64,000 nucleotides of DNA from Promethearchaeota archaeon (lineage in GTDB: Archaea > Asgardarchaeota > Lokiarchaeia > Sigyniarchaeales > SOKP01), in assembly GCA_016839555.1 (NCBI GenBank), contig JAEOUA010000008.1, forward strand, positions 96,001-160,000, written 5' to 3'. How positions within the stretch are numbered: position 1 is the first letter of the stretch; the number at the start of each line of letters is the position of its first letter. Below the pieces are notes generated by a model, which was not told the origin of the DNA, made no database searches, and saw only the letters and a list, made by a program, of their open reading frames with translations. Below are positions 1 to 64,000 of this stretch, one piece after another. The position numbers and the translations under genes were made by a program.

Positions 1-2
1 TA

Positions 3-350
3 AAAGAAATGATAAAAAATACCTATAAATACTATTATAGGGCAGCCAATTTAAAAAAGATAGGAACATCTCATATATTAGAATCCTATGCTATTGCCTC
101 TCTCTCTTTAATTCTTATTGGAAAATTAGAAAAAGCTCGTGAAGTCATTGATGAGATAGATTTAAAAGAGCGAAAAATAGCCACTATTAAAGAAATGATT
201 AATATAATAATCGAAAGGGTTTTAGATGCTAAACCTGTTGATAAAGATTGCTTTCCGGATCATATTATAAAATTAATTGAAGACTCAGTGGATATTTCAT
301 ATTTAATTAGCCTTTTTGGAAAAATACATCCTTTCAAATCAAAGAAATAG
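3..350 (+). CDS. 3' part of a helical/TPR-like hypothetical protein (frame open at window edge)
   Basis: ORF 9..350 has no upstream stop within the window; amphipathic helical pattern (ASLSLILIGKLEKAREVI). Confidence 0.55.
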   Translation, partial: KEMIKNTYKYYYRAANLKKIGTSHILESYAIASLSLILIGKLEKAREVIDEIDLKERKIATIKEMINIIIERVLDAKPVDKDCFPDHIIKLIEDSVDISYLISLFGKIHPFKSKK

Positions 351-415
351 ACAAACAGCAATAAATTCAAATTCTGCAATTTAATAATAGAGTTATTATT
401 TCTTTTTATAGTAAA

Positions 416-1069
416 ATGGTTAAAAATTTATTAATTGTTTTTGACTTAGACTTTACCCTTATTAATAACAAGCAAGGAATTATAAATTCTTTTCATTATG
501 CCTTTTCCAAATATCAGATTCCTTTAATTAAAGAAGAATTATTGGAAAAGACTATTGGGACCCCTTTGGAGGATGTTTTTAAATCTAATACTCATATAAA
601 TCCTTCCGAATTAGTAAAAGCTTTCCGTGAATATTATGGAAAAAAAGGACTTTATCAGGTAAAATTATATGATGGAGTAATTGAAAAACTTAAGTCTTTT
701 AAGAAAGCTCAAATAAAAATGGGAGTCGTGACCTCAAAGAAAAGGGAAATGGCCATCAAATTGCTAAGATATTTAAATATTTTCCATTATTTTGATTTTG
801 TTATTGGAGAAACAGACACTATAAAAAAGAAAACAGATATCCGAGTTAAGCAATTTTTTTATAATAATTTTCCTCATTATCACTATATAATTGTAGGGGA
901 TCACTTAACGGACAGATCCCTCGCAGAAATGCTTAATTGTCCATTTATAGGACTATTGACGGGATATTTTAAGGAACAAGAATTAAAAACAAACGCACTG
1001 GTTGATGTTGTAATTTTAAACAATATTTCTGAATTAAATCTAAAAACGATTCGTAGTATAATACATTAA
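416..1069 (+). CDS. HAD-superfamily hydrolase (phosphoglycolate phosphatase-like)
   Basis: Motif I FDLDFTL, motif II VVTSK, motif IV VGDHLTD. Confidence 0.9.
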   Translation: MVKNLLIVFDLDFTLINNKQGIINSFHYAFSKYQIPLIKEELLEKTIGTPLEDVFKSNTHINPSELVKAFREYYGKKGLYQVKLYDGVIEKLKSFKKAQIKMGVVTSKKREMAIKLLRYLNIFHYFDFVIGETDTIKKKTDIRVKQFFYNNFPHYHYIIVGDHLTDRSLAEMLNCPFIGLLTGYFKEQELKTNALVDVVILNNISELNLKTIRSIIH

Positions 1070-1141
1070 TACGAATCGGGCAATAATACTACTAATTCTT
1101 GATTAAAAAAATTTGAAAAGAAAAAAAAGAAAAAAATCTGA

Positions 1142-2596
1142 TTAACGATCTGCGTATTCTTTCATATACTCTTCAGGAGTCCACATTTTATTCATATAGT
1201 CGCCAATTCCGGAACTATCTCTTGGTCCAACAAGTACAACACAATCAGCTTCATCCTCTAATGTTCCACTCAACCTTGCTGCCATTCCAGGTATGATTAA
1301 AATACGATGGTTTACTTTATCAAAAATGTTAAATTTTTTGACGGTTTCCGCTATGGATTCAGCATTAAATTGGCCTCCGGCCACGGAAGACTCAATTCCG
1401 ATGCCCTCACTATCCGAGACTAATAAATATGCATCCAAATTCGCCGCTTTAATATCAAGTTCAACAGGTATCTTTGTTAGCCGGTAATTACTCGTAACAA
1501 ATATCGGTGAATTCTCATTTGGTTCTCCCACCTCATATATTCCCTCTTCAACAGAAGGATATATTCTCGGATCAGAGTAAATAGATTGTCGAAGTGTCAT
1601 TAAAGCTAGTAAGGCCCAAATATCCTCCTTCTTTTGACCAGTGTTGAGTACGAGGAGAGATGCTGCCTCTGAAACCATTATAGCACCCATAATTACTTCT
1701 TGATATTTTGCCTTCCAGAGATCTTCCTCCTTAACATCAACTATTTGAGTCCAATAAGCTGCTGGGACTCCCATAATGGGCCATCCTGCATTCTTATTTT
1801 CATTATTAATTCCCGCTATTCGTAATTGGGCTATATTATCATATGTGACTGAGATTCCCCCCTGACCAAAGAAGGTTCCCGGGTCTAAAATAATTTCATT
1901 ACTCCCTAATTTCTGCAATGTCGCGCTAAGAGACATCAATTCGTCTAAATCACTTGTAGGAGTGGATAGCACTATGGGTAAATTATTTTGAACTGCAAAT
2001 GTCCCTAATTGTTCCCACGTATCCTTTGTGGCAGCATATAAGGCTGGCTTTTTATCTTTAATTTCTGTAGCAGCTCCTATTAAAAATTCCGGCTCCATAC
2101 AACATAACATAATCGGTAAGTCCGTATTTTCCGCAGCTTTTTTTGCAGCATTCTTAAACACTTCTCCATCTTTAGACACACAGCGTAATGCAATACCTTG
2201 AATTTTTAATATGTCCCCTATTCTTTCGATTGTCAAATCATCCAAATATTTAATTGCTTCCACTAAATCCTCTTGATTATCGGCTAATTGCAGGAAAAAA
2301 GCGGTTTGATTATAATATGTCAGCTGGTGGCGCATAAGAACTTCTTCACCACCAATAATTACCTCTTTTTCTCCCACACCAATCCTCACGGGTCTCTGAG
2401 GAGGCATGAGCATCTCTTTCAACTTATTGTACTTTTTCTTTTGTTTAGGGTCCTGCATTAAGTGTGTGCAATCTTCTAATCTGAGTTTTCGCTCTAGTAA
2501 GTCTGCAGCGTAAGCCATACAAGTTTCTACTCCACATTCTCCGCAATTAGACTTATCCAGCAAAGCGTATACGTCTAAAGGGCTTGGTCTTGGCAT
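1142..2596 (-). CDS. cdhE: Acetyl-CoA decarbonylase/synthase complex gamma subunit (corrinoid Fe-S protein large subunit)
   Basis: N-terminal NCGECGxxTCMAYA...C Fe-S motif, GGEEVLMRH, ILDPG, IYSDPR, IIPGMAARLSG, VGPRDSSGI. Confidence 0.93.
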   Translation of the reverse strand: MPRPSPLDVYALLDKSNCGECGVETCMAYAADLLERKLRLEDCTHLMQDPKQKKKYNKLKEMLMPPQRPVRIGVGEKEVIIGGEEVLMRHQLTYYNQTAFFLQLADNQEDLVEAIKYLDDLTIERIGDILKIQGIALRCVSKDGEVFKNAAKKAAENTDLPIMLCCMEPEFLIGAATEIKDKKPALYAATKDTWEQLGTFAVQNNLPIVLSTPTSDLDELMSLSATLQKLGSNEIILDPGTFFGQGGISVTYDNIAQLRIAGINNENKNAGWPIMGVPAAYWTQIVDVKEEDLWKAKYQEVIMGAIMVSEAASLLVLNTGQKKEDIWALLALMTLRQSIYSDPRIYPSVEEGIYEVGEPNENSPIFVTSNYRLTKIPVELDIKAANLDAYLLVSDSEGIGIESSVAGGQFNAESIAETVKKFNIFDKVNHRILIIPGMAARLSGTLEDEADCVVLVGPRDSSGIGDYMNKMWTPEEYMKEYADR

Positions 2597-3208
2597 GGTT
2601 ATTAATTCCTATGTTTATTAATTTTAATTATTATAGTTTTATGATTAAATATCAAATTTACTAATATGATTAGGAATATTAAATATTAATTAATAAATTT
2701 GCTTTTTTTTACATTGATTTGAATTTTTTTGATCTTTTGGTCGATGATTTCTCCCTCTTTTAACAGAAATCAATTTTGCTCATACTTTTTTTTATGAAAA
2801 TGATCAGTTTTTTTATTTTTTGTAGTGTTTTGTAAATTAAAGTATATAAAGAAATTTATGTGAAAAATAGGAAAGATAACCTATTAATGTGAAAAAGAAA
2901 CCTCTAAAGCTTATATTGTGTATCTTGTAATGGTGAAATCTCACTATATAAACATTCTCTAAGAAAGGAAATAGAAAGCATCATAAATAGATAAAAAATC
3001 TTTATTTAGTGAAGCTAGAATGATTTTGATTACTTAAAATTTCTAATGTTTTTATTGCTTTTTCTACAATTGAATAATAATTGAAAGCTTCTTTTTTATA
3101 TGTTTAAACAAAGAATAAACAAAGATTAAAAATTTATATAATTAAGATTGATATAATTTTATAGAATTAATTTATTTTTAATTAGAAAATTTTCATTAAA
3201 GAAATAAA

Positions 3209-3409
3209 ATGTCTCAGTCAGAAGTAAAGAACGGTACCGATTTAATTCGGAGATCACCCCATAAACGAAGGAAGTATTGGGCATGGGCAATGGGAGGCCC
3301 AGTTGGATTAATACTAGTAGGGATGTGGGGAAGACTTCAATATTTTAGTGCTCACATTTTATTAATCCCCCAGACTACTATTTTTATAATATATCTTATA
3401 TATTCATAA
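3209..3409 (+). pseudogene. N-terminal fragment of a membrane protein (MFS/GPH-transporter-like start), truncated
   Basis: 66 aa with one to two hydrophobic helices; stops exactly where the esterase-like frame becomes recognisable. Confidence 0.45.
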
Positions 3410-4328
3410 TTGGACAATTACATCCGAATTTGAGAGTGAAAGTGTTTTACCATTAGATCGCATTCCAAAAAAGCTATTAAACAAAGTTGATTTAGATAAA
3501 ATCATTACCTATGAAAAATTAGATGAGTTAATTACAAGTGGAGAATTAAAACCTTTTATATTAACTCAACCCGATGCAAGTCTCCATATTCCTAATATAA
3601 ACCGCACAAATAATTTACGCGGTGTGCCTGCAACAAAAGGGAGCTATTATATTAATTCTCCCTTCTCTGGAAATTACTTGGATTATATTGCTAAAGATGT
3701 TTTAGAATACATGGATTTACATTTTAGAACTATTTCTGATAATCACCATAGAGCTTTGATAGGAGGTTCAATGGGCGGAGCGGGAACCCTGAGAATATGC
3801 CTTGCTTTTCCTGAGAAATTCATAGCTGCGGCTGCTTTAAGCCCGGGAAATTTAGTTCCTGAATTATTAGATTGGAAACTAATGGTTCCTCTCATTAAAG
3901 AACTTTTTGGAGAGAAAATAAGCAAAAGAATGGGAGCGAAAACATGGACGGACATTTTAGACACATGTGATCTTATCTTCTCAAAAGATAATCCTTTACT
4001 CCCATCAATTAAACGAGATAAAAATGGAAAAATTATAAATTTGAACGAGAAAGCGTTAAATAACTGGCTGAAATATGATATAAACAATTTAATTAAAGAA
4101 CACCCAGATGCACTGAAAAAAATTAATTTATTGATTAATTGTGCATATAACGACGAGATGGGCTCAGCAATTGCAGCAAAAGGAATCAATGAAACATTAA
4201 ATGAATTTGAAATTCCTCATCAATTTGAGCTTTATGATGATCCTAAAGCAACATTAAGTCCACACATATTAGGAATTGCTTATCATATTATTCCTGCAAT
4301 ATGCTTTTGCCTCTCTTTTATAAGTTGA
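3408..4328 (+). pseudogene. Alpha/beta-hydrolase esterase lacking its 5' end
   Basis: GGSMGG nucleophile elbow; frame is open and coding-like upstream of the ORF-track start (NWTITS...ELITSGELKPFILTQPDAS) back to a TAA at 3387, with no ATG/GTG/TTG before 3624. Confidence 0.65.
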
Positions 4329-4428
4329 GTTGATATTTTAAGAAAAATTTATACATTCATCTAAATTAAAAAACCTAATATAATAATCAATGCATTTATC
4401 TTAAAAGTAAAATTAATGAGTAATCATT

Positions 4429-5700
4429 ATGAAATTAACTGAAAAATATAGAAAATTGCTATTTGGTTTATATCCTCCTAAATCTTTCGCAAATGGTAAG
4501 TTCAACAAAATTAGTGCTTTTTCAAATATGGGAGTTGTTGAAACGAGCAAAGGTTTAGTTTTATTCGATATATCCTCAAGGTTAAATGGTCCACGAATAT
4601 TTAATTCTCTTAGGGAAATTACAGACAAACCTATTAAATTTATCATATTTTCTCATGGTCATTTTGATCATTGTTTCGGTTACGCGCCTATAATTGATGA
4701 AATTAAGGAGAATGGCTGGGAAATGCCTCAAGTAATTGCTCATGAAAATTGCATGAATCGATTTGAAAAATATAAAATGCTAGATAAATACCTTCATTGG
4801 TTGCATGATCAACAATTCGGTTCTGTCTTAGGAAAGGATAAACAATATAATTCTGCTCACGAGATTCTTAATCCAACAATATTAGTTCGCGGAAATGAAA
4901 ATTACACGTTTAAATTAGGGGAATATACCTTTGAATTATATCATGACAAGGGTGAAACAGATGATCACATATGGATGTTCGTACCTGAAGAAAGGGTTCT
5001 TTTCACAGGAGATTTCATAATATCCTGTTTTCCTAATGTGGGCAACCCATATAAAGTTCAGAGATACCCTAAAGACTGGGCTCGTGCATTAGAAAAAATG
5101 AGAGAAAAGGAGCCTGAGTATCTAATTCCAGGACAAGGACCTCTCATTGAAGGAAAAGAAAAAATCAAAGAGATACTTACAATCACAGCTGAAGTATTAC
5201 ATTTCGTTCATGATGAAGTTGTGAAAAGATTGAATGAAGGAAAGTGGTTTGAACAAATATATCACGAGATGCTAGAAATATTTCCTGAAAAGTTTAATCA
5301 CGAAATCTTAGCACAAGTATATGGATGCTATAGGTTTGCAATACACGCGGTTTATAGACTATATCATGGGTGGTACAATACTGGTAATCCCACAGACCTT
5401 TTTCCCGCGAAAAATAGTGAAATAGCAAACGAATTCTTAAAAATTTGCGATGAAAAAGAGTATTTTATACGAGCTAAAAACCTTTTTGAAGAAGGAAAAC
5501 TGCAGCTTGCCCTTCATATTCTTGATGTAATTATTAATGCTACTAATAGACTCAATATAGAAATTCTTCGAAAAGCTTATGAACTAAAAATCAAAATTTT
5601 GCAACAAAAAGAAGAAAAAGAATCATCATTTATTGCTTCAAATATATTTCTTAATGAAGTTAACAGACTTAAATTGAAGGTATCAAATCTTAGCAAATAA
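4429..5700 (+). CDS. MBL-fold metallo-hydrolase, alkyl-sulfatase-like with dimerisation domain
   Basis: SHGHFDH motif, GETDDH, FPNVGNPYKVQRY, YHGWY..GNPTDLFP. Confidence 0.9.
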   Translation: MKLTEKYRKLLFGLYPPKSFANGKFNKISAFSNMGVVETSKGLVLFDISSRLNGPRIFNSLREITDKPIKFIIFSHGHFDHCFGYAPIIDEIKENGWEMPQVIAHENCMNRFEKYKMLDKYLHWLHDQQFGSVLGKDKQYNSAHEILNPTILVRGNENYTFKLGEYTFELYHDKGETDDHIWMFVPEERVLFTGDFIISCFPNVGNPYKVQRYPKDWARALEKMREKEPEYLIPGQGPLIEGKEKIKEILTITAEVLHFVHDEVVKRLNEGKWFEQIYHEMLEIFPEKFNHEILAQVYGCYRFAIHAVYRLYHGWYNTGNPTDLFPAKNSEIANEFLKICDEKEYFIRAKNLFEEGKLQLALHILDVIINATNRLNIEILRKAYELKIKILQQKEEKESSFIASNIFLNEVNRLKLKVSNLSK

Positions 5701-5714
5701 TTCTTTTTTTTTTT
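5701..5714 (+). terminator. Oligo-T archaeal terminator candidate
   Basis: TTCTTTTTTTTTTT directly after the stop codon of 4429..5700. Confidence 0.5.
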
Positions 5715-5917
5715 GAGATATTAAACTTTAATTTTGTTTACCTTCGATTTAATATTTGAATAATAGAAATATTTTCTAATTTCGAAGGTAAAAGTTAGAT
5801 ATTTTCAAAATTAAAAAATAAAGATAAAAAAACATTAACCATTCCAAATACAAAATGAAATTTTTTTTAACGACTAATTGTTCTAGAGAATTATAAAATT
5901 TGATAAATTTTTAATTT

Positions 5918-6949
5918 ATGAAACGCAGATATTCTATAGGAAAATTAAAACATCGGGAATTAGAATCACTTATAAAAGACTATATTTCTGATCTTGAACT
6001 TAGAGATGATCAAATTATTTCAGGATCCAAAGTGGGAGAGGATGCTGCAGTAATTAATACTGAAGAAGATTATTATTTAGTAGTGAAAACAGACCCAATA
6101 ACATTCGCAACTGATGAAATTGGCTATTATGTGGTAAATGTGAATGTAAATGATGTTGTATGTACAGGAGCAACCCCTAAATGGTTTCAATCTACAATTC
6201 TTTTACCCGAAAAAAATACCACTGAGAAATTAATCAAATCCATTTTTAAGGGAATCCATGATACTTGTGAATCTATGGGAATTTCTGTAGTTGGGGGACA
6301 TACGGAAATTACAAGCGGAATTGGACGTCCTATCGTAATAGGTTCTTTAATAGGTAAGGTTAAGAAAAATAAATTAGTCTTAAATTCTGGAGTAGAATCT
6401 GGAGACTCATTAATTCTAACAAAAGGTGTTTTTATAGAAGGAACTTCTATTATTGCTAGAGAGAAAAAAGATTTATTAAACAAAAAAGGATTTGACTCTC
6501 GATTTATTACAAAATGTAAGAATTTCTTGTATAATCCTGGCATTAGTGTATATAAAGAAGCTCTTTTAGCAAATAATAATTTTAAAATTAAAGGGATGCA
6601 TGACCCAACAGAAGGTGGATTAACGTGCGGGATCGCAGAGATGGGAATTGCTTCTAACTCAGGAGTAATAATAGAAAGAAACAAAATCAATATTTTACCT
6701 GAACCTAAGAAATTGAGTGAATTTTTCAATCTAAATCCTCTTGGTACTATTTCTTCTGGTTCCTTATTAATTGCGATTGATAAAAAAGATACAAATGATT
6801 TAATCCACTTATTAAAAGAAAATAAAATTAAGGCAATGAAAATAGGGGAATTCACCGAGAAAGAAAAAGGTTTTCTAATAAAGAATAAGAATGGCAAAAT
6901 AAATCCATTAAAATATTCAGAAATAGATGAAATAACTAAATTATTTTAA
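5918..6949 (+). CDS. AIR-synthase/PurM-like family protein (HypE-like)
   Basis: GEDAA, KTDPIT, NVNDV, VGGHTE, MHDPTEGG motifs. Confidence 0.9.
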   Translation: MKRRYSIGKLKHRELESLIKDYISDLELRDDQIISGSKVGEDAAVINTEEDYYLVVKTDPITFATDEIGYYVVNVNVNDVVCTGATPKWFQSTILLPEKNTTEKLIKSIFKGIHDTCESMGISVVGGHTEITSGIGRPIVIGSLIGKVKKNKLVLNSGVESGDSLILTKGVFIEGTSIIAREKKDLLNKKGFDSRFITKCKNFLYNPGISVYKEALLANNNFKIKGMHDPTEGGLTCGIAEMGIASNSGVIIERNKINILPEPKKLSEFFNLNPLGTISSGSLLIAIDKKDTNDLIHLLKENKIKAMKIGEFTEKEKGFLIKNKNGKINPLKYSEIDEITKLF

Positions 6950-7488
6950 TAAAACTCTTGATATAAACTCTTTCCGTTTATTTGGGATACTATTAAAGGC
7001 CCAAAATTAACTACATCTAAAAAATATACAGCTTCACATATTCCTAAATCACTCCATAAAATCTTCTCGATCTTCTTAATTTTTTTATTAATAATGGCTC
7101 CACAGCCTCCGGTATAACTTAAATAAACTACTCGATAATCTTCGGTATTTAAATTCCTCATACCTCCTTTTCCAATAATAAATCTGACTTTTAAAATATC
7201 AACTACTTCATTCTGTAATGAATCCATCCGCTGACTTGTAGTCGGACCCCCAGAAACGATTTGATATGAATTTCCTTTTTCTTGAATAATTGGTCCACAA
7301 TGATATATTGCTGAATTTTTTAAAGTTTCAAAAATAGAGGGCAGAGATTTGTTTCTGTATTGCTCAATAATTCTTTTATGAGCTTGGTCTCGAGCGGTGA
7401 TTAGTTTACCGTTTAAAAAAACAATATCGCCTAATTCTAATTCTTTTAATTTATCTGGGCTAACCGGTAATTCAATATTATGATTCAT
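6946..7488 (-). CDS. Class I fumarate hydratase/tartrate dehydratase beta subunit
   Basis: TARDQAH, YHCGP, GPTTSQRM, IGKGG. Confidence 0.92.
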   Translation of the reverse strand: MNHNIELPVSPDKLKELELGDIVFLNGKLITARDQAHKRIIEQYRNKSLPSIFETLKNSAIYHCGPIIQEKGNSYQIVSGGPTTSQRMDSLQNEVVDILKVRFIIGKGGMRNLNTEDYRVVYLSYTGGCGAIINKKIKKIEKILWSDLGICEAVYFLDVVNFGPLIVSQINGKSLYQEFY

Positions 7489-8374
7489 TTATAATTTCAC
7501 CTCTATTATTCATTGTAAAGGAGGCCCATCGATGAGAATAGCATTGAACGATCAAACCTACTGGAAATGAAGCAGGATGACGCATTGCAACTTCAATATG
7601 AACATCAATGCATGTTAATTTACCACCCAATCCCATGGGTCCAATCTGTAATCTATTAATTTTTTCTAATAGCTCTCTTTCTAATTGAGCGATATCCTTT
7701 CTAGGATGTCTCACATTAATAGGACGTAATAAAGCTTCTTTAGCTAACTTCATTGATAATACAGCATCTCCTCCAATTCCAATCCCTAAAATAATCGGAG
7801 GGCAAGGCATACCTCCTGCTTTTTTAAGAAGATTAATTATTTTTTCTTGAAATATCTGCAATCCATTTAAGGGTTTAAGTTGGAACAGTTGAGATACATT
7901 TTCTGCGCCTCCTCCCTTCGGAAATACAGTTATTTTTAAGGTATCTTTATTATCAAGAATCTTTAAATATATTGGAGGAACATTAATCCCTAGATTTGTT
8001 TCCGGGTTTTCATTGCTAATTGGATCCACAGAATTTCCACGTAAGGGAATAAGCTCGGTTGCGATTTTCACTGCCTTTTCGATAATTTTTCGATAATTTG
8101 AAATTAAAGGAAAATTACTGCCTAATTCTACAAAAAAGTTTAATATACCTGTGTCTTGACACACTGGTATCTTATTATCTCTGCCATAATTAAAATTTTC
8201 TATCATCAAATTTAATTGAGCTTTTGCAATCTCAGATTCTTCAGATTGGAGTGCATCTTTCAATATTTTGATAATTTTTGGACGAGGTTTAATTGAAGCT
8301 CTTCTTATAGCCTCAATTAACGCATTTTCGATATTTTCACTCAATATAGCTAAATTTTCTTGATGGTCAGCCAC
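7478..8374 (-). CDS. Class I fumarate hydratase/tartrate dehydratase alpha subunit
   Basis: PVCQDTG, PKGGGAEN, PCPP, GPMGLGG, RHPASFPV..VQC. Confidence 0.93.
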   Translation of the reverse strand: MADHQENLAILSENIENALIEAIRRASIKPRPKIIKILKDALQSEESEIAKAQLNLMIENFNYGRDNKIPVCQDTGILNFFVELGSNFPLISNYRKIIEKAVKIATELIPLRGNSVDPISNENPETNLGINVPPIYLKILDNKDTLKITVFPKGGGAENVSQLFQLKPLNGLQIFQEKIINLLKKAGGMPCPPIILGIGIGGDAVLSMKLAKEALLRPINVRHPRKDIAQLERELLEKINRLQIGPMGLGGKLTCIDVHIEVAMRHPASFPVGLIVQCYSHRWASFTMNNRGEIINES

Positions 8375-8493
8375 AATTTGTTCCCTAATATTTTTATTAC
8401 TTTAATTAAATTTAAAAATATAATATTATTATTCTTGATAAATTATTATTCTTGATAATATTGATAAGATAATTAATTTTAATCTGGTAAATA

Positions 8494-10428
8494 TTGAGCA
8501 TTAAAGGGTTAGAGGATACTTTAGATTTTTTGGAAAGAAAGATAATAGGGAAAAGGTTCAATTTAAAAACCAGTGATAAGTTATTTTTTGAAATCATTAA
8601 TAGAAAAAAACAGTTCTTTAATCAATTTCAAAATAAAATAAAAATAAAATGGCAAGAATTTGAAAATAAAAATAGAAAAAATTTCTTAAAAAAAACCTAT
8701 ACCGACTTTTTTAATGAAAGATTTAATGAATTTTTTATTGAATTTCTAGAACAATTTTTTTCTTTAGACTCCCCAAAATCATTAAAATTAATTTCTAAAG
8801 AGAAATTATCGTCAGAACTCTTATTAATTGAGTACAAGTATAATTTATCTACAAAAGAAGCACATTTATTTCAAGAATATCGCGAAAAATTGAAACTTAA
8901 AGAACAAGGATTATTTTTTCATATTACCTACTTATACCAAATTCTTAAATCCCTAAACATAATTTATAAACAAATTATTCAAAAACCTTTTGAAATAACT
9001 TTAGAGGGAGCTATTTTAGATCAAGATACAGACAATGAGTTTGTACATTTTTTAGTAATCATTAAGAGTAATAGATTAAAATTGCACGAATATTATTATC
9101 AAATGATCTTGTTTAATTATTTTAAACAACTCAAGGGAATTCCTGATAATATTTTAGAAAGATTCGAACAGGGAAGGGAAGATCTATTTCATTTTGCAGT
9201 CAAATATTACTCAAAACCTGAAATGAGAGAAAAATTAATTGATTTATTATATTTCTTTTATAAGAAATGTACCTTATTAAAATCAATTCGCCCCTTATTA
9301 GATTTTTTTAATTTTGTATGTTCACGTGTCGAAGATTCTGTATTTTCTAAGATAGAAATTATAAAAAAAGATTATTTGAGTAATTTCGACTATGACATAG
9401 AAACAAAAAACAACTTGATTAATATATTCAATTTTTTAGATAGATCATCTACATTAAGCAGTACTTTTCTTGCAAATAATTTACCTTCAAGAGAATCACA
9501 GTTAAATCTATTCTCTTTATATAGAAAGTATTATCTAGCAGCGGGATTAGAAACATTGGAAAGTGAAAATTTATTATTCATGCCAGATCTTTTTAGAAAA
9601 AAATTAAATAATTACAATTTAACCATTAAAAATAAAAATATTATTGATTCATATTCTATAAAGACTATTAATAGTTTTTTAGATTTTTTATTACCAATAA
9701 TAAATTCAGAGAATAAGGATATATTTTTTCAAATAATCTTTAATAAAACTGTTTCTGTTCTTAACTATGAATTTTTTAAGACATTTTTAAGGAGCTTGAA
9801 TAAAAAATTATTTAAATTAATAGGAGAAGATAAAAAAAACAAATTAAATTCTTCTAAGAAACATTTTTCTTTCGAATTTCTAGTAGCCCATATTTCTCAT
9901 ATGTTGTATGTGTTAATTGATAAATTATTCTTACACAAAAATTTAGAAAAAGCTTCAAAGAATTTTATTGACACGAAAGGAAGGTATATCGCGAAAAATA
10001 TCGCCCTAAGAATATTCGAATTGTTGATGTTTCAAGATATGAATTTTTCTGATGATTTATGGCCAAACTTTCTCCTTAGTATTAATAAAGAAAAGGTTCT
10101 TAAAATAATTAAAGAACAACAGATAAAAATTCAAGATAAATCTTTTTATAATGATAATGATTTAACGCGATTGCTCATTACTTATAATTTTCAATCTTCT
10201 TCACATGGAATACTGCTTGAAGAATGGCTCTTAAAAGATTTGATCATTCCGTGTAATAAATTTATAATAACCATTCGAAATTCTATCTCTAATATAAATA
10301 ATAGGAATGAGATTTTTGAAACACTTAATCAATATTTTTCAAAAGGAGTAGAAGATAAGACAGCTATTATGGAAATTAATAATATCTGCCTAAAATTAAC
10401 AAATTTTTGGATTGAAACCATTGTTTAG
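8494..10428 (+). CDS. Hypothetical protein (644 aa)
   Basis: Long uninterrupted ORF; no recognisable motif. Confidence 0.75.
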   Translation: MSIKGLEDTLDFLERKIIGKRFNLKTSDKLFFEIINRKKQFFNQFQNKIKIKWQEFENKNRKNFLKKTYTDFFNERFNEFFIEFLEQFFSLDSPKSLKLISKEKLSSELLLIEYKYNLSTKEAHLFQEYREKLKLKEQGLFFHITYLYQILKSLNIIYKQIIQKPFEITLEGAILDQDTDNEFVHFLVIIKSNRLKLHEYYYQMILFNYFKQLKGIPDNILERFEQGREDLFHFAVKYYSKPEMREKLIDLLYFFYKKCTLLKSIRPLLDFFNFVCSRVEDSVFSKIEIIKKDYLSNFDYDIETKNNLINIFNFLDRSSTLSSTFLANNLPSRESQLNLFSLYRKYYLAAGLETLESENLLFMPDLFRKKLNNYNLTIKNKNIIDSYSIKTINSFLDFLLPIINSENKDIFFQIIFNKTVSVLNYEFFKTFLRSLNKKLFKLIGEDKKNKLNSSKKHFSFEFLVAHISHMLYVLIDKLFLHKNLEKASKNFIDTKGRYIAKNIALRIFELLMFQDMNFSDDLWPNFLLSINKEKVLKIIKEQQIKIQDKSFYNDNDLTRLLITYNFQSSSHGILLEEWLLKDLIIPCNKFIITIRNSISNINNRNEIFETLNQYFSKGVEDKTAIMEINNICLKLTNFWIETIV

Positions 10429-10433
10429 AATTT

Positions 10434-10940
10434 TTATTTGATATTGAAGATCTTTAAAAAGTGGTCGAAATCCTCTTTTATATTTATTATAGGTGTTTTT
10501 AAATTAATCCTCTCCATTTCATCTTGGCTTAAAACTATTTGGGATAAAACCATTTTCACATTGCTATTTAATTGTTCTTCAATTTCTTCTATATTTCTAA
10601 CACATAAAACTGTTGGAGCTTTTAGGCTTCTAAATCCTTCTGTAAATACAATGTCAATTTTAAATGGTCCTAATTCCATCCATTCTATGAGATTTTTTAT
10701 TGAAATGTTTTTTTTAATGAAAATTGTACTTTCATCATAAATATTTTTAGCAACCGTATAATTTGATCCAGCTTCAGCAAAAAGAGATGTATCCTTTCCT
10801 TCTTCATCAATTTGATGTTTATGAATGTTTTTTATTACGGCAGATTCCATATTATATTTTTCTCTAAGCAATTTTATTGTTTTTGTTATAAAATAAGTTT
10901 TTGAACTTCCAGAATAGCCAATGAAATTTATTATCTTCAT
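10434..10940 (-). CDS. mobB: Molybdopterin-guanine dinucleotide biosynthesis protein B
   Basis: N-terminal P-loop GYSGSSKT, IK..HKH.ID.EGKDT, VFTEGF. Confidence 0.88.
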   Translation of the reverse strand: MKIINFIGYSGSSKTYFITKTIKLLREKYNMESAVIKNIHKHQIDEEGKDTSLFAEAGSNYTVAKNIYDESTIFIKKNISIKNLIEWMELGPFKIDIVFTEGFRSLKAPTVLCVRNIEEIEEQLNSNVKMVLSQIVLSQDEMERINLKTPIINIKEDFDHFLKIFNIK

Positions 10941-11036
10941 ATTATATCATTTTCTTTAATTTATCTTATGTATAAATAAACATTAAAATAATTAGTACAT
11001 TTTTATAAATCAAATTATAAATAACTTAATCTTTAT

Positions 11037-13031
11037 ATGTCAGAAAAAAGAAGAGAAGCTCTTATTTTTGATGCGAATTTCTTTATTTGTATGCTTTCTA
11101 TTAAAGTAAAAAAGATCTTACAGAAATTAGAAGATGTCGCTTCTGAATTAGGATTTCAATATTATATTACAGAAAATGTTTTTAATGAAATAAAAACTTC
11201 TTCTGATTTTAAAGAGGAACTCAAAAGAATTATAAATATTGAAAAAATAGATGATAAAGAAATTAATACATTAAAAGAAAATTTAAAAAAAAGAAATATA
11301 AGATTTCCTGCTCAAGATCCAGATTTATCTTTAATAATTTTAGCTGAAAGACTCACAAAGAATAAAAGATTCAAAAAAGTACACATAATAACTGATGATT
11401 TCAAGTTAGCAAAAAATACGGCTATTTTACATCCCAAAAAGATAAATATTTTATCACTTTCCAGTTTTCTATTAAAAATCCATAGGGGTATATCAAAATC
11501 TCAGATGAGAAACTATTTTAAAAATGTATGGCAACAATCGCTTAATTATACTTTAGGATATATGCTGGATTCCGAGCGATTAAAATTGTATAAAGCAGAA
11601 AAAAAAATCACGTGGCTTATTGAGCGAGCAATAAGCGTTACACAAGATTCCATCTTAACCCAAGATTCATGTTTAGAAGAAAATCAAATGGAATTTGGGA
11701 TATGTACACCAAAACATGAAAAGGAGTTGGCAGTTGCCGAAAGATATATCGAAGGGCAAAAAATTCCTCAAAGTGATGAAGAAAAAGTATATAATATTAT
11801 TAATTTCTTAGAAAATCTTAAGATTTCTCGGGAATATATTAAAAAATCTCGAAATGCGATCATAAAAAATGATTCGAAAAGCGCAGTAAAGTATTTAAAG
11901 AAAGGAAATGGATTTCTCGTCTCATTATTGCAATTAGCATCCGGAAAAATTAATAACTTGAGTGACTATGAAATTGTGGAGCAATTGATTTGTTCTGAAA
12001 TTTCAAAAATGGAATTTTTACGAGCGTTTTTATTAGTATCTTTAGGTCATATCAATTCCGCTATCGATTCACTTGAGCGAGCTGCTTTATTTTCTACAAT
12101 AATTCATAATTATCAAACATGTCTTACTTTAAATTATATTAAAGCGTTAATCCTTTTATTTCACGGCTTTTATCAAAATTCTATATTAGCATACAATTTT
12201 ACAGAAGAATTGGCAGAAGTCTATAAAAATGAAAAATTAAAGTTGAAATGCGCTATAGGGAAGGCGATTGCTTTACACATACAAGGGGGAGAAGATGATA
12301 AAGAAGCCGCAATGGGAATTATGAGTGAAATTTCTGATATCAATCTTAAAGAAAATATAGTGGATGCGATTATTGTTTTTAGTGAGCTCGGGGATTATTT
12401 TCTCGCATTAGGTCATTCTCAAATTGCAACAAATTTATATAATGAAAGTATGGAGATGGCGATAGATGCGGGATTGAATTGGAAGGTGGATATTTTAATA
12501 GAAAAATTAAAACGAGCTTACATAGCAACAGTAATCAATGGATATCAGGCTCAAGAAATCGTGGATAATTTAGATTTATTACTCAATAGAGCCTATAAAG
12601 TTAAAAATATTGAGGAATATAATGAACAAATAAAAAAAATAGCGAGTTTTAATAAATTATTTTATACTCCATTTGAGTATATAAAAGGAAAGAAAAAATT
12701 TATTAAATACAATGCCCTTCCTGATGCATTAAAAGATACATATTTAGAAGCTGTTCATTTTATTAAAGAAAGGGATAATCAAATACTTTTTATTGTATCT
12801 CATTATGAATTAGGCTTATTAGGTATTAGATTAAAAACAGACCAGAATATAACAGGTATTGCTGAAAATTATAGTCTTAGAATAAAACCCCATACACATA
12901 TAAAAATCTATGATGCGGAAAATGAATTAAAAGAACTTTATCTAATACGAGCTGTCATAGAAATTAAAGAAGTTGATGGTGTAGAAATATTATACAGTTT
13001 ACCTTCCTTTTTCAAGCAATTAAATCTTTAA
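11037..13031 (+). CDS. PIN-domain protein with C-terminal TPR-like helical repeats
   Basis: LIFDANF...VFNEI...DPDLSL...IITDDFKL PIN acidic set; helical repeats such as ELGDYFLALGHSQIATNLYNESMEMA. Confidence 0.75.
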   Translation: MSEKRREALIFDANFFICMLSIKVKKILQKLEDVASELGFQYYITENVFNEIKTSSDFKEELKRIINIEKIDDKEINTLKENLKKRNIRFPAQDPDLSLIILAERLTKNKRFKKVHIITDDFKLAKNTAILHPKKINILSLSSFLLKIHRGISKSQMRNYFKNVWQQSLNYTLGYMLDSERLKLYKAEKKITWLIERAISVTQDSILTQDSCLEENQMEFGICTPKHEKELAVAERYIEGQKIPQSDEEKVYNIINFLENLKISREYIKKSRNAIIKNDSKSAVKYLKKGNGFLVSLLQLASGKINNLSDYEIVEQLICSEISKMEFLRAFLLVSLGHINSAIDSLERAALFSTIIHNYQTCLTLNYIKALILLFHGFYQNSILAYNFTEELAEVYKNEKLKLKCAIGKAIALHIQGGEDDKEAAMGIMSEISDINLKENIVDAIIVFSELGDYFLALGHSQIATNLYNESMEMAIDAGLNWKVDILIEKLKRAYIATVINGYQAQEIVDNLDLLLNRAYKVKNIEEYNEQIKKIASFNKLFYTPFEYIKGKKKFIKYNALPDALKDTYLEAVHFIKERDNQILFIVSHYELGLLGIRLKTDQNITGIAENYSLRIKPHTHIKIYDAENELKELYLIRAVIEIKEVDGVEILYSLPSFFKQLNL

Positions 13032-13074
13032 ATTAGGTAAGAGTTAAAAAAATGTAAGACAACTAAAGGATAAT

Positions 13075-13350
13075 TTACTCTTTTTTTCTTTTATCTTTTG
13101 CTCGCTGAGACACAACCCCAGAATGAACCGCACAGCTGATGCAGAGGTACTTCCTATTCTGACCACCTAGAATGATAGTGCCGTCTTTTTTAAGCTCCTT
13201 ATACATTCTTCCATCTACTAATCTTGTTGTACCAGTAACTACTTTAGCTTTCGCCCGAGGGACACTTCGACCACATTTAGAACATTGAACACTCTTATAT
13301 CTTCCCTTTGATGAACCAGATTTACCTCCTGACTTTCTTTTTCGCGCCAC
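13075..13350 (-). CDS. rps26e: Ribosomal protein eS26
   Basis: VQCSKCGRSVPRAKA ... YLCISCAVHSGVV. Confidence 0.95.
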   Translation of the reverse strand: MARKRKSGGKSGSSKGRYKSVQCSKCGRSVPRAKAKVVTGTTRLVDGRMYKELKKDGTIILGGQNRKYLCISCAVHSGVVSQRAKDKRKKE

Positions 13351-13449
13351 CTTTCATATCACCTCATTTTTTATTATTATCCTTTAATATCTAAATATTT
13401 TGAGAATTATAAGATTTTTTATTTTATTAGAAAATTTTTTAAAAGAGAA

Positions 13450-14124
13450 TTATTTCTTCGGAACTTTTTTAAGAGATTTTCGAATATGAATAATTCTCTG
13501 CCCTAAAGTAAAGATAAGTGTAATTATAAAACATTTTATAAAAATTGGGAAGAAATACTCAAATGGATTTCCCGTTAGCCATAAAGTAATGGCATACACA
13601 TATATTTCAATAATTATCGCTACTATTAAAATGATTAATCTTTCCGCTCTTTCAAGAAACCCAACTCCCTTCATATTGACCTCCTCTACTTCTGCTCGAG
13701 ATCTGGTATAAGATATCATTATAACTAAAAATAACATAAGAAATCCTTCAATAAAACCTACTAAATTTCCATATATTAATCCGAAAATAATTACAGAATC
13801 TGAAATTCTATCAATATTAGAATCTAAAAAGGAACCTTCTGGACTCACTTGTCCCGTTTGCCTAGCAACTTCTCCATCGAAAACATCTAAAACCCCCGAA
13901 ACAATTATTAAAATAGGGGGTATCCAGGCCAAGAAAAAGTTTCTATGAATAAAACCTAATCCAATTAAAATACCCCCAGCTAAAGAGCTTAAAAATCCTC
14001 CAAATGATAGAAAATTTGGAGATATATTGTATTTAATTAAGTAGGATACAGGTTTATCAATAATCTTATTTAAAAATTTTTTTTGTATTTTTCTTTTTTG
14101 AGTGGGTTCATCGATATCTGACAT
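13450..14124 (-). CDS. CDP-alcohol phosphatidyltransferase (archaetidylinositol-phosphate synthase-like)
   Basis: DVFDGEVAR...GSFLDSNIDRISD signature; SYTRSRAE; ERAER. Confidence 0.92.
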   Translation of the reverse strand: MSDIDEPTQKRKIQKKFLNKIIDKPVSYLIKYNISPNFLSFGGFLSSLAGGILIGLGFIHRNFFLAWIPPILIIVSGVLDVFDGEVARQTGQVSPEGSFLDSNIDRISDSVIIFGLIYGNLVGFIEGFLMLFLVIMISYTRSRAEVEEVNMKGVGFLERAERLIILIVAIIIEIYVYAITLWLTGNPFEYFFPIFIKCFIITLIFTLGQRIIHIRKSLKKVPKK

Positions 14125-14181
14125 ATATAATTCACATTTTAATAAAATAGATTGATGATTGGATATACTAAAGAAAAATAT

Positions 14182-14778
14182 CTAAAGGAAAAAAGCCAAT
14201 TTGAGTTTCACCAAGCGTATTACCGTAGAGGCCAATAAAGACTTAGTTCCTAAACTTATTTCGGGAATATTTAGTTTTAAAAATTCTAAAGACCTAATAA
14301 AATCTTCGCTTTGATTGCCGATAATCAAAAATAATTCTTTTTTTAGCTTGATTTTACCTAATAATTTAGTAAAAGAACAGCCTGATTCTTTTAAAAGAAA
14401 AACATTTTTTCCTTGTTCTTGTAGTTTTTTTAAGCATCCAATAAGAGAGATGCTTTCTTTCTTAATTGAATTTAATGGGTTTTGTTGGTTTTTATTTGTT
14501 CCAGAAATTTTTATTAATTTATAAATATAATCTGAAAGTAAGAGTTCATCCTTTGGAAATATAGAATAATTTAATTCAACTGTATTAAATATATAGGTGC
14601 CATATTTCTTAAAAAAGATCATAAATAGTATATTGTTATCAAATTTATCTTTATTCAAAAGAGCTGACAGGATACAACGCGAGATTACATCTAATCTCCC
14701 AGATGACCCAGGAATATCTTTTATAGTGTAATTATCTAAATTAATTGTATCGGATTTCATTAAAAAAATTATTTTCAA
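14182..14778 (-). CDS. trmY: tRNA (pseudouridine54-N1)-methyltransferase, SPOUT family
   Basis: DIPGSSGRLDVISRC and C-terminal ISLG.KSL.AS knot motif. Confidence 0.8.
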   Translation of the reverse strand: MKIIFLMKSDTINLDNYTIKDIPGSSGRLDVISRCILSALLNKDKFDNNILFMIFFKKYGTYIFNTVELNYSIFPKDELLLSDYIYKLIKISGTNKNQQNPLNSIKKESISLIGCLKKLQEQGKNVFLLKESGCSFTKLLGKIKLKKELFLIIGNQSEDFIRSLEFLKLNIPEISLGTKSLLASTVIRLVKLKLAFFL

Positions 14779-15015
14779 GATACTAAAGACTTTATTTTAA
14801 TTTTATAATTATTAATCTAATTTAATATGAAAATAATAATTGAATCATTTTAATAATAATTATTAAAAAGATAATTGGAAAAAAAATAAGATTTGAATTT
14901 TTTATTAAAAGATTTCTTAACCATGAATATTTAAAAACATATATTATCCACATTCTTGAAATTGAATAGAATTTATTTAAAATAAGTGTAAAAAAAATAA
15001 AAAAAAATAAAGAAT

Positions 15016-15867
15016 TTAATAGAATGCAGCTCTTCTTGCTCCTAATGCAAATAATCCATAAAAAATTCCATTTATTCCTGCTGTTATCGAAACATTTATG
15101 ATTATTGAAATTAAATCAGGTGTCGGCGGGGAGTATGCTACATTAAAAGTGCCTACAGCCATAAATGTCCCATGAATAGTCCAGCCTAGTGTATTATTAA
15201 TAATCAAATACTGAGTAATAAAGTCTTTATTATTTATTTCTAACAATAGAAACGAATTTAGAATTGTTTGATCGGGAGTCCATCCCAATACTAAATCGAA
15301 AGCAACAATAAGATTCCCAACACTTTCTAGACCACCTAATTCTGTTATCATATATTGATAGAGAATAATAGTACTGGGGAGTTGAGGTAATCCTAATAGA
15401 TTAAGGATTAAAGATGTTTCGAGAGTTGATGGTCCTTTCTCTTCATAAGTTCCAATAATAGACATAAATATATTTGAGGTTCCACCAGATAAAGATTGTA
15501 CAATAGGTAAAGCAATAAAAGCTAGTATTAATACCATGATATAAGCTGTAAGTACGGTTAAACCCCAGCCTCCGAAGCAAGCACCTTTTGATTCTCCAAA
15601 ATAACCAGATAGTACTGCTGCGATTACGCAAGCTACAATTGCGCCTATTGCAAGAAGAATTAAACCAAGATTTCCACCAGAACCAATTATATTAGTTATT
15701 AAATAGCTTGGTAAGAAGAAAATAGACTGAACAAGAAGCCCTATTATTGATAAAGGATTAAATTCTTCAAATCCATATGTTAATGTAGTATATATTAGTC
15801 CGAATGTTATATTTATCCCAAAAAATGCCGCTAAACTTATCAAATAACTCTTATGTATAGAAGCCAT
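15016..15867 (-). CDS. Hypothetical multi-pass membrane protein
   Basis: About five hydrophobic segments. Confidence 0.7.
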   Translation of the reverse strand: MASIHKSYLISLAAFFGINITFGLIYTTLTYGFEEFNPLSIIGLLVQSIFFLPSYLITNIIGSGGNLGLILLAIGAIVACVIAAVLSGYFGESKGACFGGWGLTVLTAYIMVLILAFIALPIVQSLSGGTSNIFMSIIGTYEEKGPSTLETSLILNLLGLPQLPSTIILYQYMITELGGLESVGNLIVAFDLVLGWTPDQTILNSFLLLEINNKDFITQYLIINNTLGWTIHGTFMAVGTFNVAYSPPTPDLISIIINVSITAGINGIFYGLFALGARRAAFY

Positions 15868-16070
15868 TTTTAATTTTTCCTCTATTTTATTGGATAATAA
15901 TTAATAATTGATTATTTAATTATAAAAATATAATTATTTATAAATTTTGACAATAAATCTATATAAAGAGAAGAAGGAATTCATACGACCTCTAATATGA
16001 AAACTAATTATTTTTTTAAGTTTTAGAATTATTTATCTAAAAAATATGATAATATAAGGTTTTAATCTTC

Positions 16071-19000
16071 TTAATAAGTTTTTTCTACCCAACTCTCAAG
16101 GTCGAGATATAATTTTTTCAATTGTTCGATTTGATTTTCGTTCGCCTCCCAATAACCTCTTTGTTCCGCTTGTAGCATATTTTTAATGATATCCATCATT
16201 GCAAATCTATTATTCTCTGTTAATGCATTTCTAATCTCTTCATTCTCAATATATTGATTATATGCTTTATTCCAAATCCAATTATCAACTTTATGAGTAG
16301 TTGCAGCAAGTCCAAGGATATTTTCTACTCTCTCTGCTACCTTCTGTCCTCCATGATAATTATGTTCTAAAAGAGCTTTAATCCATTTCGGGTTTAAGAT
16401 ACGGGTTATAGTTCCTTCTTTGATACTATTTTCTAATGTCTCAACTCTAATATTTTTGGAAGTTGAGTCGGCAATGTAAACATTTGACTTTTTTCCACTT
16501 AATTCTTCATAAGTTCTTACCAAACCACCAGTGAATTCATAATAATGGTCTAAATCAGTAATTTGATACTCAGAAGAATCTCGGATTTGACTCATTAAAT
16601 TAATTTTACTTACTGCTTTAGAAAATGTATTAAAACTTCTTTTTACCTTCTGATTTTTCATATATGCGAAACACATATTATTTAGATAATCTTTAACTAA
16701 TTCTTTCTCTTCACCCCATTTTCCTGCAGATATAATATCAGTGAGATTAGTATTATATTTTCCAGGAGGGGGTCCAAAAATTCTAGCCTCCGGCTCCTCA
16801 ATTCCTTCCGATTTTAATTCTTCAACAGATTTTTTAATATAATTTTGATCTAGAGGTTCATCTAACTCATTTACTAACTCGAAAGCTTTATTTATAAGTT
16901 CTAAAAGATAAGGAAAGGTATCTCTAAAAATTCCCGCGATGGTTACAATTACATTTATTCTTGGATGAGTCATTTCTTCAAGTGGAATAATTTCAAGTTC
17001 CGTGGTCCAAATTGATTTGTTTTTAACAGCCCTCACGCCAAGGTAATTAAAAATTTGTCCAATTGTTTCTCCACCGGTTTTCATTGTTTCAAAAGCCCAT
17101 AAGACGACACTTGTTGTTTCTGGATATTGCCCATTTTGTACTTTATAATTTTGAATTAGTTTTTCGGCGATCTCAGAACCTCTTCTATATGCAGTTGTAT
17201 TTGGTATTAATCTTGGATCAAATCCGAAGGAATTTCTCCCTGTTGGAAAGATTTGAGGGGATCTAATAGGATCTCCGCCTAACCCTGGGATAATATATCC
17301 TCCTTCCATAGCATGTATGATGTTCTCCATTTCCATTGAACTATCTAATCGCTGGAGAAAAGGAATTATCCAATTCTTAAGAACTTCTATTTCTTCTTTA
17401 GAGAAATTGAATTTATCTAAAATATCTTTATGTAATTGGTCTATTAAAGCATTATCAATATTTTTTGGTGATATTAATGATGCTAAAAAGTTTTTTAAAT
17501 AAGATTCTATATTTTTAGCTCGTTCTTCTTCATCTTTACCAAATTTTTTTATGCCTTCTTCTATTTCATGAGGTATTTCCGCGGAATTAAGTAAAATCAT
17601 TTGAATAAGATCTATTTTTTCTTGTAGATTATAATTTTTTCCCAATATATGTAATCCCATCGGGATTACCGACGTTTTATATCTATATAAAAGATCCTCT
17701 AATTCAGAAATATTATTAAATTCAAGATTTAAAGAATTTGCCAATTCATTTATTTCTTTTTCAAGATCCTTTATTCTTTCCGATTTAACATTATTAATCG
17801 AATCGGTAGCGCTTAATTCTACTTTAGATTGATATTCTTCTATTAAAAGTTCTAAATTCTCAATTTCTTGATATAATTCTGAATGTTTAAATGAAGGTCC
17901 AGCATGGTTTATAATTAATGCATTTGCCCTTCTTTTTGCAATAGCCGATTCACTGGTATTTGTTACATGATAATAATAAATATTTGGTAAATTTCCAATT
18001 AAATATATATTAAAATCATTGATTTCTCCAGCGCATTCTTTTCCAGGCAAAAATTCTTCAGTTCCATGGGTTCCTATGTGAATAAATGCATCAACATTAG
18101 CAATTTGATCGAGATATTTATAAAATGCTAAATATTCATGATGAGGTGGAAGATTTCGATCATGATATTCATTAGGATCTCCAGATACAGTGCTTCTTGC
18201 TGGTTGTAAACATAGATAAATATTACCATATTGAATTATTGGTAATTTTAAACCTGAATTTTGGGTCATAATTTCTCCTGGAGGGGCTCCCCAAAATTCT
18301 TTTATTTCATTCTTCAGAGTATCTGGTAATTGTTCAAAAAGTTTTAAATATTGTTCATTCTCTAAGAAAATACCATTGAATTCCTCAATATTTGTCATTT
18401 TTGGGCAATTAACTGAACCCCCTCTAATAAAAATATCTCCAAGTGTCTTATCTTCAGGAAAGTCTCCTATAAAATATCCTTCTTTTTTAAGCTTTTCAAA
18501 TAAATTTGAAACTGATTCCGTCACATCTAAGTATGCAGCATTTCCTATTTTATCTTCACCAGGAGGATAATTATATATTATAATGGCTATTTTCTTTTCG
18601 TTATTTAATTTTTGACGTAAATTTAACCATTTTCTAATTCTATTTGAAATTAATTTTATATTTTCTTCTAATGGAACGGTTTCCAATATATCAGAGTTTA
18701 TCAATTCGGAATAGCCAAGATTTTTCATGCAACCCACGGTCATCATCTCAAGCCTTCCATCCAATTCTGGCATGACTATTGCAATAATTTGGTTTATTGG
18801 AATAATTCCTTCTTGAGAAGCTCTATACTCTTCTATAGTCATACTGAATTGAATTATTGGATTGAAATGAGGAACATCTAATTTTTGATAAAGTTCCAAA
18901 GTTGTTGTGGAGTCTCCCCCATATGGTCCTCCATTTAATTGAAAATATTGCAAATTTATAATAGCACTTACAATCTGTTGTTCATTATGAAAAAAAAATT

Positions 19001-19886
19001 CTTTATGAGCTTCTATATTAGTAAAGACTTCAGAAAAAACAGGAATTACATTAAAATCATCCAAATATTCCATAAATTTTTCGACGATCGGAAGGGATTG
19101 TTCAAAATAAAGCCCTCCATAGAAAAACAGACCAATTGTTTGTTTCGCTGGATCATAATTAATTTTTTCTAAATAATTATCGAGATTATTGAAATATTGA
19201 TTTAATTTAACATCATATATTCCATAAGAAGGGATTTTTTCAGGTTTATGTACATCAAGTTCATCATACCCTAAGTAATTTTTCAATAAAAATAGGATCA
19301 TATTTTTATGATTCACACCAATTCCTCCTAAACCATACACATAATAATCCATCATAAGACCCCAATATCTTGCATGTTTGATGGCTCTAACGGGAAAGAT
19401 TTTTCCAATAACTTTGATTAATTTTGTCATTCGTTGCCCAAATCTTACAGCATCCGTGAGGTCTGGAATTTCATCTAATCCATAATCATTTTGACTAGAA
19501 GAGGGAATTTTTTTTGCTTTAAAAGGACCCATTTTGGTAAGTTTTCTAATTTCACTATTACCCCCTACTAATGCGATTATATTTTTTTCTTCATAAAGGT
19601 CTGGCTGGTTTTCCTCCATTTGATTATAAGTTTTTACTAAAATTTCTGCCGTGGGACAGTTTCCTCTAATATCTATTAACATAATATCTGAGTTATATAT
19701 TTCGTCTATGAATTCTTTCTCAGGTATCTTTCCAGAGTCAATATCCTTTAAAAATAGCATTTTAAAATCGAAAATATGACCAAATTCATCATAAATTTCT
19801 CTTATCCCTTCTGTGAGCCATTTTACAAAAATAGAGGTGGAAACTAACGTTATTTTGGGTATTGACTCCTTAGCTTTATTAATAAT
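16071..19886 (-). CDS. cobN: Cobaltochelatase CobN / Mg-chelatase subunit H family protein (probable ATT/ATA start upstream of ATG 19760)
   Basis: MPELDG, YNYPP, HIGTHGTEEFLPGK, AKRR, PTGRN, GIFRD, DLDHYYEF, RILNPKWI; frame stays open 141 nt upstream of 19760. Confidence 0.9.
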   Translation of the reverse strand: MINKAKESIPKITLVSTSIFVKWLTEGIREIYDEFGHIFDFKMLFLKDIDSGKIPEKEFIDEIYNSDIMLIDIRGNCPTAEILVKTYNQMEENQPDLYEEKNIIALVGGNSEIRKLTKMGPFKAKKIPSSSQNDYGLDEIPDLTDAVRFGQRMTKLIKVIGKIFPVRAIKHARYWGLMMDYYVYGLGGIGVNHKNMILFLLKNYLGYDELDVHKPEKIPSYGIYDVKLNQYFNNLDNYLEKINYDPAKQTIGLFFYGGLYFEQSLPIVEKFMEYLDDFNVIPVFSEVFTNIEAHKEFFFHNEQQIVSAIINLQYFQLNGGPYGGDSTTTLELYQKLDVPHFNPIIQFSMTIEEYRASQEGIIPINQIIAIVMPELDGRLEMMTVGCMKNLGYSELINSDILETVPLEENIKLISNRIRKWLNLRQKLNNEKKIAIIIYNYPPGEDKIGNAAYLDVTESVSNLFEKLKKEGYFIGDFPEDKTLGDIFIRGGSVNCPKMTNIEEFNGIFLENEQYLKLFEQLPDTLKNEIKEFWGAPPGEIMTQNSGLKLPIIQYGNIYLCLQPARSTVSGDPNEYHDRNLPPHHEYLAFYKYLDQIANVDAFIHIGTHGTEEFLPGKECAGEINDFNIYLIGNLPNIYYYHVTNTSESAIAKRRANALIINHAGPSFKHSELYQEIENLELLIEEYQSKVELSATDSINNVKSERIKDLEKEINELANSLNLEFNNISELEDLLYRYKTSVIPMGLHILGKNYNLQEKIDLIQMILLNSAEIPHEIEEGIKKFGKDEEERAKNIESYLKNFLASLISPKNIDNALIDQLHKDILDKFNFSKEEIEVLKNWIIPFLQRLDSSMEMENIIHAMEGGYIIPGLGGDPIRSPQIFPTGRNSFGFDPRLIPNTTAYRRGSEIAEKLIQNYKVQNGQYPETTSVVLWAFETMKTGGETIGQIFNYLGVRAVKNKSIWTTELEIIPLEEMTHPRINVIVTIAGIFRDTFPYLLELINKAFELVNELDEPLDQNYIKKSVEELKSEGIEEPEARIFGPPPGKYNTNLTDIISAGKWGEEKELVKDYLNNMCFAYMKNQKVKRSFNTFSKAVSKINLMSQIRDSSEYQITDLDHYYEFTGGLVRTYEELSGKKSNVYIADSTSKNIRVETLENSIKEGTITRILNPKWIKALLEHNYHGGQKVAERVENILGLAATTHKVDNWIWNKAYNQYIENEEIRNALTENNRFAMMDIIKNMLQAEQRGYWEANENQIEQLKKLYLDLESWVEKTY

Positions 19887-19901
19887 ATTTTCACCTAAAA
19901 A

Positions 19902-21875
19902 TTATGAATGTTCTAATATTCCTTTTTCTTTTAGGAGATTATTTAGATTTTCTGTATCTAAATTATCAATATGATAATAGATAGCATCTGTCGCTTCAGC
20001 CAATTTTTTATTAATTCCCAATGAAACTTCAGAACTTTCGGTATCAACTATAATAAAATCTATATTATGTTTTGCTATAGATTCTCCTGTTTTAAGTACA
20101 TCTTTAATTGAATCATTATAATAAACATTACCCCGAGCATCTGATAATAAAATAATTAAGGGTATATATCCAGACTGTCTTCTTCTTTCTTCTAAAGCTA
20201 AATCTAAAGCTTTACTCAAACCCTTCACTAAAGGAGTTGTTCCTCCCGTTGGAATATCTTTCAAAAGTTTATATGCTAAATCAGTGCTTCTTGTAGGAGG
20301 TAATAAAACTTCCGCTTCTTCTTTTCTAAATATTATTAAAGCAACTTTATCTCGATATACATAATTTGTTTGTAAAATCGAAAAAATAGCCCCTTTCACA
20401 GATTCCATACGATTTTTAACTCCCATTGAACCTGATGCATCAACACAAAATATAATTAAATAACTTGATTTTCCCATTCTACTTTTTATGTAAATATGAT
20501 CCTCTAAAATGGTTAAAGTTTCTCCATTTTCAAGCGCAATTTTATTCTGAGGTTCTAATGCCGCTTTATTTAAAGTTTCATTTATGGCAATATCCTCTGC
20601 ATTAGAAAAATTAAATTTTTTTGGTTTTTCTCCTCCAATATATTTGCCTCTGGAGCTTTCAGTTGGATGAAGGACTCGCTTTCCAGAAGTATTCATCATT
20701 TCCCTTACTCTTTTCTTTTCTATTATTTTTTCAGCATTAGTATCTTTACCAATATCAAAGATTTCTTCTCGTGTATTTAGGATTTGTTGCTGATTCTCCT
20801 CCTTATCAAGATTTAGATCTGCGGTTTCCTCTGGTTTTTCGTAATTATTATCAATAATTTCGTCAACTTTCTCTTCGTCTAATTCTTGTTCCTCAAACGG
20901 TAGACGTCTCATCCGATGATTTAATGATAATTTAGCTGCTATCTTTATATCTTCATCACTTACTTTTTTTCTTCCATGAAAAGCAGCAATAGTTTTTGCA
21001 GTTCTTGCAATAGTAATATCAGCTCTATGCCCGTCAGTTTGAAATTGAATACAGAGTTGGGCAATTCTCTTTAATTGTTCATCAGAAATTTTAACTTTAT
21101 TGAGTATATTTTGAGCTTCTATTAACTTTTCTCTTAAATTGTTCTGTTTTGATTTATGATCCTCATAAAATTTATTCGGATTTGTCTGAAAGGCTTCAAC
21201 CTTTTTGATAATTTCTACTCTTTTATCTATATCTTCAATCCTTTCTACATTAACACTTAATCCAAATCTATCTAATAATTGAGGTCTTATATGCCCCTCT
21301 TCAGGGTTCATCGTCCCGACTAGAATAAAATTTGAGGGGTGATGAAAACTTATTCCCTCTCGTTCGATTATATTAACACCCATCGCGGCACTGTCTAGTA
21401 ATACATCAGCGACATTATCAGCTAGCAAGTTCACCTCATCAATATATAAAATATTTCTATTTGCTTCTGCTAAAATCCCTGGTTCTAATGCCTTAATACC
21501 TTCCTTTAATGCTTGCTTTATATCTATGGTCCCTACAACACGATCTTCTGTGGCATTTATGGGAAGATTTATTACATCCATTTTTTTCTCCATAATTTCT
21601 TCATCGCTAAATCCACCGCTTTCATGACGTTCTTTGCATGCAGTACACATTTCACTTTCATCATGAGGATTACAGTTAAATGGACAATCTTTTACGATTT
21701 TTATTTCTGGAAGTATATCTGCTAATGCTCTTACGGCTGTTGATTTTGCGGTGCCTTTAGTGCCTTGAATTAGAACACCGCCAATTTTAGGATTTATTGC
21801 ATTCAAAAATAGGGCTAATTTCATCATATCTTGCCCTATAATTGCAGTAAATGGATAAACTTTATGACATGTCAT
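19902..21875 (-). CDS. Chelatase ATPase subunit ChlI/ChlD family (AAA+ plus C-terminal VWA)
   Basis: [61 protein letters not shown]. Confidence 0.93.
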
Positions 21876-22063
21876 TGTTAGTTGAGTATGAAAATATTAT
21901 AGTTTAGTATGATCATCATGCTACTAAATAATTTAGTTAGTTATACTATTAAAATATGTTCTTTTTGAATTATAAAAGAGAGTATATAAAAATAGGGTAT
22001 TTATAAAATATTAAAAAGAATATAACAGTGTAATTGAATTAATTTTTTTATTAACAAATTTTT

Positions 22064-22732
22064 TTATTCAGGATCGAAGATTAAATCAAGATAATAAAAC
22101 CGATCTTTCTCGAATTTGACTTCTCCAGTTTTAAAAACAACAATCTTATTGAAGGTTGGTCCATCAAATACAAATGAATGATATTCTCCATTCTCTCCCA
22201 TTAAATCGACATCTTTTGGTAAGTCCCTTATAAAGTTAGAGTTGAAAATTCTTCCTAAAAATGATTTATCTAAAAAATTGGAATCGACAGAGGTTATAAT
22301 AGCTTTATAACCGAGGTTAATAAATTTTTTGGCTAAATTTTTGGTATTTTTATTCCAAAGTGGAAATATTGCTTCCATTTTTACATTAGACAAATTTTTT
22401 TCTCGATATGCTCGAATATCTTCCAGAAAAATATCTCCGAAAATAATAGTAGATATCCCTTTTTTACGGAGTTTTTTCATCTCTCCTTTCATTATGAGAT
22501 TATATTGTTCATTTGTACAATCTACTGGTAATTCTATTATTCTTAAAGGCAGATTTATACTCTTAGCTTGTTCATTTAATAAACTTCTTCTAATACCATG
22601 CATACTTACCCTTTCATATTTTTTAGAAACGGTTGTTAAAAGAAGTTCAATGGTTATCTCTTTATTTTGCTTCATTTCATAAAGTGCCAATGCTGAATCC
22701 TTTCCTCCGCTCCAAGATAATGCTGCTTTCAT
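22064..22732 (-). CDS. Diphthine-ammonia ligase-like PP-loop ATPase (Dph6/MJ0570 family)
   Basis: SWSGGKDS, FGDIFLED, GENGEYHSFV.DGP. Confidence 0.88.
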   Translation of the reverse strand: MKAALSWSGGKDSALALYEMKQNKEITIELLLTTVSKKYERVSMHGIRRSLLNEQAKSINLPLRIIELPVDCTNEQYNLIMKGEMKKLRKKGISTIIFGDIFLEDIRAYREKNLSNVKMEAIFPLWNKNTKNLAKKFINLGYKAIITSVDSNFLDKSFLGRIFNSNFIRDLPKDVDLMGENGEYHSFVFDGPTFNKIVVFKTGEVKFEKDRFYYLDLIFDPE

Positions 22733-22835
22733 AGTTGAAAAATTATATCTCTATAAAATAATTAATATGCTTTATTAAAACTTTATTTAATTTCTCAAGT
22801 GAAAAATGGCAACAAAAATAAGATATGTAAATTAA

Positions 22836-23303
22836 TTAAAAAGTAATTGTGTCGGAAGAGTTAAATAATCCTTTAAGTTCTTCTTTTATTAGTTCCTGAT
22901 CTACTTCTAAATAGGAGTTTAAAACTTTCTCCAATTTTGGTCCCCATTTTTTAATAATAGCACGAATAAAACCAATATTAACGTTCAAATCGGTTGCAAT
23001 GCAAAGAGTTCCTTTTCCTATTTTCATTGAAAAAAGTATACCTCTTTCATATTCTGTGATTTGTAGATGAATATTTCCATAGCCCAATATTTGTCCTTGC
23101 TCCTCGCCAGCCATTAAGACTGCACCCCCAATGGCGCCTATTTTTTCTACTGAAGCTTCATCTTTATTAATTCTAAATTTGGACTGACTCAAAACAGAAA
23201 TTCCCGAATTATCAATAATAATGGCATATTTAACTCCTGCAGTACTGTTAATAATCGAATTTAATATTTGTTTAAGTATTTTTTCGTCTTCTATAAAACT
23301 CAT
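22836..23303 (-). CDS. Roadblock/LC7 (LAMTOR2/MglB-like) domain protein
   Basis: Helix-GVKYAIIIDNSGISV-helix(KIGAIGGAV)-QITEYERGILF-VNIGFIR pattern. Confidence 0.85.
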   Translation of the reverse strand: MSFIEDEKILKQILNSIINSTAGVKYAIIIDNSGISVLSQSKFRINKDEASVEKIGAIGGAVLMAGEEQGQILGYGNIHLQITEYERGILFSMKIGKGTLCIATDLNVNIGFIRAIIKKWGPKLEKVLNSYLEVDQELIKEELKGLFNSSDTITF

Positions 23304-23655
23304 AGGGCTACACTCACTTTATTTCAATTTAGTGATTTTTCTTATATTTTTTTTATTATAAGTATTTAAACTATGTCTTTTTCCTAAGGAATAGAAACCC
23401 TTATATAGAGTTAAAAAAAACGTTCTCGAGTTGACTAATATTAGATCTAATATAATTTTTTTGACACCATAATAATAATAGTTTTTGTATTTATTTTTAC
23501 GCATATTCATAATTTATCTAATAAAACAATTATAAAGGAATGAGCTCTATTAAATCTAAAAGTATTATAAAAATCCATAGATCAACAAAAAAATTTCTTG
23601 CAATAGGGTAATATCGTTTCAATGACTCGAAAAAGCTTTTTTATATGATATAAAT

Positions 23656-24003
23656 TTAAAAAAGTGATTGTCGTTTGATAATTTTTTTCAAATCTTTATA
23701 AGCATACACATGAATATTAGGTTTTCTAAGAATTAATAAAAGCCGTATATATTCATCCTTATTTAGGTTTCGCTTTACCTTTATATATTTGGAATGATTT
23801 ATAAAAGGTTTTTTTCTTGAAATTGCTTCTAAAGCAAGTATATTTTCATTATATGGGAATTCATCAGAAATTTCAGAAACAATGGGAAATCCATGTTTAT
23901 CAGTGATAATTCCTGCTATAAAATTGGGAAACCTTTGAGTTATCTTATTTAAAAATTGTGAAACTTGGTCGTGACTTACTATAGCTTTCACTTTTAACTC
24001 CAT
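23656..24003 (-). CDS. Small roadblock/profilin-like-fold protein
   Basis: FIAGIITDKHGFPIVSE resembles roadblock beta1-beta2. Confidence 0.55.
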   Translation of the reverse strand: MELKVKAIVSHDQVSQFLNKITQRFPNFIAGIITDKHGFPIVSEISDEFPYNENILALEAISRKKPFINHSKYIKVKRNLNKDEYIRLLLILRKPNIHVYAYKDLKKIIKRQSLF

Positions 24004-24257
24004 TTTGCTTCAATTTATATAGATAAATGAAAGAGATTCAATATAATAAATAAAAATATTATTTGGATATCTTCTTAATATTATGAAGTAAAAACTAACT
24101 AGTAATTTCTGTATGTCTCTATATAGTATTAATTAATTAAAAGATTGAAATAAAAAGAGTTAAGAGCTGTAGAAAATAATTCTTTTTTTTACAACTTCTA
24201 GAAAAAAATAAAGAAATTAAAATAAAAAAAATTATTATATTTGATTTACCGAGAGAT

Positions 24258-25217
24258 TTATTCTGCCTTATCCAGTGAAAGATTCTCTTGCAGCTCGCAA
24301 TAACGATTTCTGATGGTAACTTCTGTAACTTGAGAAGTTTTTGCAATTTTCCGCTGTGTAACCTTTTCTTTTGCTAAAATAGACGCGGCATATATGGCTG
24401 CACCGCAAACTCCTGTGGGCCCACGCCCAGAAGTCAGACCTCTTTTTTCAGCTTCTTGTAAGATTTTTATCGCAATTTTTTGACATTGATTAGAGAGATC
24501 CAACTCTGATATAAACCTTGTTAGAAAATCTGATGGCTTGGTAGGATTTAAATTTAGATTAAGTTTTTCTAAAATAAATCGATAGGACCTTCCTATTTCC
24601 TTTTTATCAACACGTGCAATCTCAGCAATTTCTGTTAATGTGATGGGTATTTTGAAGGTTCGACATGCCGCGTATAAGCTTGCAGCAGCTACTCCTTCAA
24701 TACTTCTTCCTCTTATAAGATGCTTTTCTACCGCATCCCTGTAAATTTTTGCAGAGCATTCCCGTAAATTTTTTTTTAAATCTAAATTCGAAGCCATTCG
24801 ATCTAGCTCACTTAAAGCGAAAGTTAAGTTTCTTTCTGTTGCATTACTTACTCTGATTCGGCTTTGCCATTTTCTTAATCGGTATATTTGTCCTCGTAAT
24901 TTTGCGGGTATTTTTTTCCCATATATATCTCGGTTTTTCCAATCTATCATAGTACTCAAGCCTTTATCATGAATCATATATGTATTTGGAGGACCTGTTC
25001 GGGTTCTATTTTTCTTTTGTTCTGCATCGAAAGCTCTCCATTCAGGGCCGCTATCAATATGATTTTCTGAATGTACTAGTCCGCAATTTTCACATACTAA
25101 AGCTCCTCTGTTTTCATCATAAAAAATATTTTCTCCACATTCAGAACATGTATTTTTATCAACAATGAGCTTATCAATATTAGATTTTGATTCTTTCCAA
25201 CTTGAAATAATTAACAC
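24258..25217 (-). CDS. tfb: Transcription initiation factor IIB
   Basis: CSECG..VCENCG zinc ribbon, GPEWRAF, HDKGLST, two cyclin repeats, [10 protein letters not shown]. Confidence 0.97.
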
Positions 25218-25261
25218 CTTCCTTAATAAAAGGTTATAAATAATATAAGATCCCTAAAATA

Positions 25262-25537
25262 TTACGTCAATTTTATATAATAGTTATTACTTAATTCTAT
25301 TTTTTGAATGAGCGTAATTTGATCGGGATTTGCTTTTACTGAGATGAAGGGACTGGATATCGGACCAAAGATATCTTTAATCACACCAAATTTCTTGTAT
25401 TCTTGATTATAAATTGGTTTTTTAATGAAATTTTGTATATCTTTCTTATTTTCTGCATTCCATTGGGGAGCTCGAAATATTGCGTGATTTTTGGTTGAAA
25501 AACCCAAATGATAAAGTGTTAGTTTAAACCAGTTCAA
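25262..25537 (-). CDS. gar1: H/ACA RNP component Gar1/Naf1
   Basis: GVIKDIFGPISSPFISVK; position upstream of tfb is typical for archaea. Confidence 0.8.
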   Translation of the reverse strand: MNWFKLTLYHLGFSTKNHAIFRAPQWNAENKKDIQNFIKKPIYNQEYKKFGVIKDIFGPISSPFISVKANPDQITLIQKIELSNNYYIKLT

Positions 25538-25629
25538 TTAATAACCCGTAAATAATTATTTACCATTAACCTTCTATAAACTCCAAAATTGATTCTTCAT
25601 ATTTAAATTTAATCATTACTTTGAGTATT

Positions 25630-26724
25630 TTATATATAAGGAAATTTTAATTGGTACTCAATTCTACATATACAATCATATTCTATTTGCTCTAATCTTG
25701 ATAAATCTTGATGAAGAATAAAATCTCTTAAGTGTGTTTTCATTTTATCATTGCAGGAACTCCTTAGACAATTATGAATACCTCTGTTAGTACCAGCACC
25801 AGAAGGATCACATAGTATTCGTATTTTTTTTAAGTCCTTCTCATTTAATGCTTTATTAAAACAATCAAATAAAGAATAAAACCAAGGAGGTCTGTATCGA
25901 TGTGAATGCCATAAATATTCTACAAGAGTTCCTTTTTGGACATTACAGGGGTTTATTGAGATGGTTTGAACATTTAATTTTATCATCTCTTTAATGGAAT
26001 GAGCACAGTCATCAATTGCAGCTTTTTCATTAAGAAAAGGTGGTTTAAACAATAGATAGACTTTACTTCCAATGTTATTATTATGACATAATTGTAACTT
26101 TTCTAGAAAATCTTTAAATTTTAATCCTTTATTGATGTATCTATTCCGAATATGATCATTAACCGATTCAAGACCCATTCCAATTTCTATATATTTATTT
26201 GGAAGATATTTCTGGAGCTCATCTAGCTTTTCTTGAGTTATAAAATCTAAACGAGATTCAATTGAAAACTCCAAAATTTGTGGTATTTCTGCTATTTTTT
26301 TATAAATATATTCTCTTACCGGTTTTGATATTTCAGACTCATCAAGAAAGCTTCCCGAATTAAATATTTTTAAAATATAGTTATTCGTATCATTCTTGAT
26401 GAATTGAATTGTTTTAGATACAGCATAATCAAACTGATTCATAATCTGTTCGGAATCAACATCCTTTATATTGGCATCTTCTATATAACCGCACATGGAA
26501 CAGCCGCCTTGTTCTAATGCCCATTTACACCCTTTAGTTCTTAAAATAATTGTGAATTCTTTACCAATTTGATCTTTTAATCGTTCTTTTTTAGTCCAAT
26601 AACTTATAGGCTTATTTAACTTATCCTTAGAATAAGCTTTCTTATTTTTTAATGATTTTTCTCTTAATCTCTTAATCTTTTCCGCTACAAAGTCGTGTTC
26701 CATCATTTTATTATTTTGTTTCAT
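25630..26724 (-). CDS. Archaeosine biosynthesis radical SAM protein RaSEA
   Basis: LRTKGCKW..GGCSMCGY, KIFNSGSFLD, YLLFKPPFL, YRPPW; adjacent to arcS. Confidence 0.9.
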   Translation of the reverse strand: MKQNNKMMEHDFVAEKIKRLREKSLKNKKAYSKDKLNKPISYWTKKERLKDQIGKEFTIILRTKGCKWALEQGGCSMCGYIEDANIKDVDSEQIMNQFDYAVSKTIQFIKNDTNNYILKIFNSGSFLDESEISKPVREYIYKKIAEIPQILEFSIESRLDFITQEKLDELQKYLPNKYIEIGMGLESVNDHIRNRYINKGLKFKDFLEKLQLCHNNNIGSKVYLLFKPPFLNEKAAIDDCAHSIKEMIKLNVQTISINPCNVQKGTLVEYLWHSHRYRPPWFYSLFDCFNKALNEKDLKKIRILCDPSGAGTNRGIHNCLRSSCNDKMKTHLRDFILHQDLSRLEQIEYDCICRIEYQLKFPYI

Positions 26725-28783
26725 AAAGTTTTACAATTCTTCCTGAATTTGAATTTTTGATAATATTACTGGAGACAATCATATTTCCCATCGCAATTAT
26801 GTCTGTTTTGTCTTGATCAAAAATACAGACATTTTCTGTTGGTAATAGATTTGCAGGATAATTCTTTATACCAGGTCTAAATAAAGTATTTCCTTTGATT
26901 TTATTCCCATCAAAGACCAGGAATTTGGAAAAATTAGGATCATATGCAATATTTTTTGCACCTTCAATCGTAAGCTTTATTTTTCCAGTAGAAAAATTAA
27001 ATGTCGCGATTTTATTATTAGATTGTTTATTAAATATATGTATTTTAGTATTAGTGCGATTTCTTTCATAAAAAATACCATCCGAAAATAGTTGTTGTCC
27101 AAAATTGTTACCAAATTGATAATCTATAATTTTCGAGAATTTTCTTGGCCAACTCTTTGTAAAAATACTTTTATCTTGGAGAGTTTTCTCAGAGGCGTAA
27201 TCATCCTTATGTTCTCCGATTAATATTTGGAGATTATTTAATGAGGCTTCTGAAGTGATACTCTCTTGTATTTTTGAATAGTAGAATTTATGATCTAATT
27301 TTTTTTCTGCTTGTTGTGCAATTAATAGATATCCTCCTTCGAGATGACAAATAACCGGTATTTTTTGATCATATTTGCTCAATAAATCTATTAACATTTT
27401 TGAGGAGATTTCAAGTTCTTCACTAGACCAATCACCGGTTACAGAAATATCATAAGAGTTAATAGGATAAATATTTTCTAATTGACGAGGTATCGCTCCC
27501 AAGGGAGAAGTGAGGATTATTTCTTGAAAATTTGGAAATTCTGGAAATCTTCTGATTGCTTTATAAAAATATTGATGAGATTTTGATTTAGAATATGGCT
27601 TTTTAGCTGAGCAGGGTAATAACAAGATTAAAGTGGTTCCATCTTCCGGTCTAAAAGTTTTTATTGTTTGTTTTCGGAAATATACAAAATCGGGTCTATA
27701 GGAAGATGATGGTCCTAAACAATTCACTGTTTTATTTTTTTGGGTTAGAAGTGTATATTGTTTAATTGTTTCAAAATACTCTCTATCTAAAATTCTCAAC
27801 AATGAAATAAAATTTAAATCATTTAAAGAAGACTTTTCCACAAATTGTCTAAAATCTTCTGTATGAAGATATTGAATAATTTTGTTCATATAAATTTTTG
27901 AAGTAATAAGATTATGATAACATAATAGACTAATTTTTTCTTCTGAATATTTTTCTTGTAATAAATTTTTTAAATTATTTTTACAAGCTAAACAATTACA
28001 TGGTAGAAATTTTAATTTATAGGAGGGAATTAGTAAATCAATAGTATCATAATAGTTTTCGGTGGATAAATAAGTTAGATATGAAGAATTGATTAAATCA
28101 AATCCAAGATATACCAAAATAGGAAAATATTTTGAGATTAAACTCCCAGAGGCCATTAATACAAGATTATTATCCAATCCTGTTTTAATTTTAGTGATAT
28201 CTTCAAGAATATTACGAAAATGACTGAGATTATTAAAAATGTCAATAAAATTTAAAATTTTAATATTTTTATACTTTTTGATGATAGGAATATAATAATT
28301 AATTAAATTATAATATTCAAATAATTTAATAGAAAGTCCAAAACGATTTTTAAGGTTTTTATTTAGAAAATCATCTATTATAGCTAAATAATGTTCTATT
28401 TCTTGTTCCATAAACTCTAAATTAATCGCTGTTGTAGGAATATTAAAGGGAATAATAGGGCATACATTATAATCTAAAAAAGTTTCTTTTTTTTGATTAA
28501 AAATCTCAATAAATTTCTCTAATGTCCCATAATGAATGTATAAAAAGCCAGAATCTTTAAACATCCCATTAAGAAATTGCTCTTCTATATACTTTTCATC
28601 GGAAATCAAAAATATTTTATGATCTCCAAAAGATTCTATAAAATTTAGATTTTTCATTAAACATTGGTTAAGAGGAATTATTATATTCGGTGTTTTTATT
28701 GGTTTCTGGGATCCTAATAGATTAATTCTCCCAATTCGAGAAAAACCGCAACGATTTTTTAATAATTCAAAAAAGAAATCCAT
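26711..28783 (-). CDS. arcS: Archaeosine synthase alpha subunit (TGT-like + DUF5591 + PUA)
   Basis: CNCLAC..HNL, LLLPCSAKKPYSKSKSH, TSPLGAIPR.LE.IYP..YDISVTGDW, C-terminal PUA. Confidence 0.88.
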   Translation of the reverse strand: MDFFFELLKNRCGFSRIGRINLLGSQKPIKTPNIIIPLNQCLMKNLNFIESFGDHKIFLISDEKYIEEQFLNGMFKDSGFLYIHYGTLEKFIEIFNQKKETFLDYNVCPIIPFNIPTTAINLEFMEQEIEHYLAIIDDFLNKNLKNRFGLSIKLFEYYNLINYYIPIIKKYKNIKILNFIDIFNNLSHFRNILEDITKIKTGLDNNLVLMASGSLISKYFPILVYLGFDLINSSYLTYLSTENYYDTIDLLIPSYKLKFLPCNCLACKNNLKNLLQEKYSEEKISLLCYHNLITSKIYMNKIIQYLHTEDFRQFVEKSSLNDLNFISLLRILDREYFETIKQYTLLTQKNKTVNCLGPSSSYRPDFVYFRKQTIKTFRPEDGTTLILLLPCSAKKPYSKSKSHQYFYKAIRRFPEFPNFQEIILTSPLGAIPRQLENIYPINSYDISVTGDWSSEELEISSKMLIDLLSKYDQKIPVICHLEGGYLLIAQQAEKKLDHKFYYSKIQESITSEASLNNLQILIGEHKDDYASEKTLQDKSIFTKSWPRKFSKIIDYQFGNNFGQQLFSDGIFYERNRTNTKIHIFNKQSNNKIATFNFSTGKIKLTIEGAKNIAYDPNFSKFLVFDGNKIKGNTLFRPGIKNYPANLLPTENVCIFDQDKTDIIAMGNMIVSSNIIKNSNSGRIVKLYETK

Positions 28784-28909
28784 TCTTTAACTGAAAAATT
28801 CGAATAATCTGATATTTAATATAAAATAGCAATGAAAAAATAATTAACCTTATCAAACTTAGCAGATGAAAGCAAAAGAAGAAATTAAAACGAGATGTGA
28901 AAAGCGAAA

Positions 28910-29860
28910 TTAAAATGAAAAATTTGTAAAGGGAATTCGCTCATCTAATATGAAATTACTGAATGTATCCTCGATTTCTCCCGAACTATAAAGATTTTTT
29001 AAAATTTCACCATAATCATTTATTGCTTTTACCCGAATTATTGCAAATAAACCGAATTCAGAACCCATCCTATAAAGGTGAGTAATTTCACTTAATCGTT
29101 CCAATTTTAAAGCAATTTTATCATAATTCGATGGATTCTTAGGTTTTATGCGTATTATAAATTTTCCCTGAAAGCCTAATTTTTTGGGAGAGAAATTTAT
29201 TGTATAATTCAAAATTATTCCTGAGTTTTCCATATATTTTATTCTATTATAAATAGTTGATTGTGAAATCTCTATTGAATACTTATTTTTTAAAATTCTC
29301 TTTATATCATAAGTAGAAATTAATTTATCTTGTTGGAAAATTTGAAGGGTTTCCAAAATAGCCATATCTATTTCATCTATTGTATCTTCTTTTAAATTAA
29401 TTTCAGAAAGTTTTATTCCATTGGTTTTATAAATCTTAATGGGTTCTGAAAATTGATATTTTTTAAAATAGGAATCAGCCATAATGTTGTCAATTTTAGT
29501 TAAGGTTTTATTAAATTCATCAGGATTTTTAAAAATAAACAATGTAATCAAAGAAAATTCTCCAAAAATACCATCTAACATTTTAAGCTGTGGAATATGT
29601 AAAAACTTATTTATTAGGGCAGGTTCATTCGGATTAGTTTTGATTTCCATTACAACATACTCCAAATTTGGTTGAATATTGGGATTAATATTAATAGTGA
29701 AATTGTTAATTATTTTTTGCTCTTTCAATTTGTTAAAATAATTTTGAATTGTTTGTCTTGAGATTGATAAATTCTCTGAAATTTCTGTAATATTAGGTTT
29801 GGATTTGGAATCAAAACTTTTAATTATTTTATGAGCAATCTTATTATCTATTTTATTCAA
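28910..29860 (-). CDS. Lrp/AsnC-family regulator with two tandem HTH+RAM units
   Basis: Two units: ISRQTIQNYFNKLKEQKII and ISQSTIYNRIKYMENSGII...SPKKLG. Confidence 0.85.
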   Translation of the reverse strand: MNKIDNKIAHKIIKSFDSKSKPNITEISENLSISRQTIQNYFNKLKEQKIINNFTININPNIQPNLEYVVMEIKTNPNEPALINKFLHIPQLKMLDGIFGEFSLITLFIFKNPDEFNKTLTKIDNIMADSYFKKYQFSEPIKIYKTNGIKLSEINLKEDTIDEIDMAILETLQIFQQDKLISTYDIKRILKNKYSIEISQSTIYNRIKYMENSGIILNYTINFSPKKLGFQGKFIIRIKPKNPSNYDKIALKLERLSEITHLYRMGSEFGLFAIIRVKAINDYGEILKNLYSSGEIEDTFSNFILDERIPFTNFSF

Positions 29861-29994
29861 ATTAGGTTCACTTTAGAATTTTTTAATTAATTGTAAAAAA
29901 ATAAGATATTATTTTTAGCACTTTATTGAACATAAATTTAAGTATTTTACTTAAATTTGTTAATTAAGCAAACCAAAAAAATAATATGAAATAA

Positions 29995-31272
29995 GTGAAA
30001 AAAATGGTAGATTATAAAGTTGCTGATGAAACTTTAGCGGATCAAGGTGAAGAAGCACTATATATTGCTGAAAATAAAATGACAGTCACGGCGGGAATAA
30101 TTCGAGAGAGATTTAAAAAAGAAAAACCACTAGAAGGGATTACAATTGCGGGATGTCTTCATGTCACAAAAGAAACGGGAAATTTGGCTCTTACTCTACA
30201 AGCTGGAGGAGCAGAAGTGTATTTATGTGGTAGTAATCCCCTCTCCACTCAAGATGAGGTGGCTGCTGCACTTGTGAAAAAAGATATAAATGTTTTTGCG
30301 TGGCACGGAAATACAACTGAGGAGTTTTATTGGTGTATAAGACAATGCTTAAAAGGGAAACCAAATATTATGATTGATGATGGTGGAGATATGATTGTAA
30401 CAGCACATCAAGAATTTCCAGAATTAATCTCCTCCGGTAAAGTTTATGGTTGTCAAGAAGAGACCACTACTGGTGTGAAAAGATTTAAAGCTATGGAAAG
30501 ACAAGGAAAATTAAAAGTGCCCTTATTTCCTGTGAATGACGCACGATGTAAAAATCAGTTTGATAATGAATTAGGAACAGGTCAAGGTGTTATCTCTGCG
30601 ATATATGGTATGCATATTCTTTTTGCTGGAAAGAATGTTGTAATTGCTGGGTTTGGTCATTGTAGCTCTGGAATGGCATTACGAGCAAGAGGATTAGGAG
30701 CGAATGTAACTGTTACTGAAGTTGACCCAATTAATGCCTTAAAAGCAAGATTCACGGGTTATAATGTAAAACCAATTATAGAGACTTTACCTGAAGCAGA
30801 CGTAATATTGACTGCTACTGGATGTAAACACGTGATACCACCAGATCCCGAAGTCTTTAATAAGCTTAAGGATGGAGTAATTCTGGGTAATTTGGGACAC
30901 TTTGATATAGAGATTCCAACTAAAGAATTATATGAGTACGCAGAAGAAATAAAGCCTATTAGAAAGTATGTTGAAGAATTAATCTTTCCGAATGGGAAAA
31001 AGGTCTATCTTCTAGCTAAAGGACGATTAGCTAATTTAGTCTTAGCAGAAGGCCATCCGAGTGAAGTAATGGACATGTCTTTTTCGCTTCAATCATTAAT
31101 GTCAGAATGGATCGTCAAAAATCATGCCGCTTTTAAGCCAGGAATAATCGATGTTCCGAAAGAAATTGATGATAAGGTAGGTTACTTAAAGCTAGATGCA
31201 ATGGGAATTGAAATAGATAAATTAACTGAGGAACAATACAATTATATTCATGGATTTGAAGAAGGAACTTAA
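29995..31272 (+). CDS. ahcY: S-adenosylhomocysteine hydrolase
   Basis: CLHVTKET, SNPLSTQD, DDGGD, EETTTG, GHFDIEI, GHPSEVMDMSF. Confidence 0.97.
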   Translation: MKKMVDYKVADETLADQGEEALYIAENKMTVTAGIIRERFKKEKPLEGITIAGCLHVTKETGNLALTLQAGGAEVYLCGSNPLSTQDEVAAALVKKDINVFAWHGNTTEEFYWCIRQCLKGKPNIMIDDGGDMIVTAHQEFPELISSGKVYGCQEETTTGVKRFKAMERQGKLKVPLFPVNDARCKNQFDNELGTGQGVISAIYGMHILFAGKNVVIAGFGHCSSGMALRARGLGANVTVTEVDPINALKARFTGYNVKPIIETLPEADVILTATGCKHVIPPDPEVFNKLKDGVILGNLGHFDIEIPTKELYEYAEEIKPIRKYVEELIFPNGKKVYLLAKGRLANLVLAEGHPSEVMDMSFSLQSLMSEWIVKNHAAFKPGIIDVPKEIDDKVGYLKLDAMGIEIDKLTEEQYNYIHGFEEGT

Positions 31273-31447
31273 ATTAAAATATTATTTTTTATATTATTTC
31301 ATTTTTTTCTATAACTTTTTTTAACAATCAATATCAAATTTTTCTTTAAGAACCATAAAAAAAAGAAAAAATAAGGATATTGAAAAAATCTATAAATATC
31401 ACTTTAACATATTATTATTTTGATAAAATTATTAAAAGTGATGAACT

Positions 31448-32080
31448 ATGGAATCTTTCAAAAAAATATATGATAAAATCCATGCGAGTTATTTTTCATT
31501 CATCGGACTTGCGATATTTTTTATTGGAATAATACCCGCCATGATAGTTCAAGAGAATTTTAATATTTTTACTTATACTATCAGTGATTTGGGATCTCCA
31601 ATAAACAGTTTATACATTTTCTTTGATATATGTTGGTTTATTACGGGGATTTTCATGATATTCTTTCTTTTGGGTTTTACTTTTTACTTACAAGAAAAGG
31701 GGGTAGAAAGCAAAATGACATGGATTACTTTTTTATTTACATTTCTTTCAGCTGTAGGCCTTCTAGGATTAGCAGCATTTAATAAAATAAATGCCCCTGG
31801 GCTGCATGAATTAAGCCAATATCTTTTCTTCTTTACGGGAATCGTTTATTTGATTCTATATTTTGTTATAGAATTAAAGAATACAGAATTTTCAAAATTA
31901 CAGGCGTGGTTCAATTTAATAGTGGCCTTCTTTTTTATGTTATATTTGCTCTTATTTATTATTAGTAAAATTATAAAAACCTTTCCTACAGGAGTTCGAA
32001 TTTTTACTGAGTGGCTATTTTTATCCGCTAATTTACTATGGTTCTTTGAGAATGGAGTTTTAATACTCATCAAAAAATAA
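31448..32080 (+). CDS. DUF998-like membrane protein
   Basis: TISDLG motif after first helix; about six TM segments; conserved H (GLHE). Confidence 0.7.
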   Translation: MESFKKIYDKIHASYFSFIGLAIFFIGIIPAMIVQENFNIFTYTISDLGSPINSLYIFFDICWFITGIFMIFFLLGFTFYLQEKGVESKMTWITFLFTFLSAVGLLGLAAFNKINAPGLHELSQYLFFFTGIVYLILYFVIELKNTEFSKLQAWFNLIVAFFFMLYLLLFIISKIIKTFPTGVRIFTEWLFLSANLLWFFENGVLILIKK

Positions 32081-32176
32081 TTATCTCAACAATTATTTTT
32101 TTTTTTATTTATTGATTTAAAATTTACTATTCAAGCTCTATAAACAATTCAGATTAAACGCATGATTCTATTAAAA

Positions 32177-33205
32177 TCAGGGATATAAAATCTCGTTCGC
32201 CGATGATAGTTCTTTATATACTTCTTTTGCTAAATCTCTTAATCCATTAATTCCAATAGGTTCTTTTTTTAATCTTCTAGATTCCCAAATCTTTAAATTT
32301 ATAAATTCTTGAGTTATTTCTTTAAGATATTTTTGCTGTGTTGAATATATATTATCACAAAAATCACAATTCTCAGCTGCATCTTCAGGAATTAACAGAT
32401 TTACGTGAACTCCATGGAGATCAATATATTTTCTTGTTAATTCTCTTGCTCGTTTAATCTCTTGAAAACTGGGTTTTTCAGCTATGGTAACTAATCGAAG
32501 AGAACCAATATCATGAATTAATTGGGTAATTCTTTCTCCTCTCTGTTCCAGATCTTGAACCATTTTTAAGATTTCAACTCCTAATTCTCTTCTTTTTTTA
32601 TCATCAGCAAAAGGAGAGATCAATTTCTTGAATATTTTAGAAAAATTTTGAATTGCTCCTCTTATTGAATTATAGAAATTTAAGGAATACTTTAAGACTA
32701 CCTTAACTTGGTCTTCAGGAATTTCAAAAAGAGCGAGCATATTTCCAGTAGGGGGCATATCAACCACCACTATGTCAAAAAGTATCTCTTGGCTTAGGTC
32801 TCCTGCATCTAAGATTTTTTGAAAAAACATTGCGTTTTTTAAAGCTAAAGGAATAGAGTCTGCCGTAAAGGTTGTATCAATAAATTCTTCAATTTGAGGG
32901 ATAAACCCCACAATAGGCATTCTTTTCATTAAGATTTTCATCTTCTCAATAAGTATTTTTGTATATTCTTCCGCATAAATATTTGGATCGGGTTCTATCC
33001 CCCACAGATTTCCTGTATCGTTTAATTTAGTCAATTTATTTCCAATTTCTGTGGAAAATAAATCGGAAAGATTATGAGCCATATCAAAAGAAATTACTAG
33101 AATTTTTTTATTTGGGAGTAAATCAGATAAAAGTACTGCGGTAGCGGCACTAATCGAACTTTTTCCCACTCCTCCTTTTCCTCCCAGCACAATTATCCTA
33201 TCCAT
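32177..33205 (-). CDS. ArsA/Get3(TRC40)-family ATPase, single ATPase domain
   Basis: GGKGGVGKSS, D.AHNLSD, VVDMPPTG, C-terminal CDFC, EPIG. Confidence 0.9.
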   Translation of the reverse strand: MDRIIVLGGKGGVGKSSISAATAVLLSDLLPNKKILVISFDMAHNLSDLFSTEIGNKLTKLNDTGNLWGIEPDPNIYAEEYTKILIEKMKILMKRMPIVGFIPQIEEFIDTTFTADSIPLALKNAMFFQKILDAGDLSQEILFDIVVVDMPPTGNMLALFEIPEDQVKVVLKYSLNFYNSIRGAIQNFSKIFKKLISPFADDKKRRELGVEILKMVQDLEQRGERITQLIHDIGSLRLVTIAEKPSFQEIKRARELTRKYIDLHGVHVNLLIPEDAAENCDFCDNIYSTQQKYLKEITQEFINLKIWESRRLKKEPIGINGLRDLAKEVYKELSSANEILYP

Positions 33206-33622
33206 ATTTGATCAGAGTTAATTTTTAAGTACTAAGACTTCAAAAGATACTATTAAGAAAAAAGAAAGTAATTTAAAACTGATTATACCAATAATACTAT
33301 CAAAATTAATATTATTTTTCCTTAAATTCAAATTCTGTAGGATTTTTTTCAGTAAAATTTCTTTACAAGATAAGGGGAAATTGATGTTGATAATCTAAGA
33401 TTTTTAAAAAATTAGTTAAAAATTTATTTGTTAAATGCTTATATTATAATATATATCCATCTTGAGAATTTTGATGGAAATCATATAGTAATTAAAATTA
33501 AAATAGATATTTGGTTAACATAATTTATTATTTCATTTATCATTAAAATTTAACAATCAACATAATTAAGACATTTAGCAAATTTAAAGGAAAAAAAGAA
33601 TATATTAACATTTTTTAAGGAA

Positions 33623-34836
33623 GTGATTAAGATTAACGATTCAGACAAATTTACTACTAAATATTATATTCGAGCTTCATTTGTTATAAAGGGGGTCGTA
33701 GAAAAGAGCGATATTGTGGGTGCTATATTCGGACAAAGCTGAAAAGATCTCCTTTTCTCGTCTAAACAGAAGGTCTTCTTTTAGATCTTGACTTACGAGA
33801 ACTTCAAAAATCTGGAAGAATAGGAAGAATTGAAGTCAATAATGAGACAAAAGAAGGAAAATCGAAAGGCACCATAATAATTCCAAGCTCTTTAACCCGA
33901 AAAGAAACTGCTTTACTAGCGGCAACGATAGAAACGGTATCGAGAGTAGGTCCTTGCGAAGCAGAAATCACCTTGCAAGAAATAAAGGATGTAAGAGAAA
34001 AAAAAAGAAAGGAAATTATTGAAAGGGCAGCAGAATTATTAAAAGAATGGGACCAGAAATCATTGGATGCCAGTGAGATTGAGGAAAAGATTGATACAGA
34101 TATTAGATTGGGAGAAATCATAACTTGGGGACCTGAGAACTTACCAGCAGGTCCCGATATTGAGGAAGAGGAGGAATTGATTATAGTAGAAGGACGTGCA
34201 GATGTATTAAATCTCTTACGAATTGGGATTAAAAATACAATAGCAGTTCAAGGAACCAGCATTCCTAAATCTATTATTGAACTCGCAAAAAATAAAAGGG
34301 TAACTGTTTTTCTCGATGGAGATCGTGGTGGAGATTTAATCCTGAAGGAATTGAGTCAATTAATAGATATAGATCATATCGCAAGAGCACCAGAAGGGTA
34401 TGAAGTCGAAGAACTTACTAGAAAACAATTAATTAAATATCTTCAGAAAAAAAGGCCAGCCTCATCTTATAAAATAGAAGAAGAAGTAGAGAAAGAAGAT
34501 GAAAATAAATATTCTTCCAAAGAAAAAGTATTGATTAGCTTTTTAGACAAATTGAAAGTAAAAAACAAAGAAATTATCATTGAAAAAATTAAAAATATTG
34601 AGAGCGGAACTGCGGTGGGCTATGATAAAAAATTACATCCACTATTTACTATTCCAGTAAGTGAATTATATAATTCAATTAATAAACATAGCAATACGAA
34701 ATATTTAATTTTAGATGGAATATTAACAGAGAGGCTTTTAAATCAATTACGTACCATGGAAATTAAATTTATAGCATGCAAGAATAAAGAAGCAGACTTA
34801 AAAGTACCTAATAATATTTCTGTTTATTATTTTTAA
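33623..34836 (+). CDS. dnaG: Archaeal DnaG (Toprim; exosome-associated), join(33623..33736,33766..34836), about 394 aa after removal of a 29-nt intron
   Basis: Exon 1 reads TTKYYIRASFVIKGVVEKSDIVGAIFGQ, exon 2 reads TEGLLLDLDLRELQKSGRIGRIEV...ETALLAATIETVSRVGPC...IIVEGRADV...FLDGDRGG; the ORF track caught only 33973..34836. Confidence 0.93.
33737..33765 (+). other. Candidate 29-nt bulge-helix-bulge-type intron in dnaG mRNA
   Basis: Central 4-bp helix GGAC(33731-34)/GUCU(33760-63), each strand followed by AAA; inner hairpin GAAAAG/CUUUUC; cuts after the second bulge nucleotide rejoin GGA CAA|ACA GAA. Confidence 0.8.
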
Positions 34837-34852
34837 AATAATTTTCAATTTT

Positions 34853-35281
34853 TTATTTTTTTTTAGTTTGAATATCAAAAGAAAAATTTAAGGGAATTCC
34901 CTTACTTATGCTTTCTGTTATTACACAATGTTCTTTAAACTGATTAATACATTTATCCAATTTATTTTTATCATCATTATTAATAGAACATTTAATTTCC
35001 AGCTCGATTTTTAGTAAACGCAAATTCAATTTATTTCCACGATGACTTAACTTCCCATCTACAATAATTTGTAAATCCTTTATCGGGATCGAATTTTTTT
35101 TTAAACAATAGGCGAACGAGGAGCCTGTACAACCACCTACTCCCATTAAAAAATATTCTACTGCTGATGGTCCCGTATCTTGTCCATGGAATGATTCAGG
35201 TTCATCAATATGAATATCAGTAAAATGTCTGGCGGAGGCTAGAAAATGAAGCCCTTCTGATAAATTAAGAAATACTTTCAA
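34853..35281 (-). CDS. OsmC-family protein
   Basis: DEP..FHGQDTGPSAVEYFLMGVGGC ... HCVITESI. Confidence 0.9.
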   Translation of the reverse strand: MKVFLNLSEGLHFLASARHFTDIHIDEPESFHGQDTGPSAVEYFLMGVGGCTGSSFAYCLKKNSIPIKDLQIIVDGKLSHRGNKLNLRLLKIELEIKCSINNDDKNKLDKCINQFKEHCVITESISKGIPLNFSFDIQTKKK

Positions 35282-35440
35282 AAAAGATCACTTCATTAAA
35301 AAAATGCATTAATATAATTAAAATAAATTATAGTAATTCTCAAATAAAAAGATTTATTTAAAATCCATTAATTTTAACTAAGAGAATTCAGCGCTTTAAG
35401 AAGTAAAAATGCATAATATGATTAAAATAGAAAATATTCA

Positions 35441-35683
35441 TTAAGTGGTTCCTATCGGAACAACACTTAAGATTAGTTGGATAATATACGAGATTCCGCC
35501 TAATATTAAAAGTCCTATTATAACTATTTTAAAAACGGTAAGATAATCTTCTCGCCCAGGTTTATTAGCTGTTTTTATAACGCGCTTCATTCCTTGGATA
35601 AGATCTACTACTTTTTGATAAAAGGTTCTCTTTTTTTTCTTGTCTTTACGATAGCTCTCATATTTGGGATACCGTTTCGACAT
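35441..35683 (-). CDS. secE: Protein translocase subunit SecE/Sec61-gamma
   Basis: RVIKTANKPGREDY followed by a C-terminal TM helix; downstream of ftsY. Confidence 0.92.
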   Translation of the reverse strand: MSKRYPKYESYRKDKKKKRTFYQKVVDLIQGMKRVIKTANKPGREDYLTVFKIVIIGLLILGGISYIIQLILSVVPIGTT

Positions 35684-35744
35684 AATTTATTAAAAATTTA
35701 ATTTTTTAAAAATTTATCTATAAATTATTTTTAAATAGACCCTT

Positions 35745-36644
35745 TTAGTCAGTTAACACGCTGGAAATAAATAAATCGGGATCAAACTTCTCTAAATCCG
35801 TATATTTTTGTCCAATCCCCACAAAGATTATTGGCTTTCTTGTTTCATGAGAAATAGAGAGAGCAGCACCTCCTTTCGCATCAGCATCCAACTTGGTTAG
35901 AATGGAAGCATCAACTCCCACATATTTATTAAATTCCTTCGCCTGAAAAAGCGCATCATTCCCAGCTAAAGAATCTCCAATGAATAATTTTAAATCTGGA
36001 TTAGCTACTCGACATATTTTTTCTATTTCTCTCATTAAATTTTTATCAGATACTTGGCGACCTGCCGTATCCACTAATACTACATCTATATTCTTAGCTT
36101 TTGCATGGTCTATCGCATCAAAGGAAACGCTCGCGGGATCGGATTTATATTGGCCCTTAATGACATTAACTCCTACATTATCCATGTGAGATGAGAGTTG
36201 TTCAATCGCACCTGCTCGAAAAGTATCCGAAGCAGCGGCAACCACAGAATATCCATTTTTTTTCAAATATCGCGCTATTTTTGCCATAGTGGTTGTCTTA
36301 CCTGTTCCATTAACTCCCAAAAACACAATGACATAGGGGAGATCTCCAGAAGCTTTTTTATTTTCAATTTCTTGAAGAAGATCTAGTTCAAAATCGGGTG
36401 TAAGAATTTTAGTAATGACTTCTTCCAAAGTTTTTTCTAAGAGTGCTTTTGTTGAGGTTAGCCTTCCAATTTGTTCTCCTTTTAATTTATCAATAATATT
36501 TTGGCATATTTCCTCTGCAGTATTCATAGCAACGTCATTGCGGAGTAATATAAGCTTTAAATCCTCAATTGCATCTTCTAATTTCTTTTCGGATAAAGTT
36601 TTATTTACAAAGGTAGATAAAGCATTTTTCAATTTATCTAACAT
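35745..36644 (-). CDS. ftsY: SRP receptor FtsY
   Basis: GVNGTGKTTT, DTFRAGA, DTAGR, TKLDADAKGG. Confidence 0.97.
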   Translation of the reverse strand: MLDKLKNALSTFVNKTLSEKKLEDAIEDLKLILLRNDVAMNTAEEICQNIIDKLKGEQIGRLTSTKALLEKTLEEVITKILTPDFELDLLQEIENKKASGDLPYVIVFLGVNGTGKTTTMAKIARYLKKNGYSVVAAASDTFRAGAIEQLSSHMDNVGVNVIKGQYKSDPASVSFDAIDHAKAKNIDVVLVDTAGRQVSDKNLMREIEKICRVANPDLKLFIGDSLAGNDALFQAKEFNKYVGVDASILTKLDADAKGGAALSISHETRKPIIFVGIGQKYTDLEKFDPDLFISSVLTD

Positions 36645-36724
36645 AAATTCGAGGAAAAAATTATTGTTTTATTTATTTTAATTTATAGTAAAAAGTGAAT
36701 AAAATAAGAATAGATTAACAAAAT

Positions 36725-37147
36725 TTATGATGATTGTGGGATTGTGTCTTGTCGAAACATTTGTGAAATTGTTTGTAAACGTGTTTCCATTTTATATAAT
36801 TGTTCATTGAGGAATTTAATTTGTTCTTGATGTTGATTTATTAATTTATCAATAAATTCTATTGAACCTTCAATATTTTTTTCAATAACCACATCCGACA
36901 CAGATAGTAAAATATTTTTTGGTTGTTTTATATTAGCTTTAAGATTGATTATTCCACCCACGGGAATTAATATTTCGTCCCCCTCTTGCACATTTTCCAA
37001 ATTTTTTAGTGTTTCTTTTGTATTTGATAAATTGCTTAAAGAGGCATAGATTAAATCGAGATTTTGCTCGTACATATCCTTTCTTTCTCTAATCGCTTGG
37101 AATTCATAAGCAAGAGCTTGGGTTTGAGATTGTTGAGAATTTTCCAT
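36725..37147 (-). CDS. pfdA: Prefoldin alpha subunit
   Basis: Coiled coil - EILIPVGG beta hairpins - coiled coil; conserved operon position. Confidence 0.92.
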   Translation of the reverse strand: MENSQQSQTQALAYEFQAIRERKDMYEQNLDLIYASLSNLSNTKETLKNLENVQEGDEILIPVGGIINLKANIKQPKNILLSVSDVVIEKNIEGSIEFIDKLINQHQEQIKFLNEQLYKMETRLQTISQMFRQDTIPQSS

Positions 37148-37183
37148 TTAATTTTTTCACCTGTGATTGAATATTTTAAATTT

Positions 37184-37420
37184 TTATTTTTTAGAGAGTT
37201 CTTTTATTAAATAATCTTCAGCTTCTTCGGGAGATATTTCCTTAATTTCATCAATAGTAATTTGTCGCCTAAAGAGACCAATAGAACTTATTTGAGATAA
37301 TACTTTTTCTAGGGCATCCTCTTTTTTAAGTGCGCGCTTTTCCTTTCTAAATAAATATCGTTTATTATTCTTAAAATAATGTCCGGTTATTCTAAAGATT
37401 TTTATTTCAGACTCTGACAT
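37184..37420 (-). CDS. rplX: Ribosomal protein eL20 (LX/L18a)
   Basis: KIFRITG..FRKEKRAL..EDALEKV.S...R.QI.I; operon position. Confidence 0.88.
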   Translation of the reverse strand: MSESEIKIFRITGHYFKNNKRYLFRKEKRALKKEDALEKVLSQISSIGLFRRQITIDEIKEISPEEAEDYLIKELSKK

Positions 37421-37608
37421 TAATTCTAACCTATTAAAGTGATTCTATCGTATTAATTATGTGGATAGAATAATAATCCATAAATTATTAAATTTTGTCT
37501 TTATAGAGTATAATTCTTGAATTTTTTGTAGAAAAGGGAATTTTTTTTTTCCTTTAATATTTCTTTGAGATGATTATTTGCTATAAAAGGTTATTTCATT
37601 TATTATCT

Positions 37609-38286
37609 TTATAAACGTAATACATTTATTAATCTTGCCAATTCTGGTCCAGTGCTTCTCATCCCAAAAATTCCATTCTCATCATTCACGACAGCTCCAG
37701 CGCTTAAATAGGGAGTTCCTCTATTTATTGTGCTGACATCAGTTTCAACCTTTAGAATTGAGGAGATATATTTTATATCTTCATTTTCAGTCAGAGGATG
37801 CACTAAACAACCCTTATTATTTGCTATTCCTATTGACCCAGGCAAATGAATCCCCGCAAAATCAAATACAACGGTTTCCACATTTAAAATATCCTCTATA
37901 TGTGATCTATAATCCCTTAATAATGAACTAATTATCGCTCCTTTATCATTACACAGAATCAAATTTCCGAAAGCATTATCAATAGATTTAAGCTTTTCAA
38001 TATGAAGTGCATTTTCTTCATTTAGAAAATAACTTTTTAATTTAGAAAGCTCATCTTCTCTCAAAATATTGGGTAAAATGAGGCCATATTTATTACTTGC
38101 AGAATAAATACCAATAAGTTTTGAGTTGTTTATAGTAAACGGATATAAATTAATTTTAAATATTTGTTTTATTTTTTGGAGATCTGATTTTATTAAAGTA
38201 GGAGGATACAATACAAACGCGTTATTAACCTCTAAATAGACACCAATTAAGCTTTTACCAAATAGTTCAGTTTTGATAATGGCCAT
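37609..38286 (-). CDS. eif6: Translation initiation factor 6 (aIF6)
   Basis: GNLILCNDKGA, NNKGCLVHP, TINRG, STGPEL. Confidence 0.95.
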   Translation of the reverse strand: MAIIKTELFGKSLIGVYLEVNNAFVLYPPTLIKSDLQKIKQIFKINLYPFTINNSKLIGIYSASNKYGLILPNILREDELSKLKSYFLNEENALHIEKLKSIDNAFGNLILCNDKGAIISSLLRDYRSHIEDILNVETVVFDFAGIHLPGSIGIANNKGCLVHPLTENEDIKYISSILKVETDVSTINRGTPYLSAGAVVNDENGIFGMRSTGPELARLINVLRL

Positions 38287-38392
38287 TATTTAGAAGGGTT
38301 TATTTTTTTACACATTTAAAGAAGAAAATAGTATATCTATATTTTGTATTAATTTCTTAAATTCTTTCAAATTTATAATAAGGTGAATGTTG

Positions 38393-38869
38393 TTATGCTA
38401 AATTCAAATAAACTAAGCCATCAATATTCTTTCTCGCCAGTACTCTAATTTTTCTAGGTGGTTTTTTAATTCCGCGTTCCCATATTTTCTCATTTACTTC
38501 TTGGGAAATTACTAAGTATTCTGGCTTAAAATGCTGTTGTATATATTCGCGAAGGTACCTTACTGCCTTTTTAGCCCACTTTGTGCGTGGTCCTTTACGA
38601 GCATTTTTTAAAGGGACGACATAAATTCTTTCATCAATGATTTCTTCTTCTGGGATACCCACTTCTTCTGGGATTTCCTCTTCTTCAATTTCTTCCTCAA
38701 AAACTTCACCTATTTTTTCCTCAGTAGATATTTCTTCTAAATCAAATTCTTCAATTTCTTCAATCTTCTCTTCCATTTCTTCTTTCTCAATTTTCTCAAA
38801 ATCTTCACCTTTTTCAGCTAACTCTTCTTCTAACTCATCTAAGCTTATTTCTTTTCTTTTTTTTGCCAT
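38393..38869 (-). CDS. rpl31e: Ribosomal protein eL31 with long acidic N-terminal extension
   Basis: ERIYVVPL...AKKAVRYLRE...VNEKIWERGIKKPPRKIRV. Confidence 0.95.
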   Translation of the reverse strand: MAKKRKEISLDELEEELAEKGEDFEKIEKEEMEEKIEEIEEFDLEEISTEEKIGEVFEEEIEEEEIPEEVGIPEEEIIDERIYVVPLKNARKGPRTKWAKKAVRYLREYIQQHFKPEYLVISQEVNEKIWERGIKKPPRKIRVLARKNIDGLVYLNLA

Positions 38870-38898
38870 TATTTTTTACCCTTTAAAGTAAATTTAAA

Positions 38899-39060
38899 TT
38901 AATCGCGCTTTAATTTATTATTTCTCCAAGATCTTCTGGAAGTTGGATTTGTACTTACTTTTCTCCTTGTTTTAATCATTACCCAGTTGGGAACTGATTT
39001 ATTTTGCTTTAAATTCTTTCCTCGTCGTAATTTTACGGAAAGGTTTTTATTTCTTGCCAT
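38899..39060 (-). CDS. rpl39e: Ribosomal protein eL39 (53 aa; not in the ORF track)
   Basis: Manual translation MARNKNLSVKLRRGKNLKQNKSVPNWVMIKTRRKVSTNPTSRRSWRNNKLKRD*. Confidence 0.95.
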   Translation of the reverse strand: MARNKNLSVKLRRGKNLKQNKSVPNWVMIKTRRKVSTNPTSRRSWRNNKLKRD

Positions 39061-39086
39061 TATAATCATTTAAAGTATAATTTTCA

Positions 39087-39434
39087 TTAAAATTTCTTTA
39101 TCTTAAAATCTTTTTTTTTATTTGATGTTGAAATCTTTTCTAAAATCTTTTTGAAATTTTGATCTGACATTGGATTTGTGATTCTACCGGATTGATATAA
39201 CTGAATTAATTGTAGTTCAATCTGTTCTGCAAATTCAGGTCGTACCATTCTGATATTTTCAAGTCTCTGGCGTCCTTTTTGAGAAAGAATTTGCCTCATT
39301 ATTTTATATTTCTGTGCCTCAAACGCTTCTTGTTGCTGTTCTGCGAGCTTTTTTTGTGCTACTTGTTGTTTTAATTGTTCAAGTCTTTTCCTCCTGATTT
39401 CTTCTAATCTTTCAGAATTTTCTTCATCACTCAA
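39087..39434 (-). CDS. PDCD5-like double-stranded DNA-binding protein
   Basis: LEEIRRKRLEQL ... ILSQKGRQRLENIRMVRPEFAEQIELQLIQL. Confidence 0.93.
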   Translation of the reverse strand: MSDEENSERLEEIRRKRLEQLKQQVAQKKLAEQQQEAFEAQKYKIMRQILSQKGRQRLENIRMVRPEFAEQIELQLIQLYQSGRITNPMSDQNFKKILEKISTSNKKKDFKIKKF

Positions 39435-39462
39435 ACAAAATCACCAGATTTTTTTTTATTTT

Positions 39463-39891
39463 TTATTTACTTTTATTGCGCAAAATTTCATAAGCAGTTC
39501 TTTCGAGGAAGCTTATTCCCTCAGGAGTCATCTCTCTTCCTTCTTTTTCTTTTTGATAAATTAAATTTGCCTCCTCTAATTGTTGGAGAGCAACACGGAT
39601 TATTTTCCCAGACCCTTTTACACTTTTATTTTTACCACGTTTCTTCCTTTCTCTTCCACCATAATGTTTTCTTAATCGATTTACTCCTAAAGGTCCAAAT
39701 TTTGATAACTTTCTAAGTAATGAAGCGCATCTCACAAACCAGAAGTTTTCTGAATCTATTGGTGCTAATTCTTTAAAACGAGCAGTTTTCCAATATTGAC
39801 TCCCTTCTGGAGGCTTAATTGAAGGATATTCTTTCAATTTATCAGCAATGACTGAAATTAATTTACTAGGTTTAACGAGGTAAATGGACAT
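39463..39891 (-). CDS. rps19e: Ribosomal protein eS19
   Basis: KTARFKELAP..WFVRCASLLRK..GPLGV.RLR..YGG..GSGKIIRVALQQLE. Confidence 0.97.
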   Translation of the reverse strand: MSIYLVKPSKLISVIADKLKEYPSIKPPEGSQYWKTARFKELAPIDSENFWFVRCASLLRKLSKFGPLGVNRLRKHYGGRERKKRGKNKSVKGSGKIIRVALQQLEEANLIYQKEKEGREMTPEGISFLERTAYEILRNKSK

Positions 39892-39977
39892 ATATCAGTT
39901 TCATTTCTTTTTATTTCATTAAATATTATTGATAGTAATAATTTTAAAATTAAAAATTTTGCTAATTTAAAGCTAAT

Positions 39978-40277
39978 TTGAAGGGTTTACTAATGAATGC
40001 TAATGATTACAAAAAAAGGTTTCAAGAGGTTTTATTAAATAAACCACATTGTATTTTAGGAAAGAAAGGTATTGATGATAATGAAGGGTTTATTAAACAT
40101 GTGCAAGATTTATTAAAGAAACATAAAATAATAAAAATAAAACTCCTCAAAACTGCGCTTCATGGAGAAATTGTAGAGGATATTGCTCAAAAAATAGCTG
40201 ATAATACCGATTCTTATCTTTTAGATCTTCGAGGGAAAATAATTATTATTTCTAAACATCCAGTAAATATTCATTAA
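39978..40277 (+). CDS. YhbY/CRM-domain RNA-binding protein
   Basis: ILGKKGI ... LKKHKIIKIKLL ... DLRGKIIII. Confidence 0.88.
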   Translation: MKGLLMNANDYKKRFQEVLLNKPHCILGKKGIDDNEGFIKHVQDLLKKHKIIKIKLLKTALHGEIVEDIAQKIADNTDSYLLDLRGKIIIISKHPVNIH

Positions 40278-40322
40278 TAATTGAATTAATAAAAATATTA
40301 ATAAAAGATTAAACCGTTTAAA

Positions 40323-40649
40323 ATGCCAAATTTTAAAAAGATTGCAAAAAACATAGCAAAAAATCGTATATTATACTTATTTGAACTTGCAGATAAAATT
40401 TTTCCAGAAAATAAAAGCTTAGCGAATCGATATGTAGAACTAGCAATGAAATATGCTCAGAGAGTAAAAGTGCGAATCCCACAACAATGGAAAAAAAGGA
40501 TTTGTCATAATTGTAAAAAATTTCTTTATCCAAGAATCAATTGTCGTATAAGACTTCAATCAAGGAAAGGGAAGGGTTCTCATATTTCGGTTACTTGTTT
40601 GGACTGTAATCATACAACTCGTTATTTCATTAAAACCTTAGAGACTTAA
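40323..40649 (+). CDS. rnp4: RNase P protein component 4 (Rpp21)
   Basis: IAKNRI..LF..A, LANRYVELA, ICHNC and TCLDC zinc ribbon. Confidence 0.94.
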   Translation: MPNFKKIAKNIAKNRILYLFELADKIFPENKSLANRYVELAMKYAQRVKVRIPQQWKKRICHNCKKFLYPRINCRIRLQSRKGKGSHISVTCLDCNHTTRYFIKTLET

Positions 40650-40760
40650 ACCTAAGCAAGATATATTGTTTTAAAAATAGGCATTTTTAGCAAATCAATA
40701 TCGAGTTTTAATCATTAACTAATACAAATAATAATAAATGTTTTAAAAGACTTTAATGTA

Positions 40761-41453
40761 TTGAAACATATGAGTCTAATTATATTTCTAGTAGAATGCG
40801 GAATAGAGTTAATTCCGAAAAGGTTACGTGAACATCCCGCTATAAAAAGAAATTTATCTATGAAAAATTATTATACGCAATTATTAGATAATGCTCTACA
40901 TTATAGCGCTATGAAGAAATTAAAAAACAGCGAAAAACGAGGGCGCCCTGATATATCTCATCTCTGTTTGCTTAATGCATTAGGCTCCCCTTTAAATAAA
41001 ATGGGTAAGCTACAACTTTTTCTGCATACAATTAATAATAAACTGTTTGAATTCAATCCCGAAATTCGTATCGCCAAGAATTTTAATAGATTTAAAGGTT
41101 TAATGGCCAAAATGTTAATTGATAACGGGATTAAGTTTGAGAATGAATTTTTAATTTCCCCTATAAAAATAAGCTTGAATGAAAAAATAAAAGAATTCAC
41201 AGAATCTAAAGATTCAGAACTTATAATTCTTTCAAGGAGAGGGAAATTAATTTCTTCATATAGGGAGTTATATAAAGGAGATTCTTCAAAAAATTATATT
41301 CTTATAATAGGCGGCTTTCAAAAATCTTCTTTTTCCGAGGAAATTCATAATTTAACTAAAAATATAATTTCAATTTCAAATGAGTCTCTAAATGCGTGGA
41401 TTGTAGTCAGTAGAGCGATTACGTTTTATGAAATCTCTCTTAATATATATTAA
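40761..41453 (+). CDS. nep1: 16S rRNA pseudouridine N1-methyltransferase Nep1/Emg1
   Basis: KRGRPDISHLCLL..LGSPLNK, RIAKNFNRFKGLM, IIGGF. Confidence 0.92.
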   Translation: MKHMSLIIFLVECGIELIPKRLREHPAIKRNLSMKNYYTQLLDNALHYSAMKKLKNSEKRGRPDISHLCLLNALGSPLNKMGKLQLFLHTINNKLFEFNPEIRIAKNFNRFKGLMAKMLIDNGIKFENEFLISPIKISLNEKIKEFTESKDSELIILSRRGKLISSYRELYKGDSSKNYILIIGGFQKSSFSEEIHNLTKNIISISNESLNAWIVVSRAITFYEISLNIY

Positions 41454-41546
41454 GAGGTTTATATGAAGTATTTTTAATCATTGATTTGAATTTTCCTATT
41501 TTAAAAATTGAATTAAAAATTAAATAGGTTTACGGATAGGAATAAA

Positions 41547-41619
41547 TGCGCCCGCCGGGATTTGAACCCGGGTCCCCGGCTTGGAAGGCCGAAATTCTAA
41601 ACCTCTATACCACGAGCGC
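41547..41619 (-). tRNA. tRNA-Gly(TCC), intronless, CCA not encoded
   Basis: GCGCTCG/CGGGCGC acceptor stem, TCGGC-CT TCC AA-GCCGG anticodon arm, CCGGG-TTCAAAT-CCCGG T arm. Confidence 0.96.
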
Positions 41620-41843
41620 AGAGAAGTAGAAGTTAAAGTATAAAATATATTAAACAATTAATATTTAATGGAAAAATTCTTATTTATATATTAATATAGA
41701 TCAACAAAGCTGTATTTTCCATTGTATATGAATATTTTTCGAAGCACACAATCATAAAAAAATTACTTGGATAATTAATCTTTAGAAATACCTATTATAA
41801 TTTCATTTAATGTTCATTATTTTATATTAATAGCATAAATCTT

Positions 41844-44800
41844 TCATAAAAATTCATTAATTGCATCATATCCATCAGGAAATAATTCATTTATAAGATA
41901 GGTTTGGACAAAAAAATTATACCATAAAGAATAACATTTTCCATTAATTGCTTCTTTTACTCTATTCTTTAATCTTAACCATTTTTTATAAAATTTTATA
42001 TATCTATAATGATTATACCAATCTTGTTCTTTAACATCGGGATTTTTCCAATCGACCCATCTATCAGCGAACTCATAGATTGTTTCTTTATCTATACCTG
42101 ATAATAATTCTTTGCCTTCAATAACAATGGGATCCCATAATCCTATATCATTACCATTAAAATATTCATTATTATATATTTCATGATAATATCTTACTAC
42201 TTTAAATAGCTCTTCAAACTTTTTATAATAACTTTCATTTTTATCATATTTTTGAATCGAAAGATCAAACAGGAACTGCATACGAGTTCTTAATATATCA
42301 TTTAACATTTTTGACCTTATACTGGTTCGGTGTAATCTTGAGCCTAACCATCTGTGTGTTTCTTGTATCATTGGAATTAATTCAAAAACAAAACCACTTT
42401 TTTGATTTGGATCTCGACGGAAAATATATAAATATTTATAATCCTTACTAGAATGATGACGTATCGTTCCTTTTATTGTTATTAAAAATTCACAAGTTGC
42501 TGGATCTAATCCTAAAGTAATTCGAATTAAATAAAATAACTGGAACGTGTACATATTTATATTAAGCCATATTTTATCATGACTACCAAGTAAACCATAA
42601 TAAGATTTGTATTTCTCATATATTTGAATTATCTCAATAATTCGTTGAGCTTCATCTAAAATATGAGTATCTTTATTATTTAAAAATTCATTTTTAACAA
42701 AATTCTCAATAATTTGCCATGTATCTTCAGCAGTAATTTTTTCATATAAAGGGACGATTTTATCTGTAAAGAAGTTTTTAGCTTCTGTATATCCTTTAGA
42801 ATAAAATAAATAATTCAATTTTTCTATATTTAATATCTCACCATGAGTTTTATACCACAAAATAATAATTGCATAAGTAATCTTTCTAATATATGTATCT
42901 TGTATGGCGTAAATAGAAAAGTCATAATGACTTTCTCTCCATTTTATGATATCCCTCAAAAGATCTCCTTTAAAGGTTTTTGACTTAAAAGTACTTTTTA
43001 CCCATAATTCAATTTGAAATGCAATATAATCATCCATTTTAGAGATTTTTTTATCTTTTCTAAAATGTGCTGAGAAATATGTTTTACCTAGACCTACTTT
43101 TTCCCCAATTTTATTATAAGTAAGAATAACTCCATATTCTTGAAAATAATATGATTGAAGTTTTTTAAATATTAAAAACTCATCAAGATTAGTTTTTTTT
43201 ATATCAAAAATAGGAATTTCTTGTTTTTTTCTATTATTTCTATATATTGCTAGAGCTCTTAGGATTTGATTTCTTTCTTTATTCGATATTGAATTTTGAT
43301 CATTAATACTAAAAAGAAGCTCATAATGCTTTAATAATTTTCTTTTAAATTGATTATTTTTACTACTTTTAATATTATCTCGTAATTTATCTTCTCCAAA
43401 CCATTTCATGAATTTATTATTTTGATTATTAAACTTTTTATTAATCATTATATTCCTTGCAATTTCATTAATAATTTTTCCAATTATTTTTTCTAAAGAT
43501 GTTATTAGAGAGATATCTTTATTTTTTATAAAATTAGTATATAAAATTAAAAATAAATCAGCTTCTAATAGCAATTCCGATTTTTCTTTAGCATAAGTTG
43601 GATATTCTAATGAGGGGCAAGGTAATTTATAATATTCCCTATACCATTCTTTAAAGTAATTTGTAAACTTTTGATTAATAATTACAGGTTTATTAGGATA
43701 TTTTATCTTGAATATTTCAATAGGGGTTGAAAATGAATTTGGAATCTTATCTGGAGTTCCATATGTTCCTAGATTAGGTAAATTACTATCTGCAACCTCA
43801 AGATTAAAACTATTTTTTTTCGAATATGGTTTTTTTATTATATTGTTTTTACTCTTTTCCTTAATTATAGTTTTTGTAAATAAAGAATTCAATTCATTGA
43901 AATTAATTTTTCTTAAATTTTTTCTTAATTTTTCCTTATCTTTCTCTGATATTCTTTTTTTCTTAGTGATATCTATAATTTTTGATTTTTCTTTCAAAGT
44001 TAACTCTGTAATTTTATATAAATTTGCTTTTATAAAATCCATGAAATTTTTTTTCAAAAAGTATAGATAATATATAATTAATTTATCTTTTTGTAAAACA
44101 TTGTTTTTTTTATCTATTTCATTTTTTACCCATTTTATATAATTTTTAGTAATATTTTCTCTCCATATCGCATTCTTTCCTGTTCTTTTCTCAAATTTTT
44201 TCATTAAATCCGTCTTATCTTGTTTTAAATCGTTTATTTCCAAAAAATGGTTAGAGATCAATCTTTTTTTCTTATTAACTAATTTAATTTTTTCATATTC
44301 CTTTCTTAATGATTCTAATTCCGCCTCTAATTGCGATAATCTTGCGATTTCTCTAACTCTTGTATAAGCTATTTCGCTTAATTTGAAAAATCTTTCCAAC
44401 ATTAACTGTTTTGTCGATCTATAGAACTCCCAGCCCCATCGAATATATTGAGTGGTGTGATATGCAAAAACTGCACCAAAAATCTTAATTAAAGTTTCAG
44501 TCGATAATAGACTTAAAATATTGATGATTTCTTTCTCTTCATCTTTAGAGATCTCTCCCTTAGAAAGGATGGACTGAATCTTAGCTTCATTCTCTTGATC
44601 CAGATCTTTAATATTTAAGAGCTTTTTTTTGAGCTTTTGAGCCCAATCTATAGAGGAAATTTGACTAGTGGGAATTGCCGAAGGATAATAAAGGAGTCTA
44701 AAATAGAGTAATTTAGTAAAAAGGTGTCGTAAAAATTTAGCTTTCTCTATTAAAGCCTGCTCTCGTAGATGAGGCTTATTATAAAGGTCCTTAAAGGATT

Positions 44801-47555
44801 TAAGATTAATAAATAATTGTTTTTCAACATGGGAGACTTCTTTAAAAAAACCTTGAATAATATTAAGCTTGATAAGATCCCTTGTGGTTGCTTCTCCTTT
44901 GATAAATTTATCAATTAAGCTCTTACGAATTCTATGCATTCTTCTTAAAAAACTATATTTGCTTAAAATTCTCAATAATTCATACCTTTCATCTTCTGAG
45001 ATGCTCGTATCTTTAAGATGTTCAATCCAATCCCTTAAAGTTCTTTCCCATTCTTCTTGAAAGTCCTTTTCATTTACTTCTCTAAGTTCTCGTGCTATTT
45101 CTGATAGAAGGTCTTGGAGCTCCTCCCCTTCTAATTGTTCCTCTCTCCTTTTATCTTTCTCCTTCTGTTGCTCATTTTCTTCGGCTTCATCGAGAGCTTC
45201 CTGATCTAAAGAATCACTCAAGGGCTCCTTTATTTCCTTATAAACATCTATATTTTCCTTTTCTTCTGCTAAATCCTCTAAATGATCATTTTTTTGTGTA
45301 TCTGAAAGCTCTTCTTTTTTTCGATTTTCTTTTATTTGTTTCTCTTTTGTTAGCTTCTTTTTTTGTTCAATAGTTTTGGAATAATCATCGGTTAAGATTT
45401 TTGATTCTAAATATGAGGTCTCTTCAGCTAGATATCCCATCTCTTCTTCTACTTCTCTTTCCTTTTCCTTTTCTCTTTCCTTTTCCTTCTGGTTAAGATC
45501 CTCTTCTAAAATTTCTAATTCTTTTTCTGAATCATCTTTTACTTCCGAAATCAGAGTTGCATCTGTTCTCTGTTCATTTTTCTCTTCAATTACCATTTTT
45601 TCTTTTATATCTTTTTCATTATCAATCTCTGGATGAGTTCGCTCAAGTTCTGCTTTCTCATCATTACTATAATCAAGATCGTACAGCAGTTCCTCGAAAT
45701 CCGTAGGCTTTTCGGTTGTTTCCTCAATTATGTCTGAACCAGATTCTATGTTTTTTTTAGTATCCTCTATTGTTTCATCAATAAAATCTTGCTGAGTGTG
45801 TTCCCCTTGTGTTTCTTTTGTCTTCTCAGCTTCTTTGATTTCTTCCTTTTCTTTATTGATAATTTCTTTATAGGGGATGGGTCCTTCTAATTCACAATAG
45901 ATCTCCCGCACGATATTATTATTCTCATCATAAGAGCTTGTTTCTCCCTTAGTTTCTTGTTCCTTTTCTAGTTCCTTTTCTTTAATTTCCTGTTCCTTAA
46001 GTGATTTCACTACTTCTTTATCTTCCTCGGTATTTTCTAGCACATGTGGGATCTCTAATTTCTTAGCATTTGCTTTCTCAACTTGTTTTTCTTTCTCAGA
46101 AGTAGTTCTTTCTTTTGGGTTCTCATCTAACTCTCTTCCTTTATCTTTAAGAATTTCTGCCACCTCGTTGTCTTCTGCTGTATTCTCTAAAATGGACTCT
46201 ATTTCTAATTTCTTTGCATTTCCCTTGAATTCTTTTTCTTCTTGTTCATCTTGTTTGGAGCTTTCTTTATTCTCCTCCCTTATTTCTCTTTCATTTTCCG
46301 TAATAGACTCCCTAACTTCTGTATCCTCTGTAGTATCACCTAATACGGGATCTATTTCTAATTTCTTTGCATTCCCTTTAAATTCTCTTTCTTCATTCTC
46401 CCACTCTTTTTCCTCAAGTTCAGGATTTTCCTCTGATTCGGGTTCTACATCACTCTCTGAGGCTATTTCTTCAGATTCCGTTGCTTCTGGATTGTTTTCC
46501 ATCTCCCCTTCATTTAATTCATTCTCATGGTGGTTATTGTTTAACAATTCCTCTGTTCTTTCCATTTCTTCTCTGGAATTTTTTTCCGACTCTCGATCAA
46601 TCTCCAAGGCTTGCTCGATAGCTGAATCTAATTCTTTAAGCTCTGCAAATTTTTTATCATCAACCTCAATAAATCTTTCAACATCTAAATCCTCGGTTTC
46701 TTCCTCTGATGATGAAGTTTCTTCATCTTTTCCATAAGATTGCTCTTTTTCTTTCTCTTGCTCTTTAGATTCTTTTTCTTTTGATATTAAAGAAGAGGAG
46801 AGAGAGCCGGCAGGATTTTCTAACTCACTATTGCCCTCCTCCTCATGACCTTTTTCATCTGTTCTCTCTGAAGATGATTCTTCTTCAACATTCTCTTTTT
46901 CATTTATGCTTTTCTCTGCGGTTCCCTCATTAGTTTCTGGCTCATTTACTTCCTCTGTTATAGAAGTGCCCTCAATTTCCCTTATAAAATCAAGATTAGG
47001 TTCGAATGGATTATTTTTCTCAAATTCTTCATGAATATTTTCAAATATATCTGGATTAGGTTCAAATGGATTATTTTTCTCAAATTCTTCATGAATGTTT
47101 TCAAATATATCTAGATCGGGCTCGAACGGATTATTTTTTTCAAACTCTTCATGAATATTTTCAAATATATCTGGATCGGGTTTAAATGGATTATTTTCTT
47201 CATAATTCTCCTCGATGTTTTCTAATAAGTCAAGATTAGGCTCAAACGGATTATTTTTTTCATAATTTTCCTCAAAGTTTTCTAAAAAATCATTACAAAA
47301 CTCTGATTGACTATTTTCTTCGAAATCTGAATCAAGATCTTTATCATTATCTTCAAGATCATTATTATTTTCATTAGAATTACTCTCATTAGCATTATCA
47401 TTATCAAATTCTAAACCTGAATCAGAATCAATCCCTTTGCCAGAATCTGATTCTTTGGTTTCTTTTTCTGTTTCTTTTCCATCTGAAGGACTTGCGGCAC
47501 CACTTCCCTTTTCGTCATCTGCTTCACCACCAGTTTCATAGCTGCCTTCTACCAA
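41844..47555 (-). CDS. Giant (1903 aa) protein: acidic low-complexity repeat N-half, basic C-half with HNH-like motif
   Basis: Long ORF; 20-aa NNPFEP repeats; E/K-rich stalk; C-terminal LDPATC...IRHH...LIPMIQETH (function inferred). Confidence 0.8.
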   Translation of the reverse strand: MVEGSYETGGEADDEKGSGAASPSDGKETEKETKESDSGKGIDSDSGLEFDNDNANESNSNENNNDLEDNDKDLDSDFEENSQSEFCNDFLENFEENYEKNNPFEPNLDLLENIEENYEENNPFKPDPDIFENIHEEFEKNNPFEPDLDIFENIHEEFEKNNPFEPNPDIFENIHEEFEKNNPFEPNLDFIREIEGTSITEEVNEPETNEGTAEKSINEKENVEEESSSERTDEKGHEEEGNSELENPAGSLSSSLISKEKESKEQEKEKEQSYGKDEETSSSEEETEDLDVERFIEVDDKKFAELKELDSAIEQALEIDRESEKNSREEMERTEELLNNNHHENELNEGEMENNPEATESEEIASESDVEPESEENPELEEKEWENEEREFKGNAKKLEIDPVLGDTTEDTEVRESITENEREIREENKESSKQDEQEEKEFKGNAKKLEIESILENTAEDNEVAEILKDKGRELDENPKERTTSEKEKQVEKANAKKLEIPHVLENTEEDKEVVKSLKEQEIKEKELEKEQETKGETSSYDENNNIVREIYCELEGPIPYKEIINKEKEEIKEAEKTKETQGEHTQQDFIDETIEDTKKNIESGSDIIEETTEKPTDFEELLYDLDYSNDEKAELERTHPEIDNEKDIKEKMVIEEKNEQRTDATLISEVKDDSEKELEILEEDLNQKEKEREKEKEREVEEEMGYLAEETSYLESKILTDDYSKTIEQKKKLTKEKQIKENRKKEELSDTQKNDHLEDLAEEKENIDVYKEIKEPLSDSLDQEALDEAEENEQQKEKDKRREEQLEGEELQDLLSEIARELREVNEKDFQEEWERTLRDWIEHLKDTSISEDERYELLRILSKYSFLRRMHRIRKSLIDKFIKGEATTRDLIKLNIIQGFFKEVSHVEKQLFINLKSFKDLYNKPHLREQALIEKAKFLRHLFTKLLYFRLLYYPSAIPTSQISSIDWAQKLKKKLLNIKDLDQENEAKIQSILSKGEISKDEEKEIINILSLLSTETLIKIFGAVFAYHTTQYIRWGWEFYRSTKQLMLERFFKLSEIAYTRVREIARLSQLEAELESLRKEYEKIKLVNKKKRLISNHFLEINDLKQDKTDLMKKFEKRTGKNAIWRENITKNYIKWVKNEIDKKNNVLQKDKLIIYYLYFLKKNFMDFIKANLYKITELTLKEKSKIIDITKKKRISEKDKEKLRKNLRKINFNELNSLFTKTIIKEKSKNNIIKKPYSKKNSFNLEVADSNLPNLGTYGTPDKIPNSFSTPIEIFKIKYPNKPVIINQKFTNYFKEWYREYYKLPCPSLEYPTYAKEKSELLLEADLFLILYTNFIKNKDISLITSLEKIIGKIINEIARNIMINKKFNNQNNKFMKWFGEDKLRDNIKSSKNNQFKRKLLKHYELLFSINDQNSISNKERNQILRALAIYRNNRKKQEIPIFDIKKTNLDEFLIFKKLQSYYFQEYGVILTYNKIGEKVGLGKTYFSAHFRKDKKISKMDDYIAFQIELWVKSTFKSKTFKGDLLRDIIKWRESHYDFSIYAIQDTYIRKITYAIIILWYKTHGEILNIEKLNYLFYSKGYTEAKNFFTDKIVPLYEKITAEDTWQIIENFVKNEFLNNKDTHILDEAQRIIEIIQIYEKYKSYYGLLGSHDKIWLNINMYTFQLFYLIRITLGLDPATCEFLITIKGTIRHHSSKDYKYLYIFRRDPNQKSGFVFELIPMIQETHRWLGSRLHRTSIRSKMLNDILRTRMQFLFDLSIQKYDKNESYYKKFEELFKVVRYYHEIYNNEYFNGNDIGLWDPIVIEGKELLSGIDKETIYEFADRWVDWKNPDVKEQDWYNHYRYIKFYKKWLRLKNRVKEAINGKCYSLWYNFFVQTYLINELFPDGYDAINEFL
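46045..46395 (-). repeat. Three degenerate ~150-nt intragenic repeats (GNAKKLEI motif)
   Basis: EREFKGNAKKLEI, EKEFKGNAKKLEI, VEKANAKKLEI about 50 aa apart. Confidence 0.75.
46985..47291 (-). repeat. Intragenic 60-nt tandem repeat, about 5 copies
   Basis: Consecutive 60-nt sequence lines align; encodes (I/F)xEEFEKNNPFEPNLD units. Confidence 0.92.
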
Positions 47556-47582
47556 AGTTAAACACTCTTCATTATTTCATTT

Positions 47583-48473
47583 TTAATTTTTATGCGTAGT
47601 TTGATTATTATTTTCACTTATTTTAGTCTTACCATCTAAATTTTGTTTTATATTTCCTTTTTCCTTGAGTTCGCTTGAGGATTTTTGCATCTCTTGAATA
47701 GTTGATTCTGGAAAATGTGGTTGCTTAGTCTCTTCTTTCTTAGCAATAAGTTTTTCTTTGGTTTGCTTATTATTTATTACTAATGCTAACCATTCATCAG
47801 GTTTCTCAAAAGGATCAACTTCCCATTCGAACTTATCTGGTAGCCAGCTTTTAAGAGTATTAAGAGAGTTATATTCTTCGAATTCTTTGTCAAATCTATC
47901 TATAAATTCACTATTAGGCTTAAAAGGATTATTATCTTTGAATTCTTCCTCAAAGTTTTCTAACATATTGAGATTAGGTTCAAACGGATTATTTTTTTCA
48001 TAAATTTCCTTAAAATTTTCTAAAAAGTCAAGATTAGGCTTAAAAGGATTATTATCCTTGAATTCTTCCTCAAAGTTTTCTAATAAGTCAAGATTAGGTT
48101 CAAATGGCTTATTTTTTTCATAATTGTTTTCAAAATCTTCTAAAAAGTCTAAATAAGGTTTTAAGGGACTTTTTTCCTCAATTTTCAAATGAAAATCACG
48201 TGAAACATTTTTTGACATATATTCCTCCTGCAAATCACTATTTTTTTTATCTCTAGAGATTGTAACGCTAATTTTATTAAACATAGCTGATTTTTCAGGC
48301 TGTCCTGAGAAATCTGGATCAGGGTTAAATATTTCTGATCCAATTTGCTCTACTTCATCTGCAGTACTATGTTGGGCAAGGAAGTTAGCAAAAGAGTAGT
48401 CGTAGCGCCTCCACATATCACCTCCTTCTTCAGCCTCTTTTATTTCTTTCAATTCTCTTTTGGATTTCTTCAC
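47583..48473 (-). CDS. Hypothetical protein (296 aa) carrying the same 20-aa NNPF(E/K)PNLD repeat
   Basis: ORF with LENFEEEFKDNNPFKPNLD units. Confidence 0.75.
   Translation of the reverse strand: MKKSKRELKEIKEAEEGGDMWRRYDYSFANFLAQHSTADEVEQIGSEIFNPDPDFSGQPEKSAMFNKISVTISRDKKNSDLQEEYMSKNVSRDFHLKIEEKSPLKPYLDFLEDFENNYEKNKPFEPNLDLLENFEEEFKDNNPFKPNLDFLENFKEIYEKNNPFEPNLNMLENFEEEFKDNNPFKPNSEFIDRFDKEFEEYNSLNTLKSWLPDKFEWEVDPFEKPDEWLALVINNKQTKEKLIAKKEETKQPHFPESTIQEMQKSSSELKEKGNIKQNLDGKTKISENNNQTTHKN
47895..48170 (-). repeat. Intragenic 60-nt tandem repeat (about 4.5 copies, alternating 120-nt higher-order unit)
   Basis: Lines 47941 and 48061 nearly identical; homologous to the repeat at 46985-47291. 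Confidence 0.9.
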
Positions 48474-48487
48474 TTTAGTACCTCTTA

Positions 48488-50407
48488 TTATAATTTGCTA
48501 TCTATAGTTTTCATTACAAATCTCTCTCCACGTCCTCCATTCAAAACTAAAAGATTTCTATTTTGAAGGGATTTAAGAAACTCCTGCTCCTCCAAAATGT
48601 TTGTAAATCGCTCCACATCATCTTTTTGTTCCCGAAAAACAAAACTTAGGCTCACCAGCTTTGTTACGAAATTAAGTAAATCTGAGGGCGTCTGATCTAC
48701 TATTACAATTGAGGTTCCTTTTCCCCTAAATTCTTGTAGTAAATTTTTAAACACACTTCCTAATTGTCGACGTGAAATCATATCCTCTTCACTTATATTA
48801 CCCCTTGCATCTGCCACTAAATTATGAGCTTCATCTAGGCAAATCAAATATTTCAATGTATTTACTTCTTGCTCTGGAGTCAAAGCTTGTACCATCTGAA
48901 AGATTGCGTTCGCTAAGAGTCGTCGAGAATATAAATCAGCTGGATGGAGGTCGATGTATACATTTTTTCCCGCTCTCCATTCCTTAAACCATTGAGGAAT
49001 AAGATTATTTTCTTCCAGACGAGTGGTATCCATTAAGTAATCATCTACGAATAAACATTTCGTACGATTATTAAAAGCCTGTAAAACATCGGTTTGATAT
49101 TTTATATGGTATGGATTTTTTTCGAACCAATATACTACAGCATAAAATAATTCTGAGAGTGTGCTTGGTAAATGCCCTTTTATAAGAAAATATAAGCCCA
49201 TAATATTTACGAAGATTTTATTTAGTGGCTCCTCAAATCCTAATGAACCTGCCAGATAATCGGCCGTTTGCTGGAGACATTTGCTCCGATAAGCCCCATC
49301 TACATAATATGGGATTTTACAATCCGATGTCCCATAACGAACAATACGATCTACTGGAAATTTTCCCTCTTGGAATCCTTTTCCTACATTTATTATTAAA
49401 ATTCCGACCTCAGGGGCTTTTTTCGCAAATTGGCTACAAATTTGGCTGAGTAAGGTGGTTTTGCCAGTCTTCGGCATACCACAAATCAATACACTATGGT
49501 CAAAATCGTCTTTTGTCATACAAATTTTTTGAGAGGTTTCCACACCATTCTTCACATAATTCCCTAATATAAATTTTTTATCATCAAAATGGAGTGAATC
49601 ATAGATATTTTCCTTTTTAAAATAAGCAGCCTTTTGAAGAGGTAATTCAGGGAAAAAAATAAAATCAAAGCTGTGCGATTCTCCTCTACAAGTAAGAGTC
49701 TCGCCAATAAACACATTACTCGTCATAATTTTATTCCAGACACTCATTTCTTTTTTAATCCACTCTCCGTATTGAATATCTTTTCTAAAACCCATACTTA
49801 TGTACTGCAATCTCCCTAATAATTCATGAAGGCCGGTATCAAGGGATTTTTTTATAGGATTTATTTTTAAATAGATCTTTATATGATAGGGAGCAAGTGG
49901 TTCCCGTGCGGTTCTCCAAAAAATGTTGAATTGAACATTTAAGGATGTAAGGTATTTTGATAATGCAATCATGCGCTTAAAAATTATAAAGCGATTATTG
50001 GGATGAGCCTTAAATGCGGGAAATTTCAACTCATATAATTGAGCACCTTCCTCAAGTGGTGCATTAGTACTAGGGACCACAGACAAGGTTCCAGACAATC
50101 CGAGATAAGTATCCTCTAAAAAAGTAAGAAAAGTGTATCCTTTGATGGCTGCGTCCTTCTTGGATCGTTCTGTTATATAAAAAATGAGTCTAAATTCCCT
50201 TCCCATTTGTAGTTCCATACAATAAATCCTATTATGATCAGAAAAGGGATCTGCCAACCAAGATATTAAATAATCATATTTAGATTCATCTCCTAACGAT
50301 TTTAAATGATCTGAAGGACGGGAGGGTATCTGAGTTATTTCAATACGTGCTTGCCAATAACCCTCAAATCCTAATCGATTTTTAATGATCTCTGTATCTT
50401 TTATCAT
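48488..50407 (-). CDS. HerA/VirB4/TraG-type (FtsK-HerA superfamily) P-loop ATPase
   Basis: Walker A GMPKTGKT, Walker B LICLDEAHN, arginine-finger/Gln motif EFRGKGTSIVIVDQTPSDL. Confidence 0.85.
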   Translation of the reverse strand: MIKDTEIIKNRLGFEGYWQARIEITQIPSRPSDHLKSLGDESKYDYLISWLADPFSDHNRIYCMELQMGREFRLIFYITERSKKDAAIKGYTFLTFLEDTYLGLSGTLSVVPSTNAPLEEGAQLYELKFPAFKAHPNNRFIIFKRMIALSKYLTSLNVQFNIFWRTAREPLAPYHIKIYLKINPIKKSLDTGLHELLGRLQYISMGFRKDIQYGEWIKKEMSVWNKIMTSNVFIGETLTCRGESHSFDFIFFPELPLQKAAYFKKENIYDSLHFDDKKFILGNYVKNGVETSQKICMTKDDFDHSVLICGMPKTGKTTLLSQICSQFAKKAPEVGILIINVGKGFQEGKFPVDRIVRYGTSDCKIPYYVDGAYRSKCLQQTADYLAGSLGFEEPLNKIFVNIMGLYFLIKGHLPSTLSELFYAVVYWFEKNPYHIKYQTDVLQAFNNRTKCLFVDDYLMDTTRLEENNLIPQWFKEWRAGKNVYIDLHPADLYSRRLLANAIFQMVQALTPEQEVNTLKYLICLDEAHNLVADARGNISEEDMISRRQLGSVFKNLLQEFRGKGTSIVIVDQTPSDLLNFVTKLVSLSFVFREQKDDVERFTNILEEQEFLKSLQNRNLLVLNGGRGERFVMKTIDSKL

Positions 50408-50575
50408 ACTTTTTCTTTCACCTTTTTTATTTTTGTTTCAATTGTTAAATACTTTTGCTATTTACTTTTAAATAAAAAATTCAAATCATTTGTAAATCTA
50501 AAAAATATTTTTATAAGATCTATATAAACAAAAAAAGAAAGTGATTTTTTCTTTATCCCCCACTTTGAAAAACCT

Positions 50576-51394
50576 TTACCACTGTGCGGTGCCTTCATCT
50601 TTTTCCTTAGAATTATTGGATTTAAACCTCTTCTTATGCGGGTCTTCTGCCTTTTCTGTATCATAGGATTGGCGGCGCTCTTTAAAATGCTTATATAAGT
50701 GCCTTATGCCCTTGAATAAATATTTATAAACGTAATAAAACGCCCCTAAGAGTAAAAGAAACAGTGCTTCATGAGGAAATATCCATCCATAAATACAAAC
50801 TATTATGGTACCCGTAATAAAAGAGGGTATCAACAGGAAGATTTGATATAAGGTATAGGTAGGGTCTCTACTCACTGCTGCCCCAATGCAATATATGTCT
50901 TCTGCGGATGGCGCTATTCCCACTATTAATGAAATGATGACTAATAGAATAATGAGACAACCCCAGAAATCTAAATTCGCATTGAAAAGAATTTGGATTA
51001 AGGGCCATAGGATCCAGAAGAGAACGTACACAGGTGCGAGTGCCCCTAAAAGAGCTTGCAGAAAAGTAAAGGGACTCTCCTCATGAATATTTACACTTCC
51101 ATAATAGCTATATTTCTTCACCGTACCATGATTTTCTTTGTCCCATCCTAATAATTTAATCTCCCTCACAGGCGCTCCAGTTAGTTTACAAATAATTAAA
51201 TGCGCAAGTTCGTGAGAAGCGATCCCTAAAATAAAAAAAATACGCGCAAAATTTCTCACTCCATTGGACGCCTTATTTACTAATAAATATTTTACGATAA
51301 AGGAGATAAGGACAAAAATAATCATCGCAAAAAACCCATCAAATAGAATTGGAATAATTACTTCAAAAAGAGTGGTAAAAAATCCATTTTCCAT
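50576..51394 (-). CDS. Membrane-embedded HExxH metalloprotease (M50/M50B-like)
   Basis: GIASHELAHLIICKLTGA, GALAP, APSAED; multiple TM helices. Confidence 0.8.
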   Translation of the reverse strand: MENGFFTTLFEVIIPILFDGFFAMIIFVLISFIVKYLLVNKASNGVRNFARIFFILGIASHELAHLIICKLTGAPVREIKLLGWDKENHGTVKKYSYYGSVNIHEESPFTFLQALLGALAPVYVLFWILWPLIQILFNANLDFWGCLIILLVIISLIVGIAPSAEDIYCIGAAVSRDPTYTLYQIFLLIPSFITGTIIVCIYGWIFPHEALFLLLLGAFYYVYKYLFKGIRHLYKHFKERRQSYDTEKAEDPHKKRFKSNNSKEKDEGTAQW

Positions 51395-51562
51395 AGTTTT
51401 TAACCTATTTTAATTATTTTATAATCTAATCTTTGTTTGCTAGTATTCATAGAAAAATAGAAAATAGATCTATTTAAAAAAAAATTGTAGAAAGAAAAAA
51501 ATAAAAAAATCCTTAAATTAAAATCCCACGTCAAATAATGCATTATAATTCCTCTTATTCGT

Positions 51563-54500
51563 TTAATTCTCGTCTACTATCTTTTTAAAATCTCGAAATA
51601 TAGAATTAAAAAATATAAAAAGCGTTTCTGAATATGATCGTATTTCCTCTTTATACTGGTTTATATTTTCTTGTGAAATATCCGATAATTTTGCTCTTTC
51701 TAAGAGCGAATCTAAAGATGCTCTATTGATCGTTAGAGGAATAGAAGTTAATAGGAAGGTGACTGCCTTCTCTAGTATAAGATCCGGAATTTCATTCTTC
51801 TCTTCGGGATAAAGGTCGCAGTAGAACTCAACTAAGAAGGTAGGTAGTGCAGAGCGTTCTAATATTATTGCTTTTTCAAATTGCTGTTTATCAACTAATA
51901 CAGAAATATCTATAATTTTTATAAGAAAGTCACTCATATGGTCAAAGAATTTATTTATAATTTCTGATTGAGTATATGATGACGTCGATTCATTATTAAA
52001 ATATTTATTATTTCTCGGAGTAGTAGATACCTCAGTAGTCCCCTGATTGGTTTTTGTATCTTTTATTTTAGGAAAGTTCGAACTTAAATTATTTGGTGTG
52101 AGTATGCTTTCTAAGTCAAGTTCTTTTTCGGATTCTTGCTCAAGAAGCTCTACTGAAATTTGAGTCTCTTGATCTCTCTTTAATTCAAAGTAATCATTTA
52201 AAGATTCTTGGTATTGAGGCCCTACCGCATATGAGGTGCGAATGGATTGAGAGCCGCTTGCACGTCTAGGATGACTCTCAATTATATAGTTATATTTGAG
52301 AAAAATATTAAATAATTGATCCCTTATGAGTTTTACCTGACGTTTGTCTTTTCCGTATCGTTTCTGAACCTTTGGATAAAGAATTTTAAGAAGTTCTTCC
52401 TTAATCTTACTTTTATAAAGGTTGCCCACTTGATCAAGAGTCTGCAATACACTAAAGAACTTTATAATTTCATCCAAGAAAAGGATATAATGTTTAAAAT
52501 GTTGTTCAAAAAGGGTTTTTTGCGCGTTAGAAAGTATGTTTTTTTCATTATCTTCAAGATTATAACCTTGGTGAAACATATATTCATTAAGTTGCTGTTG
52601 AGATACTATATTTAGATTCAAGAATTCCATATTATCTATAATAATCGGAAATGGTTGAGGAAAATCATCTCTTTTAACAAGTAATTCATCCCTTTTCAGG
52701 TTCATGAGAAATGGTACTTGATAACTCTCTTTTCGCTTGGAACTATAATAGCCCTCCCCATGAAGTTCAGACAAATTCATTAAGTTCTTCAATACAGCAA
52801 TATCCCGTTTATCAGTAGTTTTAAAGGAGATAAAGTTTTCAAAATAATTAAACACATGAGGATGCATGTCTCGAATTTGATTAGCTGTCGTTATAATCCC
52901 CATTTGCAGTGCTTGAATAGGCTTTATAAGCTTCATAATCTTGCCGTAGCGATAATCCCCTTGTCTATCGAGAAAATTATTATCAAATATAATATCAGTA
53001 TTGGGAACAATAAATATCTTCTGATAAAAACTCCTTTCCTCATAAAATCTCCTGATATATAGCAAAATTTTCACAATGATTACAAAAGTTATAAATACTT
53101 TCGGCTCTAAATCTTGGAAGATGGAAAGATCAATAATTATAGTTTTTTCATTTTGTATGAATTCATAAGAGAAGATTTGAGACCCTCCTATTCCATCGGA
53201 TGGTTTATCCGTCCCACCTAACTCGTAGTTTTTCGTAGAGATAACACTGGGCCCCTCCCTAATTTGTTGGAGCACGGAGATAATAGGCCTCATACCAATA
53301 TTTTTCTCCCATACATTCTGATTTTTGATATCCAATAAAAATTCGGTATATGAAAATTTTTCTTCCTTTAATAATTCTTTAAGGGCGTCCATTGGTTCCC
53401 TTCGTTGTTTATAGACCATCGCTAAGATGTCCACGATATAGCTAATATAGCTATCACGTTCTGAATCATAGGGAATATCAGAATCAAATGGATCAATCTG
53501 AAAATTTTTTCCTAATGAAAAAACTAAAAATTCATTTTCATATTTACTTCCTTGAAAATAAGAAAGCAACACGGAAAAGGTACCATCATAATCGAATACA
53601 ATAGATTGCTCTCCTTGTTTCACTAACTCTGCGACAATTTTAAACAACAAATATTCTCGAGCTTTATAAGATCCATTTGTTATTAACAGATTTTTAATTT
53701 GTTCAAATGTGAACCCCGCGGGTACTTCCTCCATAAGAAATTCGGTATTAAGCGTATATCCTATAGTTATGAAGTTTTCAAGATTAAGGGGCGTATTAAA
53801 CTCAGATGCAATTCTTGTCTCGATTGCTTTCCTAAATTCAGGTGAAATTTCCATCAAATTCATCAAAACTTTTCCTTGCATAATTAAATAATTCAAATGA
53901 GTACCTCCCAGTCGAAAGAATTTTGATTTGAGGGTTGAGGCCCCAATCCCGGAAGAAAGGTAATTTTGTGAAAGTTGCTCTAACTCATAATTAGGAAAAT
54001 TTCCCTCAAAAATACTAGTAATTGTCTCTGTTCGATGTCGGAGTTTATTTCCTTGATTTATTATTACTTCTTGGGTTATATTCGTGGCATAGGTAATAGT
54101 ATGGATTGTATGAAGTATAATCAGACGCCAGAGTCCGTTTCTCATAAACATCCAACCTGCTTGTTCATATTTCTTTAATTTTTCATTCAAGAAATCTCGA
54201 TGACCTTCCTTTATCCATTTAAAGCATTTATCCACGAAATAGGCATAAGATATAGGAGCAGAGATTATTGTATATGTAAAAGGGATTTTTTTACCGACCA
54301 GTGCTCTGAAATATTTAGCGGGGGTAGCAATAAATTGATCTTTTTTCATAAATTGAGTTGCCGCATATTTCACATTAAGAAAGTTCATAGCCAGCAATAT
54401 TTTCTTGTTTATATGGGCGAATACTATTTCGCTATATTTACGAGACCTAAAAAAATCAATATTATGAAAGGGTGATACCGTGAAATGCTCTTCCTTAACT

Positions 54501-55576
54501 AGCGTGAACCGACTGATTGAAAATAATACCTCACGCCAAAAGATAAAAAATATAATGAAAACAAGAATAATATTTATAATTGGGATCCAGTAAAACTTTA
54601 AAGGAATTAGGACTAAAACCACATCAAAATAAAGAACGAAGCTAATTACCAATAATGTTTTAAACGGTTTTATAACTAAATCTTTATCTTTTAAATTGTC
54701 TTCCTCTTCAAAATCCATCCCACATACAAAATTCTTTATTCCTTGGACTAAATCATCGCCGACCAGTTTATCGATCTTCGTATGCGCAAAATCTTCAATC
54801 ACAATCTCTTCAAATTTAGCTTGATACCCCCTTAATTTATCTGTAATAAGGCTCACTAGCGATTTAGTTAGAATTCCTGTAGCATAATATGATATTGCAA
54901 AATATAGATTGATACTCATCGTGCTGGAGTTTCTTTGCAATAGTGGTGCTTGAATCACCTGATAAGTAAAAGGAACACAGGCAATATGAAGTGTTTTTAC
55001 GAAATGGTTGAGATTAGGGCTCACATTTTCCGGAAAGACGCTAATTTTGTAGAGGCTTAAGCCGGAATGCTGTAAATCCTGAGTGTTTGAGAAATAGAGA
55101 ATATCCCTTTTATAAAGATTACCTTTATCAAAAAATTGTTCATTAAAAGTAGTGGAGGCTGTAAATTGAGCCTCTTCTGTCGCCGAATCTGCGAACCAAA
55201 AGCGTAAATGAGCAAATGGATCAAACTTTCCCCGTGTTAGTCCACTGAATGAAGAGATTAAAAATGAATTGTCTCCAAAGACGAATATAAATAAGAGAAA
55301 GAAGATTGTCGGAAGTAAGATCGCTATACTGATAGAAGTAGTCCATAAAAATGTTAAATAACCCATCATAAAATGGACTCCCAGAGAGGCAATAATCTTT
55401 ATGATCCCCAAACTTGTATTTATATCCTTAAAAGAAGGGATTTTATCCCAAATATTTAAATAACTGCCAATCTGGGCTTGCTGTGGTTTATATTCTTTAT
55501 TGGTCGAATGTTTATTCTTCTCATATTGTTCTCGATATGCTTTTTGATTATCATTATCTTTTTTATATTTATTCAT
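51563..55576 (-). CDS. Large membrane-anchored protein with degenerate HerA/VirB4-like ATPase domain
   Basis: Two TM pairs; LLITNGSYKARE (broken Walker A), SIVFDYDG, IIIDLS, GIITTANQIRD...FISFK. Confidence 0.72.
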   Translation of the reverse strand: MNKYKKDNDNQKAYREQYEKNKHSTNKEYKPQQAQIGSYLNIWDKIPSFKDINTSLGIIKIIASLGVHFMMGYLTFLWTTSISIAILLPTIFFLLFIFVFGDNSFLISSFSGLTRGKFDPFAHLRFWFADSATEEAQFTASTTFNEQFFDKGNLYKRDILYFSNTQDLQHSGLSLYKISVFPENVSPNLNHFVKTLHIACVPFTYQVIQAPLLQRNSSTMSINLYFAISYYATGILTKSLVSLITDKLRGYQAKFEEIVIEDFAHTKIDKLVGDDLVQGIKNFVCGMDFEEEDNLKDKDLVIKPFKTLLVISFVLYFDVVLVLIPLKFYWIPIINIILVFIIFFIFWREVLFSISRFTLVKEEHFTVSPFHNIDFFRSRKYSEIVFAHINKKILLAMNFLNVKYAATQFMKKDQFIATPAKYFRALVGKKIPFTYTIISAPISYAYFVDKCFKWIKEGHRDFLNEKLKKYEQAGWMFMRNGLWRLIILHTIHTITYATNITQEVIINQGNKLRHRTETITSIFEGNFPNYELEQLSQNYLSSGIGASTLKSKFFRLGGTHLNYLIMQGKVLMNLMEISPEFRKAIETRIASEFNTPLNLENFITIGYTLNTEFLMEEVPAGFTFEQIKNLLITNGSYKAREYLLFKIVAELVKQGEQSIVFDYDGTFSVLLSYFQGSKYENEFLVFSLGKNFQIDPFDSDIPYDSERDSYISYIVDILAMVYKQRREPMDALKELLKEEKFSYTEFLLDIKNQNVWEKNIGMRPIISVLQQIREGPSVISTKNYELGGTDKPSDGIGGSQIFSYEFIQNEKTIIIDLSIFQDLEPKVFITFVIIVKILLYIRRFYEERSFYQKIFIVPNTDIIFDNNFLDRQGDYRYGKIMKLIKPIQALQMGIITTANQIRDMHPHVFNYFENFISFKTTDKRDIAVLKNLMNLSELHGEGYYSSKRKESYQVPFLMNLKRDELLVKRDDFPQPFPIIIDNMEFLNLNIVSQQQLNEYMFHQGYNLEDNEKNILSNAQKTLFEQHFKHYILFLDEIIKFFSVLQTLDQVGNLYKSKIKEELLKILYPKVQKRYGKDKRQVKLIRDQLFNIFLKYNYIIESHPRRASGSQSIRTSYAVGPQYQESLNDYFELKRDQETQISVELLEQESEKELDLESILTPNNLSSNFPKIKDTKTNQGTTEVSTTPRNNKYFNNESTSSYTQSEIINKFFDHMSDFLIKIIDISVLVDKQQFEKAIILERSALPTFLVEFYCDLYPEEKNEIPDLILEKAVTFLLTSIPLTINRASLDSLLERAKLSDISQENINQYKEEIRSYSETLFIFFNSIFRDFKKIVDEN

Positions 55577-55982
55577 TGTTTATCAATAAAAAATAGTTAT
55601 TGGTGGGGTATAATAGCAAAACTATTTAAATAAAAAATTCGAAATATAAGGAGAATTTAAAATTTTTTATAATGCCTTAAATAAAATCAATTAGAACAAC
55701 AATAATAGATGAAATTATCTTAATTTTTTTTAAATATAAGGGATATTAATTAACTCTAAAAACAAAGTTACTTAAAGGTAGGGTTGGGGTATAATATTCT
55801 TTTTAAAAAGAATGTTTTTCAAGTTTATAAATATTGCTGATAATTTCTTTCGATTTTCAATAGAAACCACAAAATAATTTCGATATTTTGATGATTTTTT
55901 ATTTAAATAGATTTATCAAATTATTATTCTAATTGTAAAAGAAAAATTGATTAAAACTTAAAAAATAGAGAAAAAAAGAAAA

Positions 55983-56366
55983 ATGGCGGAAGTAATAGTT
56001 TATCCTCAGCAGAATCAAGGTCAAGCAAAAACATATATTAAATGGGTTTTTTATGGAATTATAATCTTTCTTGCGATAATTTTTCCTTTTTTTGGCTATG
56101 AAATACGCTCTCAACTCGGTACTATCTTTCGGGGCTTTTTTAACATTGTATTTAACGTTATCGGAACTCTCTGTATATTTGGGGGGATTATATATCTCCT
56201 TTTAGGAGTTTTTGGATTATTTTCGAGGCGATTTTCATTTAAGCAAATTATTCTTGGGGCTTTACTACTTTGGGTCGGTTGTTGGATGACAGGTATTGTA
56301 ATTGATTTTTTTGGCGTTAGTTTCGGAGGAAAAGGGTCTTCTATATCCTCGAAAGGATATCATTAA
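55983..56366 (+). CDS. Small membrane protein (3 TM), divergent from the ATPase cluster
   Basis: 127-aa Gly/Phe/Ile-rich hydrophobic ORF. Confidence 0.7.
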   Translation: MAEVIVYPQQNQGQAKTYIKWVFYGIIIFLAIIFPFFGYEIRSQLGTIFRGFFNIVFNVIGTLCIFGGIIYLLLGVFGLFSRRFSFKQIILGALLLWVGCWMTGIVIDFFGVSFGGKGSSISSKGYH

Positions 56367-56644
56367 AAGCGGTATTTAAATGGCGTAATGCCAACATTAT
56401 TATAAAAAAGAGGTCAAAAATTTAATATGCAATATATATTCCTAGACCTAAAATTATTATTATATGTGTTGCATGAGGTGAGACAAAAGTTATTTATAAA
56501 AATAAAGAATATGATATTGAGGAATATACAATTAATTAAATATAATTCTTTTCTCATCGATATAATATAAGAAAAAAAAAAGAAGAAAAGGCTAAGGAAA
56601 AAGACGAGGAAATAAAAGAACAGGTAAAAATCAATAGAGAAGAA

Positions 56645-57358
56645 ATGAAGTCAAAGTTGTCCCATCTCTCGAATGAAGTAAATGCAATAATCGGAATTGG
56701 AAATAAAGAATATAGTCAAGGACATCTTGAGGGAGCAGTCAATTATTGGGAAAGGGCGCTAAGCTTATTAAGTAATGCTAAGGTAAGAATTAAGGGGTTA
56801 AATGTATATGCGGCGGAACATATAAATAAAGCCCAAAGAAGATTAAGAATTAATATAAGAAATGTAACTAAATCCATTAAAGAAGAGATTAGGGTTAAAA
56901 ATCTGCTGGATGCCCCCACCGAAATTTATTGCCAAGCATGTGGATGCCTTAATGACTCGGATAGAACGATATGTAAGCAATGCGGAACCCCTTTGAGAAC
57001 CATTGGCTTCTCTTCAACTGACCAGCAAGATGATCTATTAGAAAAATGCGAATCTCCTATTGAAAGACAATTTTTTACTTCCGCGAGGAAGCTAATACCC
57101 AATTTAGAACCCCAAGAATGGATTGGAAAATATCGCGTAGACTTTGCCCTCAAAGATAAAAAGGTAGTGGTGGAATTAGATGGGCATTCCTATCATAAAA
57201 CAAAAGAACAGCGGCAAAATGATGCAGAACGGCAACGACACCTTCAAAAAGAAGGCTATACAGTCATTCGATTTACTGGAAGCGAAATCAATAAGGATCT
57301 TAGTGGGTGCATCTCTGAAGTGTTAGATATCTTGGACAAAAAAAGTAATTCTAAATAG
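56645..57358 (+). CDS. TPR-like helices + zinc ribbon + DUF559 (Vsr-like/PD-(D/E)xK) endonuclease domain
   Basis: CQACG..CKQCG; ESPIE; Q..IGKYRVDFA..VVVELDGHSYH..DAERQRHL..GYTVIRFTGSEI. Confidence 0.88.
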   Translation: MKSKLSHLSNEVNAIIGIGNKEYSQGHLEGAVNYWERALSLLSNAKVRIKGLNVYAAEHINKAQRRLRINIRNVTKSIKEEIRVKNLLDAPTEIYCQACGCLNDSDRTICKQCGTPLRTIGFSSTDQQDDLLEKCESPIERQFFTSARKLIPNLEPQEWIGKYRVDFALKDKKVVVELDGHSYHKTKEQRQNDAERQRHLQKEGYTVIRFTGSEINKDLSGCISEVLDILDKKSNSK

Positions 57359-57394
57359 AAATAAGAATAAAAACCTTTATCTTTATTCTTATTT
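57359..57394 (+). terminator. 13-bp AT-rich hairpin directly after the DUF559 gene
   Basis: AAATAAGAATAAA (57359-71) / TTTATTCTTATTT (57382-94). Confidence 0.45.
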
Positions 57395-57680
57395 ATTCTA
57401 ACTCATTTTTCAAGCACTTAACATTGTCTTTCGTTAATTTTTGAGAAGTCAAAGGATTATCAGATTCTCTAAAATTCGAAAACGGAATAAAGATTTCTCA
57501 AATATATTTAAACAAAATAACCAGAAAATCTTATTTTTTTATGCATTAATAGGTAAAATTTGAATAGAATTTTGCCATTTTTTTATTTATATACTTTTGA
57601 TAATAAAGGGGGTTTATATGTAAAATTTCTTTCAAAAATGGAAGAGTAAAATAAAAAAAACATAAAAAATACCCCCTGAT

Positions 57681-57998
57681 ATGAAAATTCGTGATTATGA
57701 TAAGGAGATAGAACGTGAAATACTAATTAAGAAACTATATGATATTTTATACGAGATAAGGGAGTATTTTGTTGTCTTTTGGGAAAATCTCAAACTTTCC
57801 TTCAAGTCTGAAAGACAATTGCTAGAGCATGAACCAAATTTGGATCCTCGTGTGAAAAAATTACAAGTTAAATATGTAGATAACCTTGATCCGCTCGAAA
57901 CAAAATTGACTACTAAGATTTTTGATTTCTTTGATTCCTTATGTGCCATATTTTTAGCATCTTCCCCCATATGGCTTACCATTCTATTCTCCGGTTAG
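57681..57998 (+). CDS. Hypothetical protein with C-terminal hydrophobic segment
   Basis: 105-aa ATG ORF; tail-anchor-like end. Confidence 0.55.
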   Translation: MKIRDYDKEIEREILIKKLYDILYEIREYFVVFWENLKLSFKSERQLLEHEPNLDPRVKKLQVKYVDNLDPLETKLTTKIFDFFDSLCAIFLASSPIWLTILFSG

Positions 57999-58060
57999 TT
58001 TAAATATTTAAAAAATTGCATTACTTATTTGACTTTAACGCTACGTCTTTTTAGTTTCTT

Positions 58061-58096
58061 AATCGCCGCAAGGAGAGCCGGAGGCGATTTTCTTTG
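58061..58096 (+). terminator. GC-rich stem-loop followed by a T tract
   Basis: AATCGCC (58061-67) / GGCGATT (58083-89) then TTCTTTG. Confidence 0.4.
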
Positions 58097-58255
58097 ATTA
58101 ATTTATATTTAAAAGTTTATATTGAAATATTATTAATAAAAATGACAGAAAAATTGGATTATTTAGCTTTAAAGAAATTAGTGAGAAATAAAAAATTTTT
58201 CATTATTACATTATAAGGAAATAGCAAGAAATAATAACCTTTTAAACGAATGGCT

Positions 58256-58609
58256 TTATAAGGATAAATAATTGTAAATACTATCTTTTATTTTTATAAT
58301 TGTATTATCATAATTTACTGATTTTCTTATTATTCTTTTTAAATTCTTATTAGAATTAATTCTTCTAATTCTAGTATAATTTTTTTTCTCATTAGATTTA
58401 ATATTAGACGCTTTTATGTAATTCAATTTTCCGATCCAAAACCCCAAAATTTTTTCTTTTGACACATCTATCTCACAATAACCTGTTCCAGCATTACAAT
58501 CAATTAAATATGTTTTTTGTTTCCTAACAATATTAAACCAAACATCATAATAATAACCTAATTCATCTAATTTTTCTTTTGTATGTTCTGGAAAGGAAAG
58601 ATTAGTCAT
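58256..58609 (-). pseudogene. Truncated three-Cys-motif partner (TcmP)-like methyltransferase-fold gene
   Basis: EHTKEKL..L.YY..VW.NI...YLIDCNAGTG N-terminus; similarity ends after KILG. Confidence 0.55.
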
Positions 58610-58719
58610 ATCAAAATTATCATTGCTTAAGATGATATAATAATATAATAAAAAGTTTTTTTTATAATTATATTGATTTGAAGAATATGAAATAAAACAT
58701 GAAGTTTCAGAAATTTTAA

Positions 58720-61700
58720 CTATATTTTAAAATCTTGAAAATTAAAATTTTCATCAAGTAATTTATAGTTAACCCATATATTGTCTTTATCATTCCATTC
58801 TAAATTTTTTAATGGTGTATAATGATTTAAAAAGGAAAGATCTTTAAACACATCCTTTAAAAAGTTTTTACCCTCTACTAAATCATTTAAAATACAATAA
58901 CGCTTTATTCCTAGAAGATCAAAAATCCCATGAAATACTTCATCAAATTCACTAAATTCACAATCAGGCAAAGTTAATTTTATGAAAAGACCATTCTCAA
59001 AATGTTTTTGATCTTTCATCTCATTTATATAAATCTCACCTTCGATTTCATAAATAAAACAATAATTAAAAAATCCAAAAATTTTAATTAATACTGTAAT
59101 AACCTCAATTGAAATATTTGGAATAATAAAATAGAAATTTTCGCAAAGATCTAAATTTTTTAATTCTAAATAAGGAAATAATAAGTGCTTAGAATTTAGA
59201 TTTTGAAAAGAATCAATTTTATGATGCTTCTCTTGTGCTAAAAATGATTTTAAATCGTCGGGTTGGAAAGTATAGAGATTCATAAGATCTTTAAATTCTA
59301 GGGAATTAGGTTCAAAAAACATGTCGGAAATACTATCAAAATCAAATTCCTTCATGGAAGGCAAAACTAAATTGTACTGCTGTTTGAAAATTATTTTTCT
59401 TGCAAAGGAATTAAAATGATTCGCATTTAAATTCCATCCATTAGAAGTTAAATTATAATTAAAATGCAAAACGTGGTAAACTTTTTTAATGAAAAATAAG
59501 ATATATTCGAGGAATGCTTTTTTTGATTTTAATAACCAATTCAAATACGAATTATTAGGAGTATGATATGGAAATAAATAAGTTATCAAAAATGAATAAA
59601 AATTTTGATGGATCTCGATAGGATGTTTCAAAGAAAGAAAGTTTTTAGTTAACACACATTTTTTATTTATTTCCTCTAATTTTGAAGTAGTAAACCATAA
59701 AAAGTATTTAGAAAAGCCAAAACTCTGATGTTGTGGAATAAATTTAATGGATTGGACATATTGATTAAAAAAAGGGGCCTGTTTAAATCCTTTAAATAAA
59801 TCGGTATTAGATAAAATTGAACTTAAATTTTTATGGAAATCCTCTAATTCATGAAGGTGCGTAGGATTAAATCTTACTTGCCGTCTTGAATTGCGTTTTG
59901 AAACATCTCTTGCTAGCTTCAATAAATTATTTTCATTAGTAAATAAATAGATTCTGCTTTTTCTATCTTTCATATCTGAGGGATGTTTTGTCTTGTTTAA
60001 GAACCTATTAATAAGGAGAAGGAATTGACTAAACATATCCCTAGCATAAAAGAACTTGCCCTTCTGAAAATCGTAATAATCTTTAACACTAAAGACATTA
60101 AGTACTCCTGAAGAAAAAAATCTTAATACTTCAATTATATTTTTTTTAAATATATTATAAAAAATTGAAATTAAATTGTATTTTTCATTAATTGAAAGAT
60201 TTGGTAAATATAATCCCAAAAAAATATATTTTCTTTTAGATAATACATCTTCACCTCGTTCAAGAATTAATCGAGGAAAAAATGATTTCATTCGATCGAT
60301 TAATTCTATTACTTGTGAAGTATCTTTGAGAATAATATAGATGCAATAATGCGCAAAATGAGTAGTTCTTATTGTATTAATTAAATTTGGTTTGAGAATA
60401 GGTGGATCCATTTGTATATATTTATTAATAATTTCTTGTACTTTATTTATTGTAATTTCTCTTAACTTATACTGTCGTTTTATACTTGTTATTTTTTTTT
60501 TCTTACCAGAATAAATAGAAAAAGCAAGGTCCTTATCTAGGATGATTTTTTTAATATTTTTAACATTGAAGATTTTTAATATAAAGAAATTATTTAAGAT
60601 TGTAGAAAATAAAGAAACTTTTTTAACTTCCTCTTCAAATTTAATCTTATTGTTAAAGTAAAGTAAAATTAATTTTTGAACCAATCTTTTTTTAAAATCA
60701 GAGTGATTTACCTGTTTTGAAAATAAATTTACATGATTGCTCTTAATAAAAGCTTTGAAATCAATGATTGAAGTTATATTCTGATCTACAACAATTTTTT
60801 TTAATAACTTAATTATTTCAAGAATAGAAACAAAAAAATATTTAATGTAAAAAATACCAGCATTAAAAAATTTATCAATAATAGAAATGAAGTCTTTTTG
60901 CATAATTGGATGAGTAAATAATAACTCTAAATCCATCCTCAACTTTTTTATAAATTTTATCTGAAAAAGAAAATCATTTATATAATCCATCCTCAATTGA
61001 TTGATCTTTCGCCTACTGGGTTCAAAACCAAATCCTGTTAGAGAATAATATCTAATTCTATCTAAAATTAAAAAATCTAAATGACTTAATTTAACTGAAT
61101 CGATTAATTCTTCTCCATAGCTATATGAAAAGTCAATTTCAAATTTTTCCTCATATTTTTGATGATTTGGATTTATTAAATTCTTGATATTATGAAAATC
61201 TTGAAAATAATTTAAATTAAGATTGTTTTTTACTTTTTGTCTTTTGATACATATAGTTTGGACATTTCTTGATTTAAGACTCTTTAATAATGAGAATAGA
61301 GATTTGGTATAGACCTTCGGTAAGTATAAATATCCACTTGCAAAGATAGATAATCCATTGCTTGAGAATCTTATATGGGCTAAAAAAGGAAAATTCTTTA
61401 GGACTATTTTAATCCTTTTTTTTGATATTGAAGGATCAAACTGAAATAAAATCCAATAAATATTGATGCCTATATTCTTATAATATATTTGATAACTAGG
61501 AGATACAAAACTATATTTTTTTAACCATCTAAGGCTCTCGGTGAATTTGTTTGTGCTCAGATCAGTCTTAATAAATCCTATTTTTTTGAAATCCTTAAAA
61601 AGTTGCGTATATTGGGCTAAATTCTTAAAAGTCTTTTTTTTATAAAATATTTTAATTAAAATTCTTATTGTCTCTAATATATCTTCATCCCACATCTGCA

Positions 61701-62289
61701 GAAGGACTTCAATTTGATAACTGTTTGCCAAATAATCATAAAATATATCTGTTTTATTTTCTATGTTTGAAATATTTCTTCTAACATAAATGAAGAAAAA
61801 TCTAATTGTATTCTCATCCAGATCCTGAAAATTTGAAAAAAATTTTTCAATTCTATTAAAGAGGGGGTTATAATCCTCTATAATATGTGTTTCTTTTCTA
61901 ATTCTAATTTTCCAATTATTAATCCTTGGATGTTTTTTTAATTTAAGTTCAACAATATAATTAATAAAGATTTTTATTGGTTTATTATTTAAGAGTTGAA
62001 AAGGTAAAAAGCAATAGAAAGCTTCACGCAATAAGATAAATGGAAAAATACTTTCATATTTAGCACTCAATTTAAGGATAAGGGTATGATTTACAAGTTT
62101 TCGCTCAACTCCTATATTAAAGATATCTTTAGTATATAAATATTTATTAGTTTTTATAATCCGAATCTTATTTACAACGGGTTTCATCCTTATATCTTTA
62201 GAAATTAGAGATATTATATTTTTAAAAACATCTAATAATTCAACTTCCAATAATTTATTCAAATTGGATAGTAAGATTTCATATTCCAT
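58720..62289 (-). CDS. Large hypothetical protein (1189 aa) with repeated Lrp/AsnC-like segments
   Basis: Long ORF; several P-x(5-7)-G-hydrophobic-strand segments resembling the Lrp HTH-RAM linker. Confidence 0.72.
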   Translation of the reverse strand: MEYEILLSNLNKLLEVELLDVFKNIISLISKDIRMKPVVNKIRIIKTNKYLYTKDIFNIGVERKLVNHTLILKLSAKYESIFPFILLREAFYCFLPFQLLNNKPIKIFINYIVELKLKKHPRINNWKIRIRKETHIIEDYNPLFNRIEKFFSNFQDLDENTIRFFFIYVRRNISNIENKTDIFYDYLANSYQIEVLLQMWDEDILETIRILIKIFYKKKTFKNLAQYTQLFKDFKKIGFIKTDLSTNKFTESLRWLKKYSFVSPSYQIYYKNIGINIYWILFQFDPSISKKRIKIVLKNFPFLAHIRFSSNGLSIFASGYLYLPKVYTKSLFSLLKSLKSRNVQTICIKRQKVKNNLNLNYFQDFHNIKNLINPNHQKYEEKFEIDFSYSYGEELIDSVKLSHLDFLILDRIRYYSLTGFGFEPSRRKINQLRMDYINDFLFQIKFIKKLRMDLELLFTHPIMQKDFISIIDKFFNAGIFYIKYFFVSILEIIKLLKKIVVDQNITSIIDFKAFIKSNHVNLFSKQVNHSDFKKRLVQKLILLYFNNKIKFEEEVKKVSLFSTILNNFFILKIFNVKNIKKIILDKDLAFSIYSGKKKKITSIKRQYKLREITINKVQEIINKYIQMDPPILKPNLINTIRTTHFAHYCIYIILKDTSQVIELIDRMKSFFPRLILERGEDVLSKRKYIFLGLYLPNLSINEKYNLISIFYNIFKKNIIEVLRFFSSGVLNVFSVKDYYDFQKGKFFYARDMFSQFLLLINRFLNKTKHPSDMKDRKSRIYLFTNENNLLKLARDVSKRNSRRQVRFNPTHLHELEDFHKNLSSILSNTDLFKGFKQAPFFNQYVQSIKFIPQHQSFGFSKYFLWFTTSKLEEINKKCVLTKNFLSLKHPIEIHQNFYSFLITYLFPYHTPNNSYLNWLLKSKKAFLEYILFFIKKVYHVLHFNYNLTSNGWNLNANHFNSFARKIIFKQQYNLVLPSMKEFDFDSISDMFFEPNSLEFKDLMNLYTFQPDDLKSFLAQEKHHKIDSFQNLNSKHLLFPYLELKNLDLCENFYFIIPNISIEVITVLIKIFGFFNYCFIYEIEGEIYINEMKDQKHFENGLFIKLTLPDCEFSEFDEVFHGIFDLLGIKRYCILNDLVEGKNFLKDVFKDLSFLNHYTPLKNLEWNDKDNIWVNYKLLDENFNFQDFKI

Positions 62290-62643
62290 AAAATTACCTA
62301 AAATAGAAAGGTATGAATAATTGTAACTTCTGTATAGAATAATAAATTACACTATATTTATAATTTATTATTCAAAAATCAAGATTCATAAATAAAAGAA
62401 GATTTAATATAAAAAACGGGGAGATTTAGCAGAAGAAAAATTGGTATTAAGATTGAATTAGCATATAATCAAATTTTATTCCCAATTTATTTTTGAGCTA
62501 AATATACTTCAAACATTTCAGTTTTAAAAAATTTGAATACTTCCTTGAAAGCTATAATATATGATTTAAAATAATGTAAACTCTAGAAAGCAGAGAGATT
62601 AAAAAATCTTTTTCTTTATATACAAATATTTATAATATAGAAT

Positions 62644-62925
62644 ATGTCATCAGAAATAATTTGTGAAATTAAATTCATTAATTCTGATACAAGAAGAATA
62701 ATATCAATTATAGGAAAAATAAATAAGAAACAATTGAATAATCCGAGATACTCTTTTATTTCTGTAAAAAATAGAGTACAAAAAAACCAAAAATGGATAA
62801 TAATAGAATCTATTTTATGCAAATCTCAAATCTTTCAAATTACTACTATGGAACCAAGCAATCATATGTTATTTGATAAACAAAATTTTGAAATTCATAA
62901 GTCTATTTTACCAAATGTTTCATAG
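62644..62925 (+). CDS. Hypothetical small protein
   Basis: 93-aa ATG ORF only. Confidence 0.35.
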   Translation: MSSEIICEIKFINSDTRRIISIIGKINKKQLNNPRYSFISVKNRVQKNQKWIIIESILCKSQIFQITTMEPSNHMLFDKQNFEIHKSILPNVS

Positions 62926-63460
62926 AAGATAAAATATTTCTAAAACCATTTATCAATCTCATAATTTAAATGATTTGAAGTTCTTTTCTTCTCTCCTTCC
63001 TTTAATATATCTAAATTACTATTTTAAAGTCATTTCGGAGCGTGAGGGAAATCAAATATAATAATCTTTTTGTCTTAAATGTGTTAAGCTTGTTTTGTAG
63101 AGCAATTAAAGTATAATAAATAGGGTGCTCCTCATTAGATAATTAATAAACATTGTTTATTACAATTAATAATCTCTTATACAAATTCACTTAAACTTAA
63201 AACAATTTAGTCTTATTATTATATATTACTTTCCCATCCTATTTACTAGATAACAGGATACTTTTTGATTATATTTCACCTTAGAAATAGCTTACTGCTA
63301 AATATTTCTTAAATATATATTTAGAGATTAATCACCCTTCACACTTCTCCTTAAAAGAACAAATCAATCATTACTCTAAAAAGGCAAACAGTGAAAAATT
63401 ATTGAAAAAAGTCTTAAAGAAAAATTGGGAATTAAAAATCTATTTTTAAAAGAAGTAAAT

Positions 63461-63727
63461 AGAATGAAAAAAATATTTATAGTTGAAGATGATTATCATT
63501 TACAAAATTTATATAAAATATTACTAAGTCAACATAATTATAACGTGATTGGTACTGCCAATAATGGAGATCAAGCTATTTTAACGTTTAAAACCTTTAT
63601 TGAAAAACCTAGTGTAATTATTATGGATTATCGAATACCTAAAAAAAATGGTATAAAAACAATGAAAGAGATTTTGGAAATTGATCACAAAGTTAAAGTA
63701 ATAATAATAACAGGAGATAAATTATAA
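63461..63727 (+). pseudogene. CheY-like response-regulator receiver, C-terminally truncated
   Basis: KKIFIVEDD, IIMDYRIPKKNG, VIIITG then stop; the beta5 Lys-Pro is missing. Confidence 0.65.
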
Positions 63728-63781
63728 TAGAAAAGATAAAAAAAAAGAAAAGGAAGATAAGAAAAATCCATTTCTTTCATT

Positions 63782-64000
63782 CTAAAATGAAAGAGAAAAT
63801 TCTTGTTTTAATCCTTTTAATAGATTTTCTTTTGCTTCACGTAAATTGATTAATTCATCAATTTTCTTTTTCTGATCTTTTATTTTCCTTTTTACTTTTA
63901 AAGCCTCTCTTTTATTTTTAGTATGTTTCATATATTGTTTTTTATAAAGGTTAAGAGTTTTTAATTCCCCTTCAAGGCAGAATTTTGTTATCCAAACCTG
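63782..64000 (-). CDS. 3' end of a gene entering from beyond the window
   Basis: Open frame from 64000: QVWITKFCLEGELK...KGLKQEFSLSF*. Confidence 0.45.
   Translation of the reverse strand, partial: QVWITKFCLEGELKTLNLYKKQYMKHTKNKREALKVKRKIKDQKKKIDELINLREAKENLLKGLKQEFSLSF

What the first reader, a model, noticed from the sequence alone, without database searches (positions are those of the whole stretch)
33722..33774. Candidate bulge-helix-bulge (tRNA-type) intron in the dnaG mRNA of an Asgard archaeon
Seen: the conserved archaeal DnaG N-terminal motif VGAIFGQ-TEGLL is split between CAA (33734-36) and ACA (33766-68) by 29 nt, AGCTGAAAAGATCTCCTTTTCTCGTCTAA. The insert closes both relevant frames: TGA at 33740 in the exon-1 frame and TAA at 33763 in the exon-2 frame. 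The RNA can fold with a 4-bp central helix GGAC/GUCU, AAA 3' of each helix strand, a G33738-C33759 pair plus a GAAAAG/CUUUUC hairpin on the intron side, and a relaxed exon-exon stem (UUC 33728-30 with GAA 33769-71). Known: archaeal splicing endonuclease EndA cuts BHB motifs after the second nucleotide of each 3-nt bulge and RtcB ligates; the classic archaeal mRNA example is crenarchaeal cbf5. Those cut rules give 33736|33737 and 33765|33766, restoring an in-frame DnaG of about 394 aa. Inference: an enzymatically spliced mRNA intron in an Asgard housekeeping gene, which gene callers would annotate as an N-truncated dnaG. I do not know of a described example.
Basis: partly seen in the sequence, partly recalled or inferred. 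Interest (0 to 1): 0.95.

Follow-up and report, generated by a model that had tools for sequence, protein, structure and literature searches.

The report
tRNA-type intron splitting Asgard dnaG
The only dnaG gene of this Loki-type Asgard archaeon is interrupted by a 29-base insert shaped like an archaeal tRNA intron, so its mRNA almost certainly has to be cut and rejoined by the tRNA-splicing enzymes, which the papers I could search confirm for only one other archaeal protein gene (cbf5).

Summary
Observation confirmed. A 29-nt insert (33737-33765) splits dnaG inside GAIFGQ|TEGLL, shifts the frame and gives an immediate stop. The archaeal DnaG profile runs without a gap across the junction: exon 1 ends at profile position 26 and exon 2 starts at 27.

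- Same-site inserts of 29-43 nt occur in 55 of 400 genomes of the phylum; a reversed-pattern control gave 0.
- All 48 distinct versions break the frame, and their lengths fall in all three phases.
- A 4-bp helix between exon GGNC and the intron's 3' end is paired in 144 of 144 cells. The wobble base of the Gly codon covaries with its intron partner (C-G, A-U, U-G, G-C, G-U).
- The published cut rule, after the second nucleotide of each bulge, gives exactly the in-frame junction.
- Exon 1 is under the same purifying selection as exon 2.
- The genome encodes two EndA subunits and RtcB.

The motif is relaxed on the 3' side. The intron has been lost precisely several times. Other genes of this genome (rnhB, AMP phosphorylase) carry inserts of the same geometry.

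This scan has noted the dnaG intron before in other Asgard genomes. I found no paper describing it.

The parts
33623..33736 (+). dnaG exon 1 (GTG start, 38 codons, ends ...VGAIFGQ)
   Evidence: ORF and translation. Residues 13-38 match NF003108 DnaG profile positions 1-26. pN/pS is 0.15 among 48 intron-bearing relatives.
33737..33765 (+). 29-nt intron (AGCUGAAAAGAUCUCCUUUUCUCGUCUAA)
   Evidence: Homologous same-site inserts of 29-43 nt occur in relatives. It is single-copy in the genome. Because AAA flanks both ends, removing any 29 nt that start at 33735-33738 gives the same product.
33766..34836 (+). dnaG exon 2 (356 codons plus stop; TEGLLLDLDLR..., Toprim domain)
   Evidence: Translation. 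NF003108 profile positions 27-281. Toprim domains in Pfam. The first in-frame ATG/GTG/TTG is at 33973.
33731..33734 (+). central helix H, 5' strand (GGAC; the Gly codon plus the C of the Gln codon)
   Evidence: Pairs with 33760-33763. Paired in 144 of 144 cells across 36 distinct sequences, with 5 pair types at the third pair. It is the only helix that RNAalifold predicts.
33760..33763 (+). central helix H, 3' strand (GUCU, inside the intron)
33735..33737 (+). 5' bulge AA|A; predicted cut 33736|33737
   Evidence: The rule 'between the second and third bulge residue' is quoted from PMC2738675. In relatives the bulge is AA|N or AG|N.
33764..33766 (+). 3' bulge AA|A; predicted cut 33765|33766. 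With C33767 and A33768 it forms a 5-nt bulge if the outer stem is UUC/GAA.
   Evidence: The base following the bulge is always C and never pairs with Y33730.
33738..33759 (+). intron hairpin h': G33738-C33759, a 2x1 internal loop, then GAAAAG 33741-46 / CUUUUC 33752-57 with loop AUCUC
   Evidence: In most relatives the stem next to the bulge is GAU/AUC; the three inner pairs are paired in 91.7% of cells.
33728..33730 (+). possible outer exon-exon stem h, 5' strand (UUC, Phe codon)
   Evidence: Pairs with GAA 33769-71. Paired in 100% of relatives, but fixed by coding, so it is uninformative. C is enriched at the Phe wobble in intron-bearing genes: 25 of 50 against 4 of 54.
33769..33771 (+). possible outer exon-exon stem h, 3' strand (GAA, Glu codon)
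33740..33742 (+). TGA that ends the unspliced exon-1 frame after 39 codons
   Evidence: All 48 distinct relatives' inserts also give an in-frame stop.

Best explanation
The 29 nt at 33737-33765 are an archaeal bulge-helix-bulge (tRNA-type) intron in the dnaG pre-mRNA.

In the transcript, exon bases GGAC (33731-34) pair with intron bases GUCU (33760-63). This places an AAA bulge 3' of each strand. The intron's own hairpin closes the 5' bulge, and a short exon-exon stem (UUC/GAA) loosely closes the 3' side.

The heteromeric splicing endonuclease EndA cuts after the second nucleotide of each bulge (33736|33737 and 33765|33766). RtcB joins the exons to ...GGA CAA|ACA GAA..., giving a 394-aa DnaG with an intact GAIFGQTEGLL motif. 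Unspliced mRNA yields only a 39-aa peptide.

Shown here:
- the insert, the frame break and the exact profile junction;
- conservation of the insert and covariation of the helix;
- selection on exon 1;
- presence of the enzymes in the genome.

Inferred:
- that cleavage and ligation actually occur, and by these enzymes.

The intron looks old (at least family level), has been lost precisely several times and is dispensable. It is therefore more likely a tolerated passenger than a required regulator.
For: 1. Profile continuity. Exon 1 ends at NF003108 profile position 26 and exon 2 starts at position 27.
2. Single copy. One dnaG in the genome, and no second copy of the insert.
3. Recurrence. Same-site inserts in 18 of 30 relatives, in 33 of 78 named genome records, and in 55 of 400 genomes of the phylum with 0 control hits. 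By family: f1 51/134, f3 1/1, f33 2/2.
4. Frame. There are 48 distinct versions, 29-43 nt long, in all three phases (28/17/3). All 48 give an in-frame stop, so no single frameshift could read them.
5. Central helix. Paired in 144 of 144 cells. The pair between the Gly wobble base and the intron base is C-G 21, A-U 6, U-G 5, G-C 2, G-U 2. In total 97.5% of cells pair, against 24-60% when the partner is slid by 1-3 columns, and 0 of 500 shuffles reach the observed covariation score. RNAalifold independently predicts exactly this helix.
6. Cut rule. The published rule, between the 2nd and 3rd bulge residue (PMC2738675), applied to that helix gives the in-frame GQ|TEG junction in every sequence.
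7. Selection. Exon 1 pN/pS is 0.15 and exon 2 is 0.13, at pS 0.71.
8. Start codon. Exon 2 has no ATG/GTG/TTG for 69 codons.
9. Enzymes. Two EndA-family genes are present, one full-length like the Aeropyrum heterotetramer chain 3p1z_B (E 5e-40), plus one RtcB. Asgard EndA is reported as the (alpha-beta)2 type with the loop linked to broad specificity (PMC5829648).
10. Intron-less relatives carry exactly the predicted spliced sequence. The DnaG tree needs at least 12 state changes, 6 of them forced by well-supported branches.
11. Two other genes of the same genome obey the same geometry and cut rule: rnhB with 28 nt and AMP phosphorylase with 31 nt.
Against: - No RNA evidence for this organism.
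- The motif is not canonical. The base after the 3' bulge (C33767) never pairs with Y33730 in any relative, so the 3' cut sits in a 5-nt bulge or loop. The outer stem shows no covariation because both strands are fixed by coding.
- In this window the helix next to the 5' bulge is a single G-C pair followed by a 2x1 internal loop.
- The single-sequence MFE does not contain the BHB, and its z-score is 0.34. The BHB part alone is only -4 to -5 kcal/mol.
- The related sequences are not independent, so shuffle statistics overstate support.
Confidence: 0.88

Rival explanations
1. Translational recoding: ribosomes bypass the 29 nt (as in T4 gene 60) or shift frame, so the mRNA is never spliced.
For: A stop codon lies one codon after the take-off region and a hairpin follows it. 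This superficially resembles gene 60.
Against: - Insert lengths of 29-43 nt fall in all three phases, and each insert contains an in-frame stop.
- There is no matching take-off and landing codon: CAA or CAG before the insert, UAA, UAG or UUA before ACN.
- The Gly wobble base is complementary to its intron partner, not identical to it (A with U, G with C, C with G). That is what an RNA helix predicts, not re-pairing of a peptidyl-tRNA.
Confidence: 0.03
2. The insert is removed from the RNA, but not by EndA and RtcB (another endonuclease or ligase, or an unknown pathway).
For: The 3' side departs from the canonical motif. No enzyme assay exists.
Against: The one conserved, covarying structure is the 4-bp helix with bulges 3' of each strand, which is the EndA recognition geometry. 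The EndA cut rule gives the right junction everywhere. Heteromeric EndA is reported to accept relaxed motifs (PMC5829648, PMC2738675).
Confidence: 0.05
3. A broken or split gene. Either dnaG is a decaying pseudogene or an N-truncated protein is made, or the two pieces are translated separately and associate.
For: Read literally, the DNA gives a 39-aa ORF and, from TTG 33973, a 287-aa ORF.
Against: - It is the only dnaG in a 92%-complete genome.
- Exon 1 and the start-less first 69 codons of exon 2 are under strong purifying selection in 48 distinct intron-bearing genes.
- The interruption is conserved across genera rather than accompanied by other lesions.
- Exon 2 has no start codon at its conserved beginning.
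Confidence: 0.02
4. An assembly or sequencing artefact in this MAG.
For: The Logan contigs of the likely source run did not bridge 33624-33785, so I could not confirm the insert in reads.
Against: Homologous inserts lie at the identical site in more than 50 independently assembled genomes from many studies. They have lineage-specific sequences and compensatory changes.
Confidence: 0.01

Closest known systems
BHB intron in the cbf5 (pseudouridine synthase) pre-mRNA of Crenarchaeota (Watanabe 2002; Yoshinari 2006; Yokobori 2009, PMC2738675)
   Same: - A short intron inside a protein-coding sequence.
- A relaxed BHB motif.
- Predicted cuts between the 2nd and 3rd bulge residues that restore the frame.
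- A host with a heteromeric EndA.
- Patchy distribution with gains and losses among relatives.
   Different: - A different gene (dnaG) and a different lineage (Loki-type Asgard, not TACK).
- cbf5 splicing was shown by cDNA and in vitro cleavage; here it is inferred.
- In this genome dnaG is not alone: rnhB and AMP phosphorylase show the same geometry.
Archaeal tRNA (and rRNA) BHB introns, including non-canonical HBh'-type motifs (Marck and Grosjean 2003, as cited in PMC5829648)
   Same: - The same geometry: a 4-bp helix with a bulge 3' of each strand.
- The same size range. ARAGORN finds tRNA introns of 8-43 nt in this genome.
- The same presumed enzymes.
   Different: The host RNA is an mRNA. 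Half of the central helix is made of codons (Gly-Gln), so the exon side is constrained by coding and only its wobble base is free to covary.
Unconventional HAC1/XBP1 mRNA splicing in eukaryotes (Ire1 cleavage; ligation by Trl1 in yeast, RtcB in animals)
   Same: Non-spliceosomal, protein-enzyme splicing of an mRNA. A short intron causes a frame change, and ligation is of the tRNA-ligase type (RtcB splices HAC1 in vivo: Tanaka et al. 2011, cited in PMC5829648).
   Different: The endonuclease is Ire1, which acts on two stem-loops, not EndA on a BHB. That system is regulated by stress; no regulation is shown here. I claim no homology of the introns.
Programmed translational bypassing (T4 gene 60)
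   Same: A short untranslated gap in a coding sequence, with a stop and a hairpin at its start.
   Different: It needs matched take-off and landing codons and a fixed gap. Here the codons do not match, the gap length varies and the pairing is complementary.

Membership tests
Archaeal BHB intron (EndA/RtcB substrate) | Central helix of 4 base pairs between the two cleavage sites | tested here: met
   GGAC 33731-34 pairs with GUCU 33760-63. All 144 cells are paired in 36 distinct sequences, with five pair types at pair 3. RNAalifold predicts the same helix.
Archaeal BHB intron (EndA/RtcB substrate) | 3-nt bulge holding the 5' splice site, flanked by H and an intron helix h' | tested here: met
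   The bulge is AA|A (AA|N or AG|N in relatives). h' is GAU/AUC in most relatives, with the three inner pairs paired in 91.7% of cells. In this window h' is weaker: one G-C pair, a 2x1 loop, then a 6-bp hairpin.
Archaeal BHB intron (EndA/RtcB substrate) | 3-nt bulge holding the 3' splice site, flanked by H and an exon-exon helix h | tested here: inconclusive
   AA|A follows H. The next base, C, never pairs with Y33730. A UUY/GAR stem can form two bases further on, which makes a 5-nt bulge. It pairs in 100% of sequences, but both strands are fixed by coding. This fits the relaxed HBh' class rather than the strict hBHBh' motif.
Archaeal BHB intron (EndA/RtcB substrate) | Cuts after the 2nd nucleotide of each bulge give a functional product | tested here: met
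   The rule is taken from PMC2738675. The product joins DnaG profile positions 26 and 27. The junction is in frame in all 48 distinct intron-bearing genes.
Archaeal BHB intron (EndA/RtcB substrate) | Splicing endonuclease and RtcB ligase encoded by the host | tested here: met
   PF01974 matches two genes (104 and 73 bits) and PF01139 matches one (564 bits) in the same genome. The closest solved structures are crenarchaeal EndA chains.
Archaeal BHB intron (EndA/RtcB substrate) | Spliced RNA and excised intron observed; cleavage by EndA in vitro | not testable with these tools
   No RNA run is listed for this DNA, and the spliced junction is absent from metagenome contigs. Enzyme assays are bench work.
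Programmed translational bypass or frameshift | Matched take-off and landing codons, or a constant frame shift | tested here: not met
   CAA or CAG stands before the insert and UAA, UAG or UUA before ACN. Insert lengths fall in all three phases, each with a stop inside.
Repeated mobile element (MITE-like insertion) | Several related copies in the genome | tested here: not met
   blastn-short of the 29 nt finds only itself, apart from chance matches of 14 nt or less.

The most novel reading that the evidence does not exclude
The dnaG intron is one visible member of a genome-wide set. In this Loki-type Asgard lineage, splicing of mRNAs by the tRNA-splicing endonuclease and RtcB would be a routine step of gene expression, affecting many housekeeping genes. 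The introns would persist for long periods and be repeatedly and precisely lost. That would amount to an enzyme-based intron-exon gene structure in the closest prokaryotic relatives of eukaryotes.
Probability: 0.55. Interest if true: 0.92.

Novelty: new member of a known kind. Interest (0 to 1): 0.8.

Why it matters
In the papers I could search, protein-coding BHB introns are confirmed for one gene, cbf5 of Crenarchaeota (PMC2738675). This finding adds a second gene family, in Asgard archaea, with unusually clean comparative support.

- **Annotation.** It means dnaG, and other genes in these genomes, may be mis-annotated as truncated or frameshifted. That would distort gene content, completeness estimates and phylogenomic marker sets for Asgard MAGs.
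- **A test case.** It is a tractable way to ask how far the tRNA-splicing machinery acts on mRNAs in the lineage nearest to eukaryotes, where RtcB-type mRNA splicing (XBP1) also exists.
- **Intron turnover.** The many precise losses offer a natural system for studying intron turnover without a spliceosome.

Tried and rejected
- **RNA evidence.** No RNA holder was listed for this stretch. An exact 40-nt spliced junction and a degenerate genus-level junction both found nothing in metagenome contigs.
- **DNA read support.** The Logan contigs of four runs did not bridge 33624-33785, so they neither confirm nor deny the insert.
- **Single-sequence folding.** The MFE does not contain the BHB. I rejected this as a criterion, because a BHB-compatible fold is 0.3 kcal/mol from the MFE.
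- **Genome-wide screen.** My structure-plus-ORF screen for BHB introns gave no excess over register-shifted decoys (for example 300 loci against 255-350). It cannot count introns. It did list dnaG, AMP phosphorylase and candidates in a porB-like and a deacetylase-like gene.
- **Canonical outer helix.** A helix starting directly after the 3-nt 3' bulge is rejected, because Y33730 and C33767 never pair.
- **Selection on the outer stem.** Independent-pair tests for codon bias were underpowered (median p 0.2-0.6).
- **Literature.** Six searches found no report of dnaG or Asgard mRNA BHB introns. A 2026 preprint on Asgard tRNA introns mentions neither mRNA nor dnaG.

Full report
**What is in the sequence**

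On the + strand an ORF starting at GTG 33623 reads ...KGVVEKSDIVGAIFGQ and then runs into AGC-TGA (stop at 33740-42). After a TAA at 33763-65, a different frame opens at 33766. It reads TEGLLLDLDLRELQKSGRIGRIEV... for 356 codons to 34836. The 29 nt between them are 33737-33765.

NCBIfam's archaeal DnaG model NF003108 aligns exon 1 residues 13-38 to profile positions 1-26 and exon 2 residues 1-252 to positions 27-281. The two pieces are therefore exactly adjacent parts of one protein. Exon 2 carries the Toprim domain.

This is the only dnaG in the 3.74-Mb, 92%-complete genome. The first ATG/GTG/TTG in the exon-2 frame is 69 codons downstream, at 33973.

**Whose genome**

The closest records are titled Promethearchaeota or Promethearchaeia MAGs. 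In NCBI's taxonomy that is the phylum within the kingdom Promethearchaeati, which is the current name of the Asgard archaea (my knowledge). The genome is 29.6% G+C.

**Comparative evidence**

- In 30 dnaG loci from relatives, 18 have an insert at exactly the same place, between the Gln and Thr codons. The other 12 read GQTEG without interruption.
- Among 78 named genome records, 33 have the insert.
- A pattern search over 400 genomes of the phylum found 55 with an insert of 20-50 nt between the two motif halves. The reversed-pattern control found none. By family the hits were f1 51/134, f3 1/1 and a distant family f33 2/2, whose 32-nt insert has an unrelated sequence.
- The 48 distinct versions are 29-43 nt long and fall in all three phases. 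Every one puts a stop in the unspliced frame.
- Exon 1 is under the same purifying selection as exon 2 in these genes (pN/pS 0.15 and 0.13, with synonymous sites near saturation).

Together these exclude an artefact, a pseudogene and any single frameshift.

**Structure**

I aligned 36 distinct sequences (A1).

- Exon bases GGNC pair with the four intron bases that precede the terminal AA in 144 of 144 cells. GGNC is the Gly codon plus the first base of the Gln codon.
- The pair formed by the freely varying Gly wobble base is C-G 21, A-U 6, U-G 5, G-C 2 and G-U 2.
- Sliding the 3' partner by 1-3 columns drops pairing from 97.5% to 24-60%.
- RNAalifold, given no hint, predicts exactly this helix and nothing else.
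- Each helix strand is followed by a 3-nt purine-rich bulge: AA|N or AG|N on the 5' side, and AA|A on the 3' side in nearly all sequences.
- Next to the 5' bulge most relatives have a GAU/AUC stem leading into a hairpin. In this window that stem is reduced to G33738-C33759, then a 2x1 loop and the 6-bp GAAAAG/CUUUUC hairpin.
- The 3' side is relaxed. The base after the bulge never pairs with the base before the helix, and an exon-exon stem UUY/GAR can form only two bases further on. That stem is always pairable but is fixed by coding, so it says little.
- Intron-bearing genes more often have C at the Phe wobble (25 of 50 against 4 of 54) and U at the exon-2 Gly wobble (39 of 50 against 20 of 54). 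Both would strengthen the outer stem, but tests on independent pairs are underpowered.

In the usual nomenclature this is an HBh'-like relaxed motif.

**Cut sites**

The rule documented for cbf5 is cleavage between the second and third residue of each bulge (PMC2738675). Applied to the covarying helix, it gives 33736|33737 and 33765|33766. In every relative it gives the in-frame GQ|TEG junction. The helix is defined by covariation and the junction by protein homology, so their agreement is an independent test.

**Machinery**

The genome encodes two EndA-family proteins of 198 and 208 aa.

- The 198-aa protein aligns over its full length to the Aeropyrum heterotetramer chain 3p1z_B (E 5e-40). 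By my reading of its sequence it keeps the catalytic His and Lys.
- The 208-aa protein is more divergent and lacks that His.
- There is one RtcB.

Asgard EndAs are reported to be (alpha-beta)2 enzymes with the loop associated with broad substrate range (PMC5829648). ARAGORN finds only 28 tRNA genes, 17 of them with introns of 8-43 nt. This fits heavy use of the pathway.

**Evolution**

On a tree of 104 distinct DnaG proteins, 50 of them with the intron, the intron state needs at least 12 changes; 6 are forced by well-supported branches. The f1 introns share sequence (AGAUAA...AUCGGCUAA), so the simplest history is one old gain and repeated precise losses. Intron-less genes nested among intron-bearing ones carry exactly the predicted spliced sequence. 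The intron has no other copy in this genome.

**Rivals**

- **Bypassing or frameshifting** fails on variable length and phase, unmatched codons and complementary rather than identical covariation.
- **Separate polypeptides** fails on the missing start codon and the selection on the start-less first 69 codons of exon 2.
- **Another nuclease** cannot be excluded without an assay, but nothing calls for it.

**Limits**

No RNA data were available. The BHB is thermodynamically marginal on its own. My genome-wide screen could not count further introns.

Earlier notes of this scan report the same dnaG intron in at least 33 other Asgard genomes. In two relatives they report RNA reads with the exact spliced junction. 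I could not re-test those claims and do not count them as evidence.

I did re-read two other interrupted genes of this genome. rnhB (28 nt, L144:100-127) and AMP phosphorylase (31 nt, L145:99-129) have a 4/4-paired central helix and 3-nt bulges, and joining at the rule-predicted bonds gives continuous conserved motifs.

**Verdict**

This is a real feature: almost certainly an EndA/RtcB-spliced mRNA intron (confidence 0.88). It is a new member of a known kind, whose only confirmed precedent in the literature I searched is cbf5.

Noticed in passing
L144:100-127 (G000 contig C12, + strand): rnhB (RNase HII) is split inside DEAGR|GP by 28 nt with BHB geometry: H AGGG/CCCT, bulges AGA and AAA. Joining at the rule-predicted bonds gives MRNFLICGLDEAGRGPVLGPM... 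in one frame.
   Followed up: partly
L145:99-129 (G000 contig C12, + strand): The AMP phosphorylase-like gene is split inside DKHST|GGVPGNK by 31 nt: H UAGU/GCUA, bulges ACA and AAA, and a perfectly paired stem next to the 5' bulge. The joined frame is continuous.
   Followed up: partly
G000 contig C6 79408-79438 (+), and contig C10 minus strand (reverse-complement coordinates 56849-56878): Two more candidates came out of my screen. One is a porB-like gene (...AFMNTGIQ|SGGTPPY..., 31 nt, with a long inverted-repeat stem). The other is a deacetylase-like gene (...DFDLHTG|GNIN..., 30 nt). Neither was checked by homology.
   Followed up: no
one search matches G398:C16:7720-7780 and G399:C87:7468-7528 (no loci kept): A distant family of the same phylum has a 32-nt insert at the same GQ|TEG site with an unrelated sequence: H GGCC/GGUU, inner stem CCGA/UCGG. 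This is either a very old intron or an independent gain at the same site.
   Followed up: partly
whole genome G000: ARAGORN finds only 28 tRNA genes in 3.74 Mb, 17 of them with introns of 8-43 nt. Many tRNA genes are probably hidden by non-canonical or multiple introns.
   Followed up: no
window 33728-33730 and 33772-33774, compared across L001-L143: Codon choice next to the intron differs from that of intron-less genes. Phe is UUC in 25 of 50 against 4 of 54, and the exon-2 Gly is GGU in 39 of 50 against 20 of 54. Both changes would strengthen an outer exon-exon stem. The difference is not significant on independent pairs.
   Followed up: partly
L131/L036, L133/L040, L043/L061: In pairs where one close relative has lost the intron, the last 90 nt of exon 1 are more diverged (73-81% identity) than the first 300 nt of exon 2 (86-92%). 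This could be ordinary N-terminal variability, or loss by recombination with a foreign intron-less allele.
   Followed up: no
G017:C378:952-1257 (inside L024): In one relative the C-terminal part of dnaG matches in a separate frame piece with one TGA inside. This may be another interruption or a sequencing error.
   Followed up: no

Follow-up and report, generated by a model that had tools for sequence, protein, structure and literature searches.

What is a run of five co-oriented genes, in which a seemingly intact ATPase of the FtsK-HerA superfamily stands together with a degenerate relative, a candidate membrane protease, a repeat protein and a giant protein, doing beside a glycine tRNA gene? 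The initial annotation of the window (the whole stretch of 64,000 nucleotides analysed here) read the cluster as a translocation machine with its processing protease and cargo, either polymorphic-toxin-like or for DNA transfer. We tentatively prefer another answer, which we place just short of an even chance: the cassette would be a motor-coupled unit that targets DNA, of a mobile, selfish or other conflict type, and that inserts next to conserved housekeeping genes.

The layout behind the first reading is present in full. All five open reading frames lie on the minus strand with the proposed spacing (168, 168, 14 and 27 nt between successive genes from P0001 to P0005), and both the divergent gene for a protein with three hydrophobic segments and the neighbouring tRNA-Gly are in place (Table 1). 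The tRNA is a native flank outside the cassette, since congeners hold 89-93% partial matches beside EMG1, and a foreign origin was set aside on that ground. No second tRNA or tRNA fragment was found within 41-64 kb, and a genome-wide search for tRNA-derived att repeats of a tRNA-integrated element returned none above chance. The divergent P0006 has a 58% identical paralogue in the same genome (C11:84474-84770) and matches the Pfam T4SS_pilin model at E 0.28 only. A DUF559 endonuclease-domain protein is a further neighbour within the window; LRR proteins are neighbours at loci L004 and L050.

Table 1. Features of the cluster and its flanks, in positions of the window.
Feature	Length or residues	Position	Strand	Description
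P0001	1337 aa	51563..55576	minus	membrane-anchored, predicted catalytically dead HerA-like paralogue
P0002	272 aa	50576..51394	minus	putative polytopic (5 TM) HExxH metalloprotease, M50/S2P-like type
P0003	639 aa	48488..50407	minus	predicted active HerA/VirB4-class P-loop ATPase
P0004	296 aa	47583..48473	minus	acidic repeat-only protein
P0005 (giant)	1903 aa	41844..47555	minus	NPF repeat array, module A, module B
P0005 N-terminal repeat array	aa ~89-200	46956..47291	minus	five acidic repeats of 20 aa, all with NPF at the core
P0005 module A	aa ~803-1240	43836..45149	minus	conserved helical module, invariant residues around 'RWGW'
P0005 module B	aa ~1290-1903	41847..43688	minus	locus-specific C-terminal end
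tRNA-Gly(TCC)		41546..41620	minus	223 nt downstream of P0005 stop
P0006	127 aa	55983..56366	plus	divergent; three hydrophobic segments (3 TM)

Which of these genes belong together can be read from their relatives. The conserved unit consists of three genes, protease, ATPase and giant, whose synteny holds at L001-5, L027, L035, L040 and L050, and at least seven genera of the family have it, patchily and sometimes in several copies, some of these multi-copy counts coming from metagenome bins with 5-9% contamination. The survey of Lokiarchaeial neighbourhoods suggested at the outset therefore delivers a conserved core with variable giant C-termini. The proposed five-gene cluster survives in its parts list and in its pairing of an active with a dead ATPase, but not as a fixed set: no counterpart of P0004, which is confined to this locus, and no homologue of P0006 were found at the other cassette loci, and the dead ATPase is optional, being present in 4 of the 7 loci with sufficient flank. 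ATPases of the P0003 type occur in 58 of 134 family genomes and in none of the genus's 6 other genomes; the giant's module A occurs in about 36/134 to 37/135 family genomes, with at least 19 of its matches lying within ~3 kb downstream of an ATPase match. The cassette is an accessory one, restricted to Loki-type Asgard archaea.

P0003 is, on its predicted structure, an FtsK-HerA superfamily ATPase, of the HerA/VirB4 class and with intact motifs, much as it had first been annotated. Its AF2 model (pLDDT 85.7) has a family-specific N-terminal domain of ~260 residues, and model residues ~265-639 align by VIA-align, over 320-340 residues each, with the DndH C-domain (Z 30.3), VirB4 (4ag5; Z 27.8) and HerA (Z 26-27); SIR2-HerA and DUF4297-HerA are also among the closest structures. 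Walker A (G310/G315/K316) and Walker B (D525/E526) are intact, and GxxxxGKT, hhhhDE and Arg residues are invariant across the family. The fold is shared equally with VirB4, HerA and DndH, and the protein does not belong to the VirB4 family, the TIGR00929 VirB4 model scoring 17.1 bits against a cut-off of 643.1 and in the P-loop region only. Pfam DUF87 matches 17 of 32 family members, P0003 itself having only P-loop-level Pfam matches; the PADLOC mad8 model matches it at 1.9e-8, several PADLOC HerA models match too, and the NCBIfam EccCb match reaches E 0.17 only. A virus origin was rejected, since PHROGs gave no structural proteins and only a short ATPase-tail match to a terminase-like family (6e-8). 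In sister clades the ATPases are 897-1032 aa long and carry an N-terminal 7-TM domain directly before the shared N-domain motif; homology of this domain to the protease was unsupported (hhalign E 0.086). When P0003 and the giant's module A were modelled together as a complex, the score was 0.00, which bears on their contact neither way.

The two membrane proteins likewise resemble what was first proposed for them, a pseudo-ATPase and an HExxH protease. P0001 is, to judge from its residues, an inactive member of the FtsK-HerA superfamily that has lost its catalytic motifs. Two TM hairpins, at about aa 56-100 and 308-354, each lead into a soluble module, and the two modules are products of an internal duplication (aa 100-300 vs 350-600; probability 98.3%, E 1.7e-14); a degenerate ATPase domain at about aa 600-1140 and a helical tail follow. 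In hhalign this domain aligns with the ATPase domain of P0003 over 328 columns (E 3.3e-5, probability 72%); its Walker A reads ITNG..RE, without the Walker A lysine, and the D-E of Walker B has become P858-N859. The family alignment (A2) holds 46 sequences, all source names given being Promethearchaeota or Thorarchaeota, and one member, P0064, lies above the Pfam DUF87 cut-off (27.6 vs 23.2 bits). The PADLOC match to P0001 is weak. Homology of its N-terminal modules to the N-domain of P0003 was considered and found unsupported (hhalign E 0.05-0.17); both alignments anchor at a common D-P-F segment.

P0002 would be a putative intramembrane metalloprotease of M50/S2P-like type. Its HExxH motif lies inside a hydrophobic segment, and ten family sequences share the invariant residues H61, E62, H65 and C69, P162-S163..D166 and H208-E209, with H61-E62-H65 and P162-S163..D166 in or beside hydrophobic segments. 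Pfam scores fall below the cut-offs (DUF3267, 20.2 vs 27.1 bits; Peptidase_M50B, 16.7 vs 26), and the orthologue at L050 matches Peptidase_M50 at E 0.002. An ATPase gene abuts at least 19 of the 29 high-scoring family members.

The giant partners of the cassette family are 1400-2400 aa long, and the full-length ones with module A follow one plan: acidic repeats with an aromatic-acidic-proline motif (NPF here), then module A, then a C-terminus that depends on the locus. In P0005 a long acidic linker separates the repeat array from module A. The repeats that had been noticed in the 296-residue protein and in the giant are tandem at the DNA level, with a 60-nt period and 4.0-4.4 copies in the P0004 gene, and they also occupy the 5' end of the P0005 gene. 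P0004 contains ~4.5 copies of a 20-aa NPF unit shared with the N-terminus of P0005 and is 68% identical to aa 89-154 of the giant, in which NPF recurs at aa 102, 122, 142, 162 and 182 (shuffle mean 0.06). Analogous arrays of [FWY][DEN]P or NPF lie within the N-terminal ~200 aa of the L004, L001/2, L027, L035 and L050 giants, and also of P0071, P0072 and P0081. At least three such motifs within the first 250 aa are found in 11 of the genome's 2745 ORFs, P0004 and P0005 included, and in 10 of 16 ATPase-downstream partners, both counts using a motif defined post hoc with the data already in view. In form, the NPF and W-D-P arrays are like those of NPF/DPW/DPF motifs in the endocytic adaptors of eukaryotes.

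Module A is the family signature of giants encoded beside the ATPase (alignment A4); its HMM matches the giants of L004, L027, L001/2, L035, L050 and L062, and a protein-atlas feature search with it gave no usable match. Module B, modelled from the C-terminal 600 aa (AF2, pLDDT 80), consists largely of helices, apart from a single small beta region that holds a conserved Cys and three His. Relatives of it are also free-standing proteins of 466-900 aa, and paralogues lie at G000 C12:278477-280369 and C11:308841-311750. It matched no solved structure or Atlas entry (Foldseek PDB best E 0.3; VIA-align best Z 6.7; ESM Atlas best TM 0.27), and its residues 164-255 weakly resemble Cro/C1 HTH domains (Z 6.4). 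The HNH-like tail announced by the initial annotation found no fold match, only the conserved Cys, the three His and a beta-beta-alpha-like stretch being compatible with it, and neither Pfam nor the structure searches demonstrated a nuclease or DNA-binding fold for module B.

Other loci are more telling about what the ends may do. The giant of L050 ends in LAGLIDADG_3 (49.7 bits, 4.4e-13) and that of L027 in a treble-clef zinc finger; among partners of sister ATPase clades, L039 has GIY-YIG (34.5 bits, 2.6e-8), and L030 and L031 have LAGLIDADG_3 (63 and 54 bits), which in these two lies within a stretch resembling an intein and could have invaded secondarily. The recognisable variable ends are thus, by profile match, predicted DNA-targeting domains of homing-endonuclease type.

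Signs of movement come from several genomes. In G228, a 2.83-kb block of protease and ATPase is 98.7% identical at two unrelated sites. The cassette is absent beside EMG1/tRNA-Gly in four congeners, at a locus where ~100 kb differs. In the congener G275, a giant whose module A is 60% identical sits in an insertion of ~10 kb directly upstream of alaS, and this insertion replaced the 5' end of alaS: compared with G000, the first 150 aa are 63% identical and the remainder 78.6%, the figure for the native 5' fragment that was displaced being 81%. Neither ATPase nor protease is detectable within the G275 insertion, and the giant may therefore move independently of the motor. Across loci, cassettes flank conserved genes, namely tRNA-Gly, alaS, rpoA and smc. 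One apparent insertion was rejected: the split rpoA1 of L002 is read as a frameshift or assembly error, because its length equals that of the intact L001 gene within 1 nt.

Related genomes carry the cassette at differing places in the chromosome, which makes a mobile or conflict element likelier than a protein-export machine, and the predicted DNA-targeting ends together with the alaS insertion of G275 likewise favour action on DNA and mobility over protein export. The mechanism that we infer for such a unit is as follows. The protease, and here also the dead paralogue, would keep the ATPase ring at the membrane, in a tethering analogous to the 7-TM fusion of the ATPase in sister clades. The ring would dock the giant via the multivalent repeats at the N-terminus, the C-terminal end of the giant would recognise or cut DNA, and the motor would then act on that DNA, which might be resected, moved or transferred. 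Binding of the repeats by the ATPase, a nuclease activity of module B and the role of the protease are putative steps of this scheme.

Known relatives of this behaviour are free-standing homing endonuclease genes (phage T4 seg/mob) and target-restoring insertions. The cassette is like them in its sites beside conserved genes, in the LAGLIDADG and GIY-YIG domains of its relatives, and in the one neighbour that had its 5' end exchanged for a diverged copy. It differs, however, in its size of 7-14 kb, in its motor ATPase and membrane protease, and in a candidate nuclease that would lie inside a giant acidic protein. Several observations weigh against the mobile, DNA-targeting reading: the fact that no nuclease or DNA-binding fold emerged for module B; the failure to find a target site, a target duplication or, of the kind seen at G275 alaS, a displaced duplicate of a flanking gene at the window copy or at L001, L027, L035, L040 and L050; the G275 insertion, in which ATPase and protease went undetected; the possibly secondary LAGLIDADG of L030 and L031; and the fact that classical homing endonucleases need no motor, membrane protease or 800 acidic residues. 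A bolder version is possible and, in our judgement, rather less than probable: a new class of archaeal mobile element, made of a membrane-anchored HerA-type motor, an intramembrane protease and a giant with an exchangeable site-specific nuclease, in which the motor would dock the giant through a multivalent code of short motifs; the element would insert beside essential genes while replacing their ends, and be copied or transferred by ATP-driven DNA translocation.

A somewhat unlikely alternative, and the one that survives best, is an anti-virus defence module of the HerA-plus-nuclease kind, in which a HerA-like hexamer would scaffold and activate a nuclease-bearing giant on sensing foreign DNA, while the protease and the dead paralogue would serve as a regulator or a further effector. 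The best sequence-level matches of P0003 are indeed the defence models mad8 and HerA, the DndH C-domain, SIR2-HerA and DUF4297-HerA are among its nearest structures, the family is patchily distributed, present in several copies and variable in its effector ends, and the DUF559 and LRR neighbours would suit such a module. There is also a precedent, MAD7-MAD8 having been described as an ATPase-nuclease module (PMC13662399). The HerA-plus-effector pairs (SIR2-HerA/Nezha, DUF4297-HerA, MADS MAD7-MAD8, DndFGH) are the closest structures and profiles that we found, and like the cassette they set a HerA-class ATPase beside a variable nuclease-type partner in a patchy, accessory distribution. The cassette differs from them by the polytopic membrane metalloprotease in its core, by its membrane-anchored dead paralogue, and by a partner that is a modular protein of giant size with acidic repeat arrays and no known partner domain. 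The partner proteins matched no PADLOC model, and PADLOC found no SIR2, DUF4297/Cap4-like or mad1-7 protein beside the ATPase; likewise, none of the cluster and flanking proteins matched NurA, Mre11 or Rad50, which sets the cluster apart from the HerA-NurA end-resection system. Moreover, defence HerA proteins are soluble, whereas the cassette ATPases are tied to membrane proteins or fused to seven TM helices, and self-mobility is suggested by the alaS 5' end that an insertion replaced. LAGLIDADG and GIY-YIG domains typically belong to homing elements and not to known defence effectors.

Less probable again, and unlikely on the whole, is the dedicated export machine, in which the membrane ATPase pair would export the signal-less giant by threading, the protease would process it, and the variable C-terminus would be a polymorphic effector or toxin, analogous to T7SS/LXG. 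EccC and EssC are membrane ATPases with degenerate units, and the membrane-tethered ATPase with its degenerate paralogue recalls them; the N-terminal repeats could be an export signal, the giant has a conserved module followed by a variable C-terminus, and the protease belongs to the conserved core. The likeness to ESX/T7SS (EccC/EssC, mycosin, LXG) is nevertheless one of analogy only, in the active and degenerate FtsK/HerA units at the membrane, the protease, and the partner with a conserved helical module and variable end: the EccCb match gives no sequence membership, WXG/LXG proteins and immunity genes are lacking, and domain and phylum differ. No consistent immunity-like gene follows the giant, its place being taken by the tRNA here, by alaS in G275, by a convergent smc in L027 and by a 172-aa ORF and then rpoA in L001. 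C-termini do vary as in polymorphic toxins, but no toxin domain and no conserved small downstream gene was found, Pfam and NCBIfam identified no channel or pilus component, and the recognisable ends are of the predicted homing type. The translocation machine with toxin-like cargo of the initial annotation accordingly loses ground.

The initial annotation was right, on the other hand, that no standard conjugation locus fits, in that Pfam and NCBIfam gave no Ced/Ted or T4SS match. The cassette resembles T4SS and Ced/Ted in its VirB4-like fold, its small membrane proteins and the lack of a relaxase, but has no detected VirB6/CedA-like channel or pilin; a search of the locus for relaxase, pilin, VirB6 or immunity genes found none. 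Ced/Ted DNA import, unlike the cassette, has neither protease nor giant partner (PMC9905601). Since components of Ced and Ted have no sequence similarity even between each other (PMC9905601), VirB6/CedA-like or pilin genes could escape sequence searches. Very improbable, finally, is a minimal conjugation-like transfer, in which the giant's nuclease end would nick or cut a specific site and pilot the DNA from cell to cell through the membrane-bound HerA-like motor (like relaxase and coupling protein, or Streptomyces TraB): the motor is membrane-tethered and of the superfamily of VirD4, VirB4, CedB and TraB, recognisable relaxases are absent from archaea (PMC9905601), and a 7-TM-fused paralogue in the same genome has a PilB-like ATPase and a prepilin peptidase as neighbours, but that paralogue is a distant one (25-29% identity), no VirB6/CedA-like or VirB2-like component was found, the VirB4 model stays far below its cut-off, and the distribution gives no sign of transfer between cells.

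We found no description of the cassette in the literature searched, and two papers on Asgard mobile elements do not mention HerA, FtsK or VirB4 (PMC11529989, PMC8813620). Within one Lokiarchaeial family the cassette is widespread. What it joins are parts for which no joint function is known: a ring motor, a dead membrane paralogue, a putative intramembrane protease and a repeat giant with swappable ends. No closer relatives of eukaryotes than the Asgard archaea are known, and the mobile elements and conflict systems of these archaea have hardly been mapped. Should the cassette prove to mobilise itself or to confer immunity, it would contribute genome plasticity beside essential genes in these organisms, could yield new site-specific nucleases, and would offer a testable case of short-motif docking on a prokaryotic ring ATPase.

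Across the genomes compared, the conserved unit of this locus is a trio of genes encoding a protease (P0002), an ATPase (P0003) and a giant protein (P0005). The five co-oriented genes, the divergent gene for a 3-TM protein and the tRNA-Gly neighbour described in the initial annotation are all present: the five ORFs lie on the minus strand with gaps of 168, 168, 14 and 27 nt, the divergent ORF encodes three hydrophobic segments, and the tRNA reads tRNA-Gly(TCC). Archaeal housekeeping genes (EMG1/Nep1, RNase P Rpr2, S19e and L31e) form the left flank, in an AT-rich, Loki-type Asgard genome. Just past the cassette lies a DUF559-domain gene for which no homologue was seen at the other cassette loci; a long ORF further on, in DNA very rich in AT (GC 0.23), had no match in Pfam or PHROG, nor did the other loci contain a homologue of it.

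Features of the cassette, its surroundings and related loci. The window is C7:96001-160000 of genome G000; positions without a contig or locus are window positions
Feature	Position	Strand	aa	Remark
tRNA-Gly(TCC)	41546-41620			
P0005	41844-47555	-	1903	giant
P0004	47583-48473	-		repeat protein
P0003	48488-50407	-	639	active ATPase
P0002	50576-51394	-	272	protease
P0001	51563-55576	-		dead ATPase paralogue
P0006	55983-56366		127	divergent 3-TM protein
DUF559/MTES_1575 protein	56645-57358	+	237	TPR-like start, zinc ribbon, restriction-endonuclease-like domain
Long ORF	58720-62289	-	1189	
About 100-kb stretch	G000:C7:137600-239980			window 41600 to ~80 kb past window's end
Gene past the stretch	G000:C7:239981-241117			
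L026	G000:C7:175000-195000			
Fused ATPase paralogue in L026	G000:C7:183839-186532		897	
Core protease paralogue	G000:C11:103414-104160		248	HExxH
L055	G000:C11:116207-123773			P0001 paralogue operon
Free-standing module B	G000:C12:278477-280369			
Free-standing module B	G000:C11:308841-311750			
Free-standing module B	L047:9188-11020			
Split SDR gene	L035:3543-4635 (G177)		179 + 186	overlapping ORFs
Partner of fused ATPase	L030:6635-9298			
Partner of fused ATPase	L031:11517-13640			
L062	G275:C68:1-19134			alaS insertion

Members of the ATPase family were found in 85 of the 400 phylum genomes and in 58 of the 134 that belong to the taxonomic family; the genus has six other genomes, and none of them yielded a match. 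Its pairing with the protease is widely recurrent, and a giant of 1376-2437 aa comes after the ATPase gene at L001/2, L004, L027, L035, L040 and L050. The window, L004 and L050 add a P0001-like gene to the trio, as does L035, where it is split in two; it is missing from L027 and L040, with L001/2 left out of this tally as loci cut at a contig end. The synteny expected across Lokiarchaeia thus holds for protease, ATPase and giant and fails for P0004 and P0006, for which no counterpart was found at any other locus; as P0001 is optional, three genes make up the conserved unit. Cassette sites elsewhere adjoin rpoA (L001/2), the 3' end of smc (L027) or an SDR sugar-nucleotide gene (L035). The last of these, UDP-glucuronate-decarboxylase-like and directly 3' of the giant, is split in a way that may reflect a frameshift, a pseudogene or an assembly error.

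In the P0003 family alignment (32 members), Walker A residues G310, G315 and K316, Walker B residues D525 and E526 and several Arg are invariant or nearly so. Residues ~265-639 of the AlphaFold model (pLDDT 85.7) superpose on the DndH C-domain (Z 30.3), VirB4 (27.8), HerA (26-27) and TrwB (24), a predicted fold that places P0003 in the FtsK-HerA superfamily and does not single out one branch; Pfam DUF87 matches 17 of the 32 members. Sister ATPase clades carry a 7-TM domain at the N-terminus, fused directly ahead of the N-domain motif (F-W-Q-A-R...I-T-Q), with no detectable relationship to the cassette protease. One distant fused paralogue (25-29% identity to P0003) lies in L026, about 24 kb past the window's end and about 38 kb from the P0003 gene; it ends in a zinc ribbon, and its neighbours are a PilB-like T2SSE ATPase (723 aa), a type IV prepilin peptidase and an Rce1-like protease.

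The protease P0002 has five hydrophobic segments and invariant H-E-x-x-H, downstream P-S-x-x-D and a further H-E, with sub-threshold Pfam matches to DUF3267 and M50. Its family, matched in 97 of 134 genomes of the taxonomic family, comprises two classes: a low-scoring core paralogue, mostly single-copy and in most genomes, and a high-scoring class in which at least 19 of 29 matches adjoin an ATPase gene. The core paralogue of G000 adjoins a 119-aa 2-TM protein and a 248-aa Walker-A protein.

P0001 (1337 aa) belongs to a family of 58 proteins, all from Promethearchaeota or Thorarchaeota where a source name is given. Its residues 600-1140 align with the whole P0003 ATPase domain in profile-profile comparison (E 3.3e-5, 328 columns), and one member scores above the cut-off of the Pfam model DUF87; across the entire family, other residues stand in for the Walker A lysine and for the acidic pair of Walker B. 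The N-terminal half repeats a TM hairpin plus soluble module, an internal duplication (probability 98.3%). Members of the family are also found in a second kind of operon, from which this ATPase is missing (G000 C11, L048 and L049). At L055 a paralogue 50% identical to P0001 sits in a conserved operon with membrane proteins of 534, 247 and 309 aa; operons of this type (also L048 and L049) contain no active ATPase and have Hel308-like helicases nearby.

An exhaustive HMMER search with residues 800-1903 of P0005 split this giant into module A (~803-1240), common to other giants, and module B (~1290-1903), which elsewhere stands alone as proteins of 466-900 aa. The helical module A has invariant residues surrounding 'RWGW' and is present in the ATPase-adjoining giants at every HMM-tested locus (weakly in L040). 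The giants' C-termini are unrelated, even where module A is about 60% identical. Among the recognisable ones, L050 ends in LAGLIDADG_3 (49.7 bits) and a WhiA-like domain, L027 in a treble-clef zinc finger and the giant P0071 in weak HTH/TFIIB-like signals. Partners of sister-clade ATPases carry GIY-YIG (L039, 34.5 bits), a weak homing-endonuclease-associated repeat (L033) or LAGLIDADG within an intein-like region (L030 and L031). The last two lie downstream of 7-TM-fused ATPases, with D-F-E-P repeats N-terminal and the intein-like region (Intein_splicing + LAGLIDADG_3) C-terminal; about 10 residues remain past it. Module B itself has a confidently predicted fold (pLDDT 80) for which no structure matches were found. 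An invariant Cys, together with three His, surrounds a small beta region that leads into a helix, and a further helical part is weakly Cro/C1-like. The HNH-like tail previously proposed for P0005 thus keeps its candidate residues, lacks a fold match and is possible. Free-standing module-B genes are single and stand amid housekeeping genes, adjoining an eIF2-alpha-like gene in two genomes and, in another, flanked by genes for a PALP enzyme and PyrI, a layout like that of free-standing homing endonuclease genes.

P0004 and the P0005 N-terminus have in common an acidic unit, 20 aa long, whose core is NPF, and all full-length module-A giants open with an array of 3-7 acidic units in tandem, each 13-20 aa long and with an aromatic-acidic-proline core: NNPFEPNLD in P0005 (5 copies), EYNPFECPD in L035 (3-4), NEWEPPE in L004 (5-7), EPWDPTPD in L001/2 (5-7), DDFNPNVDE in L027 (5), KDWDPDGP in L050 (4), DDWDPPDF in P0071 (5) and WDPS in the giant P0072 (3). 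Motifs of D-F-E-P type also open small and mid-sized proteins 3' of several 7-TM-fused ATPases. Of 2745 G000 ORFs, 11 (including P0004 and P0005) have at least three such motifs within their first 250 aa, as against 10 of 16 ATPase-downstream partners; since the pattern was set after data inspection, this contrast is indicative only. We infer that the array is a putative multivalent docking signal for the ring ATPase.

In genomic behaviour, the most telling case is an insertion of ~10 kb directly upstream of the alanyl-tRNA synthetase gene alaS in G275, a genome of the same genus. It carries a 1635-aa giant (module A E 4e-130), a 311-aa protein in which Cys-rich ribbons accompany an HxK (PLD-like) motif, and three further ORFs (248, 101 and 540 aa); no ATPase or protease was detectable in it. 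The 5' 150-codon segment of the intact alaS is 63% identical to G000 and the remainder 78.6%, while a native 5' fragment (148 aa, 81% identical) is stranded at the insertion's far end; the 5' end of the intact gene is a diverged replacement. The G000 alaS site is uninterrupted, and no such displaced fragments were found at six other loci. In G228, a 2.83-kb protease-ATPase block occurs at two sites, 98.7% identical with unrelated flanks. In four same-genus genomes the homologue of the gene past the 100-kb stretch comes 1-5 kb after EMG1/tRNA-Gly, so about 100 kb, cassette first, is missing there. Of three genes sampled from it, one is missing from congeners, one is in 2/5 and one has paralogues only. 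This stretch is a large variable region or rearrangement breakpoint; no tRNA-derived or att-like repeats were found for it or the cassette, and the tRNA-Gly is native.

Tentatively, we read the cassette as a unit that acts on DNA and that is mobile or conflict-related in its own right, because of its DNA-targeting ends, DNA-motor superfamily and insertion behaviour, its patchy, multi-copy distribution, and the fact that no immunity, toxin, pilin or channel genes were detected; homing-like copying is not separable from other modes. A HerA-nuclease defence module, for which the HerA-like fold and a PADLOC mad8 match (1.9e-8) speak and against which the alaS insertion counts as a hint of self-mobility, is unlikely. 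The export or polymorphic-effector model of the initial annotation would suit the variable C-termini and is improbable for a cassette in which no toxin, immunity or channel genes were detected. A conjugation-like DNA-transfer module, in which the giant would be the relaxase analogue, is very doubtful. The superposition of P0003 on VirB4 speaks for it; against it are the 17 bits that P0003 scores with the VirB4 family model (cut-off 643) and a locus in which no pilin gene was detected.

No published description of the cassette was found by literature search. Its parts belong to known superfamilies, and the ATPase-nuclease pairing is of a known kind; what is new is that such a pairing comes with an intramembrane protease, with a paralogue of the ATPase that is dead and membrane-bound, and with a modular giant tagged by repeats.
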